Of a DNA stretch of 64,000 bases, positions 1 through 64,000 are shown piece after piece. The stretch lies in contig CAXXKM010000001.1 of the NCBI GenBank assembly GCA_963664435.2, forward strand, positions 704,001 to 768,000, in the 5' to 3' direction. Under the pieces are notes generated by a model that made no database searches, was not told the origin of the DNA, and saw only the letters and a list, made by a program, of their open reading frames with translations. A program made the position numbers and the translations under genes. Numbering within the stretch: position 1 is the stretch's first letter; each line of letters starts with the position of its first letter. The stretch comes from Longimicrobiales bacterium (GTDB lineage Bacteria; Gemmatimonadota; Gemmatimonadetes; Longimicrobiales; Gaopeijiaceae).

Positions 1-683
1 TGGAGGAGACGGTCCGCAAGCGGAAGATCAAGCTCACCGAGGAGCAGATCCAGGTACTGGAGCGCTTCGACCCCGAGTTCCGCGAGCGCCACATCGAAGT
101 CCATGCCACGGGGGAGCTTGTGGCCGTGGACACCTCCTTCGCGGGCACCCTCAAGGGCGTCGGCAAGGTCTACATCCAGACCGTGCTCGACTGTTTCAGC
201 CGCCACGTCCGGGCCCCGCTCTACACCTCGAAGATGCCCGTGACCGCCGTCCAGATCCTGAACAACCACGTGCTGCCCTTCTTCGAGAAGCACGACGTGA
301 AGATCCGGACCATCCTGAGCGACAACGGGCGCGAGTACTGCGGCCGGCCGGACAAGCACCCCTACGAGCTCTTCCTGCAGCTGGAGGACATCGAGCACCG
401 GACCACCAAGGTGGGGAGGCCCCAGTCCAACGGCTTCATCGAGCGGTTCCACCGCACCCCTCTCGAAGAGCATCTCGGGATCAAGGGGCGGACGACCTGG
501 TACGAGACCGTCGAGGAGATGCAGAGGGACCTGGACGTGTATCTTGAGACCTACAACCAGCGGCGACCGCACCAGGGCCGCGGCATGGAGGGACGCACGC
601 CCTACGCGGTCTTCAAGGCCGGGATCGCCCGGAAGCGCACCCGCAAACCCTCGGCCAGGAAGGAGGTGAAGAAAGCAGCGTAG
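1..683 (+). mobile_element. IS481-family transposase, 5' end cut by the window edge
   Basis: Frame is open from the window start; rve/DDE motifs VDT...SDNGREY...PQSNGFIERF and YNQRRPHQG. Confidence 0.85.
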
Positions 684-1003
684 GACCTGACCTCGGTGAG
701 GCCGGGTGTCAGGCGATTACCGTGCGGAGTACCCGAGTCGCGAATCTCGGCAAGGAATCTACTAAGTTGAACTGGGACTGCACGATCTGCGTTTCTTGCC
801 GTCGGGCCGTGGGGGCTTCTACCGTGCGCGAAGTGCGGGAACATCGCCATCAAATGGCGGGAACCCGCGGGGGCACGCCGCCTGATCCATCGACCCGGCC
901 GATGGCAACAGCCTGTAGCGAGCCTCATCCTCGATGTCCCTCGTCTGGCGCCGCGTGTTGGGATGACAACTGTTCGTGTACGATGCTCCACGTCCATACG
1001 TAC

Positions 1004-1705
1004 CTATCTGATAGGACAACCCACACTCCTGAACCAATTGCCAACTACGACATCTGTCGTTCGGCAGAATACTTGCACCAAGTCCAGCATAGCTGTCACA
1101 TCCAGTGGCGTACTACTTGCGCCAATGTTTCCGTGAGCAATCTGGTTCCTCTGTTCGACCACGTTGTTGACCATGTTGATGCACGGTCGACAATCCGCGC
1201 GAAGCTGACGTTCGAGATCACCCTTGTAGTCTCGGTAACCGAATCGCGCAACGAACTTCTGGATTTCCCGGAAGCGCGGTGTTGAGAAGCCCGCGACCAC
1301 GCGTTCGAACGGCAGCTCCTCCTGGAAACTGTCCTCTCCGCACCAGATGTCTTGGTCTCTTCTAAACATAGTCACGATCTTTTCCGCAATCCTGTCGGGG
1401 TCTTTTGTATCACGAATCTCGTCGATTAAATCCTTGGAACAGAAATACATCAACCGGGGTGACAGTAGGCGCTTAGGGACCCCTTTCTCGACGATTCTAC
1501 AAACGATCACCTCCGCAAGATCCTCCATATAGCCCTCAATGCGACTAGACAGCAACACGACCGCTGCTCGACATAACGCGCGCGCGGTTGGCGCGTTCGC
1601 CAACGGTCCCTTCGCGCGGCTCTCCGCCTTCGCGAGTCGCACTAGTGTTCTGACCTCTTCCACTCCTTTCACGAAGGCAGAGTACGCTTCCGTATATCGT
1701 GCCAT
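1004..1705 (-). CDS. HEPN-domain protein (MAE_28990/RiboL-PSP-like), putative RNase effector
   Basis: RxxxxH motif RNQIAHG; helix AAVVLLSSRIEGYMEDL; start overlaps the DUF262 stop (TGATG). Confidence 0.8.
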   Translation of the reverse strand: MARYTEAYSAFVKGVEEVRTLVRLAKAESRAKGPLANAPTARALCRAAVVLLSSRIEGYMEDLAEVIVCRIVEKGVPKRLLSPRLMYFCSKDLIDEIRDTKDPDRIAEKIVTMFRRDQDIWCGEDSFQEELPFERVVAGFSTPRFREIQKFVARFGYRDYKGDLERQLRADCRPCINMVNNVVEQRNQIAHGNIGASSTPLDVTAMLDLVQVFCRTTDVVVGNWFRSVGCPIR

Positions 1706-2799
1706 CAGAATACCTGTTGAACGAGTCGCTCGTTCCAGATCTCAAAACGCCGCAGCGTCCGGCTCTTGTGGTCGATCGAGCGCCCGATCAAATCCTGAAA
1801 CTCCTCATCTTCGAAGAGACGCGTATACTGACGTCGAAACTCCGATGCTTCACGCTGCACGATAGCCCGAGGCGTCTCAGACATAGTTGTCATGACGAGA
1901 TCCATTAGAGCACGATTCACCACTTGGCGTTTTGCTCCGCGGTCCAAGCGCCGAAAGCAATCTCTCGGCGGGAAAACTATCAGGCACTTGTCGATAGTAT
2001 TCCTCCAAGCCTGTTCAAGTGCATCAAGTCTGTCGTCAGTATAGTGTCTACCCTTTTTCGCAACGTCGTTCAGCCAACGCTTCTGCGGAGTACGATAGCT
2101 ATCAAGGCCTTCTATATGGAACGCGAAGAATCGAAGTATCAACTCTTCGTCACGCAGTCTTTTGTCTGGGCGCGTCCTCCCCAATATATCGAGCCATGGC
2201 TTATGCTCAGACAGCCGCGACAGGAGGTCATTCAATGTGCCACGGTAGATGCAGTTGCGGAGTTCCTGTGCATTCAGTGGCATGGTATTGGTGTTTAGTC
2301 TTTCGAAGACATCAAACTGTATTTCCGGATCAGAATCGTTAGTGATGATTACGGCACGCAGAGTGTGCGTTTCGATTTGACGTTGTAAGCGACGATCTAG
2401 TTCGTGAAACCGCTTACCATTCAATTCCGACACAACCGCGAGCCCAGATAAGGCGAATTGATTGTCCAGGAATCGAAAAATGGAATAAATGCGTTGCTGC
2501 CCGTCTATCACGCTGAGTTCATAATCGTCATTCTGAGAAAAGTAGCAGGGTGGAATCGGAATGTTGAGGAGGATGGACTCGATTAGTAGAGATGCGAGAC
2601 GGTTGGGCCATACGTACCCGCGCTGAAAGCGCGGTCGCTCGCTCAATGGACGAAGGTGCAGCGTCTTGGCCTCTATCTCGCCCATCAGGGACCGAACATT
2701 AAGGTCGTACGGTTGAGTGAATAGCTTGCGATCGCGGACGGGTAACGCATCGGGATCGGGTTCGTACTTGGCCCGTTCGTCTTCGTACAGTGTCGTCAT
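1705..2799 (-). CDS. DUF262 (ParB/Srx-like, GmrS-type) domain protein
   Basis: PRFQRGYVW, LIESILLNIPIP, IDGQQR and FERLNT motifs. Confidence 0.9.
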   Translation of the reverse strand: MTTLYEDERAKYEPDPDALPVRDRKLFTQPYDLNVRSLMGEIEAKTLHLRPLSERPRFQRGYVWPNRLASLLIESILLNIPIPPCYFSQNDDYELSVIDGQQRIYSIFRFLDNQFALSGLAVVSELNGKRFHELDRRLQRQIETHTLRAVIITNDSDPEIQFDVFERLNTNTMPLNAQELRNCIYRGTLNDLLSRLSEHKPWLDILGRTRPDKRLRDEELILRFFAFHIEGLDSYRTPQKRWLNDVAKKGRHYTDDRLDALEQAWRNTIDKCLIVFPPRDCFRRLDRGAKRQVVNRALMDLVMTTMSETPRAIVQREASEFRRQYTRLFEDEEFQDLIGRSIDHKSRTLRRFEIWNERLVQQVF

Positions 2800-2829
2800 G
2801 TCATACTCTCCATTGGGATGTCATCTAAC

Positions 2830-3097
2830 GCTACGTAGCAAACGAATTCTACTGAGCGTGGGCCAGCCGTCTCCGCACAGATTCGTTCCGCGAACGCGGC
2901 CGTGAGAGATCCGACCCCGCCCCCTGATCGAGGACGCGGAGGGCTCCGAGTGTGTCCTAGAATAGACTCGCCATGAACCGGCCGATCTGGACCGGCGTCA
3001 TGTACTGGCCCAGCGCGACGCGTCTCTTGGCGTCGAGCGTCAGGGAGGCATCGATGCGGTAGAAATCGGCCGCCTCTGCGAGCGCGACATCCGTCAT
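2830..3097 (-). pseudogene. N-terminal remnant of an Eco57I/PstI-type N6-adenine DNA methyltransferase
   Basis: Manual translation from ATG 3097: MTDVALAEAADFYRIDASLTLDAKRRVALGQYMTPVQIGRFMASLF*DTLGALRVLDQGAG, then frameshift to VGSLTAAFAERIC. Has GQ-x-x-TP and SAM motif I, with a stop and a frameshift. Confidence 0.75.
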
Positions 3098-3697
3098 GTC
3101 GGCTGCATCTGTTGCTACGCGGGTCCACTTGGCAGGTGTCGCTCCTCCACCAGATCATCTCCGTATGGCCTCCCGAGTCGTAGAGTCGCTAACCAACGGC
3201 ATCACCGTAAACATACCGAGGAGCAGCACATCGCGCCGCCTGGCCGACGATTCGCTGGCGTCGAGCAGGTCGCCGCCGATGAGCATTGTGAGATTGGTGA
3301 GTGGATGACGCTACGCTACTTGCGGACCGCGAATACGCTCTCCAACCGCAGATCGCTTCGGGGAGGCACTGTGGTCGGGGTCAGTCGTACCCCGTCGCCT
3401 GATCGTCGGACATGACCGCACGCTGCACAGGCAAGAGCCCGACGTGCACTGCGTCGATCTTGTTCACCGCCACCAGCCGCGAGGGTCGAGGACGCCCCTT
3501 GTCCCCGCGGTTTCGCGGAAGCGTTCCCCTCTCCAGAGCTCGCTCGTACCGGGCTGCGCTCAGGGTCGAGGCAGCAGGTATTCTTGGGAGAACAATCAGC
3601 GCACCAGTCGCAGGGCCATCCCAAATGGCAGAAGAGTTGCCAAGCATGGGGATGCATCGGCGGCTCGGCGGACGTGGCACTCCACCCAGAACGCAAA

Positions 3698-4200
3698 TCA
3701 CGGCACCGCGTCCCGGAGATGGCCCGAAGGCAGGTTTGCGGACCAACTTGGACGGCAGCGAGTTCCCTCCCCGGAGGCCACCAAGTCCTCGGACAAATCC
3801 CGACCTGCGGCGAATGCCCCGAGAAGCAGCCGAATCGACCCCGCAGCCTTCGCGGCCAGAGCGATACGATTCGACACCGCGCGACCGGAACGGAGTCCGA
3901 AGACCTGGGCTTCCAGAGAGACCTCGGGACGATGGATCGGTTGCAGATCCACCGCCGCGGCCCTCCTGATGTAGAGGGTGGCGCCGGTCGCCTCCTGGTC
4001 GCTCTTGAAGCCGCGGACGGTGCCTTGGGCGGATCCGTCGTGCCCGGAAATCATGTCGGCCCACCTGCGCGCGGCGGCCTCGGAGCGCCGCAGAGTGGGC
4101 GTCCCGCACTACCGATACGAGTGGGATGTCCACCTAGCCGCGGCGGCCGGCGGTGCGAGCTCGGTTCGGCTGCGAGGGCCCGTGCGCGGCAGCTCCGCCG
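3698..4200 (-). pseudogene. Degraded Cre-like tyrosine recombinase
   Basis: Fragments ELPRTGPRSRTE / VDIPLVSVVRDA / LRRSEAAARRWAD...DGSAQGTVRGFKSDQEATGATLYI across shifted frames; parallels the 46545-47060 remnant and the 6895-7878 gene. Confidence 0.65.
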
Positions 4201-4479
4201 AGCCTGAGCCACTCTATGATGAGACCCATCCGAACGCGGCCGTCCTTGTCCGTAGCCTCCTGTAGTGCCCTCGCATGGTGGGGACCGCCTTGGTTTCGAC
4301 ACCTCGTGCCGCATCGCGGTGGGTTGGCATGTGAGCACTGTGGCCTCCTCCGTCGGAGGTCGTTCCGCTCCAGCGATTCCTCGCAGGACGGCTTTCGAGC
4401 GACGGCGAACGCGGCGGACCATTGAATCCCCCCCCATTGACTCCACGAGAGCCATCTCCATCTTCTTGCCGCGATCAGG

Positions 4480-5901
4480 ATGTCCCCTCTTGCTGGTATA
4501 CCCAACTTGACCACCGCTATCGAACACCTTCGCTCGACTCTGCGCGGGGCGCTGAAGGCGGCCTCGTTCGACTTGGGTCGCACCATCATCAGCTATCGCG
4601 GAGGCAGCACGACGACGTACGGGGAGTGCGTTGATGACATCATTTCGCCCGGGGACCTGCGGGAGATCTACGAGCGGGCGACGTGGCACGACGATTTATG
4701 GCCCAAAGCCAGAATGGCCCGTGTTCGCATCCCTGCGGTGTTGAAAACCGACTTGGCCGACAGCCTGCGCGCGGTCCTGGGAGCTTACGTCGATCCTGCG
4801 TCGGACTGTGTTGGGCACGCTCTTCCAGTGCCTGGATCTCGTAGAGGTGCATCCAGAGCATTGCCCAACGATCTGTTCGTTCAGGCCGCGGTGTCCTCAA
4901 TAGGACGATTCAGTGAGGCGCTGACAAAGGACGCCGCGATCCTCGGAGTCGACCACGTTGCCAATCTCCTTGCGGATTGGATTCGAGGCGAGCCGCTGAG
5001 GTATCGCACCTGTCGGGTTGCGGCGCTGAGTCTCGATCGGCCGCTGAGCCCAATATGCGGCATCGACATCATTCCGTTGCCGCTGTCTTCGGATGCGCTG
5101 CCGAGAGGACTGCCCTCGCGGAGCGGCATCTTGCCTGAAGCGTATCTGGGGCAGTCTGTCGTCCAAGTCGAGAGCCACGCAACGCCCGCTCTGTTCCATC
5201 CCGATGTACCCGACCTCGGCCGTGTCGTCACCGGGCAGCTGTCTCCGGGCGTCAGCTTCGACACCATCTGGGCGGCTCTTTCGCTGGAATGCGACGCCCA
5301 CATCGCTCAGGGATTCGGCTGGAGCGACCACGGAGACCTGTCCGCAATCGCGACCGACGGGATGACTTCGGGGAGGCCCAGCTATCTGAGCTTTTCCGGT
5401 CAACGATTGACGATGGAGGAAACGGGCATCACCAGCTTGGAACGTTCCGGCGGTGCGGTGCGGTCCCCGTCAGAGACGAAGATCGCCGACCTACTTTCGG
5501 CGCTTGAGAAGACGGACGCCCGCACACGACTTTCGACCGCGCGCTGGAAGAAGTCGATGCTGCCTCTCGGGGATCTACCCGACCGATTCATAGACCTCCG
5601 CATCGCGCTCGAAGCGCTCATGTTGCCAGACGGGACAAACCAGCAATTGAGCTACACGGTTGCAGTTCGTGGGGCTTGGTTCATGGGCGAGGACGCCGCT
5701 ACCCGGCGCAAGGCGTGGAAGACGTTGCGCGATGCGTACGGCGTCGCTTCCAACCTCGTCCACGGGGGTAAGGTGAAACCGGGCTACGAGGACTTGCTCG
5801 AAGACGCTCGTAGCCTTTGCCGAAAGGGAATACTGCGCATACTCGAGGAGGGCCAAGTGAGAGATTGGGACGGTCTCATTCTGGATGCGCCAGACGAGTA
5901 G
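4480..5901 (+). CDS. Protein with C-terminal ApeA-like HEPN domain
   Basis: DRFIDLRIALEAL...LSYTVAVRGAW...LRDAYGVASNLVHGG; the canonical Arg of RxxxxH is replaced by Ala. Confidence 0.65.
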   Translation: MSPLAGIPNLTTAIEHLRSTLRGALKAASFDLGRTIISYRGGSTTTYGECVDDIISPGDLREIYERATWHDDLWPKARMARVRIPAVLKTDLADSLRAVLGAYVDPASDCVGHALPVPGSRRGASRALPNDLFVQAAVSSIGRFSEALTKDAAILGVDHVANLLADWIRGEPLRYRTCRVAALSLDRPLSPICGIDIIPLPLSSDALPRGLPSRSGILPEAYLGQSVVQVESHATPALFHPDVPDLGRVVTGQLSPGVSFDTIWAALSLECDAHIAQGFGWSDHGDLSAIATDGMTSGRPSYLSFSGQRLTMEETGITSLERSGGAVRSPSETKIADLLSALEKTDARTRLSTARWKKSMLPLGDLPDRFIDLRIALEALMLPDGTNQQLSYTVAVRGAWFMGEDAATRRKAWKTLRDAYGVASNLVHGGKVKPGYEDLLEDARSLCRKGILRILEEGQVRDWDGLILDAPDE

Positions 5902-6714
5902 CAGCCGGCGCCCCGACCCTAATCTTGGGCCACGGCAGCCCACGCGGGAGTCCTACCGTTGGAACAGATGCTACGCGGGAGTAGTGGCTTCCGCTCAGGC
6001 GTCGGCGTCACCGCACCAGCTCAGCGGGTTGTCGGACGCCTCCATCCGATGAACGCAGCTCCGCCGATACGTGGGTGGATGACACCACATTCGACCGATT
6101 CTGGCTGACCGTCTTCGTGGAGGCTTGTCGGGTTCTCGCCCACATCCACATCACGCCCTCCGTCCACGCCGCTAAACGACGCCCGCCGCAACGCATCCTG
6201 ACGGGTCTCCCGCTCCGGGCCGTCGTCCCGTCTGGTTCCCATTCTCCGCTCCTATTCTTCCACCCTTCTCGTCTCGACTCCCTCCAAGTTGTACCCTGCG
6301 GAACCGGAACCAAATGGCAGAATGAGGCCGGGGATGTTCCGGATGAGCAGTAGCGCTCACACTCGGCTGCTTCACAGGGGCCTTCCCCAACATGGAGCGA
6401 CCAGGGATCCGTCGGTGGGCTGGTTGCGCCCTGTCCGTGCTTCCGCCCGGATGAGTCGCCTCCATCCCGCCACGATGCGGGTGCTGCCCGTGCAGCGGGC
6501 ATGCTCCTTGCAAAAGTGTGAGCGAGCCCGGCAGGCTGAAGGCGATTCCAGCCCGTCGGTCGAGCGCAGGTTCCCGAACGAACGCGTCGACCATTACCGG
6601 GTCTCAGTAGGGACAGCGACTGGACGGGTCCAGTGATTCGACATTGGCCCCAAAGACGCTCTCAGACGGGAGAGGACGCCCAAATGGGCGATGTTCTCAG
6701 CGATTCTCCGGTCC

Positions 6715-6752
6715 GTTTTGCGCACGATAACTGGATTTATCGCGCGCTACGG
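6715..6752. repeat. lox-like recombination site A (palindromic arms, asymmetric 6-bp spacer CTGGAT)
   Basis: GTTTTGCGCACGATAA-CTGGAT-TTATCGCGCGC; 32/33 identical to the reverse complement of site B. Confidence 0.85.
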
Positions 6753-6894
6753 CTATGTAATCGTTTCGTTGTCACGCGGTTACGAGCTTAAGCGACCGCG
6801 GTCTCCCGCGCAACGGTCGGAGAGAGAGGGCCGGGAGCAGCGGTCATGCCGACCGTTGGCCGTATGTTCCTGAACCCCGACGACAAGGCGATCT

Positions 6895-7878
6895 TCAGCG
6901 CTGCTGCCTCGCGGCCAATTGTGCCGCGCCGCTACGTCGCGCCAGCAATCGCTCGCCGTAGCGTTGGACCATCCGCGCACTCTTCCAACGCCCGGCCTGC
7001 AGGATCGCCGGCAACTCGATTCCGCAGGCAATCATGTCTTGAACCGGCCCCACGCGCGTGCTGTGCCCCGCCAGAGCGTCCACAGTGTCGGCGGGAATCC
7101 CGGCACGCAGGGCCATTGACTTGTAGATGCGGGGCACTTGACTCGGAGGGAGCTGCTCGCCCACAGAGCCGTCCTTGCGCACCGAACGGAACAACCGCCC
7201 ATCGGCGATTCCGCTGCGGCCAAGCCAGACCTTGACGATGCTCACCGTGTCGCGCGCGAGAAAGAGCATGGCGCCTGCCCCTTCGGGATCCGTCTTGCTC
7301 GTTCGCACGAGCAGCGTTGCGGAACCATCGGCTTCCTCCGCCAGATCCGACACGTCCAGCGACACCAGTTCGGATCGGCGCAACAGCGTGTCGTAGGCCA
7401 CGGCCAGCAGGGCGCGATTCCGCGCGTCGATCAGCCGCCGTCCCGCGGCCTTGATCAGTCGGTTCCGGAGCGGCCAAGTGAGCCCCGTCACCTGAGTTTG
7501 TCTGCGTCCCCGGTTCCGGTACATCCGCTGGAGGGCCAGCTTCACGGCCGTGCTGTCCGCCGGGTTCGGTAGGCGTAGCGTCTTGTGGAGCGTCGCGATG
7601 CTGGATACGTAGCGGCGCACGGTGGCCGGAGCCCTGCTGCTGCCCATGTCGTCGATGAAGGCGATCAAGGTGTTGGCGCTCGCGGGCGCGGCCACCATGC
7701 CGTCCTGCTGGCACCAGGCCAGGAATACCCGCAGGTCGGCCCTCAGCGCCCGCTCCGTGTTCCGGCTGAAGGCGCTGTTAACCGTCTCGAAGAAGCCCGC
7801 TAACTGCTCCGCCACGTCCGCGTCTGATTCTGCGCCGGTCAAGGAATCTATGTGTGGTTTCGTGTCTGCATCTGGCAT
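6895..7878 (-). CDS. Cre-like tyrosine recombinase (SAM-like N-domain plus catalytic domain)
   Basis: All catalytic residues present: LLRRSEL (R), SKTD (K), HSTR (HxxR), GRW (W), QRY (Y); GGAGG RBS precedes ATG 7878. Confidence 0.92.
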   Translation of the reverse strand: MPDADTKPHIDSLTGAESDADVAEQLAGFFETVNSAFSRNTERALRADLRVFLAWCQQDGMVAAPASANTLIAFIDDMGSSRAPATVRRYVSSIATLHKTLRLPNPADSTAVKLALQRMYRNRGRRQTQVTGLTWPLRNRLIKAAGRRLIDARNRALLAVAYDTLLRRSELVSLDVSDLAEEADGSATLLVRTSKTDPEGAGAMLFLARDTVSIVKVWLGRSGIADGRLFRSVRKDGSVGEQLPPSQVPRIYKSMALRAGIPADTVDALAGHSTRVGPVQDMIACGIELPAILQAGRWKSARMVQRYGERLLARRSGAAQLAARQQR

Positions 7879-7912
7879 CGAGTGGCCTCCGGTTCGGTCG
7901 CAAGGACCGCGC

Positions 7913-7950
7913 GTTTTGCGCGCGATAAATCCAGTTATCGCGCGCAAAAC
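7913..7950. repeat. lox-like recombination site B (perfect 16-bp arms, spacer ATCCAG)
   Basis: GTTTTGCGCGCGATAA-ATCCAG-TTATCGCGCGCAAAAC; spacer inverted relative to site A. Confidence 0.9.
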
Positions 7951-7979
7951 TCCCTGCGAAACAGGAGGCGAACTCGAGA

Positions 7980-10556
7980 ATGAACATGATTGGTCAAAGG
8001 ACTAAGCTGGACGGATTGGCGTGCCTCGCGCGTCCTTGGCAGGCGACACTCGCCCTGGCCCTCGCCCTGCTGGCGGGCACCGGGACTGCTGCGGCACAGG
8101 ACACCATGCCCCCGGGGCTGGAGTACGCGAGGATCGACGGGACGACGCTGACACTCCGATTCGATAAGCCGGTGGGGTTAGGGATGCCCAAGCAGGTCGT
8201 GCACGGGTTCACGGTCGCCGGGATCTCGGACAGCGCCAGCGTGCATCCGACTACGATGAAGTGGGACAGCCGGACGGCCACACTCGAATTCGGCACGCGC
8301 GCGGAACCGGGGCAGACGGTCACGGTGAGCTACGATCCGGACGAGGTCCCCAACTCGCCCCCCACTCCGGAGCACCCGAATGGGCTGCCCGCGGCCCTGG
8401 TCTACACCGACGGCACCTGGGTGCCGAAGTTCTCCGACGCGCCGGTGACCATCCTGGCTCCGAAGCCCGCGACGGACCTCACGTTTTCGAACCAGTTCGG
8501 GTTGACAGTCGATCTGTCCTGGACGCAGCCCGTCCACCCCGAGGGCGTGGTCGCCAAGGTGGTAGTTGACGTGTCGTCAGACTCGCTTTTCTACACGATT
8601 GGACGTTGGCCAATCCATGCGGACTCGACCTCGATAACAATGATGATAGAACACGGATGGGGTTACACTGATTACTTCCGCGTCCGGTACTTAACCGACA
8701 ACTATCATGCGGATTCCGAGGTCGCGACGTGGACGAGTACGCAGGAGGGTCTGAAATCCCCCACCGGCTTGACGGCGTCGAACGCGACGCAGACAACGGT
8801 CGACCTAGCATGGACGCTACCGGATCAGGCCGTGTGGGTAGCGCAGGCGGCGTCGGTGGGTGAGGTCTGGAGCGAAGTGCAACAGCAGCAGGCGGATGGG
8901 ACCTGGAGCAGGGTGGCGAAGCTTGCCGCCGACGCGGTGGCGCACACAGTGACCGGACTGAGCGCCGGGACGGCCTACAGCTTCCGTGTTTTGCTCGATT
9001 CGCGCAATAACTTCGCGGACTCGGAGCCCGTGTCCGTGACCACCTTGGACGACAGGCCACCGCTGACGGCGGCGTTCCACGATGTGCCGGCCACGCACGG
9101 CGGCAGGCGCGCCGACTTTAGCTTCGAGCTTCGTTTCAGCGAGAACTTCCCGGGGAAGCTGCCCTACAAGAAGCTCAGAGACGAGGCGCTTAGTGCGACG
9201 AACGGCAAAGTGACGCGCGCGCGCCGGGCGGCGCAGAACCAGAACCAGCGCTGGATCATCACGGTGCGGCCGCTCTCGTCCGAGGACGTGACCGTGACGC
9301 TGGCGGCGACGACCGATTGCTCGGCGGCAGCCGCGATCTGCACGCCGGACGGTCGACCGCTGTCGAACTCCCCCTCGGCGACGATCCAGGGGCCGTCGGC
9401 GCCGGAGGCGACCGGCGTGAAGGTGTCATCGCACGCCGGCGCGGACAGCACCTATGTCTTGGGCGATACGATTCGCGTGACGCTGACTTTCAGCCAGCCG
9501 GTGGAGGTGACGGGCACGCCGCAGCTGAAGATCGACATGGACCCGGCGCACTGGGGCGAGAAGTTGGCCAGCTACGAGAGCGGCGGAGGGGACGACATGA
9601 CGTTCGCCCACGTGGTGGTGGAGCCTAATCTTTCAACCCAGGGGATCGCGGTGCTCGCGAACACACTTCGGCTCAACGGCGGCACGATCAGGTCCAAGGC
9701 GACAGGTGCGGACGCCGACCTGGCGCATGCCGGGCTGGCCCACGATCCGGCCCACAAGGTGGACTGGCGGCAGTCGGCGAGCTCGGGTGACGTGGCCAAC
9801 GGCGACGTGGTGGAAGACCCGTCGGTTCTCGCGGACGAGGCGCTGGCCGTAGCGGACGGGTTGAGCCCGGACGAGGCCGCCGCGGCGCTGTTCGGTGAGG
9901 GGACGCTCAGCGAGGCCAGGCAGGCCGCGCTCGACCTTCTGGGCAACCGGAACGGCGGCTACGATCTCGGGGACCTGCTCTCCTGGATCGAGCGCTGCCG
10001 AAGAGGTGAAGCCCGGTGCGGAGGAACACCTACCGATTCCAGTCCCACTTCGGGCGCCGCCCTCATCGGGGCTGCGGCAGCCGGACGGCGGGGGAACTCC
10101 AGGCGCCGCGGGCGCTCACGCGTCCGCGGCACGGGTCGCCGGGCGGGCAATGCCGGATGGGCGCTCACCGTGCTGCTCGCAGCCGCAATGACTTGGTCGT
10201 GCACCGGTGATGCGATGGCGCCAACCGCTCCGGCCGCCACCGTACCGGATCCGGGTCTCCTGACGGTCGAGTGGAGTGGGCCGGCAGCGAGAGCCGATAT
10301 CGGCGTCCTGCTGGAGTTGGAGGGTCCCACAATCGACGCCGTGCGAGCTCCCGGTCTCGAGCTGTACGAATCCGGAGCAGAGGAGCGCCATCAGATCGTC
10401 GTGGCGGGCGTCCTCCGGCCGGGTCCCCTCATGCAGTTCCACGTACCGGACCGCAACCAGTTCTCTCTGTACCGGGTCCGCGTCCTACAGGTCACGGGTG
10501 AGGGCTACGGGCTCCGGGACCCAACGGAGTACCGGGCCGTGGTCGTCACGAACTGA
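7980..10556 (+). CDS. Secreted/surface multidomain protein (SwmB-like repeat, fibronectin type III and Ig-like modules)
   Basis: Signal peptide ending AAAQ; PPGLEYARIDGTTLTLRFD; FN3-like PTGLTASNATQTTVDLAW...VTGLSAGTAYSFRV; AGGAGG RBS. Confidence 0.75.
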   Translation: MNMIGQRTKLDGLACLARPWQATLALALALLAGTGTAAAQDTMPPGLEYARIDGTTLTLRFDKPVGLGMPKQVVHGFTVAGISDSASVHPTTMKWDSRTATLEFGTRAEPGQTVTVSYDPDEVPNSPPTPEHPNGLPAALVYTDGTWVPKFSDAPVTILAPKPATDLTFSNQFGLTVDLSWTQPVHPEGVVAKVVVDVSSDSLFYTIGRWPIHADSTSITMMIEHGWGYTDYFRVRYLTDNYHADSEVATWTSTQEGLKSPTGLTASNATQTTVDLAWTLPDQAVWVAQAASVGEVWSEVQQQQADGTWSRVAKLAADAVAHTVTGLSAGTAYSFRVLLDSRNNFADSEPVSVTTLDDRPPLTAAFHDVPATHGGRRADFSFELRFSENFPGKLPYKKLRDEALSATNGKVTRARRAAQNQNQRWIITVRPLSSEDVTVTLAATTDCSAAAAICTPDGRPLSNSPSATIQGPSAPEATGVKVSSHAGADSTYVLGDTIRVTLTFSQPVEVTGTPQLKIDMDPAHWGEKLASYESGGGDDMTFAHVVVEPNLSTQGIAVLANTLRLNGGTIRSKATGADADLAHAGLAHDPAHKVDWRQSASSGDVANGDVVEDPSVLADEALAVADGLSPDEAAAALFGEGTLSEARQAALDLLGNRNGGYDLGDLLSWIERCRRGEARCGGTPTDSSPTSGAALIGAAAAGRRGNSRRRGRSRVRGTGRRAGNAGWALTVLLAAAMTWSCTGDAMAPTAPAATVPDPGLLTVEWSGPAARADIGVLLELEGPTIDAVRAPGLELYESGAEERHQIVVAGVLRPGPLMQFHVPDRNQFSLYRVRVLQVTGEGYGLRDPTEYRAVVVTN

Positions 10557-10576
10557 CAACCCCCACCAAGATGGGT

Positions 10577-10614
10577 CCCCCGACGCGCCCGACGAGGTCC
10601 GAGTGCGTCGGGGG
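10577..10614 (+). terminator. GC-rich hairpin after the surface-protein stop, possible terminator
   Basis: CCCCCGACGC...GCGTCGGGGG 10-bp stem; no U-tract. Confidence 0.4.
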
Positions 10615-11225
10615 GGCCACGCCCGCAGCGGCCGGGGCGCGCGCAGGTGTCGCGCGTCCCGGCCGCTTAAGGGTTGCACCAAGCAGCGCCTTCTTGAGGG
10701 GCCGGATGATGCCGGGTTGTCCAGTAGAGCCCGCGTCACTGCCAACCCCGACTTCCCGTCCCGCCATCCCCGCACCAGCGCACGTCGGTCCGCTGGCGCC
10801 GTAGGGCCGTCTGCCAGCCGCGCATGCGATGAAGCGCGCGGCCCGTCCGCGAACGCCATCCCTCTCCGGGCCGGGAATCGACCAGCTCCACTAGCGTCGT
10901 CCTCTTCCCAGCCACCGCCCGGCCTCGCGAACGGCATCCCCTTCCCGCGAACGCTCGACTTCCGTCGTGCCGCCCGGCGCGTGTCCCGAACCGGTCGCAC
11001 CTGGGCCGGGCTCCGTCGGTCGAGCCTCGCACGCCACCCCCGCTCTCGCATCCCCTCCCGCCTTCCGGAGGTGTGCGCCGCCGCACTGGCGACGGGCTCC
11101 CGGACGTCGCGGACAACGTCGGATAACTACTTACACCACGGACACTTAGGAGATCTCCTAAGAGTTGACTTCCTGGAAAAGGTCCTTTCAACGTTACGGG
11201 CCTTGACACGGCTGGATCGGCTCTC

Positions 11226-11777
11226 ATGCAGACCCTGGAGGAGCAATTCAACAGACGGCTGAACGCGTTCCTGGCCAGCACGGGCATGTGCCCGACGACG
11301 CTCGGCATGATGGCGGTGGGCGACCCGAGCCTGTTGCGCCAGATCGAGCGGGGACGCTCGCCGTCCCTCAGGACGGCGGACCGGATTCTGGCCTTCATGG
11401 CCGCCTACGAGGCGGACTCGGGCGGGGCGAGAGATCCGCCCGCCCGGCCTGCCGCGCCGAGGCCGGCGAGACGGTGGAGGAAGACGAACCGGAGCGGAGC
11501 GATGAGGAAAGACCGGAGGACTGCGAGAACGAGGCCGACGATCCGTTTCCTGCGGATCTCGGAAGTCGAGGCGCTGACCGGCCTGTCGCGGACCACGATC
11601 TACGACTGGTCGGCGGACGGGCGCTTTCCCCGGGCGGTCCGGCTGAGCGGGCGCGCGGTGCGCTGGATCGAGTCGGAGGTCCTGGAATGGATGGATGAGC
11701 GGATCGAGCACGACCGGGTCGGGGACGACGCCCCGGCGCCGACACCACAACTGACTCCCGAGGAGGAGAGCGAATGA
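11226..11777 (+). CDS. Cro-like HTH fused to an AlpA-family regulator
   Basis: N-terminal GDPSLLRQIERGRSPSLRTADRI; C-terminal FLRISEVEALTGLSRTTIY...FPRAVRLSGRAVRWIESEV. Confidence 0.8.
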   Translation: MQTLEEQFNRRLNAFLASTGMCPTTLGMMAVGDPSLLRQIERGRSPSLRTADRILAFMAAYEADSGGARDPPARPAAPRPARRWRKTNRSGAMRKDRRTARTRPTIRFLRISEVEALTGLSRTTIYDWSADGRFPRAVRLSGRAVRWIESEVLEWMDERIEHDRVGDDAPAPTPQLTPEEESE

Positions 11778-12061
11778 GAACGTTGTCGAGAACGCTGAAG
11801 GTGGCCGCCTGGGCCGCGCTGCTGGCGCTGACGCCGGGTGTGCTCTGGGCGCAGGGGACGAGCCCATGGGTCGAGGCGGTGGACGAGCTACAGACGCAGT
11901 TCACGGGTCCGATCGCGCGCGGGCTGTCGCTGATCGCGATCGTGGTGGGCGGGCTGATGTTCGCGTTCGGCGAAGGCGGCAGCAAGCGCACGCTGGCCGG
12001 GATCATCTTCGGGATCGGGATGGCCGTCGGTGCCGTGAACTTCCTGGCCTGGCTGTTCTGA
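11774..12061 (+). CDS. virB2: TrbC/VirB2 pilin
   Basis: Signal peptide, SPWVEA...FTGPIARGLSLIAIVVGGLMFAFGEGG, two hydrophobic segments. Confidence 0.88.
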   Translation: MRTLSRTLKVAAWAALLALTPGVLWAQGTSPWVEAVDELQTQFTGPIARGLSLIAIVVGGLMFAFGEGGSKRTLAGIIFGIGMAVGAVNFLAWLF

Positions 12062-12366
12062 TGCGGGGACTGAGGCGCTGGGCGGGCTACGCCGCGCTCA
12101 ACCGGCCGCTCACCGTTCTGGGCGTCGAGCGGCGGCTGTTCCTGCTGGGCGCGACGCTCGCGCTCTCGGTGTGGAACGCGACGGCCTCGCTGGTGGCGGG
12201 CGGCGTGATCTTCGCCGGCTGCTACGGTGCGGGCTGGCTCGCTGGCCGGAAGGACCCGGCCATGCTCGCGGTGCTCCGTGCGGCGTCGCGCCACCCGGCG
12301 CGGTTCGATCCGGGCAAGTGGGCGGCTGAGCCCTGGCACCTGAAGGTCCGGGGAACCGGCGAGTGA
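12061..12366 (+). CDS. virB3: TrbD/VirB3 protein
   Basis: MRGLRR...ALNRPLTVLGVER...RKDP; lies between virB2 and virB4. Confidence 0.8.
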   Translation: MRGLRRWAGYAALNRPLTVLGVERRLFLLGATLALSVWNATASLVAGGVIFAGCYGAGWLAGRKDPAMLAVLRAASRHPARFDPGKWAAEPWHLKVRGTGE

Positions 12367-14810
12367 GGGTCGCCGAGGAGCTTCGGGCGCACGAGGCGGC
12401 GGGCTCGCTGGCCGAGGAGCTGCCCTATTGGGGCTGGCTCGACGATGGCCGCACCTGCCTGGCGCGCTCGGGCGAGTTGATCGCGGCCGGCCGGCTGTTG
12501 CCCGCCGCCGTGGACGGGCGCACGCCGGAGCAGGTCGACCGGGTGCTGGGGCTCTGGCAGCGGCTTCTGTCGGGACTCGACCCGAGCGCGCGCCTCTACT
12601 TCTATCTGCTCCGGCGCCCGGCGGCGATGGCCGATCCGGCGGCTGCGAACGTTTCCGAGATCGCGTCCGTCTCGGGGCGTAAACGCCGTTCGTTCCTGGC
12701 CCGGCGGGTGCAGCGGCTGGACGCCTACGTCGTCTGGTCGCTCGGGTCCGCTCTCCGTCCGGTGGCCAGGCGCACGCGGTCCGGACCGCTGGCCCGGCTC
12801 GCCCGGCTGCGCAAGCGCCGGAAGAAAGGCGCGCCGACGTACCTCGCCTCCGAGGTCGAGGCGGCGGCGGACCGGTTCCGCGCGATGGTCGAGGCGGGCC
12901 GCTCGCTGGTGGCCGAGCACACGCCAGTCGAGATGCTGGAGGCCGTGGAAGCGTCCCGGCTGCTGTCGGAACTGATCAACCGCCCGGGCATGGCGTGGGA
13001 CGGCGCGACGGGCAGCGGCATGAACTGGCGGCTCGCACTGTCGGAGCTGGAGGCCGAGCGCAGTCACCTGAAGCTGGACGGCGAGCCGTTGATCCTCTAC
13101 TCGCTGTTGTCACCGCCGGGCCAGGCCCACGCCAACCTGCTCAAGGATCTCTACTGCCTCGATGCCACGTTGACCGTCTCGCTCGAATGGCGGCCGTGGA
13201 CGGTCGAGGCGGCCAGGCGGCGGATCCGGGGCGCGCAGCGGCACTACTTCTCGCGCCGCTACTCGATGATGGCGCACGTGCAGGAGACCGAGGGCACCGC
13301 GTCGGCGATGGTCGACTCGGCCGCCGCGGTCGAGTCGGACCGGCTGGGCGCCGCGCTCGTCGAACTCGAAGCCGACGGCGTGGCCTACGGCGAGGCGGCG
13401 CTCACCGTCGCGCTCCACGGCGAGCTTGAGGATATCGAGCGGCTGGACGGCGACGTGCGCCGCCTGTTCGCCGCGCACGACGCGAAGGCAGTCCGCGAGG
13501 GCTACGGCCAGCTGCCCGTCTGGTTCTCGCGGCTGCCGGCCCAGCCGCGCAAGCGGCAGGTCAGGACGGCGTTCGTCTCGGCCGGGCTCACCGCTTGCCT
13601 CGCGCCCGTGTTCGGGCCGCCGAAGGGTTCGGCCCGGTGCAAGCACCTGGACCGCGAGTCGCTCGCGGTGCTGGAGACGCCTTGGCGCACGGCGTACCAC
13701 TACGACCTGTTCCGTGGCGACGTGGGCCACACGCTGATCCTGGGCGCGACGGGCTCGGGCAAGAGCTTCGCGCTCAACTTCCTGCTGGTCGAGGCGCTCA
13801 AGTACGGTCCGCGCGTGCTGATCCTGGACCTGGGCGGCTCCTACCGCTGGCTGACCCGGTTCCTCGGGGGTTCCTACCTCGAGCTCACGCCCGGCAGCGA
13901 CGCCGATTCCGGGCTGAGCCTTCAGCCGTTCGCGCTGCCCGCGGGCACGCGCACGTTCCAGTTCCTGACCGGCTGGGTGCTCCGGCTGCTGAGGCTCGGG
14001 GGCTACGAGCCGACGGGCGCGGACACGAGCGAGATCCGCTCTCGGATCGAGGACCTGTACGCGCTTGGAGCCGAGCGCCGCACGCTGAGCGTGCTGACCG
14101 GCTCGCTTCCCGCCGCCATGTGGCCGGCGCTCAGCCGCTGGACCGGCGACGGCGTCTGGGGCCGGTTCTTCGACAACGCGCCGGTCGGCGGGGCCGACCT
14201 CGAGTTCCGCGACTGGCAGGTGATCGACCTGGCGGGCGCGGCGGAGCACGCGGACCTGTGCGAGGCGGCGCTGGCCTACTTGCTCGAACGGATGCGGCTG
14301 GAGATTGAGGACCCCCAGGAAGCCGCGCGGCTCAAGCTGATGGTCGTGGACGAGGCGTGGCGCTACCTGGCCGACCCGGCCGTGCTCGCCTATCTGGCCG
14401 AGGCCGCGAAGACGTGGCGCAAGAAGAACGCCGCGCTCGTGCTCGCCACCCAGTCGGCCGTGGACATGACCGGGACGTCCGGCGCATCGGCGCTGCTCGA
14501 GTCGATCCCGACGAAGCTGTTCCTGGCGAACCCCGAGTTGCCGGACGAAGTCGGCGTCGTGTTCCGGCTGAACGAGTCGGAGGTCGGGCGGATCCGGGAG
14601 CTGACGCCCAAGCGCGAACTGTATCTCCGGCGCCCGGACGAGGCGGCCGTGCTCCGCCTCGAAGTCGATCCGGAGAGCTACTGGCTCTACACGTCCTCGC
14701 CGCTGGACGCCGAGCGGCGGGCCGAGGCCGTCGAGAGACACGGACTCGCCAAGGCGCTCGAAGTCCTGGCGAACCCCAATCCCCAACCCACTACCCCAAG
14801 GAGGACATGA
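12363..14810 (+). CDS. virB4: VirB4/TrbE ATPase
   Basis: GHTLILGATGSGKS Walker A; MVVDEAW Walker B; WRKKNAALVLATQS. Confidence 0.92.
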   Translation: MRVAEELRAHEAAGSLAEELPYWGWLDDGRTCLARSGELIAAGRLLPAAVDGRTPEQVDRVLGLWQRLLSGLDPSARLYFYLLRRPAAMADPAAANVSEIASVSGRKRRSFLARRVQRLDAYVVWSLGSALRPVARRTRSGPLARLARLRKRRKKGAPTYLASEVEAAADRFRAMVEAGRSLVAEHTPVEMLEAVEASRLLSELINRPGMAWDGATGSGMNWRLALSELEAERSHLKLDGEPLILYSLLSPPGQAHANLLKDLYCLDATLTVSLEWRPWTVEAARRRIRGAQRHYFSRRYSMMAHVQETEGTASAMVDSAAAVESDRLGAALVELEADGVAYGEAALTVALHGELEDIERLDGDVRRLFAAHDAKAVREGYGQLPVWFSRLPAQPRKRQVRTAFVSAGLTACLAPVFGPPKGSARCKHLDRESLAVLETPWRTAYHYDLFRGDVGHTLILGATGSGKSFALNFLLVEALKYGPRVLILDLGGSYRWLTRFLGGSYLELTPGSDADSGLSLQPFALPAGTRTFQFLTGWVLRLLRLGGYEPTGADTSEIRSRIEDLYALGAERRTLSVLTGSLPAAMWPALSRWTGDGVWGRFFDNAPVGGADLEFRDWQVIDLAGAAEHADLCEAALAYLLERMRLEIEDPQEAARLKLMVVDEAWRYLADPAVLAYLAEAAKTWRKKNAALVLATQSAVDMTGTSGASALLESIPTKLFLANPELPDEVGVVFRLNESEVGRIRELTPKRELYLRRPDEAAVLRLEVDPESYWLYTSSPLDAERRAEAVERHGLAKALEVLANPNPQPTTPRRT

Positions 14811-14814
14811 CGCC

Positions 14815-15321
14815 ATGAGGCTACCGATCGTCACCGCCGTACTGACGCTTCTGCTGGCCGCGTACCCCGTCGGCGCCCAGGAACACAAGGCCGCTGAGAA
14901 GCGGGATGAGGACGCGACGTTCCTTCGCGTGCCCGCCGCCGAGGCCGGCCAGGACCACATTTACTCTGTTCGCGCGCGCGTGAGGCACACGACCGTGATC
15001 GTGCTCCCGGCATCCGAGAGGATCCTCGACTTCGTTGCCGGCGACTCGGAGTACTGGCACCTGACGGGTGCGGCCAACGTCGCTTACCTCAAGCCCCTGG
15101 CCGAGGACGCGGCCACCAACATCGCGCTCGTCTGCGAGTCGGGCCGCATCTACTCGTTTCTGGTCTCGGAGCACGGCGACGAACCCCCGCACCTGGTCGT
15201 CCGGGTCGAAGACGGACTGGATGCCGCGGGCATGTCCGGCACCGGCCTTCCCGCGTTCGTAGCGCGGAGCGAGGTCGCCGCCTACCGGGAGATGGCCGCC
15301 GAGGCGGCCGAGTCGGCGACG
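14815..15321 (+). pseudogene. virB9: VirB9/TrbG N-terminal part (gene interrupted by insertion)
   Basis: Signal peptide; HTTVIVLPASERI...YLKP...TNIALVCESGRIYSF; frame runs into the foreign insert at 15322. Confidence 0.8.
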
Positions 15322-15469
15322 GTAGCCTACTCTGATCCAGTAACATCCAAGGGCGTTCCGAGTAGTACAGCATATCGTTGTTATACAACGCTTTATCCAG
15401 ACTCCGACTGCTTCTTGTGCTCTCGTCACGTTCCTTGACGTCCAATCCCATCCCACATATTATGAGGTA

Positions 15470-16693
15470 ATGGATGACGTAACCCGCACCCCCGCCCCGA
15501 CCCGGAAAACCAAGCCGAAGGGCCGCCACCCCCACAAGCGGCTCTCGGCTGCCTTCGTGCGCGCCGCACCTCCCGGGAGGCACTGCGACGGTAATGGACT
15601 CTACCTCTACGTTCAGCCGAGCGGTGCGCGCAGTTGGGTGCAGCGGCTCGTCATTCGTGGCCGCCGCCGCGACTTCGGACTCGGCAGCGTTGCCTTGGTC
15701 TCTCTCGCCGAAGCACGCGAGAAGGCGCGGGCCAACCGCAAGCTCGCCCGCGAGGGCGGGGATCCGCTCGCCGAACGGCGTCGTGCGCGGGGCGTGCCCA
15801 GCTTCGCGGAGGCGACGAGGATCGTCCTGAAGCAGAAGCAGCCCGGGTGGCGCAGCAAGGCGCACGGGAAGTACTGGCTGTCGACTCTGGAACGCTACGC
15901 CTTCCCCCGGATCGGCAAGATCGCGGTCTCGGAGGTGGCCACGGCCGACGTTCTGGAGATCCTGACCCCGATCTGGCACACGAAGAAGTCCACGGCCCAG
16001 TCGGTGCATCAGCGCATGGGCTCGGTGTTGGAGTGGGCGGTGGCGATGGAGTACCGGACCGACAACCCCTGCGACCGGGTCCGGCCGGTGCTCGGGCCAC
16101 AGAATCGGGTCGTGAAGCACATGAAGGCGCTCCCTCATAGGGAGGTTGGAGCGGCGATCAGGAAAGCGAGGAGGACGGACCAGATGCCGGTGGCGCGCCT
16201 GGCGTTCGAGTTTCTGGTGCTGACGGCGGCGAGGTGGGGCGAAGTGCGTTGGGCCGAATGGTCGGAGATCGACTTGGGCGAAGCGGTGTGGACGGTGCCC
16301 GCCACGCGCATGAAGGCGAAGCGGGAGCACCGGGTGCCGCTATGCGGGCGGGCGCGGGAGATCCTTGACGAGGCGCGAAGGCTGGGCGGAGAGGACTGCC
16401 GGTTGGTGTTCACGCGGTTGAACGGACGGCCGCTTTTCGAGAAGCGGCTGCGCCAGCTGCTCCAGAAGCACCGGATCGCCGCGGTGCCGCACGGGTTCCG
16501 GTCGTCGTTCCGGGACTGGGCCGCCGAGGAGACGGACCATCCCCGGGAGGTGGTCGAGGCGGCGCTGGCGCACGTGGTCCAGAACAAGGTGGAAGCCGCG
16601 TACCGGCGTACCGACCTGTTCGAGCGGAGGCGGCGGCTCATGGATGACTGGGCAGCGTATCTCGCGGCCGGGAGCGCGGGCACCGAGACCTGA
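15470..16693 (+). CDS. P4-like tyrosine integrase with arm-DNA-binding domain
   Basis: DGNGLYLYV...SW...GLGS...VSLAEAREKA; LTAARWGEV, MKAKREH, PHGFRSSF, LAH, AYRRTDL. Confidence 0.93.
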   Translation: MDDVTRTPAPTRKTKPKGRHPHKRLSAAFVRAAPPGRHCDGNGLYLYVQPSGARSWVQRLVIRGRRRDFGLGSVALVSLAEAREKARANRKLAREGGDPLAERRRARGVPSFAEATRIVLKQKQPGWRSKAHGKYWLSTLERYAFPRIGKIAVSEVATADVLEILTPIWHTKKSTAQSVHQRMGSVLEWAVAMEYRTDNPCDRVRPVLGPQNRVVKHMKALPHREVGAAIRKARRTDQMPVARLAFEFLVLTAARWGEVRWAEWSEIDLGEAVWTVPATRMKAKREHRVPLCGRAREILDEARRLGGEDCRLVFTRLNGRPLFEKRLRQLLQKHRIAAVPHGFRSSFRDWAAEETDHPREVVEAALAHVVQNKVEAAYRRTDLFERRRRLMDDWAAYLAAGSAGTET

Positions 16694-16970
16694 CGCCTCC
16701 CGCGACGCGTTCGGAAGCCGTTTCCGGTCGGTCCGAAGGCTATTCGGGGAATCTACGGGCCACAGAATGGCCCAGAATCGACGATCCCGGGTCTCCGAGG
16801 GGTAGGGGTAGGTGGCAATCGGGCCGCGCGGCAGAGTGCGGCGGGGTCACGGGGAGTGATGGGTCGGCCGGTTGCCCTCGCGTCCTTGAGGCCGGCGACC
16901 TTGCCCGCGACGCCTCGATGGGCGTTGTTCCGGGCGGTGCCCGGAGAGGCGTTTTCGGCGGCTCCGCCGG

Positions 16971-17025
16971 GCTGGCTTGACCCACTGTTCTATGGTCAAG
17001 CCAGCATACCCCGTGTATAACACGG
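16971..17025. promoter_or_regulatory. oriT-like structure: perfect 12-bp inverted repeat followed by a second palindrome
   Basis: GCTGGCTTGACC-N11-GGTCAAGCCAGC, then CCGTGT-ATA-ACACGG. Confidence 0.5.
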
Positions 17026-17191
17026 AGGCTGACGAGGGGTGGCTCCGCTCCCCCTTCGAACCCCCTGAGTCTACTCCGCTCCCTTGAAGGTCACGGCTGA
17101 GGCGTCGCCCCTCATCCCGGCCATCTCCGGGTCGAAAAAGACTATCGCCGCGCGGGCGTCGCACGTGATCTCCTGATCGTCGACCCGGTCG

Positions 17192-18043
17192 TCAAATCTC
17201 GGCGAAGAACTCCGGTTGAGGTCTTGTCCTCTTCACCAACTCCGTGCTTACCCCGAGTTCCAGCTTCCTCAGGAGCCCACAAAGAGCCAATCCGTCGATG
17301 AGGTCGATAGCCGGCGCTCCATCCCGTACGGCTTCCCGCACTGCACCGCTCGTGAACCGGCCCGTCGTCATGAACAGGCCCTTGTCCGCGCGACCGACCA
17401 TTGCCCCTCTGAAGTCTCGGATCTCCCTCGCTTGCACGGAACCAGCGTACCTCTTGCACTGAAATCGCACGTGAAACGAGATGAGGTTGACCCGCAACAC
17501 ACCGGCCCCGTCGATACCGCCGTCGCCAGATCGTCCCGTTACCTCAACCTTCGTGAAGCCCGATTCCCTCAGAATCCGCTGACACAGGCGCTCAAAAGCG
17601 GCAGGCGTCAATTCACGCAAGATAGCCAACAGATCTTCCTCCCAGTCGCTTTCAGTCGAGGGCTCGGGGTCCTTCGACCTGTCGGCAGTTGCCGGCTTGA
17701 CGCGTTCGCGCCAGCGACGCTTGCGCTCCCGACGGACGAGATCGCGCAACTCCTCGTCCGAAGGCATCGCTCGGCCCTTCGGAGTGATCCTCCAAACGCC
17801 GCGGGCCGTGTTGTCGACGGCACCGACCCACTTGAGGTTGGTCCGTGCCCACGCGAGGCGGTAGCCAACTTCTGTCTGCGGGCCTTCGCCGTGAAGCTCG
17901 TCGGCAACCACATCCGGCAAAGCCAACAGCCGCGTGACCTGTTCCGAGAGTTCTTGGATCGACGCCGAACCGCCGTTGTTCTTCAGAACCTCCAGCGTCG
18001 GCCAGAGCAGGTCTTTGTAGGTCGGCATCTCTGGTGCCGTCAC
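17192..18043 (-). CDS. mrr: Mrr-family type IV restriction endonuclease
   Basis: Mrr N-terminal PTYKDLLWPTLEVL...RLAWARTNLK; catalytic DGGIDG...QCKRY. Confidence 0.9.
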   Translation of the reverse strand: MTAPEMPTYKDLLWPTLEVLKNNGGSASIQELSEQVTRLLALPDVVADELHGEGPQTEVGYRLAWARTNLKWVGAVDNTARGVWRITPKGRAMPSDEELRDLVRRERKRRWRERVKPATADRSKDPEPSTESDWEEDLLAILRELTPAAFERLCQRILRESGFTKVEVTGRSGDGGIDGAGVLRVNLISFHVRFQCKRYAGSVQAREIRDFRGAMVGRADKGLFMTTGRFTSGAVREAVRDGAPAIDLIDGLALCGLLRKLELGVSTELVKRTRPQPEFFAEI

Positions 18044-18520
18044 CGGTCAGCCTCCAGGCGTAAACTCGAACGTGGCCAACGATCCATGTCGGGGAATGTA
18101 GCCTCGCACGGCTTCGCGGTGTAGATCTTCGTAGCGGCTGAGAAGCCCGTCCCGCCGACTCGGCAAGCCAGGGGGAGCAGAGATGTCGAATCCTGACGCC
18201 GAACCGTTTTTCCGTCGTCTTTGACACCATCCAGGAGACCGGCGGAACACTCTCCCGAGCGCTCCAGCACTGCGCCCGCCGGTCCCCCGATCTCCGGGGC
18301 GGGCTCGCCCGCCCCTCCCATCGGGGTTGGATTCCGAGACTGTCGTGTCACAGCTTCCCGCACGTGGCTCGAAGGCCGCGATCCGTCGGGTCGTCCACAA
18401 CCGTCCCGTACGGGCGATTGGAATCCCGTCCGGGAAGAGGTATGAAATGAGGTAACCTCTTGGTCGCGGGTCATGTAAGTATTTGCATAGCAGTCACTTA
18501 TGATCTTTTCTGACACACTG

Positions 18521-18859
18521 GCGGCGCGCAGAGCGCAGGCGGCGGCGGACGCGGAGATCGAGGCGTTCCGCGCCTCCTACCCCACCCGGCTTGCGTTCGA
18601 GTACCGGCTGGACCGGGATGCCTCGAAGCGTCCATTCCTCGTCGAGGCGATGTGGCATGACGGGCAGTTCACCTATCTGCGATCGCGCGCCCAGGAAGCG
18701 CCGGCGCTCTATGAACTGCGGGACGGCGAGCCGAGCCTGGTCGCGTTCGATCTGACAGAGGACGGCCTCTACGTCGCGCGCCGCGTGCTGGGCGACGGCT
18801 GGCTCCAGATCGGAGACGAGCGGCTGCGCTGGCGGTTCGAGCCCGGGGACGCGCGATGA
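18521..18859 (+). pseudogene. virB9: VirB9/TrbG C-terminal part
   Basis: YPTRLAFEY...MWHDGQFTYLR...EAPALY...LVAF; abuts the virB10 start. Confidence 0.8.
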
Positions 18860-20112
18860 GCCGCTGGAAGCAGTGGATCAAGGAGCCGAAGGGCGCTCTG
18901 CCGGGCGGCATCATCACGAAGGCGGGGATCGCGCTGATCGGCGTGCTCATCGCCGGCATGCTGTTCTCGTCGTCGCTCACGGGTCCCGAGGAGGACCCGA
19001 TGGCCCCCGCCCCTTTCGAGGCGCAGGCCGTGGACGACCGCGCGGGGCGCTCGTTCGAGGGACGGCTGCGCGCCGAGGCGGAGCGCCAGGTCCTGCGCGC
19101 CGCGGCCGACGATGCCCGCGCCGACAGCGAACGCCGCCAGGCCGAGGCCGAGACGGCCGGGGCGGGTGGCAGGAGCGGAAGCGGCGAGCGCGGAGCGGGT
19201 GGAGGAGCAGAGGGGACGGCCGGCATGGTCCAGGCCGAGTACGAGCTTCGCGAGGCGCTACGGCTCGAAGAGATCGAGCGGCGGACGCGCTCGCTCCGCT
19301 CGCTGCCCGTCGCACAGACGTACCGGGACCCGAACGAAGCGCGGGACCCAACCCGCCCGTCGGCGGCCGAGCCCGAGCCGCCCGAGGCGGCGCTCGATGC
19401 AATGCTCGCGTCCTTCGGACAGTCGGTCGCCGCCTTGGAGGCCGAGATGCAGGCCGGGATGGCGGCCGAAGGGCTTTCGCTTGGCTCGCCGGAAGCTGGC
19501 CCGCAGGGCACTCGCGTCCCCGGCACGGCGGACCCGAGCCTCAGCGTCCGGCCGCTCGACCCGCCGGGCTGGGAGCGGATCCGGGAGGGCTCGTTCCTCG
19601 AAGCCGTGCTGGTCACCCAACTGTCGGGCGAGTTCCCCGGACCCGTGCTCGCGATGGTGTCGGTGCCGCTGTATTCGGCGGACCGGCAGCGGGTCCTCGT
19701 TCCACGCGGCGCGCGCGTCGTCGGCACCGCCCGGGCCGTGCAGGACCGCGACCAGAGCCGCCTGGCGGTCGCGTTCCACCGGCTGCTGCTGCCGGACGGA
19801 AGCTGGATCGACCTTGAGTTCGCCGGGCTGAACCAGGCGGGCGAGGGCGCGCTCAAGGACCAGGTGAGCCGCCACTACTTCTCGACGTTCGCCGCCGCGG
19901 GTGCGGTCGGCGCGCTGAGCGGACTCACGCTGGCCGGAGCCTCGCCCTACGGCCTCCGGGCCGGCGTCGGCCAGGGGCTCGGAGGCAGCGCCACCTCCGT
20001 CCTCGACCGGTTCCTGAACCGGATGCCCGAGATCACGATCCGCGCCGGCCACCGGCTCCGCATCTGGTTTACCGCCGATGCCCTCATTCCCACCCCCGAC
20101 CCACACCAATGA
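18856..20112 (+). CDS. virB10: TrbI/VirB10
   Basis: N-terminal TM; GSFLEAVLVTQLSGEFPGPV...VPRGARVVG...PEITIRAG. Confidence 0.9.
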   Translation: MSRWKQWIKEPKGALPGGIITKAGIALIGVLIAGMLFSSSLTGPEEDPMAPAPFEAQAVDDRAGRSFEGRLRAEAERQVLRAAADDARADSERRQAEAETAGAGGRSGSGERGAGGGAEGTAGMVQAEYELREALRLEEIERRTRSLRSLPVAQTYRDPNEARDPTRPSAAEPEPPEAALDAMLASFGQSVAALEAEMQAGMAAEGLSLGSPEAGPQGTRVPGTADPSLSVRPLDPPGWERIREGSFLEAVLVTQLSGEFPGPVLAMVSVPLYSADRQRVLVPRGARVVGTARAVQDRDQSRLAVAFHRLLLPDGSWIDLEFAGLNQAGEGALKDQVSRHYFSTFAAAGAVGALSGLTLAGASPYGLRAGVGQGLGGSATSVLDRFLNRMPEITIRAGHRLRIWFTADALIPTPDPHQ

Positions 20113-20129
20113 CACGAAAGGAATCTCCC

Positions 20130-21035
20130 ATGCTCCACCGCATCCTCGCCCCCGCCGTTTTCCTTGCGCTGTTCACCCTTGCGAGCCCCAGGCCCGCGAG
20201 CGCCCAGTTCGACTTCGGCAGCTGGGTCCAGCGCGCCACGATCATCGCGAATCAGATCAGGCAGATCACGAACCAGGTCAGCCAGATCCGGTCGATGGCC
20301 CGCCAGCTCACCGAGCTCGAGGACCAGCTCGATCACATGGAGCGCGCCGCGCGCGGCGAGATCGACGCGCTGCTCGCGCCGTTCTCCCGGCTCGCCGCCG
20401 AGCCCGTGGGACTGGTGCGCGACGGACTCTCCTGGAGCGCGGACTTCCAGGGCCCGGCACGACAGACGGTCGATGCCGTTCGGGGCATGGGAAGCGGCGG
20501 CCGCTCGTTCACCGGACTCTGGCAAGGCGCGAGAAGCGCGGCCGACCGGGTGTCGGAAGCCGACGTCGTCGCGCTGTTCCGCGACTTGCCGCCCGAGGCC
20601 GCCACGCGCGCGGCCGCGGACTACCGCCGCGCCCGCGAAGCCGCCGACCGGCAGCGCGTGCTCGACTACGCGACGCTCGACGCGGCGACCGAACTCGCCG
20701 AGACCATCGAGAGCGCGCAGGGCTCGTTCGCCGGCCTGACCGCGAACGGCAACCTGTCCAACACCGCTCTGCAGCAGGCCGGGGTCGCGGCCGCGCTGAG
20801 CCAGGGCCAGATCAACGCGGGCGTCGCACAGGTGCTCGCCCAGCAGGCCGCGCGGGAGGCGAGCCGGGCGCAGTTGGCCGAACTCGCGCGCCTCGAAGGG
20901 CTCGCCGCGTGGAGTGAAGGCCGGACGCGCGCGAACGCGATGGCGGGGACGCTTCGCGACGCGGCGTCCCGGAACCGCACCGCGCTCCGCGACGGGCTGC
21001 TTCTCAAGATCCCGTCGTTCTACGCGGGCAACTAG
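20130..21035 (+). CDS. TrbJ/VirB5-like secreted protein
   Basis: Signal peptide ASAQ, Q-rich coiled coil (NQIRQITNQVSQ), position before virB6. Confidence 0.6.
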   Translation: MLHRILAPAVFLALFTLASPRPASAQFDFGSWVQRATIIANQIRQITNQVSQIRSMARQLTELEDQLDHMERAARGEIDALLAPFSRLAAEPVGLVRDGLSWSADFQGPARQTVDAVRGMGSGGRSFTGLWQGARSAADRVSEADVVALFRDLPPEAATRAAADYRRAREAADRQRVLDYATLDAATELAETIESAQGSFAGLTANGNLSNTALQQAGVAAALSQGQINAGVAQVLAQQAAREASRAQLAELARLEGLAAWSEGRTRANAMAGTLRDAASRNRTALRDGLLLKIPSFYAGN

Positions 21036-22168
21036 TGTTGTGCCGCTAAAGCGGTGTTGGCACGGTTGACCTTAGCCAGGATGTCGCGAACGGTGGCGGT
21101 CCAGACGAAGGGTTTCGGGGCGCGGTTCCTGTGGTCGATGTAGGACGTGATCGCGTGGACGAGCTGGCCGACGCTGTGGACGGCGAGGCGTTTGAGCTGG
21201 CGCTGCGTGAGTTCGGAGAAGAAGCGCTCGACGAGATTGAGCCACGAGGACGAGGTGGGCACGAAGTGGAAGTGGACTCGGGGGTGCCGGTCCAGCCAGT
21301 CCTTCACTCGGGCATGCTTGTGGGTGGCGTAGTTGTCGAGGATGAAGTGCAGGTCGAGTTCCGGGTCGCATTGTTTTTCGACGGTGCGCAGGAAGCGGAG
21401 GAACTCCTGGTGCCGGTGACGGGGCAGACACTGGTGGATGACCTCTCCGGTGGCGACGTCCAGCGCCGCGAACAGCGTCGTGGTCCCGTGGCGCTTGTAG
21501 TCGTGCGTCATGGTGCCCGCCCGTCCCTTCTTGAGCGGCAACCCCGGCTGGGTCCGGTCCAGGGCCTGGATCTGGCTCTTCTCGTCGAAGGAGAAGACGA
21601 TCGCCCGCTCCGGCGGCGCCACGTAGAGCCCCACCACGTCGCGGAGCTTCTCGACGAAGCGGGGATCGGTGGAGAGCTTGAAGTAGCGCACCCTGTGGGG
21701 CTTCAGTCCGTGGGCGTTCCAGATCCGCCCCACCTGGCTGTGATGCAGCCCCATGCCCTCGGCCATCAGGCGGGTGCTCCAGTGCGTCCCCCGCGGCGGT
21801 TTCTCCTCGAGCGTGCGGCGCACGACCTCGGCCTCGACTTCGGGCGTGATCGTACTTCGCGGCCGACCGGGGCGGGACCGATCCTCAAGTCCCGCGAGCC
21901 CCTCTTCGTCGTACCGGTCCAGCCATCTTTGCACGGTCGGCAGCGAGACGCCGATCTCGCGGGCCAGCGTCCGGCCCGGCAAACCTCCGGCCGAACCCAG
22001 TATGATCCGGGCGCGCTCCACGCGCCGCTGCGGGGTCGTGCGGGCTCGAACCCATCCCTCGAGCTCCTTGCGGTCCCCGGGTCGCAATCGAATCCTTCGC
22101 AGAGCAGGCATGCATGGAAGATAGCGGCTTCTCCATGCGTTAACCCTGCCACTTATGCGACACTACAC
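21035..22168 (-). mobile_element. IS630-family element, copy 1 (transposase 21032-22111)
   Basis: DEKSQIQAL, HDYKRHGTTTLFAAL, DNYATHK, SWLNLVERFF; TA duplicated within CTAG; imperfect IRs GTGTAGTGTCGC/GTGTTGTGCCGC. Confidence 0.95.
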
Positions 22169-22183
22169 TAGGGGGCGTTCGCG

Positions 22184-23161
22184 ATGCAGCAGTCGATCGA
22201 CCCGAACGTCCCCACGCAGATCCCCGACGACCAGCTCCAGGACTTCAAGAGCTTCCTGGACGTGGTGCTCGACACCGTGGTCGGCGGCGCGGCGCCCGAC
22301 GTGCACACGCTCGGGCTCCAGCTGTGGGGCGGGCTCGCCGCCGTCATGGTCGCCTGGACGGGCCTGAAGATCGCGTTCAGCGGCACCTTCCAGCCTTGGG
22401 ACATCATCAAGCTCGTGATCGGGATCGCCATCCCCCGCACGATGCTCCACTACTACATCGTGCCCATCCCGGGCGTCGGGCTCACGTTCCCGGCCACCAT
22501 CGCGGCTGGCGGCACCTGGCTCCAGAACCTGTTCCTCTCCGACGTGGTGTCGGCAGGCTACACGGAGATGGCGGCGCTCGTGCAGGCGTACTCCGCGCAC
22601 CTGAGCGCCGCCTGGTCGGGCGGGAACCTGCTCTCGATCGTCACCTCGGGCGTGACCGTGATCTTCTCCTCGCTCGTCTCGGTCGTGATGGGCGCCTCGC
22701 TCGTCGCCTGCCTGCTCGCGCTGTTCTGCATCACCTACGCGCAGGTCATCTGGGCGCAGGTCGCCATCGCGATCGCGATCCTGCTCGGTCCGGTGTTCAT
22801 CGCGTTCCTGCTCTTCGAGCCGCTCTCGTTCCTGTTCTGGGGATGGTTCAGGACGCTGATGGTCTACACGCTCTACGGCGTCGTGGCCGGTGCCGTGCTC
22901 CGCGTCTTCATGGGCGTCGGGCTCGGCTACATCACGACCTACGCCGACGCCCTCATGGGCACCGGCACCGCCGACGCGGGCGAGCTCTGGCTCTGGGCCG
23001 TCGTCCTCATGCCGCTCGTCGTCTCGGGCCTCTGGGCCGGGCTCAAGGTCGGCGAACTCGCCTCGATGCTGGTCTCCGGCTCCGGCTCCGCCGGGTCCGG
23101 GTTCGTCGCGCTCGTCATGCAGGGCGCCAGCAAGGCCGCCGTCCCCGCGAAGCCCGTCTAA
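22184..23161 (+). CDS. virB6: TrbL/VirB6 polytopic membrane protein
   Basis: Multiple TM segments; LLGPVFIAFLLFEPLSFLFWGW. Confidence 0.85.
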   Translation: MQQSIDPNVPTQIPDDQLQDFKSFLDVVLDTVVGGAAPDVHTLGLQLWGGLAAVMVAWTGLKIAFSGTFQPWDIIKLVIGIAIPRTMLHYYIVPIPGVGLTFPATIAAGGTWLQNLFLSDVVSAGYTEMAALVQAYSAHLSAAWSGGNLLSIVTSGVTVIFSSLVSVVMGASLVACLLALFCITYAQVIWAQVAIAIAILLGPVFIAFLLFEPLSFLFWGWFRTLMVYTLYGVVAGAVLRVFMGVGLGYITTYADALMGTGTADAGELWLWAVVLMPLVVSGLWAGLKVGELASMLVSGSGSAGSGFVALVMQGASKAAVPAKPV

Positions 23162-23181
23162 GACATGAGGAGATCCTGGTA

Positions 23182-23850
23182 ATGAAACGAGACAGGAACG
23201 CCGGCCGCGAGTACGCCGAGATATGGGGCGAGGCCGTGCAGGCGAACCGGAAGCTCCGCACCATCCTGATCTTCCTCTCCGCGAGCTGCGTCCTCGGCGT
23301 CTTCGTCCTGCTGCGGATCGCGGGTGCCGAGCCGCCCAAGCCCATCGTGGTGCGGGTCGACGAGGTCGGGCGCGCCGAGGCGCTCGCCTACGAGGCCGCC
23401 ACCGCCCAGGCCGATCCGCTCGATCCCACGACCAAGTACTTCCTGAACCGGTTCGTCAACGACTTCCACTCGCGCCGCCGCGTGACCGTCCAGGAGTACT
23501 GGACCCGGAGCCTCCGGTTCCTGTCGACCGAACTCGCGAACGCCGCGTTCGCCAGCGACGGCGACGAGGTCGCGAGCGTGGCGGCCGGCACGGCCGAGAC
23601 CGAACGCCAGGTCGAGCGGGTCGTGCTCCGCATCCATCCCTCGCCCGAGCCGCCGCACGGGGCCACCGCCGACTTCGAGGTCGTGCATCTCGCGGCCGGA
23701 CAGGAGGTCCTGCGCGAGCGCTGGTCCGTCGCGCTCCGGTTCGAGTTCCTCGACTCGATCCCGCCCGAGCTGGTCGTCCACAACCCCATGGGCATCCTCA
23801 TCACCTACCTCCAGGCCGACCGGGCGCTGGTGACGGGGGAGGAGCGATGA
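23182..23850 (+). CDS. virB8: TrbF/VirB8
   Basis: KPIVVRVDEVG...YFLNRFV...HNPMGILIT. Confidence 0.85.
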   Translation: MKRDRNAGREYAEIWGEAVQANRKLRTILIFLSASCVLGVFVLLRIAGAEPPKPIVVRVDEVGRAEALAYEAATAQADPLDPTTKYFLNRFVNDFHSRRRVTVQEYWTRSLRFLSTELANAAFASDGDEVASVAAGTAETERQVERVVLRIHPSPEPPHGATADFEVVHLAAGQEVLRERWSVALRFEFLDSIPPELVVHNPMGILITYLQADRALVTGEER

Positions 23851-24779
23851 TCGCGCACCTCAAAGGGCGCGAGCAGGCGCTTGAACCGTTCGGCTGGAAG
23901 GGACGCGAGGCCGAGTGGATCGCGCTGGTGTGCCTGCACAGCGGCGTGTGCACGCGCGCCCAGTGGACGCGGTTCATGAACGCGCACCCGGAACAGGTCC
24001 GGCGCGGCGTCCACGCGCTGATCGCGGCGCGCGTCGCGAGCGAGGAGACCGAGCCCCGCATCGCCGGCATGGGCCGGGTCTGCCGGATCTTCTCACGGCC
24101 CGTCTACCGGGCGCTCGGCGCGGAGCACATCCGCCACCGCCGTGGAGCATCGACCGAGGTGCTCCTGCGGCGCCTGCTTTCGCTCGACTACGTGATCGAG
24201 CATGCCGACCTGCCTTGGCTGCCGACCGAAACCGAGAAGGTCGCCGCGTTCGAGGCGCTCGGCATCGAGCGCTCGCTGCTGCCCGTGCGCGTGTACCGGG
24301 GAGCCGCCGGGAACACCCGGCGCCACTTCCCCGTCAAGCTGCCCGTCGCGCTCGACTCGGCGCGCGCCCTGTTCGTCTACGCCGACCCCGGCCACGACAC
24401 CTCGACGGCGCTCCGCTCGTGGGGCAAGGCGCACCGCGGACTCTGGCGCGCGCTACGGAGACTTGGCCGGTCGGTCGAGGTCGTCGCTGTCGCCCGCACC
24501 GGGCGCGAACTGCAGCGTGCGCGGCGGGTGACGCGCGGATGGGCCGGGTCCACCGGACGCGCCGGAACCGAACCCGGGACGGCCGAGGAACTTGCCCGCA
24601 TCGAGCGGGCGATCCTTCAGGGCGCGGTCCACGTCCTCGAGGAGTTCGGCGGCCTCCAGGCCGCGCTGAAGCGCAGCGTCGCGCTCGAAAGACAAGCGCG
24701 GCGGCGGGGCGGGCGCGGATCGATCGACCGCGGCGTCGCCTGGCGGACCGAGCGACTCGCGAGGGTCCGCTACCGATGA
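23847..24779 (+). CDS. Conserved hypothetical ICE protein (possible winged-helix DNA-processing accessory protein)
   Basis: Coupled to virB8 (ATGA overlap); GWKGREAEWIALVCLHSG...RRLLSLDYVI. Confidence 0.55.
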   Translation: MIAHLKGREQALEPFGWKGREAEWIALVCLHSGVCTRAQWTRFMNAHPEQVRRGVHALIAARVASEETEPRIAGMGRVCRIFSRPVYRALGAEHIRHRRGASTEVLLRRLLSLDYVIEHADLPWLPTETEKVAAFEALGIERSLLPVRVYRGAAGNTRRHFPVKLPVALDSARALFVYADPGHDTSTALRSWGKAHRGLWRALRRLGRSVEVVAVARTGRELQRARRVTRGWAGSTGRAGTEPGTAEELARIERAILQGAVHVLEEFGGLQAALKRSVALERQARRRGGRGSIDRGVAWRTERLARVRYR

Positions 24780-25077
24780 GCGGCCAGCGTGCTGTGCCGC
24801 ACCGCGGCGTGAAAACGACGCGAGGGGTCGTTTCACGATTCGGCCCTCCGGCGATTCACATGCGGCCTTCCGTCCATCCGCTTGCGCGGTGGCGTCTTGC
24901 GGCCTCGCGGCCCGCCCGCCCGTTGCCGGACGGGCCGCATCGGCCGTGGCGGGAGCGACCCCCCTCGCCGAAGGCTCGGTGCGGCGTAGGGCCGAGTGTG
25001 TTTTCACACGACTCGCCCCTCCGCCCTCCAGGGGTCGCTCCCGCAGCATCGATCCCTCCGGGAAGGGTGTCGGACCG

Positions 25078-27114
25078 ATGAGGCCGTGGACGCTCGTCCT
25101 CATCGGATTGGCGCTGACGGCGCTCGCCTGGCGCACGTTCGTCGCGCCGTTCCCCGGTCCGGGCGCCAACCCGTACCTCGACCTGATCGCCCACCACGAT
25201 CCCGGCCTGCACCGCGCGATCCACCTCTGGTACTTCCTCACGCCCGGCGTGGCCGTGCTCCTGGCCGGCAGCATCATGCTCTCCGTTTCGCGGGTCTGGC
25301 TCCAGCCGCGAAGGGGACGCGGAGCGCGCGGGCAGCTCCCCGACTGGCCCAACTCACCCGCCGCCGATGCGCCGTCGCTCGTCGTCGGCGAACTGCACCA
25401 CCCCACGGTCGCCACGGAGAGCGAGCGGCCCTCCTGGCTCGTCGTCCCCGAGAAGGGACTCTACACCGGCATCCTCGTCGTCGGGGCCGTCGGCACCGGC
25501 AAGACCACCGCCTGCATGTACCCGTTCGCCCGGCAGCTCCTCACCTGGCAAGCGGACGATCCCCGGCGCCGCGCGGGCGCGCTCGTGCTCGAAGTCAAGG
25601 GGGACTTCTGCCACCAGGTGCGTCGCATCCTCACGAGGGCCGACCGAGAGGACGACTACCTGGAGATCGGGCTCGGGGGCTCGTGGCAGTGGAACCCGCT
25701 CGACGATCCGCTGCTCGACTCCTACTCGATGGCCTACGGCGTCGCCTCGCTCATCAACCAGCTCTTCGGCAAGTCGCGCGAACCGTTCTGGCAGCAGGCG
25801 TACACGAACCTCGTCCGGTGGATCGTCGAGCTTCACCGGCTCCTGCCGGGGAGCTGGGTAACGCTGCGCGACGTGTACCGCTGCACGGTGGACGCCGAGC
25901 TCTTCGCCCGGAAGATCGGGGAAGCGAAGGCGCAGGCTCTGCGGCTGTGTCCCACGCGGGCCGTGATCGCCGTCAAGGATCTCAACGCGCACCGGGAGGC
26001 CCTCGAGGACTGGGACTGGGACATGGCGCCCGGCGCCAGGACCGTGGCCTGCCGCCTCGACCCGGAACGCGCGGCCGTGCTCGGGAAGCTGAAGGTCGAG
26101 TACGCCTCGGAGCCGGAAGGCGGGAGCGCGGGACGCGAATACGCCGAGCAGGTCGAGGCCATCGAACGATGGTACCGGCACGACTGGATGGCGCTCGACG
26201 CCAAACTCCGCACCTCGATCGTCGAGGGGATCAGCGTGTTCCTGTCGCTGTTCGACCAGCCCGAGGTCGCCGGCGTGTTCTGTCCGCCCCCGCCGGCCGA
26301 CGATCCTCCGGCCACGCGGACGCACGACGAAGACGGCGAGGAGATCCCGGACGTTCGGCCCATGCCGGGGCTCCGCCGGAGGCTGCCGCCGCTCAGCGAC
26401 CTAATCGAAGGCGGCAAGGTGCTCGCGCTCAACATGCCCGCGGGCGCGAACCCGGCGCTCGCCCGCGCCATCGGCGTGTTCCTCAAGAACGCATGGATGC
26501 AGGCGCTGCTCCGGCGGCCCGCCGAGGCCGCGCGCCGTCCCGAGCGCTACATGCGGCCCGCCGTGTTCATCTGCGACGAGTACCAGGCGTTCGCGACCGT
26601 GGGCCAGGACGACCCGTCCGGCGACGAGAAGGCGTTCGCGCTCACGCGGCAGTGCCGCTGCATACCGATCGTCGCCACGCAGTCGATCTCGTCGCTGCGC
26701 TCCGTGCTGCCCTCGGGCGAGGCGTGGCGCACGCTCGTCCAGACGCTCCGCACCCGGATCTTCCTGTCGCTGTCCGACGACGCGTCGGCCAAGATCGCGT
26801 CCGACATGTGCGGCTCCGTCATGAAGACGCAGGCGTCCTACACGTTCACCGAGACCACGAACAAGCCCGAGTTCTCGCTCCTGTCCGGCCGCGCCGGAGG
26901 AGGGGACGGCAGCATCGGCGCGAGCAAGTCGTTCCGCCGGCAGAGGGAGCCGGTGTTCACGCCGCGCCAGTTCGGGCTGCTCGCCAACTACCAGGCGATC
27001 TGCCTGCCCTACGACGGCGTCAAGTCGCTCCCGGCCCGCCGCGTCTACCTCAAGCCCCACTACCTGCCCAGGGAGCAGGGCTACTGGCGGCAACTGGAGG
27101 AGGGCAGGATATGA
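25078..27114 (+). CDS. virD4: VirD4/TraG-like type IV coupling protein
   Basis: N-terminal TMs; GAVGTGKT Walker A; ICDEYQ; VATQSISSL. Confidence 0.88.
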   Translation: MRPWTLVLIGLALTALAWRTFVAPFPGPGANPYLDLIAHHDPGLHRAIHLWYFLTPGVAVLLAGSIMLSVSRVWLQPRRGRGARGQLPDWPNSPAADAPSLVVGELHHPTVATESERPSWLVVPEKGLYTGILVVGAVGTGKTTACMYPFARQLLTWQADDPRRRAGALVLEVKGDFCHQVRRILTRADREDDYLEIGLGGSWQWNPLDDPLLDSYSMAYGVASLINQLFGKSREPFWQQAYTNLVRWIVELHRLLPGSWVTLRDVYRCTVDAELFARKIGEAKAQALRLCPTRAVIAVKDLNAHREALEDWDWDMAPGARTVACRLDPERAAVLGKLKVEYASEPEGGSAGREYAEQVEAIERWYRHDWMALDAKLRTSIVEGISVFLSLFDQPEVAGVFCPPPPADDPPATRTHDEDGEEIPDVRPMPGLRRRLPPLSDLIEGGKVLALNMPAGANPALARAIGVFLKNAWMQALLRRPAEAARRPERYMRPAVFICDEYQAFATVGQDDPSGDEKAFALTRQCRCIPIVATQSISSLRSVLPSGEAWRTLVQTLRTRIFLSLSDDASAKIASDMCGSVMKTQASYTFTETTNKPEFSLLSGRAGGGDGSIGASKSFRRQREPVFTPRQFGLLANYQAICLPYDGVKSLPARRVYLKPHYLPREQGYWRQLEEGRI

Positions 27115-28124
27115 AGCGCGCGAGCGGCGTCGGCCACCTCACTCCGTTCCTTCCCGGCCTGGAGCGCCTGCTCGAAGACCCGCAGGTCTCCGAGATCATG
27201 ATCAACGGACCCGGCAACGTCTGGGTCGAGCGGGCCGGAAGGCTGGAGCCTCACGAGGCTCCCGCACTCACGTCAGCCTGGCTGCACCGCGCTGCCATCC
27301 ACATCGCGCGCCCCCTCGGGCTCGATCCCGCCGCGCGGCCGATCCTGGACGCGCGGCTCGAAGACGGCTCGCGGGTCGCCATCTGCACGCCGCCCGCATC
27401 TCCCGAGGTCGCGATCACCATACGCCGGTTCGGGGGCCGTGCGTTCTCGGCCGAGGACCTCGTGCGCCTGGGCTCGCTGCCCGAAGACCTCCTCGAAGCC
27501 GCCCGGAGCACGCTTGCGTCCCGCCAGAACATCCTGGTCTCCGGCGGCACGGGCTCGGGCAAGACCACGCTCCTGAACGCGCTGATCGAACTGCTGCCCC
27601 AAGACGAGCGGATCGTCGCCATCGAGGACACGCTCGAACTCAGGATCGACCGGGCGAACTGCCTCCGGTTTGAGGCCGGGGCCACGCTCTCGGAGACGCC
27701 CGTCGAGATCCGCGACCTGGTGCGGCACGCGCTCCGCCACCGGCCCGACCACATCGTCGTCGGCGAGGTCCGGGGCGGCGAGGCCGCCGATCTGCTGCAG
27801 GCGCTCAACACCGGACACGGCGGATCGCTCACCACCATCCACGCCAACAACGCGCGCTCCGCGCTCTCGCGGCTCGCGAGCTGCGCCATGCAGGCCGGCG
27901 ACGCGCTCCCCTGGGAGGTCACATGCCGGGGCGTCGTGGACGGGATCGCGCTCGTGCTGCACGTGGCCCGCCGCGGCGGTAGACGGTTCGTCGAGGACGC
28001 GCTCGTGGTCTGCGGCTACGACGCGCCCACGGGCCACTGGATCACTGCGCCGCCTGGAGCCGAGCCCGGGAAGCAACGGGAGAGCACCACCCACAGCCAC
28101 CCACCGAAGGAGGTGAAGGCATGA
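27111..28124 (+). CDS. virB11: VirB11/TrbB (CpaF-like) ATPase
   Basis: SGGTGSGKTT, IEDTLEL, RPDHIVVGEVRG, NTGHGG...TIHAN. Confidence 0.92.
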   Translation: MKRASGVGHLTPFLPGLERLLEDPQVSEIMINGPGNVWVERAGRLEPHEAPALTSAWLHRAAIHIARPLGLDPAARPILDARLEDGSRVAICTPPASPEVAITIRRFGGRAFSAEDLVRLGSLPEDLLEAARSTLASRQNILVSGGTGSGKTTLLNALIELLPQDERIVAIEDTLELRIDRANCLRFEAGATLSETPVEIRDLVRHALRHRPDHIVVGEVRGGEAADLLQALNTGHGGSLTTIHANNARSALSRLASCAMQAGDALPWEVTCRGVVDGIALVLHVARRGGRRFVEDALVVCGYDAPTGHWITAPPGAEPGKQRESTTHSHPPKEVKA

Positions 28125-28327
28125 CCTGGAACGGCGAAACCATCCCCATCGAGACGTTCGAGGACTTCGACCTCGAACTCGCCCGCGACGGCGGCGAGAC
28201 GCTCGAAGTCCGGGCCTACCTGGCCGAGGAGTACGGCCTCTTCCCCGAGGATGTCGGGACCGAGGACGAGATCGCGGCCGCCTGGGACGACCCGCACGGC
28301 GCCGCCGGGGAGGAGGACGAGCGATGA
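28121..28327 (+). CDS. Small acidic hypothetical protein
   Basis: AGGAGG RBS; overlaps both neighbouring ORFs. Confidence 0.55.
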   Translation: MTWNGETIPIETFEDFDLELARDGGETLEVRAYLAEEYGLFPEDVGTEDEIAAAWDDPHGAAGEEDER

Positions 28328-29361
28328 AACACGACGAGTATCACCGCAAGTTCGCCGACGCGATCATCGAGCAGATCAGGAAGGGCACCGCGCCCTGGCA
28401 GAAGCCGTGGGCGCCGGGCGAGCGCGTCATGCCCATGAACGTGGACACCGATCGCTCCTACCGGGGCGGCAACAGCCTGCACCTCGCCTCCGTCCAGCAG
28501 GAGCACGGCTACGGCGACGTGCGCTGGGGCACATACCGCCAGATCCAGGCGCGCGGCGGACAGGTCAGGAAGGGCGAGCGCGGCACCCGCATCCTCTCCT
28601 TCCAGGACAGGAAGCGCATCGCCGTCACCGACGAGCGCGGGCGGCCCCGGAGGGACGCGGAGGGCAAGCGCGTCTACCGCTACGAAAAGCTCAAGGCGCC
28701 GTTCGTGCGCCAGTACACGGTGTTCAACGCCGAGCAGGCGGACGGGCTGCCCGAGCGTGCGAATCCGACGCCCGAGCCGCTCTGGAAGGCGCACCAGGCG
28801 GCCGAGAAGGTCATGGAGGACGGAGGGGTTCCGGTCCGCCACGTCGCCGGCGACCGCGCCTACTACCACAAGAAGCGCGACGAGATCGTGCTGCCCGAGC
28901 GCGGCCAGTTCCCGTCGGCCAACCACTACTACCAGACCGCGCTCCACGAGCTGGGCCACAGCACCGGCCACGAGGACCGGATGAAGCGCGAAACGCTCAT
29001 CGAAGGGATCAAGAACGGGTTCGGCTCGCCCGCCTACGCGAGGGAGGAGCTGAGGGCCGAGATCAGCGCCATGATGACCGGCGAGCGCGTCGGCGTCGGA
29101 CACGACCCGGCGCGAGGCGCCGCCTACGTCGAGGGCTGGATCCAGGCGCTCGAGGAGGACCCGCGAGAGATCCGGCGCGCCGCCGCGGACGCGCAGAGAA
29201 TCTCCGACTACGTGCTCGTGCGCCACATCGAGCGCGAGACCACACGCGAACCCATGGCTGCGGCCGCGACCCGCGTGCCCGGACCGGAGGGACCCCAGCG
29301 GATCCAGGTGCCCGTGCCGCAGCTACCGACGCCCGCGAGGAGCGCCGGGCCGAGTCGCTGA
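28324..29361 (+). CDS. ardC: ArdC-like antirestriction/ssDNA-binding protein with zincin domain
   Basis: APWQKPW, YRGGN, WGTYRQ...QVRKGE, VFNAEQ, HELGHSTG, YAREELRAE. Confidence 0.9.
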   Translation: MKHDEYHRKFADAIIEQIRKGTAPWQKPWAPGERVMPMNVDTDRSYRGGNSLHLASVQQEHGYGDVRWGTYRQIQARGGQVRKGERGTRILSFQDRKRIAVTDERGRPRRDAEGKRVYRYEKLKAPFVRQYTVFNAEQADGLPERANPTPEPLWKAHQAAEKVMEDGGVPVRHVAGDRAYYHKKRDEIVLPERGQFPSANHYYQTALHELGHSTGHEDRMKRETLIEGIKNGFGSPAYAREELRAEISAMMTGERVGVGHDPARGAAYVEGWIQALEEDPREIRRAAADAQRISDYVLVRHIERETTREPMAAAATRVPGPEGPQRIQVPVPQLPTPARSAGPSR

Positions 29362-29368
29362 AGGACCG

Positions 29369-30271
29369 ATGAGAGGGAGAGGAATGTTCGACCGCGAGGT
29401 CGAACCGGACCCGCGCCCCGCCGCGCCACCCAGCCGCAATCGCTTGCCGATGCGGGACGGCCACCGCCGAGAATACGCTGCGGACCGGGAGCGCGGGTCC
29501 ATCTCCTTCCCCGAACGTTGCGCCGAAGCGCTGGCCGACATCGGCGTCCACGGCGCCGTATCGTTCCGCGACCTCGCCGAGGCGCGCTTCGGCGGCCATC
29601 CCTACACCACGCGGCGGGCCGTCGACACGTGGGTCCGGGACGGGCTCGTCCGAGAGACCACCGTCACCGGCCCGAACGGCAACCCGTTCAAGATCCTCAC
29701 CCTCACCCCGGCCGGCGTCGCCGACGCCCGGAAGCTCGCCGCCGAGCGGGGGATGGACCCGGAACAGCGGATCGACATCCCCCGAATCCGGGACGCCCAG
29801 GCCGGCCACGACACCGCCGTCTACCGCGCTTGCGCTGCGGAACGGGAGCGGCTCCGCAGGCGGGGCGCCACGGTGCGCCGCCTGCGGCTCGACGCCGAAC
29901 TCAAGAGCGCAGTCGCGCGAGCGAGCGAGGCGGAACGGGCGCGGAACGGCAAGCGCGCCGCCGATGCCGAGCGGCAACGCACTGCCGAAGAACTCGGGCT
30001 GCCTCTCGACGAGGCCGGCCAGGTGCTCTACCCAGACGCGCAGATCGAGTACGAGGACGCCGAGGGACGCACCGGACGCATCAACGTCGAGGTCGCGTCC
30101 GGCAACTACCGCGAACCGGCGCTGACCGCCAAGGCTGCCGCCGGGTTCGCGATGCACGCCAGCGGCCCGGCCGCCGCGGGCATGCTCCGAAAGCTCGGCT
30201 TGGGCCGGGGCGACGACGGCGCCCGGACCGGGGGACGCGCCGACCGCGATACGGCTTCCGTCGAACTCTGA
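29369..30271 (+). CDS. Winged-helix plus PD-(D/E)xK protein, candidate Replic_Relax/MOB_C-like relaxase
   Basis: LTLTPAG (wHTH wing), GHDTAV, YPDAQIEY...INVEV. Confidence 0.5.
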   Translation: MRGRGMFDREVEPDPRPAAPPSRNRLPMRDGHRREYAADRERGSISFPERCAEALADIGVHGAVSFRDLAEARFGGHPYTTRRAVDTWVRDGLVRETTVTGPNGNPFKILTLTPAGVADARKLAAERGMDPEQRIDIPRIRDAQAGHDTAVYRACAAERERLRRRGATVRRLRLDAELKSAVARASEAERARNGKRAADAERQRTAEELGLPLDEAGQVLYPDAQIEYEDAEGRTGRINVEVASGNYREPALTAKAAAGFAMHASGPAAAGMLRKLGLGRGDDGARTGGRADRDTASVEL

Positions 30272-30291
30272 CCGTACGGGAGGAACCCGCC

Positions 30292-30606
30292 ATGCAACCT
30301 TGGAAGATCAGCGCGGGACTGAGCGCCGCGCTCGTGGGATCCGTCCTGCTCCTCGGTGGATCCCGCCTCGAATACCTCGCGCCCCACTGGTCGCTCATCT
30401 TCGCCCGGCATGGCGTCGGCGTCGGCCTGCACGCGGCGTTCGCCGTCTTCACCCTCGCCGCCGCCATCTACGGCGTCGCCCGAGCCACCGGGCTCGCCGA
30501 TCTCGGCAGCCGCGTCGATCTCGCCGAGCGGTCCGTCCGGCGCGGTGAAGGGGATCATGACCTCGCCGATGCGCTCCGCAGGGACGCCGAAGGAGACTGG
30601 GAGTGA
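30292..30606 (+). CDS. Small membrane protein
   Basis: GGAGG RBS; two hydrophobic helices. Confidence 0.55.
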   Translation: MQPWKISAGLSAALVGSVLLLGGSRLEYLAPHWSLIFARHGVGVGLHAAFAVFTLAAAIYGVARATGLADLGSRVDLAERSVRRGEGDHDLADALRRDAEGDWE

Positions 30607-31001
30607 CGCGCATGAAGGATCGACCGACCGTCGAGGGCCTGCCCGCCAACTGGCGCAGACAAGCCAAGTCGCTCCGCCGTTACGGCGGCGAGACCCCGGC
30701 CACCGCGATCGAACGCTGCGCCGACGACCTCGAAGCCACCCTCGTCGAGCGCGACGAGACCACGTTCTCGCTCGTCGAGGCTTCGCGGGAGAGCGGATAC
30801 TCCGCCGACCACCTCGGACGGCTCGTCCGCGACGGCAGGATCCCCAACGCCGGACGGCCCGGCGCGCCCAGGATCGCCCTCAAGGACCTGCCCCGGAAGG
30901 CGCATGTCCCCGCCGATCCGCGACTAGCGGAGAAGCCTCGCCGTAGCCAAGTTTCAAACGCGCAGATCGTGCAGTCCATCATCGAAAAAGGAATCGAATG
31001 A
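30603..31001 (+). CDS. HTH excisionase-like protein
   Basis: FSLVEASRESGYSADHLGRLVRDGRIP; directly upstream of the integrase. Confidence 0.6.
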   Translation: MTRMKDRPTVEGLPANWRRQAKSLRRYGGETPATAIERCADDLEATLVERDETTFSLVEASRESGYSADHLGRLVRDGRIPNAGRPGAPRIALKDLPRKAHVPADPRLAEKPRRSQVSNAQIVQSIIEKGIE

Positions 31002-32161
31002 TGGCACGCACGAAACGTAGCCGGCGCGCGTACAGCGCCGGAGAATGGGGCCGGAACCGGGTGAGGGTGTTTCCCGATCCCAAGACCGGCCTGTACCAGA
31101 TCGAGTGGCGCGAGAACGGGCGCAGGCTCACAAGGTCGCTCAAACACCGCGACTGGGCTCGCGCGAAACGGCAGGCGGACGAGTTCGCCGCCGGGTTCGC
31201 CAAGCCGGAGCCGAACGGCAAGCAGGAAGCCAAGCCCGAGCCGCTCACGCTGGAGCGGCTTTTTGACATCTACACGGAAGAGGTGACGCCCACCAAGGGC
31301 GAGGGGACACGGCGGCGCGACCGGGTCGCGACCGCGATGTTCCTCCGTTTCTTCGGCAGGGACCGAAGGCCCGAAACCCTGTCCCAGCGCGATTGGGACC
31401 GGTTCATTCAAGCGCGGCGCGCGGGCAGGGCCGGTGCCTCGGGCAAGCCCGTGGGCAATCGGACGATCGAATGGGATCTGACGTTCCTGCTCGCGGTCCT
31501 CAACTGGGCCGAGAGGTCGAAGGACGAGGAGGGAAGGCGGCTCCTCGATAGGAACCCGCTCAAGGGCTTGAGGAAGCCCAAGGAAAAGAACCCTACGCGG
31601 GTTGTGCTTTCCGAGGAGGAATACCAAGCGCTACTCCGAGTTTCTCGGAAAGTCGGCTGGCGATTCCACGTCGCGCTCGTGCTCGCGCATGAAACCGGGC
31701 ACAGGATCGGAGCCATCCGCAAGCTCCGGTGGTCGGACATAGACCTCGACGGCGGAGTTATCCGGTGGCGCGCGGAGCATGAAAAGACCGAATACGAGCA
31801 CCGGACGCCGGCGACGGCCGAGGCGATTGCCGCCTTGGAAGAAGCGCAAAGGTATGGCAATGGCACTGGAGACCCGCCAGTGCTTCCCGCGCCGAGGGAT
31901 CCGTCGAGGTGCTTGTGCCATATGTCGGCCCACCGCATGTGGGGCAGGGCGGAGACGCTCGCAGGGCTGGAGCCGAAACACCGCCGAGGCTGGCACTCGC
32001 TGAGGCGCAAGTTCGCCTCCGACCTCATGGACCAGCCGCTGAAGGTGCTCTGTGAACTCGGCGGATGGAAGGAGGCCCGGACGGTCCTCACCTGCTATCA
32101 GCGGGCCGACGAGGGACAGCTTAGGAAAGCCCTGGCAGACCGCCGCAGGGTTCGCCCCTGA
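30998..32161 (+). CDS. Tyrosine integrase of the ICE
   Basis: ETGHRIGAI (R), EHEKT (K), WHSLRR (HxxR), GGW, CY. Confidence 0.9.
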   Translation: MMARTKRSRRAYSAGEWGRNRVRVFPDPKTGLYQIEWRENGRRLTRSLKHRDWARAKRQADEFAAGFAKPEPNGKQEAKPEPLTLERLFDIYTEEVTPTKGEGTRRRDRVATAMFLRFFGRDRRPETLSQRDWDRFIQARRAGRAGASGKPVGNRTIEWDLTFLLAVLNWAERSKDEEGRRLLDRNPLKGLRKPKEKNPTRVVLSEEEYQALLRVSRKVGWRFHVALVLAHETGHRIGAIRKLRWSDIDLDGGVIRWRAEHEKTEYEHRTPATAEAIAALEEAQRYGNGTGDPPVLPAPRDPSRCLCHMSAHRMWGRAETLAGLEPKHRRGWHSLRRKFASDLMDQPLKVLCELGGWKEARTVLTCYQRADEGQLRKALADRRRVRP

Positions 32162-32166
32162 AATCC

Positions 32167-32250
32167 CAATCAGCGGGAGTCAATCGGCGGGAATACGGTC
32201 GGCAATCGCTGCTAAGTACAACCGCTACAATCGGATGCCTTCCCGCCGGT
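32167..32250. repeat. Tandem CAATC(A/G)GCGGGA repeats, candidate integrase arm sites near att
   Basis: 32167-32178 and 32181-32192, plus inverted TCCCGCCG at about 32241. Confidence 0.5.
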
Positions 32251-32362
32251 ATTTGCTTACCGTACTTGTACATACGATACCAACCCGTTCGAGTACCGGA
32301 CACTCGTGGCCTGACGCACACGAAGACATCTACTACACCGCGATCCATACCGAAAGCTGACA

Positions 32363-32890
32363 TCACCCGTCACCTTCTTGGACAGGATAGAGGCGACGTG
32401 CCCTTTCCAATTGGCCACGTGCAGCCCTGTGGCCAACCTCTTCTAGGAACATCTCCCAAGGCCCCTCCTCGCTTCCGATTTCATCCCGGTCAGGTGTTGA
32501 GATACCGATCTCGTTGAGATGGTAGGCGAGGGCCCGGATTTCCTGGCGGTGGTGTGGGTTGCTGGCAAGCCGGGAGAGCCGGTAGAGGTCTTGGGTCATC
32601 GCAGAAAAGGTTGCGACTTCCTTAGCCTTCTTCTGCCTAGCCGGTAGCCGTTCTCGCAACCCCCAAATGGTACCTGCCAACCAAACCGATCCTCCTGCCG
32701 CTCCACCAAGGGCAATGACCGGCAACAGCGCCTCTATGACAGGCCACATAGCCTTCAGCACGGACATGGCTCCGGCGAAATCCACCAGCAAGCCGAAGAA
32801 CGTAGCGACAACTGCGACCGGCAACCACAACTGGCGCCAGGCTTCACGTTTCGGTTCCATTCGGTACATGGTATCGTCCCGTCCGGCCAC
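32363..32890 (-). CDS. Hypothetical membrane protein
   Basis: Two N-terminal hydrophobic segments. Confidence 0.5.
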   Translation of the reverse strand: MAGRDDTMYRMEPKREAWRQLWLPVAVVATFFGLLVDFAGAMSVLKAMWPVIEALLPVIALGGAAGGSVWLAGTIWGLRERLPARQKKAKEVATFSAMTQDLYRLSRLASNPHHRQEIRALAYHLNEIGISTPDRDEIGSEEGPWEMFLEEVGHRAARGQLERARRLYPVQEGDG

Positions 32891-33148
32891 GTGACACCCC
32901 CGGTCAGGTCGGCCGGCGCCGCGTGCTGACGGTTACGACCTCGGCGACGTCCGATTCTGGAACGATCGGTGCCGGCGCGGTAGGGAGCGCTACGGAACCA
33001 CCTCCGGCGGTTCCAGTCCCCGTTTCTGCCGCTGCCCCTTTTGGCGCGGCGGCCGCCGCCTTTCCAGGTCTGTCCAGAGCCTATCCGCGGATCGGAACCA
33101 ACTCGTCCTCCAAAACCCTACCCGATTCCTCACCCAACAACCGTAGCG

Positions 33149-34567
33149 CTAGGGCTCAAATCTGGTTTCCTCGGCCTCCACCACTGGGAAGGGAAAGCGA
33201 TCTCCCGTCCCCAGGTGCTCGCAATACAGGCACTCTGCAGTACATCCGGAACTCACATCGCTGTCCATCATCCCGGTTGCAAAGTGATGGGTCTGGACTC
33301 CCGGATTACCAATCCCGACAGGTTGCACGACCATGCTCAGACTCTGGCATATCATCATCCCGCTCGCAGACAGCGCGAACCCGAACACGTTCTCATTTCT
33401 TCGCAGCAAATGGTCATCGGGAAGCCGCTCGATGTACGTCGGATCGTCAAGCAAACCTTGCCTCTCAAGCGTGACGTTCGCCGGGTCGAACTGGGCGAGG
33501 CATTCCAAACATGCCCTTCCCGGCATCGCGACGTGTGCGCCCCATTCGGCCCCTCGCATCGACCCGTCCGGCTTGACGCGGACGTGCACCCCTCCGTCTA
33601 CGACCGGAATGTGGTGCGCGAATGCTACCATGTTGAGCACTTGCCTCGGCCAGGGCCGATCCACACAACTGAACAGTACGTCGCAATCCAGCGCCGCCCT
33701 CAAGCCGCTCTCCCTGGTCACCGGCTTCCTTCTCCGTCTCACGTCGACATCGTCGGCGGTCGCATGCTTGGACAGGTGCTCGCCCGCCACGTCCACCTTG
33801 AACCGACCAATGTCGTCCACGCTGGCGTGAAGAAGCCGATCCAGGTTGTGCTCCTTCACCGTGTCGAAGTCAATCAGGCTGATGGTCTCGACACCCATTC
33901 GCGCCAGGCTCTCCGCGACGATCGCGCCCACGCTTCCGACCCCGACAACGCCGCAATGGAGCCGGGCGAGCGTGTGCTGCTTCTTCTCGCCCCAAGCCGA
34001 ATAGGTCCTCTTCAGCACTTCCTTGAACCTCGGCTTCGGTGCTAGCTCGTCCATGAACGTCACGTCGAAATCATCCCCGACTACGCGAACGCTGCCACAC
34101 CACCGGCGTTCGTACTTCCGCCGCCCAACCCGGGTCCAGAAACGCCCGCTCAACGCCCCATCAGTTCCCATGGTCAGGCCCACGAGCGGCAGGCCCGTCT
34201 CCCCGAGTATCGAAGGCGCCGTGCTTCGCTCCGTGTCCACGTCCTCCCCACTCATCCCCTGCCACCCCGGCGTGAAATGACTGTGTAGCAGTGCGATGCC
34301 GGCGTTCCTCGACATCGCAGCCTCCGCCACCCGGTCCAGATAATTCGGCAGAAAGCTCGCGCCTCCATGCAGGCGCCTTTCGTTCGCGACGGGAAGAACA
34401 ACCTCCGTCAATACTGCGGTCGTCCGCGTCTCGCCGGTGCTCGGCTTCCACAGGACGAAACAGAGGTCCTCCTGCCGCTGCCCCTTCTTGATATGTTGCA
34501 GAAGGTGTCTTCTTAATGCAGCGGCGACTTCGGACGTCATCACCACGCTGTAGTCGACCGAGCTCAT
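33149..34567 (-). CDS. JAB-like domain + E1/ThiF fusion (BubCD-like)
   Basis: N-terminal LHSH...MSGED; GVGSVG, DFDTVKEHNLDRL, CVDRPWPR, CLEC; ATGA overlap with the E2 stop. Confidence 0.88.
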   Translation of the reverse strand: MSSVDYSVVMTSEVAAALRRHLLQHIKKGQRQEDLCFVLWKPSTGETRTTAVLTEVVLPVANERRLHGGASFLPNYLDRVAEAAMSRNAGIALLHSHFTPGWQGMSGEDVDTERSTAPSILGETGLPLVGLTMGTDGALSGRFWTRVGRRKYERRWCGSVRVVGDDFDVTFMDELAPKPRFKEVLKRTYSAWGEKKQHTLARLHCGVVGVGSVGAIVAESLARMGVETISLIDFDTVKEHNLDRLLHASVDDIGRFKVDVAGEHLSKHATADDVDVRRRRKPVTRESGLRAALDCDVLFSCVDRPWPRQVLNMVAFAHHIPVVDGGVHVRVKPDGSMRGAEWGAHVAMPGRACLECLAQFDPANVTLERQGLLDDPTYIERLPDDHLLRRNENVFGFALSASGMMICQSLSMVVQPVGIGNPGVQTHHFATGMMDSDVSSGCTAECLYCEHLGTGDRFPFPVVEAEETRFEP

Positions 34568-34956
34568 TGGCTCTCCCAGAGTCCCCGGACGTGCTCCATG
34601 TACCGCATCGCGTTTCTTGCGCCCGACGCCCAGTTGGGATGAGGTCTGCTCCAATACTGCCAGCCGTCTCCGAAATGCTTGCTGTGCCGTGTGCTCGAGT
34701 GAATGTGGCCGTGAGGGTGTGGACCGTCCGAGCGGTTTGCGTGGATCAGCTTGTGAACATGTGGACCGGATGGCGGCGACAGTGGAAAATCAGACGGTAC
34801 GACGATCCCGATGTCCACCTTCAGCCCCTCGTACTTGCCGTCAGACACACGGTACCTTGGGATCATGACGTGCTCGTCGCCCAACTCCTCGACCTCCATT
34901 TCGGCTACCCGCAACTGCTGGGCGAAAAGGGCTCCTCCGACGAGTATCTGGTTCAT
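34564..34956 (-). CDS. Prokaryotic E2/UBC-like protein lacking cysteine (BubB-like)
   Basis: SDFPLSPPSGPH...WQYWSRPHPNW; no Cys in 130 aa. Confidence 0.78.
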   Translation of the reverse strand: MNQILVGGALFAQQLRVAEMEVEELGDEHVMIPRYRVSDGKYEGLKVDIGIVVPSDFPLSPPSGPHVHKLIHANRSDGPHPHGHIHSSTRHSKHFGDGWQYWSRPHPNWASGARNAMRYMEHVRGLWESQ

Positions 34957-34959
34957 CAG

Positions 34960-35571
34960 CTATCCGTCGAGTTGGGAAACGCCCTTTGGCCCGGTGTAGT
35001 GGCCAACAAACGCCGCTCCCTCGTACAGGAAGAGCAACTCCTCACCCTTCTCGTACCTGATCCTCTCGCCGTCCTTGATCTGGACCAGGTAGTTGCTGTC
35101 AGGATCGAGACCACCCAGGCGGAGAATGGCGTTCGCCGACATCGGGTTTTCTGGCGCTTCATGTGGCTCGTGGTCGACCGTAATGGCGATGGGTGGCTCC
35201 CAGACGATCTCCACGCCGTCGAGGCACTTCTTGACCAGTGCCATCGCCTCCGCTGCCGCCTTGGGCGGCTCGCCCCCACCGTCCAGTTTCAGGAGAAACT
35301 GGAACGAGGTCACCGTCACGGGTGTGAAGCGGACCGCCCAGCCTCCCCGCGCCTTCTCGAACACCCAGGCCGCCTCATCCGGCTGCACCTTGTTGTCCTC
35401 CAACACCGGCGCCCCCGGCCCATCGGACTTCAAGCTCTCCGCCACCGACATCACCTCGTCCGTGCTCACGCCCTCCTGGCTTCGCAGCAGCGGGCCCATC
35501 TCGCCCAGCAGTTCGACGCCCCAGCAACGCTCCCCGGCTTCCGACACTCTTCCTATCTTCAACAACGACAT
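34960..35571 (-). CDS. Ubiquitin-like (multi-ubiquitin family) protein with extra N-terminal domain
   Basis: C-terminal ITVDHEPHEAPENPMSANAILRLGGLDPDSNYLVQI...FVGHYTGP, ending in Gly; first gene of the E2/E1 operon. Confidence 0.75.
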   Translation of the reverse strand: MSLLKIGRVSEAGERCWGVELLGEMGPLLRSQEGVSTDEVMSVAESLKSDGPGAPVLEDNKVQPDEAAWVFEKARGGWAVRFTPVTVTSFQFLLKLDGGGEPPKAAAEAMALVKKCLDGVEIVWEPPIAITVDHEPHEAPENPMSANAILRLGGLDPDSNYLVQIKDGERIRYEKGEELLFLYEGAAFVGHYTGPKGVSQLDG

Positions 35572-35837
35572 CAGTCACCTCCTCCGTTGGTCACGTTTGG
35601 CCCGAGGCTTAGCGCCCTCGGGGCCACATCAAGGCTCTCGCGGCACGCTCGGGCTTCCTTCCACCTCGTTGGCGTGTCGTTCCCCTCGGCCGCGCCTGCT
35701 AATGTCTATTAGCGTGCTTGTGATGTCAAGCGCCCACCGAGCATGCTTGATCTCCTCGAGGTTCGGAGCTAGACTGAAGCTTGGGAAGCGCAGTCGAGGA
35801 AGACGTGCTTGGTGCCCCTGTCTCGGAGGGATGCAGC

Positions 35838-36185
35838 GTGACGCCCACACTCGGACAGTATCTTGCTTCCATCCGTGCAGACCGGAAGATGACCCTGCGT
35901 GAAGTAGAGGAGGCCACCGACAAAGGAGTCTCGAACGCCTACCTCAGCCAAATCGAGAATGGCAAGATTCGTAAGCCCTCACCCAATATCCTTCATTCAC
36001 TGGCCGAGATCTACGCGATCAGCTTCGAGAATCTGATGGCCAAGGCTGGCTATCTCATGCCATCCTCACGCCGCTCGGACGCTGAGCGCCACGGTCGCGT
36101 GGCGACGTTCGCCGAGTACAACTTGACGGAGGAGGAGGAATCGGAGTTGCTACGATTCCTCCAATTCATCCGCAGCAAATCGTGA
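35838..36185 (+). CDS. XRE-family HTH regulator (CapH-like)
   Basis: LGQYLASIR...TLREVE...SNAYLSQIENG...PSPNILHSLA; GGAGG before GTG 35838. Confidence 0.9.
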   Translation: MTPTLGQYLASIRADRKMTLREVEEATDKGVSNAYLSQIENGKIRKPSPNILHSLAEIYAISFENLMAKAGYLMPSSRRSDAERHGRVATFAEYNLTEEEESELLRFLQFIRSKS

Positions 36186-36188
36186 CCC

Positions 36189-37238
36189 ATGATTCGACCT
36201 GACGACAGTAGGCTCGACCCGGCGGATCTCCGCGCGGTCGAGGAGCAGGCCCACCGCCTCCTCGACCGCGCAGATGCTTGGAGCGAATTCCCGATCCCCG
36301 TCAACGATATTCTCTCCGCTGCCAAGGTCCACGTTGCCCGGACCACCGCTTTCGACCCGGCCGCAATCGTCTCTTACGTCAAGGACACGGCGGTCGACAC
36401 GGGCACCCTCGTTAAATCCGCGATCAGTAAGGTGTTCGGCGTATACGATGCCGGCGCCGCCGTCATCCATGTCGACCACACCCTTGTGGCAGCCAAGCAG
36501 ACCTTCCTCAAGCTGCACGAGGTGGGGCACCACGACCTTCCCACTCACCGCAAGATGTTCCGGTTCTTCCAAGACTGCCGGAAAACCCTGGACCCGACCA
36601 TCGCCGATCAGTTCGAACGTGAAGCCAACAACTTCGCGCGGTTCCTCCTGTTCAAGGGCCGTACCTTCGCTGAACACGCCGCCGATTACCCCTTCGAAAT
36701 CAAGACACCAATCACACTCGCCAGGAGATTCGGCGCTTCGGTTTACGCCTCTTTTCGTGAGTATGCGCGTACCAACCCGAGGCCGTGCCTCGTTCTTGTT
36801 CTCAACCAACCTGAAACCACCGAGAGTACCGGCGTCCGCGCGACGGTTCGACGCATCGAACCCTCACCCTCCTTCCTCACCCGCTTCGGCCGGCCGTCGA
36901 TCGAGACCGTTACTCCCGACCATCCGCTTTGGCCCGTCGTTCCCCTTGGCCGCAGAATGACCCAGCCGATGTCGCTGCCGTTCGCCGACTGCAACGGGCT
37001 ACAACACGAATGCGTCGCCGAAGCGTTCGATACTACGTACAACATCCTGATCCTGCTCTATCCTCTGAGCGCACTCAACACCAAGCGTATTCTCGTGCCA
37101 GCCGCAATAGACTCCGCCGAGCGGACGAGCTCCGTATCCGTTCCGCGCCAAGGCGTCCACGCATCTGGATCTACGGAACCTCTGCAGACGGTGGAAGGAA
37201 GGGCCGGCGCTGTTAGCGAAGCGCCGAAACCGGCCTGA
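36189..37238 (+). CDS. ImmA/IrrE metallopeptidase (CapP-like)
   Basis: FLKLHEVGHH HExxH; EREANNFA...LLF. Confidence 0.88.
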   Translation: MIRPDDSRLDPADLRAVEEQAHRLLDRADAWSEFPIPVNDILSAAKVHVARTTAFDPAAIVSYVKDTAVDTGTLVKSAISKVFGVYDAGAAVIHVDHTLVAAKQTFLKLHEVGHHDLPTHRKMFRFFQDCRKTLDPTIADQFEREANNFARFLLFKGRTFAEHAADYPFEIKTPITLARRFGASVYASFREYARTNPRPCLVLVLNQPETTESTGVRATVRRIEPSPSFLTRFGRPSIETVTPDHPLWPVVPLGRRMTQPMSLPFADCNGLQHECVAEAFDTTYNILILLYPLSALNTKRILVPAAIDSAERTSSVSVPRQGVHASGSTEPLQTVEGRAGAVSEAPKPA

Positions 37239-37260
37239 AGCAAATGGAGCGCGATACTCT

Positions 37261-39758
37261 ATGACCGAAGGGCTACGACAACGGACTGGGAAGATTGCGA
37301 TCGCTCTCTCAGGGGGTGGTCACCGTGCCTCGTTGTTTGGACTCGGCGTGTTAATCTATCTCACCGACGCAAGTCGGAACCGAGATGTCGTGTCTATTTC
37401 TTCGGTGTCAGGTGGATCACTTACGAATGCCTGCCTGGCCCAGAGCGGAGACTACTCCAACCTCACACCGGAAGAGCTGGAAAGTCGCATCGTCCGACCC
37501 TTAGCTCGACGAGTGGCGCACCTCGGTACACTCTGGGCGTCCTGGACTACATGGATCTACGTCGTCACGCTATTTGCTGGAATCGCGGCGTTGGTCGCGC
37601 TTTACTGGCTCCCGGTGGATCTCCTCTCGCGCACGATCTATTTCGTTCTCGGGCTTACCGGTTGGGGCCTCCTCGCCGCCTTTCGAGGCAAGATGTGCGC
37701 CCTAGTGTAGTGTCGCATAAGTGGCAGGGTTAACGCATGGAGAAGCCGCTATCTTCCATGCATGCCTGCTCTGCGAAGGATTCGATTGCGACCCGGGGAC
37801 CGCAAGGAGCTCGAGGGATGGGTTCGAGCCCGCACGACCCCGCAGCGGCGCGTGGAGCGCGCCCGGATCATACTGGGTTCGGCCGGAGGTTTGCCGGGCC
37901 GGACGCTGGCCCGCGAGATCGGCGTCTCGCTGCCGACCGTGCAAAGATGGCTGGACCGGTACGACGAAGAGGGGCTCGCGGGACTTGAGGATCGGTCCCG
38001 CCCCGGTCGGCCGCGAAGTACGATCACGCCCGAAGTCGAGGCCGAGGTCGTGCGCCGCACGCTCGAGGAGAAACCGCCGCGGGGGACGCACTGGAGCACC
38101 CGCCTGATGGCCGAGGGCATGGGGCTGCATCACAGCCAGGTGGGGCGGATCTGGAACGCCCACGGACTGAAGCCCCACAGGGTGCGCTACTTCAAGCTCT
38201 CCACCGATCCCCGCTTCGTCGAGAAGCTCCGCGACGTGGTGGGGCTCTACGTGGCGCCGCCGGAGCGGGCGATCGTCTTCTCCTTCGACGAGAAGAGCCA
38301 GATCCAGGCCCTGGACCGGACCCAGCCGGGGTTGCCGCTCAAGAAGGGACGGGCGGGCACCATGACGCACGACTACAAGCGCCACGGGACCACGACGCTG
38401 TTCGCGGCGCTGGACGTCGCCACCGGAGAGGTCATCCACCAGTGTCTGCCCCGTCACCGGCACCAGGAGTTCCTCCGCTTCCTGCGCACCGTCGAAAAAC
38501 AATGCGACCCGGAACTCGACCTGCACTTCATCCTCGACAACTACGCCACCCACAAGCATGCCCGAGTGAAGGACTGGCTGGACCGGCACCCCCGAGTCCA
38601 CTTCCACTTCGTGCCCACCTCGTCCTCGTGGCTCAATCTCGTCGAGCGCTTCTTCTCCGAACTCACGCAGCGCCAGCTCAAACGCCTCGCCGTCCACAGC
38701 GTCGGCCAGCTCGTCCACGCGATCACGTCCTACATCGACCACAGGAACCGCGCCCCGAAACCCTTCGTCTGGACCGCCACCGTTCGCGACATCCTGGCTA
38801 AGGTCAACCGTGCCAACACCGCTTTAGCGGCACAACACTAGCCTTCCGGCGGACCCTCTACTCGGCGGGCAGACGCCCCAAGCTGCTTCGCGAAATCGAA
38901 CGCAAGAATGTGCAGCACATCATTTGTGCGACAGACGTGCGCGCAGGGCACCATGTGTATTTCTCGGGTGATTTCGTGTGCTCCTATCGGCTCGGATGGG
39001 GGTGTCCCGCTGATTTCCGCTTGGCCGATGCCGTACAGTCATCGGCAGCATTCCCCGGTGCGTTCCCACCACGTTGGATACCCACCAAGCAGCACAGCTT
39101 TGCGGACGGTGCTCGAAAGACTCCCCGGTACATGGTGTTGTCAGACGGCGGAGTCTACGACAACATGGCCGAACAGTGGCCCATCGGAGTACGTTCCCGC
39201 CAGAGACGGTGGCCGACGCAGTCCGGTGCGCTCAAGGCACCCAATTCGCTAGTAGTCGTCGATGCGTCCGGACCGATGCGATGGGCATCCGTCCGGCGAC
39301 TGCGCGTGCCGGCTATTGGGGAGATTTTCGCGTTGCTCCGCGTCATCGGTGTGCTTTACGATAAGACGACAACCACACGCCGGAGCACCTTGGTGGACCG
39401 GTTTGATCGCGCGGCACGAAAGGGACGAGGCCTCGAAGGGGCTCTTGTCATGATCAATCGTAGTCCGTATCGGACTGCGGACTACTTCAGCAAGCGAACC
39501 GAGACTTGGCCTGATCGGGCCAAGCGCGCGACCCGCGTACTCCAGGTGCTCGGCGACGAGAACCGTGAGAGGTGGGAAAACCTCGCTGACGAGAATCTCC
39601 GCGTGAAAACCACACTCTCGCGCCTTGGAGGCGAGGTGGCCGCCGGTCTTCTCTACCACGGATATGTGTCAGCAATGGCCAACTTGCACGTTATCCTTGG
39701 CTTCCCTCTGCTCCCGGTTCCGCCTGTTGACCGCTTTAGGCGGATGGTCGCTAGGTAA
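37261..39758 (+). pseudogene. Patatin-like phospholipase with TM insert, interrupted by IS630 copy 2
   Basis: SGGGHRA and SSVSGGS before the IS, SDGGVYDN after; removing the IS plus one TA rejoins MCALAFRRTLYS...VQHIICATD in frame. Confidence 0.88.
37705..38838 (+). mobile_element. IS630-family element, copy 2 (transposase 37762-38841)
   Basis: Transposase translation identical to copy 1; same 1134-bp length; CTAG target. Confidence 0.95.
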
Positions 39759-40068
39759 GTAGGCCAATGAGCGCGGCGGTCTTCTCGGATGTGCGCGCAT
39801 CAGTCAATCTAGGATTGCCCCGCGCCCAAGTGTCTTCAACACAAGCCAACCGAGATTCGCCCCACACGTCGGCCCGGCGCTGAGGCGCCAAGACATCCTT
39901 GTGTTTTGCCCCTTCGCTCCATGCGGGTTGGCGCAGATCGTCCGATTCTGGCTGCATGTTCACGCAGCCTATCTTCAGCGATCAACCTCATGCACTGGGG
40001 ACGAACGATCTGCCCTTCTTCCCGTTGTCCAACCAAATGTTGGCTGTCGGTGACCGGATCCCGCACGG

Positions 40069-41013
40069 GTGGTCGGCCTTGGAGAGGATCCCCAGTGCTC
40101 AGTGCAGCTAGCTAGGTCAGCGTTTTGGGCCGTGTGCGACCCCGCCAGGTACCTGGTCAAGGGGGAGTGCGGGAAGAGCCCTGCGGAGCGGGTGCGGATG
40201 ATCGATCGGGACGGACCGTTGAGTCTTTCGAGGCAGTGTGCGCTGCTGGGGGTGAGCCGGTCGTCGCAATACTACCGGCCGAAGGGGGAGAGCGCGGAGA
40301 ATCTGGCGCTGATGCGGCGCATGGACGAGCTGCACATGGCGTATCCGTTCTACGGCAGCCGGCAACTGATGCGGCATCTGCGCCGCGAGGGCGTCACCGC
40401 GGGCCGGCACCGGATCCGGCGGCTCATGCGCATGATGGGGATGGAGGCGACCTACCGGTGGCCGCGCACGAGCGTGGCGAGCCCGGAGCACCGGGTCTTT
40501 CCGTACCTGCTGCGCGGCCTGACGATCTCGCGGGCGGACCACGTGTGGTGCGCGGACATCACCTATGTCCCTGTGACGCAGGGCTTTTTCTATCTTGTGG
40601 CCGTGATGGACTGGGCGACCCGGCACGTGCTCGCGTGGCGGCTGTCGAACACGATGGACGCGTCGTTCTGCGTCGAAGCCCTGGACCACGCGCTGGGCTG
40701 GCGGGCTCCGGAGATCCTGAACACCGATCAAGGCGCCCAGTTCACCAGCGAGGCGTTTACGGACCGGGTGCTGGCGGCGGGCGTGACGTTCTCGATGGAC
40801 GGCCGGGGCCGCTTCCTCGACAACATCTTCATCGAACGGCTGTGGCGGTCGCTGAAGTACGAGGCGGTGTACTTCCACGAGCTGCGGGACGGCCTCGACG
40901 CCAAACGCATCATCGGCTCGTGGATCGACTTCTACAACGAGGTGCGCCCACACTCGTCGCTGGACGGACGGACGCCGGGCGAGGCTTATCGCGAGCGCGC
41001 GGAGGCGTGGTGA
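40069..41013 (+). mobile_element. IS3-family transposase OrfB; OrfA apparently missing
   Basis: PFYGSR, VWCADITY, NTDQGAQF, DNIFIERLWRSLKYE. Confidence 0.85.
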
Positions 41014-41269
41014 GGACGATCCGGCGCAACGCCACCCAACCGACGCAACGACGCCTGCGAGCGTGGGAATTGCCGCACGCCGGTTCCCTCCGTCCACCCG
41101 TCGGCAGCGAGTCCCGACGGGAAGACGGAGGTTATGTTCAAACCGGGCTCGGGGGAAAGCGTCCAGACCGACCGGCTCGGGACCCCGCCGGTCCCCGGTC
41201 AGACGCGCTCGGCCCGGGCTCGAGCGAGATCACCGAGGGCTTTGGAGACCATCGGAATCCACCTTAAGC

Positions 41270-41425
41270 GGCAATCGAACGTCCCGCCGGGCTCGAAGTC
41301 CAGATGCAGGTCCAGGCCGCGCTTCGCCGCGTCGAACTCCGTCCGCTTCGCCCGCCACGGCCACCCCGAACAGCGAGGAGCCAGTGTTATTCCCTTGGTC
41401 GAACGACTGCGGCGTTCTTCCAACC
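41270..41425 (-). pseudogene. ISL3-family transposase N-terminal remnant
   Basis: PWRAKRTEFDAAKRGLDLHLDFEPGGTFDC. Confidence 0.55.
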
Positions 41426-41432
41426 CTTCCAC

Positions 41433-43715
41433 CTATCTTGGGGTCAGCGCCAGCGGCCTGGTCCCCTGCTCGGCGAAGATGACCTCAATTCCCATGTCGG
41501 TTGCAATCACCATCAACGCGGGCGCTGAGTCCATCTCCATAACAGCGGCCAGCCAGTCGATCTGGCGAATATCGCGCAGACTGGGCTGACCGGTTGCGCC
41601 CGGAGGATGGGAATGCCATTCACCAACGTAGCGCACCTGTCCCGATGTTCGTCTGCGTATCCGGTCGATGTATTCTCCTACCCCCCGCACGCCTCGCTCG
41701 AAGCTTCCAATATTCTCGATACTATCATCAGGTGCCGCTGCCGCATGCACCAAGCAGATCGACCTCGAGAGAACATCAACTACTCCAAACAGCATGCCCC
41801 CAGTCTCAACCGGGAGTTTCTCTTCGCGCATCGCGAGTATCTGCCGTACAACACCGGCATCCGTCGTGATCTTCCAATCATTCTTCCCAAGGTAGCGAGC
41901 TACTTGATCGGGTGGAGCTGCATCGAGGGTCACCTCGCCGTTCGAAGCAAGCGTCCACACAGCGAGAACCGCTTCTGGTTGGTCTACCGCGTCACCCAGT
42001 TTCATGGCCACCAGCCCTGCCAACACTGACACGTTTGACTGCGGGAAGCGATTGCTGATCGCTCGACAACCACCTGTGTAGGCGAATGTTTCAACCGACC
42101 GGTCCAGATGACTCTTGAGGCTCCCAGTTTCCAACACAAGACGATAATACTGTGCCTCCAAGTCGCGTAATGTGAGGGCCCGGTCGGCGGGCTCCGCCAG
42201 CAACACGGCGGCTTCGCCTGACGGATTGAAGAACGTACTGATTCGGCGAGCTCGCCCATTATGATCCGAGATTCTGCGCGCGGCGCCAATAGACGCTGTC
42301 GCGTCAACAATCAGATCCGCTGCGGACATCGCCGACGAGATCGACCTGCCGGGCTCACCACCTGCAAATAGATCATTCGGGAGCGCGCACGCGATTGCCT
42401 CTCGCCCCGCGACCACAGCGTTGAGGTGGTCAGCAACGACATGTGCCTTGTGGTAGCCAATTCGATCATTGTGCCCGATATGGCGGGCGAGGTTGTGGGG
42501 CAGCATTCGGTCGGGATCGATCACCGTCCAAGAGAATCGGCCTTCTCGGGCCAAGCAGTCCGCAATCGCGGAACCCAACGCTCCCGCGCCGATCAAGACA
42601 GCGTGCCGCGAATCCGGCTCGTCCCGCCCAGCAAGGCGCGCAGCTAGGTCACGCTCAAACTCAAGATGCACCTCCGCACACTCGATGGCCAGCGGCTTCA
42701 AGGCCGAAGCGTCCGCAACCTTGGCACCGATGCGCTTGAAGTATCCGACTGTTCCATCCTGCTGTTGCCTATCGTCTTTCAGTGCAATACCGAGCACGAC
42801 ACCGATTTTCCCGACTGGCTGCTCGCTGACAAAGGCCCGCAAATCTGCACCGTCCTGTAGATCGCCGGGCGATGCACGCACCGGCATTTCAACCATTACG
42901 GCAAGAAGTGAGTTGAGTAGCCACCGCGCGCCCCCATCGGCGAGCAAGTTCGAAAGAAGGCGGTTCAGGTCATCAACAAGGACAATTCCGTTCTCTCCTA
43001 GTGTGGTCGACAGTTCATACAAGTTGACAGGCATATGTCTGAGTCGCCGATTCCCTTGCGCCGGCAATCTGTATGTCATGACACAGACTGGCAATCGTAG
43101 TCTGTCGGTGCCGTCGCAGTCCTGCAACCGCTTGACCCGCAGGATGGGGCTGTGCTCATGCTCCTGTTCGGTTATCAGGACCTCCGTGGTCTCTTCGTCC
43201 CATACGGACCGCTCGGTTACGAAGCTGAACTCACTGAGCGAGAACACCGGGTCGAGGGGTTGGCGAGTGTCGTGTAGCTTGCCGACCGATGCACGCTCGA
43301 ACCACGAAAGGACACGAGTGAGTAATTCAGCCGGCGTCCATCCCAAACTGGCTTCCGCCCACGGACGGTCATCAATACAGATGGCCGCGGGATGTCCCCG
43401 GGGAACAAGCATTTGATGCTCCGTTTCTGGAAAGTCGTCACGTAGCATCACCATCAACGGCATGCTCCCCCTCCGAAAGAGCACGCCAATCCGTTCGACG
43501 CGGCGTATTGGATGGACTGGTTCCTGTGGGGAGCCCGTGCAGATTTCAAGAATCACGAGTTCTCCGCCATCATTCCGGCGAAGCTCGACTACATCTGCTA
43601 CTCCATCGCCGTAGCGTTCCACAAACTTCACCACCGCCCCGGCATGCGGATTGCCGAGGCCATTCCAATCGGTGACCAACTCGGCATAGTTGGCCACCCA
43701 TCTCTCCGTCCTCAA
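41433..43715 (-). CDS. E2-E1(ThiF)-JAB triple fusion
   Basis: E2: FPETEHQ...AICID (Cys); E1: GAGALGS, DPDRMLPHNLARH, DATAS, GGCR; JAB: ETGG...VGEWHSHP...PSLRD. Confidence 0.9.
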   Translation of the reverse strand: MRTERWVANYAELVTDWNGLGNPHAGAVVKFVERYGDGVADVVELRRNDGGELVILEICTGSPQEPVHPIRRVERIGVLFRRGSMPLMVMLRDDFPETEHQMLVPRGHPAAICIDDRPWAEASLGWTPAELLTRVLSWFERASVGKLHDTRQPLDPVFSLSEFSFVTERSVWDEETTEVLITEQEHEHSPILRVKRLQDCDGTDRLRLPVCVMTYRLPAQGNRRLRHMPVNLYELSTTLGENGIVLVDDLNRLLSNLLADGGARWLLNSLLAVMVEMPVRASPGDLQDGADLRAFVSEQPVGKIGVVLGIALKDDRQQQDGTVGYFKRIGAKVADASALKPLAIECAEVHLEFERDLAARLAGRDEPDSRHAVLIGAGALGSAIADCLAREGRFSWTVIDPDRMLPHNLARHIGHNDRIGYHKAHVVADHLNAVVAGREAIACALPNDLFAGGEPGRSISSAMSAADLIVDATASIGAARRISDHNGRARRISTFFNPSGEAAVLLAEPADRALTLRDLEAQYYRLVLETGSLKSHLDRSVETFAYTGGCRAISNRFPQSNVSVLAGLVAMKLGDAVDQPEAVLAVWTLASNGEVTLDAAPPDQVARYLGKNDWKITTDAGVVRQILAMREEKLPVETGGMLFGVVDVLSRSICLVHAAAAPDDSIENIGSFERGVRGVGEYIDRIRRRTSGQVRYVGEWHSHPPGATGQPSLRDIRQIDWLAAVMEMDSAPALMVIATDMGIEVIFAEQGTRPLALTPR

Positions 43716-44845
43716 CAGCCGGCCCGCGGCGTCTCCGAGGCTACGGACGTGGTGACCATCGAAGCCCCAATAATCGCCGCGACACCTTGCGCCGTGATCT
43801 TGAAGCCGAAGGGCCGAGGCCTGGCCTCTGAGGGCTTCTCCATTGTCACGACGAAGTCGCCGTCAAGGGCCTCCGCTACGGATCGGTAGTAGTTGGCCGC
43901 CTGGCGGTGTGGCGGTTGCTTATCCTTATCGTCTTCAGTCCCCTTCTCGGGTATCTTCCAGCTCGTCGACACCATTACCCCTCGCTCGCGACCCTGGGTT
44001 TCGAAGAGCCACTCTACGTCCGGCGTAGCCTTGGTCTGGTCTTCGCCACGCTCGGAGCCCAAGGCCTTGTACGAGCAGTGATGGCAGATCTTCAGCAGAT
44101 CCCAGAGCAGCCGATCCTCATTGCCGTGGCTTTTTGTCAGTGAGACAATCGCTGAGATGGTATCGTGGTTGACATCCGACCCGAGTAACAGATAGGAGTC
44201 ACGCCCTCCCTCACGGAAGGTAACCTGCATGACAATTGACTCTTCGTTCCGGTCGATGACCGTGTTCTCGTCAGATCGCCACGCGAATGGACAATGAGCA
44301 AAGAACTCCGCCTGGGCCGACTCCTCCTTCTTATAACCAGGAACCAAGGAGCCGGCGGTGACGATCAAGTGCTTGTGTTTCTCGTAGTCCAACTCGTTAT
44401 CCTCCATCCACTTCTTCATCCGCTTTGGCCGGGAAAAGACTCGCACACCTTTCCCTTTCTTGAAGCGGTGCCGTGCCTCGGCCCGAATGAGCCTCGCATC
44501 GCCCTTGAGATTCTCTTCCAACACGGCTGCTGCAGGGACCCACAGTTCATCAATCTTGATCCGATCGTCACTCTGGTACTTCTTTGCGTGTTCAAGCCAG
44601 AAGAACTCGCCGAATCCCTTGCAATGATCGCTGTCGATGTGGGTGATGCACACTGCGTCGTAGTGGGTGCGGCCGGCCCTACGGAGGTCGAGCTTTAGTT
44701 CCTTCGGAAGATCGCACCGAAGATCTCCGTTGTCCTGTGAATTGCGTGTGTTAGCGTAGTCCACGAGTATTTTGCGGCCATCTGCCAGGTCGATACGCTG
44801 CGTATCGGCGTTTCCGAGCGGAAAGAAGTGGATTGCTGCTGTCAT
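43712..44845 (-). CDS. Metallo-beta-lactamase-fold hydrolase with C-terminal ...PRAG-C tail
   Basis: FFPLGNAD, THIDSDH, GSD, HHCS; stop overlaps the E2-E1-JAB start. Confidence 0.85.
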   Translation of the reverse strand: MTAAIHFFPLGNADTQRIDLADGRKILVDYANTRNSQDNGDLRCDLPKELKLDLRRAGRTHYDAVCITHIDSDHCKGFGEFFWLEHAKKYQSDDRIKIDELWVPAAAVLEENLKGDARLIRAEARHRFKKGKGVRVFSRPKRMKKWMEDNELDYEKHKHLIVTAGSLVPGYKKEESAQAEFFAHCPFAWRSDENTVIDRNEESIVMQVTFREGGRDSYLLLGSDVNHDTISAIVSLTKSHGNEDRLLWDLLKICHHCSYKALGSERGEDQTKATPDVEWLFETQGRERGVMVSTSWKIPEKGTEDDKDKQPPHRQAANYYRSVAEALDGDFVVTMEKPSEARPRPFGFKITAQGVAAIIGASMVTTSVASETPRAGC

Positions 44846-45023
44846 TTCGTGCTCCTCGGGGTTCCCGATGAAAAGTGAGATTGATTGTGTTGACGATATG
44901 TCTCGCCGAGCATCGGTTCCTTTCGGTTGCTCAGCAAACAGCGATCTGTAACGGGACAATTGTCCGAGTCTTGTCGGATGTAGAACATGTCACCGCTACC
45001 GACGACTGGGGCATTCACGATGC

Positions 45024-45746
45024 TCAAGTGCGGGTCTCCAAGTCGAGTGCGGCCTCCAGGAGGTATCGAGCGTAGCGGTCGGCGGTGATGCGCACGGTCG
45101 CCGAACGAACCCCGATCAGCCAACCGACAGCAACACAGGTGTTAAGAAGAGTAGTGACGAAGGGTACCGGTAGAATGACACCGTCGGTGTGCCATCCGCG
45201 AAGGAGGGACCATCCCGAAGCCACCAGCGCGAGGATGGTGATGGCAAGACCAACTGGTTTCAGGCCGAGCAGATTTCGCCGAAATCCGTACTCGATGTTG
45301 CCCTTGTAGACGAGATGGAAACGTTCAGAGTCCCGGGTCCGCCGACGGATATCATCAACAGCTGATCCGTAGAGTTCGAGTGCCCGCTCTCGGTCCGCCT
45401 TTTCCTCTTCGGACGTAGGGACCCGAAGCCCCAACGCCCGCAATTGGGCATGGATCCGCGCGCGAGTGGCAGGGTTGAATTGCTCGTTGTCGTGTCGCAG
45501 GAATCGCGTTGTGGGCGGACCGCCCCAGGATTCCCACAAAGCCGGCTCCAGCCGCTTTCCGAAGTCCGAGGCGACTTGGCTCATGAAATACGAGAGCGGC
45601 AGGAAGACGATGGCGGACGCCCCGGCGAGTGGCAGGTTCAGCCCTTCAGGGAGAGTCGCGGCGACCGCTAGCACGACCGGTGCGGCCGTAAGGTACACTG
45701 GTAAAACCCGTGCTCCCCAAGTGTAGCTATCGAGCGTGAAGTCCAC
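45024..45746 (-). CDS. Multi-TM membrane protein of unknown function
   Basis: About 4 hydrophobic segments flanking a soluble loop WGGPPTTRFLR...NIEYGFRRNLLGLK. Confidence 0.7.
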   Translation of the reverse strand: MDFTLDSYTWGARVLPVYLTAAPVVLAVAATLPEGLNLPLAGASAIVFLPLSYFMSQVASDFGKRLEPALWESWGGPPTTRFLRHDNEQFNPATRARIHAQLRALGLRVPTSEEEKADRERALELYGSAVDDIRRRTRDSERFHLVYKGNIEYGFRRNLLGLKPVGLAITILALVASGWSLLRGWHTDGVILPVPFVTTLLNTCVAVGWLIGVRSATVRITADRYARYLLEAALDLETRT

Positions 45747-45748
45747 GT

Positions 45749-45967
45749 TTAATCGAGCCCCAGCCTGAGTCTTGCCCGTTCCGCTGCTGCTCTTTCTTGC
45801 ACCGCCCTGCCAACTACCGTTCGGTCCGATAGCCGGATCGGCGGCTTCGGCTGAGAGTATTCGGGTGGGCGCGGGGGCTGCCCCGGTGGATTCGCAGGTG
45901 GGTGCGGGGGCCTTGGAGGATGCTCGGGCGGCCTCGGGGACCTTGGAGTGTAGTCGGCCGATGACAT
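45749..45967 (-). CDS. Small proline-rich protein
   Basis: PRPPEHPPRPPHPPANPPGQPPRPP; GGAG RBS; stop 2 bp before the next start. Confidence 0.5.
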   Translation of the reverse strand: MSSADYTPRSPRPPEHPPRPPHPPANPPGQPPRPPEYSQPKPPIRLSDRTVVGRAVQERAAAERARLRLGLD

Positions 45968-46544
45968 GGCGAATCGCTCCTCGCTTTCGAGGGTCGGAGA
46001 ATTAGGGGGGCCAGTAGTTTACCCCATTGCTGAGGAGTGTCAAGGACCCCCACAACATCTTGGGGGTCTACCTGCTGCTATCCCCTACGGATGGTTGTTT
46101 GGGACCCGCTGGAGATCTACGGTTTTCCGGCGCTGGTGTACCGTCGCCAGCCCCTCCACGTGGGCTGAGAAGATCGAGAGCGCCGTCACGCTGTTCCTCC
46201 CTCGACGACCCTTGAACGCGCTCTGGCCCCACCCCGGCGGTCAGACGCTGTTTGCTCCGCACCCGCCCGCCGATCCGGCGGCGGACCCAGGCATACAGCC
46301 TGCCACGTGTGTCACTGCTTCCCGATCCCCCGCCGTTTCTGGCTCTCCCGATAGGGCAGGCGCGCTCTCCCCCCAGTTGCCCGCACCCTTCACGCGTGCG
46401 GCACCGACAATGGGTCTTACGCTGGTCACCCATGATTAGGCCGGCCGAGGATTTCGTGAATCGTGTCCAGGATGACGCTGAGCGCCGCCATCTGTCCCCC
46501 TTTAAGTCGCTTTCGGCTGATTGCCCTCGGCCGAAAGGATGGCT

Positions 46545-47060
46545 TCAGGAGCGGCAGGTACATTGGTCACGAGGCCCGCCGCGCGACCGCCGCCCCTGGT
46601 CGCCCTTGGAGCGGCGGACGGTGACGCGGGCGGACCCGTCAAGACGGAACTCCACATCGGCCCATCTGAGCGTAGCGGCTTCGGAGCGCCGCGGCATGGC
46701 GTCCCGCATGGCCGATACGAGCGCGATGTCCGCCTGGCCGCGGCGGCGCGCGGCGCGCGCGCTCTCGGTCCTGCCGCGGGGATCCGTGCGCGGCAGCTGA
46801 GCCGTCGCACGGATCGCGGCCAAGCCTTCTTCCGTCAGGGTGGCGGCCTGCCTCGGGATGCGACCTTCCCACGCCGCCTCGCGGGTGAGTCCGCGGAGCA
46901 CCCGGCGCACTCCCTCGTTGTCGGCGGGGTTGGGCTGTCCGGCTTCGGTGGGATGGTAGCGGATCGCCGCCCGGTCCATGCGGAGCGATGCGAGCGACAG
47001 GCCGTAGTCCGCCCGCCAGGCCAGGTACGCCGCCACCGTTTCCGGGGCCACGGGCATGGT
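46545..47060 (-). pseudogene. Cre-like tyrosine recombinase fragment (catalytic C-terminus lost)
   Basis: PETVAAYL...NPADNEGVRRVLRG...RDAMPRRSEAATLRWADV...DGSARVTVRRSKGDQ. Confidence 0.8.
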
Positions 47061-47171
47061 GCTTAAGCCTCCCGGTCGGCCCACGCTTGGAAACGGCTCC
47101 ACGCGGCGTCGCAGTTGCGGCGCAGGCTGGCGTTGTGGGAGGCCCGGGCTGCGTCGACGACCCGGCGCCAA

Positions 47172-47248
47172 GTTCCACCATTCGGGCCGGTTGATGGTGC
47201 GAAGATCCAGCGCGTGAACGAATCCGTCCTGGCGGAAGTGCAGTGACG
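47172..47248. repeat. About 80-bp diverged direct copy of 55834-55913
   Basis: Shared CCATTCGGGCCGGTTGATGGTGCGAAGATCCAGCGCGTG...CCTGGCGGAAGTGCAG. Confidence 0.9.
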
Positions 47249-47482
47249 GCGAGAGGCTGTCCGGTACCAGACGGTTTTCGGCGTTGGCTTCTGCGATCGT
47301 CGAAAGCGGCCGGGAGGTCGGCAGCCCCTCGGCGTTCCGCAACGAGAACGTCGAGCAGCTCGCGGGCCGACCCCTCGGCCAACTGGGGCCGGCGGTTCTC
47401 GGTCTGCACCGTGTGACTCATGTGCGCGGTCTGCCTCTGATAGCCGATTCTGCAGACACCGTCGGCGGAATCGCCCTGCTGA

Positions 47483-47958
47483 TCACTGCGCCAATGTCGA
47501 GCGCGCCAGCCCGGCCGCCCGCAGCGCCGCCGTCAGACCGTGTGCCTCCCGCGCTCCCGAGACGAGCGCCACCCTCGCCTTCGCGCTCAGCCGCTCCCGC
47601 CCAAGATATCTTGGAAGCGCGACCTCGACCTCCTTCTTGCCCAGCAGCTGCTCCAGATTCCGGATGCGACGCTCGTACTCGTTGACCGTCGTCTCATCCG
47701 CAAAGATCTCCGGAGCCCGCTCTACGAAACGCCGCTTCCAGGGCCCGACCGAATTCGGGTGCACCCCGTACGCCTTCGCCACCTGGCCGGGCGTTTTGTC
47801 GCCCGCCAGCACCTCCAGCACCACCTGCGCCTTCAGCTTTGGTGTGTACCTCCGCCTCGCCATGTCCACCTCCTTCGCGTCTGCCAGGTCCTACCCTGAA
47901 CAGCGTCGTTCCCGGAGGTCAACTCCACAATGCTGGGGTGTTTAAGATTCGGGGGTCA
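47483..47958 (-). mobile_element. IS3-family left end and OrfA, truncated
   Basis: MARRRYTPKLKAQVVLEVL...YGVHPNSV..WK; candidate IRL TGACCCCCGAATCTTAAACACC from 47958. Confidence 0.75.
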
Positions 47959-48103
47959 TATCCGTCGTCGTACGGGACGGACGCAATAGTATTGAGCAAG
48001 GACCCTGTTTAGAGGCCGCAGCTAGGATTGCCTCGCGTGTGATCATCACGTTTCACAGGATCCGGTTCCAGAGATCAATCTTGGATTCGGGGGTCGTACC
48101 AAA

Positions 48104-49219
48104 TCATCCACCCCGGATGAGCGGTGTCGGCTGGAAGATGTCTCCGCAATAGGCCGCGAGCGTGGCGTCTGCGACCTGATGTCCGTGAGCGAACAAGAGA
48201 TCGTACTCGCGTATCGTGCACCTCCGCAGAGTGGTGCCGAAGCGGGCTGCCTGTTGGACCTCCGAGTCGCGGAGAGAATCGTCACGGATGTGTTCCACCA
48301 TGGCGGGGCGGTTGGCATCGCGGTAGATACGCGCCTCGGTGTTGCCGAATCTCAGATACGCCCCGGCACCTGGATTCCGCTGGAGATGCGAGACGACCGC
48401 ACGGGCGCGGAGACCTCGAACCTGATCCGTCGCGATGTTGAGTAGGCGCCTCGGTGCGCGAAGCCTGCGTGTCTCGGACCCGAGCCAAGCAGATGCATCC
48501 GAGACGATCAGGAAGTCGAATCCATCCCTGAAATGGCCAGCCGGTTTGAACAGCGCTTCCACACCGAGATTGTCGTAGACACCACCGTCCCAGAGCCTGA
48601 GGGTGGGGAATTCAGGTGCGTGGGGTCGCGGCGTCTGCTGTCCGTCAAAGGCAAACCACTCGAACCGACTGGTATGGAGTTTCAGGGAACCCACCAGTCC
48701 GGGAACTGCGGACGAGGCGGCGACCGCCTGGGCGAGCGGTAGCTGTGGCGACCCGACGTAGCCAGCGACGTAGTCGCCCATGCGCTGCTTCATGAAACGC
48801 CAGTTCTTGCCGGTCTCGTAACATGTGGCATTGATGATCCACCTGGGATTGTTCGGCAAGTCGGACAACAGGCCGCCCAAAGACCAGCGGTCCTGAAGAG
48901 CTCCGGCCAACGCACCCGCGCGACCATGGCGAAGCACCCATGGACAGAAAAACATGTGTTGCAGACAGGCGCGGTCGAGCCCATGGGCGGTGAGTAGCCG
49001 ACGAGCCCTCGGGATGGTGTTTCGCAGAATGGCGTCGCTACCGGGCCAGGTCTTGTCGGAGCAGGCCCAGACCAGAGCTACCGCGAGGCTACCGCCCGAT
49101 ACGGTCGAGAGAAACGTGATGTTCTCGATCAGCGATTGCCGGGCGAGTCGCGCGAGCGCACCGAGATGGAAGATGGTTGCTCGGACGCCGCCGCCCGACA
49201 GTGCGAGGCCTATCCTCAT
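48104..49219 (-). CDS. Patatin-like phospholipase
   Basis: SGGGVRA, STVSGGS, WDGGVYDNLG. Confidence 0.92.
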   Translation of the reverse strand: MRIGLALSGGGVRATIFHLGALARLARQSLIENITFLSTVSGGSLAVALVWACSDKTWPGSDAILRNTIPRARRLLTAHGLDRACLQHMFFCPWVLRHGRAGALAGALQDRWSLGGLLSDLPNNPRWIINATCYETGKNWRFMKQRMGDYVAGYVGSPQLPLAQAVAASSAVPGLVGSLKLHTSRFEWFAFDGQQTPRPHAPEFPTLRLWDGGVYDNLGVEALFKPAGHFRDGFDFLIVSDASAWLGSETRRLRAPRRLLNIATDQVRGLRARAVVSHLQRNPGAGAYLRFGNTEARIYRDANRPAMVEHIRDDSLRDSEVQQAARFGTTLRRCTIREYDLLFAHGHQVADATLAAYCGDIFQPTPLIRGG

Positions 49220-50067
49220 CCGTCGTACTGCTCGATGCTGAAACCGCTAGAGGAAACGATGACCTGCACGCGTCCACCGCGTTTGGTGGTGTAGTACTTG
49301 ACAGTATTTCCCGAGGGAGACCGAACGCCGAGGGGATCGCTCCGAAAGGCTGGGTGTGTCTCGGAAGCCCCCCAAACGTCACTGATGAACGTGGCATGCG
49401 GCTGAACGGCGTCCATCATGCCCTTGCAGTAGCCGCTCCTGCGACCGTGATGCGGCGCAACAAGGAACCGGCATTCCGCATCTTCGATCAGGGCGAGGAA
49501 GCTCGATTCGTAGCGCCGCCAAAGCTCTTGCCACCCTGGGGGCTCGATGTCTCCCGGACAAACGAACAGCACGCCTCGGTAGAGCAACATGACAACAACG
49601 GACGTGTTGTTGCCTTCGATACTGGGGCCGTTCACGCGGGTTCCGTGGTCGAGTGAACCGACCGCGTATCGGACACCGCCATTGCGTTCGGGGTTGGTCG
49701 GGCTGCGGTGGCGGGGTACCGGGGAGGTGTACCGGCTGTGAAGATCGGCGAAGTCTTTCTGGTACTGGAAGGTGCGCTGTCCGAACATGTCAGTGGCCGG
49801 CAGCGACTTGTTGCGGTGCAACACTCGAGGGTCGCCGAAGGTTGCCCTGAACTGAGGCAGATCTTCGACGTGATCCTTGTCGGGATGGCTGATGACAAGG
49901 TAGTCGATCTCGGACACCCGGTACGCGCGCCCGACGTGTTCGCTCGGCGAAAACTCTGGCGTGCGGCCGAGATCGATCCAATGGTTGGATCCGTTGGGCG
50001 TCTTGATCCAGATGGACACCCCGTGTCCCACATCCCAAACGGTGAACATCAGTTGGTGGTCGGTCAT
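49216..50067 (-). CDS. ComEC/Rec2-like metallo-beta-lactamase-fold hydrolase
   Basis: WDVGHG, ISHPDKDH, NNTSVV, PGD, APHHG; overlaps the patatin start. Confidence 0.88.
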   Translation of the reverse strand: MTDHQLMFTVWDVGHGVSIWIKTPNGSNHWIDLGRTPEFSPSEHVGRAYRVSEIDYLVISHPDKDHVEDLPQFRATFGDPRVLHRNKSLPATDMFGQRTFQYQKDFADLHSRYTSPVPRHRSPTNPERNGGVRYAVGSLDHGTRVNGPSIEGNNTSVVVMLLYRGVLFVCPGDIEPPGWQELWRRYESSFLALIEDAECRFLVAPHHGRRSGYCKGMMDAVQPHATFISDVWGASETHPAFRSDPLGVRSPSGNTVKYYTTKRGGRVQVIVSSSGFSIEQYDG

Positions 50068-50194
50068 GTTTGAGCAGTCGTGTAGCGTGAAGGCAAGGAT
50101 CAGGTACGGACCGACAAGAAGATATGGCCGGCACGTTAGGGTTCAACCCGAGCGGCCCTTGAGCCCCGAACGCGGCACCGGTTGCCAGCGGGTG

Positions 50195-50490
50195 TACCGG
50201 TCCGGGTTTTCTGGACAAGTGGACGGCTTAAGACATCAGGCCGCCCTTCGGCCGAGCTTCTCGCGGGCGCGGGCCGGGGTCATGTACCCGTGGCGCTGGA
50301 GGAGCCAGCTGTTGTTGTAGCGCTCGATGAAAGCCCCGATCACTGCTCTGGCCTCCTCGAAGGTATCGAAGTGGTGCAGGTAGATGCACTCCTCCTTGAG
50401 CGTGCGGATGAAGCGCTCCGCGACGCCCGTTGCACTTCGGTTCGCCCATGTAGGCGGGCGTGGAGCGGATGCCGAGCCACTTGATCTCAG
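50195..50490 (-). mobile_element. IS3-family OrfB 3' remnant with right end
   Basis: ERFIRTLKEECIYLHHF...YNNSWLLQRHGYMTP; terminal TGTACCGGTCCGGGTTTTCTGGACA. Confidence 0.7.
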
Positions 50491-50557
50491 CTGCGATGTC
50501 GGCTCAGTTGCCCGCCGTCCCTCGGAGCCGACCCAGAGCGGCCAGAACCATCCGCAC

Positions 50558-50815
50558 CTAAAGCGGCACGGCGTCTTCCGACATCATGTCGCCGCGAAAT
50601 GCGCCGACGTGCACGTGAGGATGGAATGACGAGCCGTTGTTCCCGATGCGGGCGACCGGGTCGCCTGCCCGCACGGTGTCACCCTGGGATACCGTCACCT
50701 CGCGGACATGGACGTAAGCGACATGGACATCCGTCGGTTCGCCGTCGACCAGGTGCTGGAACCCGATGGCGCTCGAGCATCTCGAGCCCATGACGCCGCG
50801 GGGCGTGGTTTCCAC
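50558..50815 (-). pseudogene. M23 peptidase C-terminal fragment
   Basis: YVHVREVTVSQGDTVRAGDPVARIGNNGSSFHPHVH. Confidence 0.7.
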
Positions 50816-50822
50816 GACACAG

Positions 50823-51332
50823 CTAGAAGGCCTTCCTCGCGTGCCTGATGCGCGCTCTGACCGCGGCGCTGTCCTTTTCCGCGGCGCGGTCGAAGAGAGC
50901 TGTGACCTCTGCCCGGATCGCGGGATCGCGGGCCGCCAGGACTCCCAGGCCGTTGTACGCCCACGCCCGCAGGAACGTTCGCTTCGACCTGATCAGCGCG
51001 AGCAGCTCTCGCTTCAGCACGCGCTCCCGTCCCGCCGGGATATCGATGTACTGTAGCGTCTGCAGCACATGCAGCGTGGCGTGGGGCGCGGCGGCACGGC
51101 CGAGCAGGTCCACCAGCTCCGCCGCCTGCTCCCCGCGCGGAACCGTCCCCCGTTCGGCCAGGTGCTTCAGCACCCAGGTCGCACCGACCTGCAGCTGCAT
51201 CTCGTCCGAGGCTGCGAGGTCGAGAAGGTGACCGAGCGGGACTTCGGGCGCATCCCGCACAGCCTCGGCGACCGCGCGAAACGGCGCCACGCGCTTCCCG
51301 TCGTAGCTGCGGAGTCTTGCCGCGATGTCCAT
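50823..51332 (-). CDS. Helical-repeat hypothetical protein
   Basis: GATWVLKH...FLRAWAYNGL...SAAVRARIR; start MDIAARL chosen. Confidence 0.6.
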   Translation of the reverse strand: MDIAARLRSYDGKRVAPFRAVAEAVRDAPEVPLGHLLDLAASDEMQLQVGATWVLKHLAERGTVPRGEQAAELVDLLGRAAAPHATLHVLQTLQYIDIPAGRERVLKRELLALIRSKRTFLRAWAYNGLGVLAARDPAIRAEVTALFDRAAEKDSAAVRARIRHARKAF

Positions 51333-51378
51333 GGTCGGCCTCCGGCCCATCGGTGCCCGCGCCCGCACCCGCAAGGCG

Positions 51379-52584
51379 TTATCCGGCGTCGCCGCGCTCC
51401 ACCAACTCGTACACGGCCACGCTTTGTTCATCGAATTCGCCGCGCTCAAGCAGGAGCACCCAGTCCAGGCCTGCGTCGAGGAGGTTCGAGCGAGCCGGGA
51501 TTGTGAGCCGCCGAACCCACATGCCATTCGGGTCCAGCAAGTGGAGTTCCTTCCTCGGCGCCCTCCACATGTGGGTCGTGACCCACACGCTGCCGTCCGG
51601 CAGCGCCAGGAGGCCGTCCGATTCGTAGGCGGGGAAGCGTTCCGGCAAGTCGTCCCGAATCCCGGGCCAGCGCTCGCGCTCGAAGCGCCGCCGCTCTGCA
51701 GGGGTGTCGTACCGAGTCAGATAGGTGCTCAGATACCGATCCATATGCTCGCCGGTGACCTCGAGGTCCGGCCCCGCCCACCGCGCGACACGCGTGATGC
51801 GGCCGGTCCAGTCGACGTGTACGAGTTCGTAGTCGTCGGCCGACCCGTACCACACGCCGGTGCCTGTGGCTGCGAAGGCCAGGCTCTTACCCCAGGTCAG
51901 CGGCCCGGAACCGCCGCCATAGGTGCGGCGCTCCGCTCCGGGGATCCCCTCGGCCAGGATGACCACGCCATCGTCCCCTTCCCAACTCACGGCCATCTCC
52001 CAGCGATAGATCTCACCCACGCCCGCCGGTCGGCTGTCCAACTCGCTCCCCGGCCACCCGACAAAGACCAGATCGCCGTTTGGCGAGCAGGCGGGACTGC
52101 CGTAGGGTTGCACTCCCGTCCCGGCAAGCGCCCGGGTGTCGACTACGTTCCCGTCCCGGTCTAGCTTCGTGATGCGGTCCAGACTCCAGTCGAAGACCGT
52201 GATCGCCGTTCCCGGACAGCCCCGTAGCAACCTGACTCCTCCGTACTCGCCCGGCCCCTCGCCTTGTCGTCCGCTCGTCCATACATGGCGACCACGGGCA
52301 TCGAACATCCGGATCTCGTAGGTCTGCTCGTCCGCCAGGACGATGCTGCCGTCCTCCAGCCGGACCCCACCTTCTATGGTGCTGAACAGGTATTCCGTCG
52401 GGCCTTCCAGCATGCCGACCCGCACCTGCGGCTCGTCCGCCAAGGTCAGGTCGGGCATTCCAGGGGTTGCGCTCTCGACTACCGTCTGAGCGGAGAGCGG
52501 GGCCGGCGGCCCCGCCAGGTGTGCAGCCAGGATCAGGGCAGGGTGGATGGCCCGGTTCAGCCACTGCCGGTTGCCATGAGTCAT
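51379..52584 (-). CDS. Secreted 6-bladed beta-propeller (NHL-like) protein
   Basis: Signal peptide LSAQ; GRQGEGPGEY; GGAGG RBS. Confidence 0.8.
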   Translation of the reverse strand: MTHGNRQWLNRAIHPALILAAHLAGPPAPLSAQTVVESATPGMPDLTLADEPQVRVGMLEGPTEYLFSTIEGGVRLEDGSIVLADEQTYEIRMFDARGRHVWTSGRQGEGPGEYGGVRLLRGCPGTAITVFDWSLDRITKLDRDGNVVDTRALAGTGVQPYGSPACSPNGDLVFVGWPGSELDSRPAGVGEIYRWEMAVSWEGDDGVVILAEGIPGAERRTYGGGSGPLTWGKSLAFAATGTGVWYGSADDYELVHVDWTGRITRVARWAGPDLEVTGEHMDRYLSTYLTRYDTPAERRRFERERWPGIRDDLPERFPAYESDGLLALPDGSVWVTTHMWRAPRKELHLLDPNGMWVRRLTIPARSNLLDAGLDWVLLLERGEFDEQSVAVYELVERGDAG

Positions 52585-52749
52585 TTCGACACCTCCAATC
52601 CCATCCTCTCGCGTGCAACCGCCACTGCCGGGGAAACTTCGCGGTTGCGTCCCGTCGCGCCGTCGCGCCGCGAAGTACAAGGTAAACGTTCCGGTCTCTC
52701 CTGGCGTCCTCTTTCCAGGAAGCCGCACGGAAGAAAGGACTGAGAATGC

Positions 52750-53331
52750 ATGCTCTCCGACCGAGAGATCTTGGAGTTGGCCGAAAGGGCCAAGGCGGGA
52801 GAAAAAGAGGCGTTCGGAAAGCTGGCGGACGATCTCCGACCCCTTGTTTGCCGGTGGGCACTGGTCATGACCGCCGATCCCGACGACGCGGAAGACGTTG
52901 CGCAGTCCGTCGTGATCAAGATGCTCACGTCGATCACAAGCTTCAGCGGCCGCTCCAGAGTGACGAGCTGGCTCTACCGGATGACACGGAACGCCAGCCT
53001 GGATCACCTGCGAGGGAAGCGGCGGAACCAACGATTGGCCGAGAAGCTCGGGCAGTTGGCTCAGGCAGAGACACCCCGGCTCGAAGACCCGCTGGATGAA
53101 CTCGAGATGAAGAGAACACTGAGACTGATCCGGACGCTTCTGAGCAAGCTGCCCATGAGGCAACGAGAGGTCTTCGATCTGGTGGAGTTGCAGGGGCTGA
53201 AGCCGATCGAGGCGGCTGATCTGCTGGAGATGAACCCGAACACGCTGAGGGTACATCTGCTGCGCGCACGGCGCGCGATGCGCAGAGAGATGTTGTCCCA
53301 GGGCCACAGGTACGGAAACGTGGGGGAGTGA
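52750..53331 (+). CDS. ECF sigma factor
   Basis: DAEDVAQ, SWLYRMTRN, LPMRQREVF, TLRVHLLRARR. Confidence 0.93.
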   Translation: MLSDREILELAERAKAGEKEAFGKLADDLRPLVCRWALVMTADPDDAEDVAQSVVIKMLTSITSFSGRSRVTSWLYRMTRNASLDHLRGKRRNQRLAEKLGQLAQAETPRLEDPLDELEMKRTLRLIRTLLSKLPMRQREVFDLVELQGLKPIEAADLLEMNPNTLRVHLLRARRAMRREMLSQGHRYGNVGE

Positions 53332-53780
53332 TGGATCATCGCAATGACCTGCCGGATGAGATCCTGGAGGGAGATCTCGACGCGCACGAGGGCATGGATG
53401 CCCCAGCGCGTCAGAGCGTCGAGCGGCTCGCCCGGGACGGACGGAATATGGACGCCGTCCTCAGAGCGATGGCGAACCGGTTGAGTGAAAGACCGCCGGC
53501 TGCGGAGAGGGGGCAAGCCGCACCGCTACGCCCTCGGCCCTCCTGGAGGATTCGGACCCTGGTGCCACTGACGGCCGCTGCCATCTTCGCTTCGCTGATC
53601 CTGATGCGGACCGACCGAACCGGAGAGAGAGACGAGTCCCTCGCTCTGCCAAGGGCTCCGCAGGCACGGAGCATGACGGCGGAGCTGAACGTGGAGGCCG
53701 ACAGGCCGTTCGCGGTCTTCCCCACGAGCGATCCCGACATTGCCGTAGTCTGGCTGTTCAACCCCAAGGAGAGTAACTGA
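53328..53780 (+). CDS. Putative membrane anti-sigma factor
   Basis: Overlaps the ECF stop; single TM LTAAAIFASLIL. Confidence 0.6.
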   Translation: MMDHRNDLPDEILEGDLDAHEGMDAPARQSVERLARDGRNMDAVLRAMANRLSERPPAAERGQAAPLRPRPSWRIRTLVPLTAAAIFASLILMRTDRTGERDESLALPRAPQARSMTAELNVEADRPFAVFPTSDPDIAVVWLFNPKESN

Positions 53781-54364
53781 TGACCAGGATTGTGAAGAAG
53801 AGTTTTCGGTGCGCGCTGATCGTTCCGCTGGCCCTGGGTCCGCTTGCGGGCGTCGCAAGTGCACAGGAGCGCCGGGATCAGGACATCCGGAACGTGCAAC
53901 TCGTCTTTGACCTGGTGCAGGCGGATGGCTTCACCGACGAGGATCCGGGCATCGCCGATGTCGTGGCCGAACTCCGGATGCTCTTCAACTTCCGGGGATA
54001 CCGGCTCCTGTCGACTTCGGTGCTCAACGTCGGCCTCGCACAGCAAGCCAACTCATCGGCCAGCGTTACCGGCAGCGGGTCCCAGAGGATTGTCCCAGGC
54101 GACTACAAAACGCCGCTGGCGATCAGCGCGGAGGTGAGTGCGCGCCGTTCCACGAGCGTTGTCCGCGCCAGGGTGATCCTCACCGACGTGACCTCGCGGG
54201 TGACAGGCAATGCGGGTTTGAGGGAACGACTGCCGCTTCTCGAAGCCTCGGTCACGATCCGTGATGGCCAGAGGGTCGTGTTGGGATCGGCTCGTCGCTC
54301 CGCCGAAGAGCCCGTGCTCATCCTCATCGTGACGCCCCGGATCGATCTGGCGACTCCAGAGTGA
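53780..54364 (+). CDS. Secreted protein with secretin-like C-terminal strands
   Basis: Signal peptide; LLEASVTIRDGQRVVLGS...LILIVTPRI. Confidence 0.5.
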   Translation: MTRIVKKSFRCALIVPLALGPLAGVASAQERRDQDIRNVQLVFDLVQADGFTDEDPGIADVVAELRMLFNFRGYRLLSTSVLNVGLAQQANSSASVTGSGSQRIVPGDYKTPLAISAEVSARRSTSVVRARVILTDVTSRVTGNAGLRERLPLLEASVTIRDGQRVVLGSARRSAEEPVLILIVTPRIDLATPE

Positions 54365-55608
54365 TCAGGCGTCGACACCGGTCATCGAGCACTTCGGTGG
54401 CCATCCTCATCCTGACACTTGCGGCCATCGCCGGCTGCGAGGACAGGTCCACGCCCACCCGCGGGGATCTGACCATTTCGATTGACACGGTTGGCAACAT
54501 CATCCGCGTAAGCAACACGGGCACCCCACTCGATTGGCGACTCGTCCCGGTCGCCTCCATTGGACCGAAATCGCTGGCTGAAACGGGGGCGGCCGAGGAG
54601 TTCGGCCGAGTCAACAGCGTCGCGGTGGGTCCGGATGGGACCCTGTTCGTAGCCGATGGTCTCAACCACGAGGTCCGAGTCTTCGGACTGGACGGAGTCC
54701 ATCAACGTACCTTTGGGCGCAACGGCGAGGGGCCGGGCGAGTTCCGCAGTCTGTATTCGCTCGCGTGGGTGGGAGATCGGCTCCTGACCCTGGATCCCAA
54801 CCTGGGTCGCATCGGGGAGTTCTCGGCCGAGGGCGAGTGGCTGGGACAGCAGCGGATCGAAGGGAGCGTGAGCGGACCCGTCGACCACATCCGGTTCCGG
54901 ACGGTAAGCGCTGACCGCGTCTATCGTCTTGGGTACATGCGGCATGCCACCGGAGTCACCTCCGTGCTCGTCGGTCACGACAGCCGCGGGGAGACGGGCG
55001 ACACGCTGTCGTGGCTCCAGCCGCCACCGGAGTCGACCGGCATCATCCTCTGCAGGCACGACCCGCTGATCACCTTCTTCGACATTCCCTTCGGCTCCCG
55101 GCTGGTGCAGTATCCCGGCGCGGACGGCGTGCACTATTCGGCGATGACGGATGCCTACCGGATCGCCGTCACCCGGAATGCTACGGATACCCTTCGCCTC
55201 ATCGAGCGCAGCCTGCGGGAGGAGCGCATCTCGGACGAGGAATGGACGGCCGGAATCAGGGACTTCGAGGAGTTTCTAGTCGAAAACCCAAACGCGTCCT
55301 GCGAGCCGCGGCGGCCGAGCCGACCCGCGCGCAAGCCCTTCATCGGGGACATCTTCCTCGCTCCCGATGGAACCCTGTGGGTGGAGGTGATTCGCTCGGC
55401 CGGCAACCGACTGGAGGTCTTCGATCCCGAGGGCCGGCTGCTGGGCAGCCTGCCCGCCCCGTCACGCAAGGAAGGCTCCGTACCCGCGTTTGGTGCGGGT
55501 CATCTGGTGACGGTCCGCCGGGACAGCCTGGACCTGGACCACGTGGACGTCTGGAGGATCGAGCGGGCGGGAGGCGGAACAGGCGGTGGCATTATCGACC
55601 GATTGTAA
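54361..55608 (+). CDS. 6-bladed beta-propeller lipoprotein
   Basis: Lipobox IAGC; FGRNGEGPGEF. Confidence 0.8.
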   Translation: MIRRRHRSSSTSVAILILTLAAIAGCEDRSTPTRGDLTISIDTVGNIIRVSNTGTPLDWRLVPVASIGPKSLAETGAAEEFGRVNSVAVGPDGTLFVADGLNHEVRVFGLDGVHQRTFGRNGEGPGEFRSLYSLAWVGDRLLTLDPNLGRIGEFSAEGEWLGQQRIEGSVSGPVDHIRFRTVSADRVYRLGYMRHATGVTSVLVGHDSRGETGDTLSWLQPPPESTGIILCRHDPLITFFDIPFGSRLVQYPGADGVHYSAMTDAYRIAVTRNATDTLRLIERSLREERISDEEWTAGIRDFEEFLVENPNASCEPRRPSRPARKPFIGDIFLAPDGTLWVEVIRSAGNRLEVFDPEGRLLGSLPAPSRKEGSVPAFGAGHLVTVRRDSLDLDHVDVWRIERAGGGTGGGIIDRL

Positions 55609-55734
55609 TCAGTGCAGGAGATCCTCTGCCTGGATCGGTGTGGCCTCCGGCTTGGCCTCGGCGTATCCCATGATCCGCTGGGGCAGGCTCATAGTATCAT
55701 CTCACTCCCTGCCATAGTATCATCTCTCTCCTTG

Positions 55735-56475
55735 CTACCCCGGCAACCTCAACGACACGTGCAGATGGTCGGCCGTACCCACATGCCGGAGCGTGTGGAA
55801 GCCCATCGCCCGGAATGCCAGTTCGGCCGCCTGGTTCCGCCATTCGGGCCGGTTGATGGTGCGAAGATCCAGCGCGTGGACGAATCCGTCGTCCTGGCGG
55901 AAGTGCAGGGACGACTCGTTGGCGGGGAGCCCCGCGCGGGCGTAGAAGTCGGGCGTGCGGTCGGCATCGGTGATCACGGCGTCGGCGTCGGCCAGGACGA
56001 AGACCGATACGGCCATCCGCAACAGGGGATGAAGGCCCGAGTACTCGGCGCGCACCTCTTCGGACTTCACGTTGCCACCCGCGATGACCAGCAGCGAGTA
56101 GAGCACGAACGCGGCGGCGCCAAGAGCCGCGGCCCGCATCGCGAACTTCCTGAACCACTTCCCTGCCCCCAGGCGCCGACTTGCGGCCCACGCGTAGCAC
56201 GCCAGGAGCAGCGCGGTGGCGGCTGTCGAGACGGCCAGTGAGGGCCATGCTCCCAGCCCCCATTGCTGGTAGGCGAAGACGCCGCCGCGGACGAGGAGGA
56301 TGAACGGCAACACCGCAAGCAGGACGGCCGTTACACCCCACCGCACGACTCTGCCGAGGAAACGCCGTGGTGGCTTCCCGTCGCGCCGGTTCTCCGCTCT
56401 CGGTCCGGCCGCGGCCCCGTCCCCCGGCTCGGTCCCCGGACCGGCACCCGGATACTCGACTCTCAGACTGCTCAC
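55735..56475 (-). CDS. Membrane protein with C-terminal peptidase-M15-like motif
   Basis: 3 TMs; SSLH...HALDLRT...ADHLHVS. Confidence 0.55.
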   Translation of the reverse strand: MSSLRVEYPGAGPGTEPGDGAAAGPRAENRRDGKPPRRFLGRVVRWGVTAVLLAVLPFILLVRGGVFAYQQWGLGAWPSLAVSTAATALLLACYAWAASRRLGAGKWFRKFAMRAAALGAAAFVLYSLLVIAGGNVKSEEVRAEYSGLHPLLRMAVSVFVLADADAVITDADRTPDFYARAGLPANESSLHFRQDDGFVHALDLRTINRPEWRNQAAELAFRAMGFHTLRHVGTADHLHVSLRLPG

Positions 56476-56508
56476 ATGTCCTCCGGTGCCCCTGCCCGTT
56501 CTCCGTGG

Positions 56509-57705
56509 CTACGGAGAGAGCTCGTACACCACGACATTCTCCACGTCCACTTCATCCCTGAGCACCCCCAGCACGAGCCCTCCGGTCACATCGAGGATTC
56601 GGAACCTGGGCGGGGTCTCAACCTGTCCCAGCCACGCCCCGTCCGGGGAAATGACGGTGTACGGCGACCCCTCTTCCGGGTAGGCCGGCCGGTAGGAGGG
56701 CAGCCACACGTTTCCGTCGGCGTCGGCGAAGGGGGAACCGAAGAGCGGCGTCGGCTGGCCGATCATGGCACGATACCGGGCCATGTCTGCCTGAACGATC
56801 TCCTCGAGGCGGGCTTCGGATACTCCGTAGTTCAGCCAGCCGATCATTCGGTTATAGGCTTCGACGGGCTCCAGGAGTTCATCGGTCAGCAGGGGGGGCT
56901 CGGGCTGCCAGCGCACGATCTGCTCTACCGTGCCGTCCGGCAGACGCCAGGTGATCTCGGGCCTGTCGGACCTCGTCTGGACGAACCGCCCCGCCGCGAC
57001 CGTGACGCTGCCGACGGGCCGGATGATCGGGTTCATCAGCCCCGACCGTTCTCGCGGCCAGTGGTCGTACGACGCGACCGTGTCGAGGGCGCCGGTTTCG
57101 ATGTCGAACAGGGTCATGTGCCCGGCGAGCCACTCCTCCTCTATGTCGAACCAGGAACCGTAGGGTGTCCGGTTCATCATCATCAGCGTACCGGATAAAC
57201 CGATTCCCGCCACACCCAGGCTGCTCGACCGGGGGAGGCTCGCGATGCGCGCGACCGAATCGCCGACGAAGAGCGTGAGGCGAGATTGACGACGGTCAGG
57301 CACAAGGACGCTGTCCTGGCCCAGGACGAACATGGAGTAGGGGTAGATGACTTCGCCCGGACCCTCTCCACGCCTGGCGAGCACCTCGTGTGTCGTGCCG
57401 TCCGGACTCAAGACGACCAGTTCGTTGTTCTCCCGATCGGCAACGACCGCGCTTCCATCCGGGAAGAACCGGCCAACGTTGATTCCCTGGAACTCGTAAT
57501 CGCCCGGGTTGGCTCCGTGGCGGAATACGGGCTCGTCCGAGAGGGCCAAGGGCGGCTCGACCTCGGGCACACCCGCATACTCGACGATCCGCACGCCGGC
57601 GCTGTCCTCGATCTGGACCTGGATGTCGGGTGCGCGACCGCCGTCTCCCCCGCAGGCGACGAGGGCTGCCGACAGCATCAGAGCGGAGTGGAGTCTGCTT
57701 CGCAT
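56509..57705 (-). CDS. 6-bladed beta-propeller lipoprotein
   Basis: Lipobox LVAC; RRGEGPGEV. Confidence 0.8.
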   Translation of the reverse strand: MRSRLHSALMLSAALVACGGDGGRAPDIQVQIEDSAGVRIVEYAGVPEVEPPLALSDEPVFRHGANPGDYEFQGINVGRFFPDGSAVVADRENNELVVLSPDGTTHEVLARRGEGPGEVIYPYSMFVLGQDSVLVPDRRQSRLTLFVGDSVARIASLPRSSSLGVAGIGLSGTLMMMNRTPYGSWFDIEEEWLAGHMTLFDIETGALDTVASYDHWPRERSGLMNPIIRPVGSVTVAAGRFVQTRSDRPEITWRLPDGTVEQIVRWQPEPPLLTDELLEPVEAYNRMIGWLNYGVSEARLEEIVQADMARYRAMIGQPTPLFGSPFADADGNVWLPSYRPAYPEEGSPYTVISPDGAWLGQVETPPRFRILDVTGGLVLGVLRDEVDVENVVVYELSP

Positions 57706-57773
57706 GTCAGCGAACCTCGGCCGGCAGCTTCCGCATCACCACGCTCGGCACGTCGAACTCGTCCAGTTCGACG

Positions 57774-58232
57774 TCATCCTTCCAGAAGGGAGCCTGGCTC
57801 CTTGCCGGGGCGCAACGTGCGCCCTGCCTTGCGGGCGACCAGCAGACTGGCCACGCCTCCTCCCGCACCAAGGAGTGGCAGAACGCTGAACGGGACGATG
57901 GCGGCTCCGTTGGGCCAGTCTCCCCAACTGCCTCCCACAACGAGCCCTGCCAGCAGGAGGCCGCCCAGCACGCCCACCGATGCGACTCGTGAGTACGAAA
58001 GCTCGTCCATCGACCGGCCGCGGGCCGCGATCGCCAGAATGGCCGAGAAGCTCGTACCGATCGCGGCGCCCCAAACGCTACCCGCGATGATCATGAACCC
58101 CAGCTCATCCTCGCCGCCGGGGAAGAACACCGTACTCACCAGGGCGACCAGAGAGAAGAGCGCGGCGCCGATAGCGCCGAAGGTCAGCCCCATGCCGAGG
58201 ACACCACGGATTACCCTCTTCCAACGCGACAC
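57774..58232 (-). CDS. Four-TM hypothetical protein
   Basis: Four hydrophobic helices; GGAGG upstream. Confidence 0.65.
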   Translation of the reverse strand: MSRWKRVIRGVLGMGLTFGAIGAALFSLVALVSTVFFPGGEDELGFMIIAGSVWGAAIGTSFSAILAIAARGRSMDELSYSRVASVGVLGGLLLAGLVVGGSWGDWPNGAAIVPFSVLPLLGAGGGVASLLVARKAGRTLRPGKEPGSLLEG

Positions 58233-58399
58233 AGCGAGCCTCCCGCTTGCGGTGATTTGGTGCCATGGAGGATACCCGAGGTACGATCAGGCGTGCAAAC
58301 GGTTTCCGTCACTTCCTTGTGCCACACGATCGTGGAAGCCCGCACCGACGCAGTTCCGGGCCAGGGACGCCGCGAACTACTCCCTCGCCAACCCTCGCA

Positions 58400-60031
58400 C
58401 TACTCCCTCACCAACCGCGCATTGTGCACGAAATAGAACTGTCCCTCCGACATCAGCTCGAAATCGCGCACCTCGTCCGAGACCGCATAGAAGATCGGCT
58501 CGCTGAGCGTCGGCAGCATCAGCGCGTGCTCCATGATGATGCGCTGGGCTTCCTGGGCGAGTTCGCACCGGGCTTCCCGGTCCGGGATGGTTCTGAGCTG
58601 GCCCACGAGTCCGTCCAGTTCCTCGTCCACGAAGCCGGTCCACGCCCATCCCCCGACCACGTCGTGGGCCGAGTTCCAGAGCATGTCCATCAGCAGGGGA
58701 TCGGGGCTGCGCTGGCGCTCGTACATCAGGTCGAAGTCGCGGTTGTTGACCATCTCCAGCTGCACCGGGCCGGGCACGATCTCGATGGCCACGTCGATGC
58801 CGATCGCGCGCCACTGGGCCTGGATCGCCTCCCCCATCTCCTCGCGGTCGAGGATGGTCCAGCGCACGCGCAGCGGCGTACCGTCCTCCACGCCGGCAAT
58901 GCCGTATGCCTCGCGGATTCCGTCGCCGTCCCGATCCGCGTACCCGGCCTCCTCGAGCAGCCGCCGCGCGGTGTCGGGGTCGTGCGGGTAGAGGTCCGCG
59001 TTCCCCTCCCAGTAGCACGGATGGACCGTGTTCAGGGGGCCGTCGGATGGCAGATAGTGGCCGTCGTACAGCAGGTCGTTGATCGCGGGCTGATCGGTTG
59101 CGTACAGCACGGCCTGCCGGACGCGGAGGTCGCTGAAGGGCGGACGGCGCACATTCATGACCATCTGGAGCCCGGTTCCGGCCTGGTACCCGGTCAGCAG
59201 CGAGAAGCCCTCCGCATCGCGGTAATCATCGATGTAGGCGGTGGGCAGATTCATGGCGATATGGGCGTTGCCGGTGCGGACGATGTTGCCCAGCACCGCC
59301 TCCTCGCCGATGAAACGGATGGTGATGCGCTCGACCTTGGCCGGGCCCGCGTCGTTGCTGATCGAGTTCCAGCCGCCGTAGCCGTCCCAGCGCCGCACGG
59401 TCACGTGGTCGTTGGGCACCCACTCCTCCAGCAGGAACGGCCCCGCGCCCACCAGATGGCGGTCGAACTCCTCGATGCCCCACTGCTCCGCAGCCGCGGG
59501 AGACCAGATCGGGATCCTGCGGAAGGCGTCGAGGACCGTCACCCAGGGCGCCTCGTAGTGGAGCGTGACGGTGGTGTCGTCGACGACCTCCACGCGCTCG
59601 ACCGGCCCGACGTGGGCCGCCATCTCCCCGGAGCGCGTCGCCGGGTCGAGGATGCGCTCGACGTTGTACCTGACGGCCTCCGCGTTGAACGGGGTGCCGT
59701 CCTGGAACATGACGCCGCTCTTCAGCGTGAACGTCCACTCGTCCGCGACGTCGTTGGACGACCAGCTCGCGGCCAGCGCCGGATGGAACGCCCCGTCCGG
59801 CCCGAGAATCAGCAGCGGATCGGCGATCTTGTAGTCGATGAGCCACGCGGTCTGGTACGGCTCGATGTGGCCGTCGAGCGAGGCGGGCTCGCGGGAGGCG
59901 GTCCAGGCGATGATGAGTTCGTCGGGAGAGTCGGAGGGTCCGGAGTCCGTGCCACCGCAGGCGAGGGCAAATAGCGCGACGGCGGCGGTAGTGACCGTTC
60001 GCGATCGCCCTCTCGGGAACACTTCAATCAC
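58400..60031 (-). CDS. ABC transporter substrate-binding lipoprotein, family 5
   Basis: Lipobox ALAC; FQDGTPFNAEAV, GAGPF, DLRVRQAV. Confidence 0.92.
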   Translation of the reverse strand: MIEVFPRGRSRTVTTAAVALFALACGGTDSGPSDSPDELIIAWTASREPASLDGHIEPYQTAWLIDYKIADPLLILGPDGAFHPALAASWSSNDVADEWTFTLKSGVMFQDGTPFNAEAVRYNVERILDPATRSGEMAAHVGPVERVEVVDDTTVTLHYEAPWVTVLDAFRRIPIWSPAAAEQWGIEEFDRHLVGAGPFLLEEWVPNDHVTVRRWDGYGGWNSISNDAGPAKVERITIRFIGEEAVLGNIVRTGNAHIAMNLPTAYIDDYRDAEGFSLLTGYQAGTGLQMVMNVRRPPFSDLRVRQAVLYATDQPAINDLLYDGHYLPSDGPLNTVHPCYWEGNADLYPHDPDTARRLLEEAGYADRDGDGIREAYGIAGVEDGTPLRVRWTILDREEMGEAIQAQWRAIGIDVAIEIVPGPVQLEMVNNRDFDLMYERQRSPDPLLMDMLWNSAHDVVGGWAWTGFVDEELDGLVGQLRTIPDREARCELAQEAQRIIMEHALMLPTLSEPIFYAVSDEVRDFELMSEGQFYFVHNARLVRE

Positions 60032-60034
60032 GGT

Positions 60035-61741
60035 CTATGCGAAATCCGAGCGCCACAGGTGGACTGCTCGCTTTGCAAGTTGGCGTTGGCGTTCATCCAG
60101 AAATGACAGCGTCCACTCTTCGGGAGCGATCTCCGAAATCGCCCTGGTCATCTCGTACTGACTCTCGTCGTATGCGGCCAACTTGCGCTCGTAGCTTCCG
60201 TTGCCGACAGCCCGGTTGAGCTTGGCTTCGAGCAAAGTGAGGTTGCCGATCCGGTTGGCAGCACCTTGCTGAGTCGCTCTCGGAAACCCTTCCTCCCACT
60301 CGGAGTCCGGGTTTTCGGGGAGTATGTGCTCGATCGTCCCGGGATCGCGCTCCGAATCGCACGGCCTGCCGGAGGCGTCCTGCTCCAGTCGTGCCAGGAT
60401 GTGCTTGACCAGTCGCTTGCGAGGGCCCCGGGCCGGAATGGCCAGGTATGCAAAGGCGCTGGCCATTTGTCTGTCGTTTACGAAAATCGGTCGGAGTTCC
60501 TCGAAGAGCTCTCGCGGCCCTCTGGCCGTTCCGTCCACGACTGCCTTGCTCGCCCGATGGTATACGGGCTCCAATTCGTTGGTATTCAACCTGCTCACTA
60601 CCGTGTACCGGAATGCCACCACCGAAACAAGCTTCAACGTCCGTACAAAGTCAGGCCGCGACCATTTCTCCCAGACCACAAACAATAGCGGCATCATCTG
60701 GGTAACACGAAAGAGCTTGAGTTCCACAACGTAGGGCCGCGCATCCGGTGTCTCCACCCAGTATTCGTGGGATGGATCGAGTACAGCCGCGAACAACTCC
60801 GCGCGCCTTTCCAGAACTCTCAACAAGCTGAACACGTCACGGGCAGATTGGTACCGGTCGCGGACGATCTTGAACAGGCGACGACGGCGCACCTGAGGTT
60901 GCTCGCAAAGCAAGTGGTACCGAAGGAGATCGGGCACGCGCTTCTGATCGACGGTATCCGCTATGCGTTGCCATCCTCGCAGCATCGAGGGACGGTCCGC
61001 GTCCGATGCTTTCGCGAAAATGTAGTTCTTGAGGAGATCGGTCGTGGTCAACTCAAGCCCGCGCGCGTTGAGAGTCTCAAAGACGGTATAGGCGTTCAGA
61101 GCATCATCAACAGTGATCAGGATGAAGACCAAGTGCCGGGCGACCGTCTCGGACATCAAGCTGGCGAGCGCTCTCCCGTCGTTCTTGACGGCATCCAAAC
61201 TTCGAATCTGCTTGCCGAAGTACTGGAAGCAGCCCCAGAGCAGCTTGTTGGAAGGCCTCAAGCCGCGAGGGTTGCCAGGCTCTTCAAGCTGAACCAGGTA
61301 GTCCTGATAGAAGCCGTTGTCCGTCTCGTTCAGGTTGAGCCGGCTTGACTCAACGAGTGATGCCGGATCCTTCTCTCCAATGAAACGGTTGCGGAGCTCC
61401 CGGGCACGAGCCTGGTTCCCTTCTGCGTCTACCCCGGACGCAGCCAAATCGAGAAGGGCGTCGATCACCGCCAAGGCAAGTACGCTCAGGGTGGCGAGGC
61501 GCTGTTGCCCGTCTATGACGACGAATCTACGGTCCGACTGCGCCTCGACGACCAACGCGCCCATGTAGTGCCGGCTATCTTCCGGGGAAAGCATGTCGGC
61601 AATATCGTTCCACAGGTCTTCCCACTGCTCCTGGCGCCAGGAATAGTCGCGCTGGTAAGGAGGAACGAAGTACGCCCTTCCGTTACCGATCAACTCCTGG
61701 TAGTTGACGGTCCGTGTGTCCAACAGCGTGGTTCTGGCCAT
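60035..61741 (-). CDS. DUF262 + DUF1524 (HNH) GmrSD-type modification-dependent endonuclease
   Basis: PPYQRDYSW, IDGQQR, FETLNARG; EHILPEN...RIGNLTLL...N. Confidence 0.9.
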   Translation of the reverse strand: MARTTLLDTRTVNYQELIGNGRAYFVPPYQRDYSWRQEQWEDLWNDIADMLSPEDSRHYMGALVVEAQSDRRFVVIDGQQRLATLSVLALAVIDALLDLAASGVDAEGNQARARELRNRFIGEKDPASLVESSRLNLNETDNGFYQDYLVQLEEPGNPRGLRPSNKLLWGCFQYFGKQIRSLDAVKNDGRALASLMSETVARHLVFILITVDDALNAYTVFETLNARGLELTTTDLLKNYIFAKASDADRPSMLRGWQRIADTVDQKRVPDLLRYHLLCEQPQVRRRRLFKIVRDRYQSARDVFSLLRVLERRAELFAAVLDPSHEYWVETPDARPYVVELKLFRVTQMMPLLFVVWEKWSRPDFVRTLKLVSVVAFRYTVVSRLNTNELEPVYHRASKAVVDGTARGPRELFEELRPIFVNDRQMASAFAYLAIPARGPRKRLVKHILARLEQDASGRPCDSERDPGTIEHILPENPDSEWEEGFPRATQQGAANRIGNLTLLEAKLNRAVGNGSYERKLAAYDESQYEMTRAISEIAPEEWTLSFLDERQRQLAKRAVHLWRSDFA

Positions 61742-61802
61742 CCAGGCTCCCCGATCGACGATCCCCTGCGTGCTCGGCTACTTGGCGAGAAAAGCTAACC
61801 CC

Positions 61803-63206
61803 TCAATACGGCAGGAAGTACAGCGCCACGGCGATGAAGGGAACCAGAAGGATCATCATCGTGATGGCGTAGCCGAACATGTCGCGGGCGCGCAGGCCCG
61901 TAATGGCGAGCAGCGGGAGTGCCCAGAACGGGTTGAACAGGTTCGTGTGCGCGTCGCCCACGGCATAGGCGGCGATGGTCTGGCCGTGCGGCACGCCGAG
62001 TTCCGCCCCTGCTTGCATCATGGGGCCCCCGACGATGGCCCATTCGCTCCCTGCCGAGGGCACGAAGACGTTCATGATGCCGCCCGTGATCCAGGTGACG
62101 ACCGGGAAGTTGTCCGGGGTGGACATGGAGAGCAGGCTCTCCGTCATCGTTTCCACGAGGCCGGTGCCGGTCATGATCCCGACGATCCCCGCATAGAACG
62201 GGAATTGCAGGATGATGCCGGCGCTTCCCTTCACCGCGTCGGTGAACTCGTCCTGGTATTGGGAAGGGCTGATGTAGAGGAGCATCCCGATCATCAGGAA
62301 GCCGAAGTTGAAGACGTTGAGGTCGAGGGCTCCCATTGGGTCCGTTATGAATTCCCGGCCCAGCATCACGACGCCCGTCAGGGCAATGATTCCGCCCAGA
62401 ATGCGGCTGTGGTTGATGCGGTCGGCGGGGCTTGCCTTGGCGACTGCCGGCGCGGGGGGATGGGTGTCTTCGGCGTCGGCTTCCTCGGGAAGGTAGCGCG
62501 CGATGCCTCGGCAGTTCTGGTCCGGCGGGGCGAGGAGATAGAGCATCAGGCACCCATAGGCCAGCGCGAGCCCCGTGAGCAGCAGCGGATAGGGATGGAA
62601 GACCCACTCGCTGGCCGGGATCACCCGGTCGACGATGCCCATCTGCATGAAGACGTTGTTGTCCGTCGCCTGCAGGAGGCCCGCGGAGCTGGACATGCCC
62701 CATCCCCAGGTCAGGCTCATGCCCATGTATCCCGCCACGGCGAGCAGCGGATAGTGGACGGCTGTTCCGCGACGATGGGCGACCTTTCCCATTTCGCGCG
62801 CGAGGATGGCGCCGAAGATGAGCCCGAGACCCCACGAGATCCATCCCGTGAGCATCGAACCAACGCCCACCAGCACCACCGCCTGGCGCCCGTTCCGGGG
62901 GAGCCGCACCAGCCAGAGAATGCCCCGCTTCACGACCGGGTGGTACGCAACCACGAACCCGGTCACCAGGATGATGACCATCTGCATGGCGAAGGTGAGC
63001 AGCACCCAGAAGCCGTCGTACCAGGCGAAGGCGATCTCGGCGGGGCTCGATCCCTCGGACAGCCAGGCCGTCACTGCGGCGACATAGGTGAGGATGATGG
63101 CGAACAGGAACGGGTTCGGCATCCATCGTTCGACGAAGTCGGCGACGACCTCACCGAACTTCTGTACGGGCGTAAGCCTGGGCTCTCCGGCGCTGGGCTG
63201 GGTCAA
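61803..63206 (-). CDS. atoE: Short-chain fatty acid transporter (AtoE family)
   Basis: ERWMPNPFLFA, FAMQM, IILQFPFYAGI, GDAHTNLFNPFWALPLLAI. Confidence 0.9.
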   Translation of the reverse strand: MTQPSAGEPRLTPVQKFGEVVADFVERWMPNPFLFAIILTYVAAVTAWLSEGSSPAEIAFAWYDGFWVLLTFAMQMVIILVTGFVVAYHPVVKRGILWLVRLPRNGRQAVVLVGVGSMLTGWISWGLGLIFGAILAREMGKVAHRRGTAVHYPLLAVAGYMGMSLTWGWGMSSSAGLLQATDNNVFMQMGIVDRVIPASEWVFHPYPLLLTGLALAYGCLMLYLLAPPDQNCRGIARYLPEEADAEDTHPPAPAVAKASPADRINHSRILGGIIALTGVVMLGREFITDPMGALDLNVFNFGFLMIGMLLYISPSQYQDEFTDAVKGSAGIILQFPFYAGIVGIMTGTGLVETMTESLLSMSTPDNFPVVTWITGGIMNVFVPSAGSEWAIVGGPMMQAGAELGVPHGQTIAAYAVGDAHTNLFNPFWALPLLAITGLRARDMFGYAITMMILLVPFIAVALYFLPY

Positions 63207-63559
63207 GGCGCTTCCTCCCTCTGACGTCTTCGGAGTTCAACTCGCCCGCGGGTCCCGGCTGCGGGACGGCAACCCGGCAACATACGGAGCGGGCTGCTCC
63301 GGGAACAGTAAAGCGTGCGGGGCCTTGCCCTTGGCAGGAACAGAGACCGGCACGCGCCGAGGTAGACGTCCCGGCCGCCCATGCGGGGGCCGGGGCACTT
63401 GCCCGGAAACCCTTGCAGGACCACGATGGGAGGATTCCCCGCTTGCCATCTGAGCGCCCCGGAGTCTCGCCGATCCGGCCTCCTGGCCCCGCGGAGCATC
63501 CCGTCGCCCCAGAGTTCCGGCACCGCAGAGCATCCCATCGCCCCAGCCGAGGTGGTTCC

Positions 63560-64000
63560 ATGATCGTTCGCAAGAAGCTTCCGGATTTTCCTTCCCTGCC
63601 TGCTCGCGAAAGCGGGCGAGGCCGTCCTCCGGCGTTGGTGCTCGTGTTCGCGGTCCTGGTTGGCCTGACCGCGGCCTGCGCGGCGCCCGACGCCCCCGAC
63701 TCTGCAGGTGCTCCCGATTCCGCCGGGGGGATGGCGGCCGGGGTCCCGCAGTTCGAACCCGTGGAGGGGTGGTTCCAGCTGCCCGAGGGCTTCGAGTGGG
63801 GGCAGGTGATCGGTCTCTTCGCCGACGCCCGGGGACACATCTGGACCTCGAGCGGCAGCCAGATAGGGGAATGGGACACCGAGGGGAACCTGGTGCAGTC
63901 GTGGAGCGCGGCAGGGCCGGACGGCAACTGGAGCACCATCCATGGCCTCTTCGTGGACCACAACGACTTCGTGTGGACCAACGCGAGAGAGAGCCAGATG
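63560..64000 (+). CDS. NHL-repeat lipoprotein (peptidyl-hydroxyglycine lyase-like), cut by the window end
   Basis: Lipobox TAAC; FEPVEGWFQLPEGFEWGQV...HGLFVDHNDFVW; absent from the ORF track because it has no stop. Confidence 0.75.
   Translation, partial: MIVRKKLPDFPSLPARESGRGRPPALVLVFAVLVGLTAACAAPDAPDSAGAPDSAGGMAAGVPQFEPVEGWFQLPEGFEWGQVIGLFADARGHIWTSSGSQIGEWDTEGNLVQSWSAAGPDGNWSTIHGLFVDHNDFVWTNARESQM

What the first reader, a model, noticed from the sequence alone, without database searches (positions are those of the whole stretch)
6715..10556. Cre-like recombinase enclosed by its own inverted lox-like sites, next to a surface-protein gene: candidate self-inverting phase-variation switch
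Seen: two 38-bp sites with palindromic arms (GTTTTGCGCGCGATAA) and an asymmetric 6-bp spacer (CTGGAT at 6731-6736, ATCCAG at 7929-7934), inverted relative to each other. They enclose about 1.2 kb holding only an intact Cre-like recombinase. The ATG of the 858-aa SwmB/FN3 surface protein is just 29 bp beyond site B, so its promoter must lie in or across the invertible segment. Known: inverted lox/dif-type sites give inversion, and the Salmonella hin segment uses this recombinase-inside layout with a serine invertase. Inference: this is a tyrosine-recombinase ON/OFF switch for a surface protein, and potentially a new orthogonal recombinase/site pair.
Basis: partly seen in the sequence, partly recalled or inferred. 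Interest (0 to 1): 0.88.

Follow-up and report, generated by a model that had tools for sequence, protein, structure and literature searches.

The report
Self-flipping Cre-like surface-protein switch
A 1.2-kb DNA segment that carries its own Cre-like recombinase sits between two mirror-image target sites next to a surface-protein gene on a conjugative element, and related segments occur flipped, so it is most likely a portable on/off switch, here probably set to off.

Summary
The 327-aa recombinase is Cre-type (PDB Cre E~1e-29; all six catalytic residues present). The module occurs three times in this genome, each time at one end of a Trb-type conjugative element. In 57 distinct two-site loci from three phyla, the two 6-bp cores are exact reverse complements in 56, across 18 core types, which points to selection for recombination between them. 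An outward sigma70-like promoter lies inside the segment at the site-A end (stronger than at the site-B end in 33 of 35 lineages; weak in this copy). It points away from the surface gene in 42 of 57 loci and towards it in 3. L083 is a flipped copy of one lineage (88-90% identical segment, flanks swapped at the core). One-site relatives lie outside this clade. No flipped copy of this lineage and no flipped read joint was found, and nothing is shown at the bench. It works like Salmonella hin but uses a Cre-type enzyme. Nine literature searches found no description. This scan has already reported the family on other genomes. The site core resembles published lox9/lox11/lox16, so orthogonality is doubtful.

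The parts
6715..6752 (.). Site A (stop-side lox-like site); 34-bp core region 6717-6750; 6-bp overlap CTGGAT at 6731-6736; imperfect arms
   Evidence: conserved in position in homologues
6755..6813 (-). Candidate outward promoter region inside the segment, pointing at site A. Best match here is TTGCGC-17-TAAGCT (6813 to 6785), weak. The place that reads TTGACG-17-TCAACT in the third genomic copy reads GTAACC-17-TTACAT here (6783 to 6755)
   Evidence: the strict scan found no promoter in 5900-11300; inferred from the family
6895..7878 (-). Cre-type tyrosine recombinase, 327 aa; catalytic R168, K195, H272, R275, W298, Y307; GGAGG ribosome-binding site at 7890-7886
   Evidence: dN/dS 0.10-0.23 against 6 homologues
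7913..7950 (.). Site B (start-side lox-like site); perfect 16-bp arms; overlap ATCCAG at 7929-7934, inverted relative to site A
7963..7968 (+). AGGAGG ribosome-binding site of the surface gene, outside the invertible segment
   Evidence: read from the sequence
7980..10556 (+). 858-aa secreted or surface protein (signal-peptide-like N-terminus, SWM_repeat 40-119, fn3 260-352); presumed switch target
   Evidence: signal peptide judged by eye
6466..6714 (.). Non-coding outer flank shared with the two other genomic copies; similarity to them starts at 6466
11226..32161 (+). ICE-like backbone: AlpA, TrbC, VirB4/TrbE, CagX/TrbG (split by an integrase+Mrr insert at about 15318-18520), TrbI, TrbJ-like, TrbL, TrbF-like, VirD4-like, TrbB, tyrosine integrase; transposase insertion at 21032-22171; no relaxase found in the ORFs scanned

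Best explanation
A self-contained invertible promoter cassette. The Cre-type recombinase binds both 34-bp sites and exchanges strands across the 6-bp overlap. Because the overlaps are inverted, the 1.2-kb segment flips. A sigma70-type promoter inside the segment, between the recombinase stop codon and site A, points outward. In the assembled state it faces a non-coding or regulatory flank (surface gene OFF); after a flip it faces site B's flank with the ribosome-binding site and ATG of the surface gene (ON). The cassette travels as cargo at one end of a Trb-type integrative conjugative element. SHOWN by sequence: layout, intact enzyme, co-varying cores, both orientations in the family, promoter-like motif at one end. 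INFERRED: catalysis on these sites, ON/OFF assignment, switching in this copy, and self-repression of the recombinase through a promoter that overlaps its site.
For: Cores are exact reverse complements in 66 of 67 two-site loci, 56 of 57 after merging near-copies, with 18 core types; 34 of 35 at 90% dereplication against a permutation mean of 3.3 and a maximum of 11. In the third genomic copy both cores changed together. L083 has a segment 88-90.5% identical over about 1,128 bp to L050/L051/L053/L029 with the two flanks swapped at the core; its stop-side gene has Calx-beta and SWM domains, and AlpA lies on that side too. L012 and L023 (SWM and fn3 genes on the stop side) and L056 (broken recombinase) are also in the flipped layout. 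The junction predicted for a flip of the window copy matches L004 at 87.5% over 88 nt across the site. Outward promoter score is higher at the stop end than at the start end in 33 of 35 lineages (medians 9.9 and 3.5), and beats shuffles at p<=0.05 in 17 of 35. Start-side neighbours are adhesin-like in 42 of 57 loci (37 by Pfam, 5 by DNA similarity). Relatives with this kind of site recombine in E. coli (YR9, YR11; PMC10250229 section 15 and primer table).
Against: All 9 loci of the window's own lineage (6 distinct) have one orientation. Only 3 of 57 loci are in the ON layout; 9 could not be classed. The promoter match in this copy is weak (score 6.6; none by the strict scan), and 18 of 35 lineages do not beat their shuffles. 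Lineages are related, so the paired-test p-values overstate. L083 is a single metagenome contig (its two sites share only 20 identical bases, which makes an assembly error unlikely but not impossible). No transcript data and no bench assay.
Confidence: 0.78

Rival explanations
1. The sites mainly serve recombination between copies: cassettes with the same core recombine across ICE copies, swap flanking surface genes and rearrange the chromosome; promoter switching is secondary.
For: 3 of 57 loci (L004, L008, L010) have a stop-side type flank on both sides. L010's start-side flank is 96% identical to its own stop-side flank and 99% to that of L011 on the same contig. Non-homologous surface genes sit directly at the start-side site in different loci. 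Two of the three copies in this genome share a core.
Against: Informative sites among the three copies in this genome change partner about 100 bp outside site A, not at the sites. Exchange between copies would not need the one-sided promoter. Such hybrids need a prior flip, so this adds to inversion more than it replaces it.
Confidence: 0.08
2. The segment inverts, but the assembled state is ON or neutral for the surface gene: the inner promoter serves the stop-side gene (sensor kinase or LuxR-type regulator), and the surface gene has another promoter.
For: The assembled layout dominates (42 against 3). In L029, L048 and L073 the inner promoter faces a hybrid histidine kinase gene (Pfam), and L049-L051 and L053 have like ORFs. 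Only sigma70-type motifs were scored.
Against: No promoter-like signal points at the surface gene from the start end (median 3.5; 1.5 in this copy), and only 29 bp lie between site B and the ATG. In the window the stop-side flank has no long outward gene. In L085 both sites lie downstream of the recombinase and enclose 357 bp with a promoter-like motif, upstream of an SWM/fn3 gene.
Confidence: 0.08
3. In this copy the switch is dormant or locked: the promoter has decayed or the weak arm of site A blocks recombination, and the sites act only as operators.
For: Site A has imperfect arms; weak promoter match; one orientation in the lineage; the surface gene of the second genomic copy is broken by a transposon.
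Against: Intact catalytic residues and dN/dS 0.14-0.15 against the other two copies. The inner 11 bp of all four arms match the family consensus with one mismatch. An operator would not keep two cores complementary.
Confidence: 0.06

Closest known systems
Cre/loxP (phage P1), Dre/rox (phage D6), and the YR series of PMC10250229
   Same: About 30% identity to Cre over most of its length; same six catalytic residues; 13+8+13 palindromic site with the G-A-T-A motif beside the spacer that the paper reports for active sites. The single site found in plasmid locus L143 is the paper's lox16 and shares 21 of 28 arm bases with site B (counted by eye).
   Different: P1 and D6 records show one site upstream of the gene; Cre resolves genome dimers (PMC8138268 passage). 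Here there are two inverted sites around the gene, plus a promoter and a surface gene. Site B differs from loxP at 22-23 of 34 positions.
Salmonella Hin/hix H segment (fljBA phase variation)
   Same: Invertible segment between two sites that carries the promoter of a surface-antigen gene; the enhancer lies on the hin gene (PMC9368917 passages). That hin lies wholly inside the roughly 1-kb segment is recalled.
   Different: Hin is a serine recombinase that needs Fis and HU. This is a Cre-type tyrosine recombinase with full lox-type sites, on a mobile element, found across phyla.
E. coli fimS and ipuS switches (FimB/FimE, IpuA/IpuB; UpaE autotransporter)
   Same: Tyrosine recombinase inverts a sigma70 promoter for an adhesin; ipuS also controls a LuxR-type regulator (PMC6083910 passages).
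   Different: Those have 7-16-bp inverted repeats, a 260-bp (ipuS) segment, and recombinases essentially outside the segment. Here the sites are 34-bp palindromes and the whole gene is inside (L085 is an exception with the gene outside).
One-site Cre-like recombinases of alphaproteobacterial plasmids and soil or aquatic metagenomes
   Same: 35-52% identical; same GATAA-N6-TTATC core just upstream of the gene in 16 metagenome loci and in L143.
   Different: No second site seen where downstream DNA was available; no adhesin neighbour in the annotated plasmid loci; they lie outside the two-site clade.

Membership tests
Cre-type tyrosine recombinase | Full-length similarity to Cre, above Xer and phage integrases | tested here: met
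   PDB Cre E 1.5e-29 over residues 21-313, XerD 2e-5; all NCBIfam Xer models far below cut-off
Cre-type tyrosine recombinase | Catalytic R-K-H-R-W-Y | tested here: met
   R168, K195, H272, R275, W298, Y307 align with Cre and are invariant in 15 of 15 aligned homologues
Cre-type tyrosine recombinase | Palindromic 13-15-bp arms around an 8-bp spacer near the gene | tested here: met
   13+8+13 reading of both sites; arm conservation falls after about 13-14 bp
Cre-type tyrosine recombinase | Recombines its sites without accessory factors | not testable with these tools
   needs an E. coli or in vitro assay
Cre/loxP-type dimer-resolution module | Single site per replicon beside the gene | tested here: not met
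   two inverted sites per copy, three copies per genome
Invertible promoter switch (works like hin or fimS) | Two inverted sites with matching overlap regions | tested here: met
   56 of 57 distinct loci, 18 core types
Invertible promoter switch (works like hin or fimS) | Both orientations occur in nature | tested here: met
   Met for the family (L083 against L050/L051/L053/L029). Not found for the window's own lineage (0 of 9 loci).
Invertible promoter switch (works like hin or fimS) | Promoter inside the segment, pointing outward at one end | tested here: inconclusive
   Strong across the family (33 of 35 lineages); weak in this copy
Invertible promoter switch (works like hin or fimS) | Target-gene expression follows orientation | not testable with these tools
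   needs transcript or reporter data for each orientation
Hin family DNA invertases | Serine recombinase with hix-type sites and a Fis enhancer | tested here: not met
   Phage_integrase (tyrosine) domain
Fim-type switches | Short inverted repeats; recombinase outside a segment of a few hundred bp | tested here: not met
   34-bp palindromic sites, 1.2-kb segment, gene inside; compare PMC6083910
Integrative conjugative element (carrier) | T4SS, coupling protein and integrase | tested here: met
   TrbC, VirB4, CagX, TrbI, TrbL, TrbB, VirD4-like and integrase hits; several NCBIfam hits are below cut-off
Integrative conjugative element (carrier) | Relaxase, oriT and att repeats | tested here: inconclusive
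   no relaxase hit in the ORFs scanned; no att direct repeat found between 32100-33200 and the left flank

The most novel reading that the evidence does not exclude
A plasmid Cre/lox-type resolution module gained a second, inverted site once and became a portable phase-variation cassette. Conjugative elements now spread it among co-habiting sponge bacteria of several phyla, where it toggles many unrelated adhesin-like genes. Same-core copies also recombine with each other, so the cassettes double as hubs that reshuffle surface-gene repertoires and chromosome segments.
Probability: 0.3. Interest if true: 0.82.

Novelty: new variant of a known kind. Interest (0 to 1): 0.66.

Why it matters
Cre-type recombinases are known as dimer resolvases and as tools; I found no paper describing one as a natural, self-contained invertase. 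If confirmed, this is a cross-phylum, mobile phase-variation system for the adhesin-like proteins of uncultured symbionts. It would make a testable link between these proteins and bet-hedging in host colonisation, since orientation can be read directly from long reads. The family also offers many natural recombinase/site pairs with 18 overlap variants for genome engineering, subject to cross-reactivity tests.

Tried and rejected
Reads: 4 of 23 listed runs were laid. All were Logan contigs; none of the 7 listed joints changes strand. Contigs drop rare variants, so this is no evidence either way. No RNA holder was listed. Viral contigs: 4 pattern matches, none a relative. The strict sigma70 and terminator scan gave 0 promoters and 2 terminators, at chance level. 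Spacer differences as insulation between copies in one genome: not supported; the five copies in G061 share one core, while the pairs in G005, G011 and G066 differ. Exchange among the three genomic copies exactly at the sites: not seen. A promoter for the recombinase overlapping its site: only a weak signal (inner start-side arm beats the outer arm in 23 of 35 lineages and loses in 7; poor in this copy). No tRNA in the window and no att repeat found. XerC/D-dif and integron readings were rejected. The careful tree did not finish, so the quick tree was used. No structure prediction was run, as the sequence match to Cre already spans the protein. Findings look-ups by place returned nothing.
Full report
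OBSERVATION. The two sites, their inverted 6-bp cores, the single enclosed gene and the 29-bp gap to the surface gene are as described. Site B has perfect 16-bp arms. Site A has one mismatch in its left arm and only 11 palindromic bases in its right arm. Both read as 13+8+13 = 34 bp. Of 141 palindromes with 11-bp arms and a 6-bp gap in the genome, the 6 with a GATAA core all flank recombinase copies. The 327-aa protein matches Cre in the PDB (E 1.5e-29, residues 21-313) far better than XerD, keeps all six catalytic residues, and shows dN/dS of 0.10-0.23 against 6 homologues. The neighbour has SWM_repeat and fn3 domains.

CONTEXT. The genome (4.5 Mb, 3 contigs) holds three copies of the whole module, 95% identical at protein level and all in the same orientation. 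In the third copy both cores carry the same change. The copies share DNA from window 6466 to about 32200, which encodes AlpA, a Trb-type secretion system, a VirD4-like protein and an integrase; I found no relaxase or att repeat. A fourth related element has no cassette. AlpA with or without TrbC/VirB4 also lies beyond the surface gene in L001-L003, L050, L051, L053, L054 and L057-L061; flanks were only 4-8 kb, so other loci are untested. The closest titled relative (L001, 96%) is a Gemmatimonadetes MAG, and one laid run that holds the stretch is labelled sponge metagenome. That the other hosts are sponge symbionts is recalled from their taxon names.

FAMILY. I collected 33 loci from species genomes, 10 from related genomes (8 of 61 genomes had a match, counting this one), 79 from metagenomes (the best 80 of 281 matches) and 5 further regions. 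A site matrix found two sites in 67 loci, only the start-side site in 20, only a downstream site in 3 and none in 42; many of these contigs are short. In 66 of 67 the cores are exact reverse complements (L015 has one mismatch). After merging near-copies this is 56 of 57, with 18 core types; at 90% it is 34 of 35, against a permutation mean of 3.3 and a maximum of 11. Tyrosine recombinases need matching overlap regions (established knowledge; also stated in PMC10250229), so this is the expected trace of selection for recombination between the two sites of each locus. Titled hosts belong to Gemmatimonadota, Acidobacteriota and Pseudomonadota.

NEIGHBOURS AND ORIENTATION. Of the 57 distinct loci, 42 have an adhesin-like gene pointing away from the start-side site (37 by Pfam: fn3, cadherin-like, Calx-beta, SWM, Ig, LRR, PPC, TbpB; 5 by DNA similarity). 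Three (L012, L023, L083) have it on the stop side. Three (L004, L008, L010) have stop-type flanks on both sides. Nine could not be classed. L083 is the clearest flip: its segment is 88-90.5% identical over about 1,128 bp to L050/L051/L053/L029, its start-side flank matches their stop-side flank and the reverse, and neither like-for-like comparison gave a match. Its outer arms are exchanged too, which places the crossover at the core, and AlpA is on the swapped side. L056 has the flipped layout with the 5' part of the recombinase gene missing. The junction predicted for a flip of the window copy matches L004 at 87.5% over 88 nt. Against this, all 9 loci of the window's lineage share one orientation.

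PROMOTER. Between the recombinase stop codon and the stop-side site, many loci have an outward sigma70-like motif, for example TTGACG-17-TACAAT in L002 and TTGACA-17-TACAGT in L062, where the -10 box falls in the core. Scored with recalled E. coli weights, the stop end beats the start end in 33 of 35 lineages (medians 9.9 and 3.5) and beats both inward-reading controls in 32 and 33 of 35; 17 of 35 beat shuffles at p<=0.05. The lineages are related, so the p-values overstate. In the window copy the best match is weak (6.6 against 1.5 at the start end), while the third copy, L001, L057 and L058 score 8.7-10.1. The assembled state therefore most likely points the promoter away from the surface gene. 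Why OFF dominates is not shown; costly adhesins, or a directional bias as described for FimE (PMC6083910), are possible.

ORIGIN. In a quick IQ-TREE tree of 68 proteins with Cre and Dre, the 42 two-site rows lie on one side of a branch (SH-aLRT 98), together with 7 rows in which I found no site pair. The 15 other rows (10 one-site metagenome loci and 5 plasmid loci, in only 1 of which my strict scan found a site) lie outside it. One origin from a one-site module is consistent with this tree but was not tested further. The one-site group connects to published work: the L143 site is lox16 of PMC10250229, and lox9 and lox11, whose enzymes YR9 and YR11 were active in E. coli, share the same core. 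The primer table gives the same sequence for lox9 and lox14, so that label is uncertain. Table S2 also lists predicted sites with nearly the same arms. This supports the site assignment and weakens the claim of orthogonality.

MECHANISM. Most likely (0.78): a recombinase tetramer synapses sites A and B and inverts the segment, moving the inner promoter to or from the surface gene, whose ribosome-binding site and ATG stay outside. Rivals: exchange between copies as the main role (0.08), the reverse ON/OFF assignment (0.08), a dormant copy (0.06).

KNOWN SYSTEMS. It works like the Salmonella H segment and like fimS/ipuS, but fails membership of both (wrong recombinase class; different site type and layout). 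It is a Cre-type enzyme by sequence and site, but not a one-site resolution module. What I saw of papers: PMC10250229 passages, section 15 and supplement search hits; PMC6083910, PMC9368917, PMC8987985, PMC8138268 and PMC4957104 passages only; all others as search listings. Nine searches found no description of a Cre-type self-inverting switch or of invertons in sponge symbionts. The library lacks most subscription papers, and bioRxiv supplements were not seen.

EARLIER NOTES OF THIS SCAN. Look-ups after the main analyses showed that the scan has reported this cassette family on other genomes (9 findings by words, in at least 5 genomes). These are unchecked AI notes and are not counted as support. 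What this window adds is the three-copy ICE-like carrier, the counts above and the link to lox16/lox9.

VERDICT. A real feature and a new variant of a known kind. Interest 0.66.

Noticed in passing
L085, 130-490 bp downstream of the recombinase: Both inverted sites lie downstream of the gene and enclose 357 bp with a promoter-like motif that points away from an SWM/fn3 gene: a fimS-like layout of the same family.
   Followed up: partly
L010 and L011 (one contig): L010 has stop-type flanks on both sides; one is 99% identical over 2.5 kb to L011's flank. Possible recombination between copies, or an assembly error.
   Followed up: partly
L136:6255-13608 and L137:7311-12536: A flipped cassette has a second, divergent recombinase gene 3-5 kb away without detectable sites, with a STAND-type NTPase gene between them; L066 also has two recombinases, one without sites.
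   Followed up: partly
window 15318-18520: An integrase plus Mrr restriction-gene element splits the CagX/TrbG conjugation gene; it is absent from the two other copies.
   Followed up: no
window 21032-22171 and 37702-38841: Identical copies of a DDE_3 transposase element, with at least 9 copies in the genome; one breaks the surface gene of the second cassette copy.
   Followed up: no
window 30998-32161: This integrase family has more than 20 copies at 74-78% DNA identity across the genome.
   Followed up: no
window 9900-10556: The surface protein's C-terminal part has an internal hydrophobic stretch ending in a cysteine (lipoprotein-signal-like) and an 85-aa end domain shared with two other genes in the genome.
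   Followed up: no
window 1004-5901 and 33149-49219: Defence-type genes on both sides of the element: HEPN and GmrSD on the left; ThiF, patatin and an E2/E1/JAB fusion (CBASS-like, label recalled) on the right.
   Followed up: no
G000:C2:689401-692178: Array of 17 tRNA genes in under 3 kb.
   Followed up: no
L030 and L052: The invertible segment is enlarged to 2.8 and 3.3 kb by insertions, while both sites keep matching cores.
   Followed up: no

Follow-up and report, generated by a model that had tools for sequence, protein, structure and literature searches.

A 3.2-kb integrase element within virB9 as a likely oriT-only satellite, with close relatives in relaxase genes

A virB9 gene (TrbG/CagX family) is interrupted by a 3,208-bp element in the 64-kb window, that is, the whole stretch of DNA analysed in the present study. 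The element encodes an arm-type tyrosine integrase and an Mrr-family nuclease and carries an oriT-like segment. We consider it rather probable that it is a hitchhiker that uses the ColE1-type relaxase and mating channel of other elements, and for which virB9 is probably a secondary site and one codon of relaxase genes the usual target. The noteworthy part is a satellite clade targeting the relaxase of its probable helper; a switch acting on virB9 would be of little importance because the cell has spare virB9 copies.

The interrupted virB9 gene and the ends of the element

The 5' part of virB9, up to the left core (14815..15311, forward strand), matches the CagX/VirB9 profile PF03524 at E 3e-13, with residues 47-121 covering profile positions 11-86, and the 3' part (18520..18859, forward strand) matches it at E 5e-10, with residues 14-103 covering positions 106-194. 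Neither half has an internal stop, as the original prediction had held. The 5' part shares 77-89% amino acid identity with three intact copies in the same genome. It deviates at one of 103 conserved columns and the 3' part at none of 73, and by this conserved-column comparison there is no decay above the level of the sister copies, a result that does not discriminate recent insertion from selection. An ATG at 18500 was considered as an element-supplied start for the 3' half, and is probably due to chance because sister elements read ACG there.

The element is bounded by two 7-bp cores on the forward strand, GTCGGCG at attL (15312-15318) and GGCGGCG at attR (18520-18526), which are identical at six of seven positions with the mismatch at position 2. 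The attR core is virB9 sequence, whereas the attL core is the relaxase-gene address and not virB9 sequence. Beside the left core lies a 5-bp element-side arm (15319..15323, forward strand), probably a core-type integrase site, which is an imperfect inverted partner of the arm ahead of the right core (18515..18519, forward strand); the latter is identical in three relatives (L004-L006). A 3205-bp insert flanked by GGCGACG (15315-15321) and GGCGGCG (18520-18526) had been proposed. Both heptamers are present at these positions, but the length and the left core proved wrong, the 3,208-bp register being adopted because the three uninterrupted virB9 copies of the same genome, the spacers of homologues and the core offsets of sister elements agree on it and rule out 3,205 bp. 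Among the 119 best virB9 homologues, 107 could be parsed and have a spacer of 20 residues in 58 cases, 31 in 46, 24 in two and 18 in one; a spacer of 21 residues occurs in none of the 107. Removal of 3,208 bp in silico yields a 278-aa VirB9 with the spacing of intact homologues (20 residues), while the 3,205-bp join gives 21, one residue extra. In sister elements, the distances of the cores from the integrase start and from the right end are the same as here. Precise excision would indeed restore virB9, at 3,208 and not 3,205 bp; the rejoined peptide then reads AAE(A/S)ARR in place of AAESA(A/T)RR, and the predicted circle junction shifts in line with this register.

Gene content and the oriT-like segment

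The 407-aa integrase (15470..16693, forward strand) matches PF13356, PF22022 and PF00589 above cut-off and has arm-binding, central and catalytic domains; it has relatives that are 98% identical. Residues R255, K282, H341, R344, H368 and Y378 are present and, from the family motif, we take them to be catalytic. The named model NF007246 (P4/CP4-57-like integrase) was not reached, with a score of 124 against a cut-off of 434. A tRNA target was rejected, as no tRNA gene was found in the 64-kb window and the closest relatives adjoin coding sequences. A sigma-70-like promoter (15435..15463, forward strand; 10/12 matches, 17-nt spacer; one found against 0.2 expected in shuffles) ends 7 nt before the integrase ATG, and the integrase transcript appears to be leaderless. 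The sequence ATGAGGTAA, noted earlier near both insert ends, has exactly two copies in the window (15462 and 18447). The left copy (15462..15470, forward strand) overlaps the integrase start and is kept in relatives, and the right copy (18447..18455, forward strand) lies 64 nt ahead of the right core, the same distance as in relatives; both are putative arm-type integrase sites.

A 283-aa Mrr-family (type IV-like) restriction nuclease is encoded on the reverse strand (17192..18043), with Mrr_N and Mrr_cat domains (PF04471, E 2e-28; PF14338, E 6e-20; PADLOC mREase_IV, E 4e-24), and its predicted role is the cleavage of incoming modified DNA. In sister elements its place is taken by a beta-propeller protein, and Mrr is a variable, interchangeable cargo. 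These matches bear out the suggestion of restriction-type cargo on an integrase-bounded satellite. The insert had been described as holding only an intact integrase and Mrr; both are encoded, but the oriT-like segment and the promoter were overlooked. Pfam matches within the element are to the integrase and Mrr only, with no relaxase or mating-pair genes, and no alpA, primase or capsid-interference genes of P4-like satellites or PICIs were found in it. Nor was an excisionase found among its 22 other frames, in which a single helix-turn-helix match was sub-threshold (E 0.07).

The oriT-like segment (16965..17075, forward strand) is of the ColE1/MbeA type, comprising a 12-bp hairpin at 16971-17005 followed by a second hairpin, with a fold z of -4.3. 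It is matched at E 1e-17 by a profile from eight other copies in the genome, and 15 of 18 nt are identical to ColE1 1459-1476, upstream of mobC, a stretch within which the ColE1 nick position presumably falls. Seven of 17 other copies in the genome lie directly upstream of a mobC-relaxase pair and, at the level of sequence, the element's oriT resembles that of relaxase-bearing elements in the same genome. The relaxases concerned are 29-34% identical to ColE1 MbeA, with mobC upstream (PF05713, PF21983), and match NF047848 at E 2e-23, yet below its cut-off; HEN motif III is absent from them, three histidines standing where ColE1 MbeA has H, E and N. Among loci with an integrase at least 85% identical, the segment is found 3' of the integrase in 13 of 15, and in the wider family in only 27 of 88. 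Based on the combination of oriT-like segment, integrase and Mrr without a relaxase, the element is likely an oriT-only mobilizable island.

Relaxase genes as the usual target

All four other members of the clade with integrases 97-98% identical (L004, L005, L006 and L104; a small sample of four loci from three assemblies, L104 without a right end) adjoin a PF03432 relaxase gene at the same codon, with cores identical at 7/7 positions wherever both ends are present. The first 1.38 kb of these elements is 97-100% identical and the relaxase flanks only 80-89%, which points to independent insertion events. In one assembly, the same element occupies two distinct relaxase alleles, as L004 and L005. 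The insertions are antisense to the target gene, and removing the element in silico gives relaxase frames of 505, 521 and 507 aa. The ten relaxase genes of the present genome are all uninterrupted at the target codon; three carry GTCGGCG, and two of these also share the three bases preceding the core at attL. More broadly, the cores are 7/7 identical in all 16 relatives with a right end at E<1e-5 and in 22 of 31 with any right-end match, a count in which the register was free to slide and 11 of those right ends had trained the model; at fixed register the L057 core has one mismatch. By an arm score devised in this analysis and derived from few sites, virB9 reaches 5/10 (right-hand arm 1/5) with one core mismatch, compared with 7-8/10 and no mismatch at relaxase sites. 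Scores at least as good as that of virB9 occur at 28,111 genome positions, and scores at least as good as that of the best relaxase site at 63. A right-end pattern search of 201 family genomes, allowing one mismatch, was discarded as too loose, its matches being near the reversed-pattern control.

Sub-clades use different 7-bp cores, situated in relaxase genes for the 97-98% clade and in Ig-like repeats of surface proteins for the 89-93% clade. More distant family members adjoin virB4 (L027), the coupling-protein gene (L135) and ardC (L067, L068); in one sister island, the virB5-like gene harbours a different element. These insertions speak against the secondary-site reading, since they resemble a preference for conjugation genes more than a chance miss among 28,111 sites.

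Repeated targeting of virB9 by homologous integrases, put forward earlier as a check, was not found: each of the other four clade members lies in a relaxase gene, and other species gave no second virB9 case. An element-derived tail is present in none of the 119 best virB9 homologues, no attR-spanning match occurs in 18 other genomes of the genus, and virB9 is contiguous in all 12 loci retrieved from 11 of these 18; with one genome per species in the collection, a sub-lineage adapted to virB9 could have escaped notice. The insertion also occurs outside this assembly, in a contig of public run X3 that shows 13 differences in 1,735 nt and likewise runs through attR into virB9; this run has the same study and organism label, and the insertion may be inherited. 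The counter-suggestion that related elements normally sit in tRNA genes and that this is a one-off secondary site largely holds, except that a relaxase gene, rather than a tRNA gene, is the usual site. As that target is one codon of relaxase genes, virB9 was probably entered as a secondary site.

Mobilisation, competing explanations and known systems

The host T4SS island (6466..32272, ends approximate, from homology to sister copies) encodes alpA, virB2, virB3, virB4, virB9, virB10, a virB5-like gene, virB6, virB8, a coupling protein, virB11, ardC, a Replic_Relax-like gene and its own integrase. A second, unrelated insertion in its operon, an IS630-type element (21032..22171, reverse strand), lies ahead of virB6, at the TA within the stop codon of the virB5-like gene. 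Because every tested T4SS gene is full length in two sister islands and the cell has three intact copies of virB9, the interrupted island could likely obtain VirB9 in trans. The neighbourhood of the element is rich in defence genes. Four of 22 listed public runs, from one study and possibly from the source sample, were examined as contigs. A joint from 15311 to 18520, skipping 3,208 bases, is found in X1, X2 and X4 at depth 25-30 and is absent from X3, and contigs specific to this island have a similar depth of 26-27 in X1 and X2. The joint was not counted as excision because a 94-96% identical sister island fits it at 92% likeness. No circle-type joint is listed among the run contigs, which is uninformative as contigs drop rare forms.

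We propose that the integrase would recombine a 7-bp core with imperfect 5-bp inverted arms, aided by the two ATGAGGTAA arm sites, in a lambda-type manner. Read on the opposite strand, the core GTCGGC(C/G) would encode Val-Ala-Asp of the relaxase motif VADSL, with C/G at the Val wobble base. The virB9 site would offer six of seven core matches and one good arm, and integration there would place the element's own core at attL and that of virB9 at attR, as is expected when mismatched cores are crossed. Excision would regenerate VirB9 at 278 aa, with one position either Ala or Ser, but given the core mismatch its efficiency would likely be low, and an AlpA-type excisionase in trans would probably be needed; the available text on ICEBs1 reports reduced excision from secondary sites with mismatched crossover regions (PMC3715440). 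A MobC-relaxase pair of the genome may then nick the circle at oriT, and an intact sister T4SS may export it. In the accessible portion of a recent account, a third of oriT-only hitchers take their relaxase from another hitcher and the channel from a third element (10.64898/2026.01.13.699239).

A target switch in progress, whereby the integrase family acquires new addresses through the capture of mismatched cores, with a bias to conserved conjugation genes, appears unlikely. It would make virB9 the new true target, with a circle able to inherit GGCGGCG after one excision and then to prefer virB9. The different cores of sub-clades (relaxase, Ig-like repeats, virB4, coupling protein, ardC) and the same empty GGCGGCG core in two sister islands and L135 argue for it, as does repeated re-targeting within helper genes, published for helper-embedded phage satellites (PMC10111431, available text). 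However, one lineage only is seen in virB9, its right-hand arm there scores poorly, both empty sister sites of the same genome are unoccupied, and the cores still differ, which leaves no record of excision followed by re-entry. The original prediction favoured either an excision-controlled conjugation switch or a satellite disabling its host ICE, and neither is supported. For the switch, island induction (e.g. via AlpA) would trigger excision, restore VirB9 and couple the transfer of island and element, a model proposed, untested, for IMEs in traG of Tn5252-family ICEs (PMC5704250, available text). Precise excision restores the frame, both halves are undecayed, and the island encodes AlpA and its other genes are full length; a restored frame is nonetheless no evidence of regulation because any conservative site-specific recombination restores it. 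We consider the switch improbable because the three virB9 sisters are intact, other species yielded no further insertion in virB9 and no circle joint is listed. The site is also atypical and mismatched, the operon carries the unrelated IS insertion, the sole joint across the element in run contigs fits the sister island, and the oriT type points to relaxases of other elements rather than to the island's Replic_Relax-like protein. Disabling of host conjugation fits poorly with the three intact virB9 copies and the two sister islands, full length as tested.

Equally improbable, in our estimate, is a trapped and selected insertion that cannot leave and is kept for Mrr defence and perhaps for lowering the cost of one of four similar T4SS islands. 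The mismatched cores, the lack of an excisionase among the 22 other frames and the defence-gene-rich surroundings are consistent with it, as is the similar depth of cargo and island-specific contigs in X1-X3, a weak point since depth is not copy number. The integrase, promoter, arm sites and oriT-like segment are nevertheless intact and 96.5-97.4% identical to recently mobile sisters, there is no sign of selection, and contigs drop rare excision products.

The hitchhiker reading finds its parallels in several known systems. Elements termed iOriT, in the available text describing them, are likewise att-delimited islands that have one tyrosine integrase and lack relaxase and mating genes, with a defence gene beside an oriT common to co-resident relaxase-bearing elements, and three-party dependence is described there; they differ in size (>4 kb, with one 2-kb exception, against 3.2 kb) and in hosts (six clinical Proteobacteria species against a Gemmatimonadota-type host here), and no insertion into the helper's relaxase gene is described in that text (10.64898/2026.01.13.699239). 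IME_traG, IME_SNF2, IME_maff2 and Tn6104 are also site-specific within a conjugation gene that excision is predicted to restore, and a hitchhiker model was already proposed for IMEs in conserved ICE genes; the IME_traG group, however, has serine integrases, Firmicutes hosts and typically its own relaxase, unlike this oriT-only element with a tyrosine integrase, and virB9 is not the element's usual site (PMC5704250, PMC7168690, available text). Helper embedding with excision restoring an essential transfer gene was, according to the available text, proposed and untested for essential genes as of 2017 (PMC5704250). Streptococcal IME_oriT elements similarly use an integrative element as host, with some members at other sites, but target oriT and use their own Rep-trans relaxase (PMC7563843, accessible part). 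Helper-embedded PICIs resemble the element in that sub-clades of their integrase clade occupy differing positions within helper genes and that two co-oriented arm-like motifs lie asymmetrically around the crossover; they are, however, satellites of phages, carry alpA and primase and have the same orientation as late genes (PMC10111431, available text). The present element has no alpA, its helper is conjugative and its relaxase insertions are antisense to the target gene. In skin in sigK and the comK prophage, an element-split gene is restored on excision, at dedicated single-copy sites and with a regulatory trigger shown; here, by contrast, the target gene is redundant and virB9 is not a recurrent target.

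Possibly, if tentatively, the clade represents a minimal conjugative satellite, consisting of integrase plus oriT and seated inside the very relaxase gene it needs, which would leave its helper relaxase-negative until excision, with a 7-bp address that drifts as mismatches are captured and of which virB9 would be a snapshot in a jump from relaxase to channel. The clade is a very small system that combines natural matched (relaxase) and mismatched (virB9) sites with empty cognate sites in the same genome, and makes helper-embedding and integrase target drift directly testable. In the literature text available, no account of an integrase-interrupted, excision-restored virB9 was found and no description of insertion into a relaxase appeared among the matches listed; nothing was found on integrative conjugative elements of Palauibacter. 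Insertion in a relaxase gene does have a precedent in Tn6002, where an erm(B) element lies at the relaxase gene's 3' end (PMC7168690, available text).

The element and its oriT-like segment

As originally predicted, virB9 (14815-15311 and 18520-18859) is interrupted by an insert encoding an intact integrase (int, 15470-16693, forward strand) and an Mrr protein (mrr, 17192-18043, reverse strand). The proposed ends were off by one codon, the true removal being 3,208 bp and not 3,205 bp, with cores GTCGGCG at attL (15312-15318) and GGCGGCG at attR (18520-18526). Removal of 3,208 bp gives a 278-aa VirB9 with a 20-residue spacer, the commonest length among homologues (58 of 107 parsed from 119; a longer spacer of 31 residues in 46), whereas the 3,205-bp join (279 aa, 21 residues) matches none of the 107. 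Two of the three intact virB9 copies in the genome read A-E/Q-A-A-R across the insertion site, and in sister elements the core lies 158 nt ahead of the integrase start, equivalent to 15312 here. A contig joint skipping exactly 3,208 bases was present in three of four public sequencing runs (X1-X4; contigs only, one study); it was discarded as evidence of excision, a sister island fitting it at the likeness used. The virB9 halves show no decay, which is compatible with a recent or a maintained insertion alike.

An oriT-like segment between int and mrr (~16965-17075), overlooked in the original prediction, has 17 further matches in the genome, seven of which immediately precede a mobC-relaxase pair. 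A profile built from eight of these 17 copies recovers the window segment (E 1e-17). Of the 15 loci with at least 85% integrase identity, 13 have a match following the integrase; the segment was found in 27 of the 88 family loci having enough downstream DNA, two of the loci counted for it (L009 and L105) being apparently the same sequence. The segment forms a 12-bp hairpin (z -4.3), and its central 18 nt are identical at 15 positions, on the same strand, to ColE1 1459-1476, ~400 nt upstream of ColE1 mobC; we take the ColE1 nick site to fall within this stretch. The ten relaxases of the genome share 29-34% identity with ColE1 MbeA, and eight have frames of 507-533 aa. Among the frames encoded by the element, neither a relaxase nor a recognisable excisionase was found. 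With an integrase and an oriT-like segment and without a relaxase, the element fits the iOriT (oriT-only integrative mobilizable element) as defined in bioRxiv 10.64898/2026.01.13.699239. Genome-wide, the profile gives 26 matches against ten relaxase genes, and the many copies lacking an adjacent relaxase may be further oriT-only elements. Runs X2 and X4 also contain a low-depth contig joint (16989 to 18249) that leaves out mrr together with some of the segment and may come from a sister element lacking cargo or carrying another one.

Relaxase genes as the likely usual target

Integrase relatives comprised the best 80 of 515 confirmed matches in genome collections and the best 80 of 565 in metagenome collections. 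Among these, all four loci with a 97-98% identical integrase are antisense insertions in a relaxase gene, at its VADSL motif. The three with both ends carry a GTCGGCC core at each end within 9-11-bp repeats; they have their right end in common and differ in cargo from the window element. Element DNA in this clade is closer (97-100% identity) than the relaxase flanks (80-89%), a disparity pointing to separate and recent insertions. All ten relaxase genes of the genome are uninterrupted at the target codon, where three have GTCGGCG, the attL core, and three GTCGGCC. The address of the element therefore agrees exactly with one relaxase wobble allele, and at 6 of 7 positions with virB9.

By a simple arm-plus-core score devised for this analysis, 28,111 genome positions equal or exceed the virB9 site, compared with 63 for the best relaxase site. 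Cores match in 16 of 16 relatives with confidently located right ends, with the register free to slide and 11 of those ends having trained the model. According to PMC3715440, integration at mismatched crossover regions leaves the element core on the left and the target core on the right, and excision from such sites is reduced; the window element has the same layout, its own core at attL and that of virB9 at attR.

More distant members (64-73% integrase identity, near half of each target gene located) adjoin genes of the same island type: virB4 (L027, 9681-9848), a coupling-protein gene (L135, 9106-9828) and ardC (L067 and L068, both at the same residue). Of these, L027 has a mobC-relaxase of its own. 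In the 89-93% clade the neighbouring genes mostly encode surface proteins with Ig-like or leucine-rich repeats; left junctions of L007-L015, with core CACCGTC, lie mostly inside such genes. Remaining members adjoin transposase, integrase or PQQ-dehydrogenase genes. A bias of the family toward mobile-element genes thus seems plausible.

Host island and alternative readings

The genome (4.5 Mb, 68% GC, three contigs) likely belongs to a sponge-associated Gemmatimonadota, since the closest integrase relatives are from Longimicrobiales, Gemmatimonadota and Candidatus Palauibacter and the public runs with a habitat label are sponge metagenomes. The interrupted virB9 belongs to a T4SS island of ~26 kb (alpA, virB2, B3, B4, B9, B10, B5-like, B6, B8, coupling protein, virB11, ardC and its own integrase), with three sister islands elsewhere in the genome at ~80-96% DNA identity. 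Likeness to Replic_Relax relaxases in protein-model features (score 0.90) makes the gene at 29369-30271 the leading candidate for a relaxase of this island.

An excision-controlled conjugation switch acting through virB9, as originally suggested, is unlikely. Three intact virB9 genes lie elsewhere in the genome, every tested T4SS gene is full length in two sister islands, and restoration of the frame follows automatically from any conservative recombination. The window's operon also carries an IS630-type copy (21032-22171) at the TA of the virB5-like stop codon, which could be polar on virB6 onward. In the third, closest sister island, the virB5-like gene is interrupted by an 11.8-kb element (L216, G000:C3 ~559900-571720) that encodes an integrase, mobC and a relaxase and contains an oriT-like segment; a further gene of that island, for an 858-aa surface protein, carries an IS. 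The foremost alternative is re-targeting of the integrase family, with virB9 as a new target. The hits on virB4, coupling-protein and ardC genes favour it, as does a slightly diverged contig of run X3 running from cargo through attR into virB9, which shows the insertion to be present in at least one related strain. Against it, the suggested recurrence in virB9 yielded no second case in other species, the 97-98% clade being in relaxase genes: the element-derived tail occurs in none of 119 VirB9 homologues (best 119 of 1,707), an attR-spanning match in none of 18 other genomes of the genus, and virB9 is contiguous in all 12 loci retrieved from 11 of these.

We therefore favour, as the fairly probable reading overall, a hitchhiker of which this copy is a secondary-site insertion that rarely leaves. 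Int would be transcribed from its own predicted promoter and recombine the 7-bp cores, with copies of ATGAGGTAA as likely arm sites; the left copy overlaps the int start codon and may mediate autorepression. For excision the element probably depends on AlpA supplied by the host island or by a relaxase-bearing element; once circular, it would be mobilized by a MobC-relaxase pair, pass through an intact sister T4SS and preferentially re-enter a relaxase site. For elements inside conjugation genes, like the present one, a hitchhiker model has been published as a proposal (PMC5704250, in section 3.5), and PMC7168690 reports that tests of two streptococcal elements of this kind showed no excision. 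Precedents exist for oriT-only islands, for elements within helper genes and for secondary sites; what appears new is an oriT-only element of 3.2 kb belonging to a clade that targets the relaxase gene of its probable helper, for which the limited literature searched gave no earlier description.

The island's integrase (30998-32161) has dozens of 74-78% identical relatives genome-wide, a sign that the genome carries very many related integrative elements. A second near-identical IS630-type copy lies at 37702-38841, and several more, 99-100% identical, lie outside the window. Two island genes (29369-30271 and 23850-24779) had no convincing Pfam match. Around the island is a defence cluster (33149-50067, 60035-61741 and 1004-2799) with a 6A-MBL system above cut-off (41433-44959) together with E1-like, CapP-like, patatin and MBL genes, one GmrSD/HEC-06-like gene and a GmrSD-N + HEPN pair.
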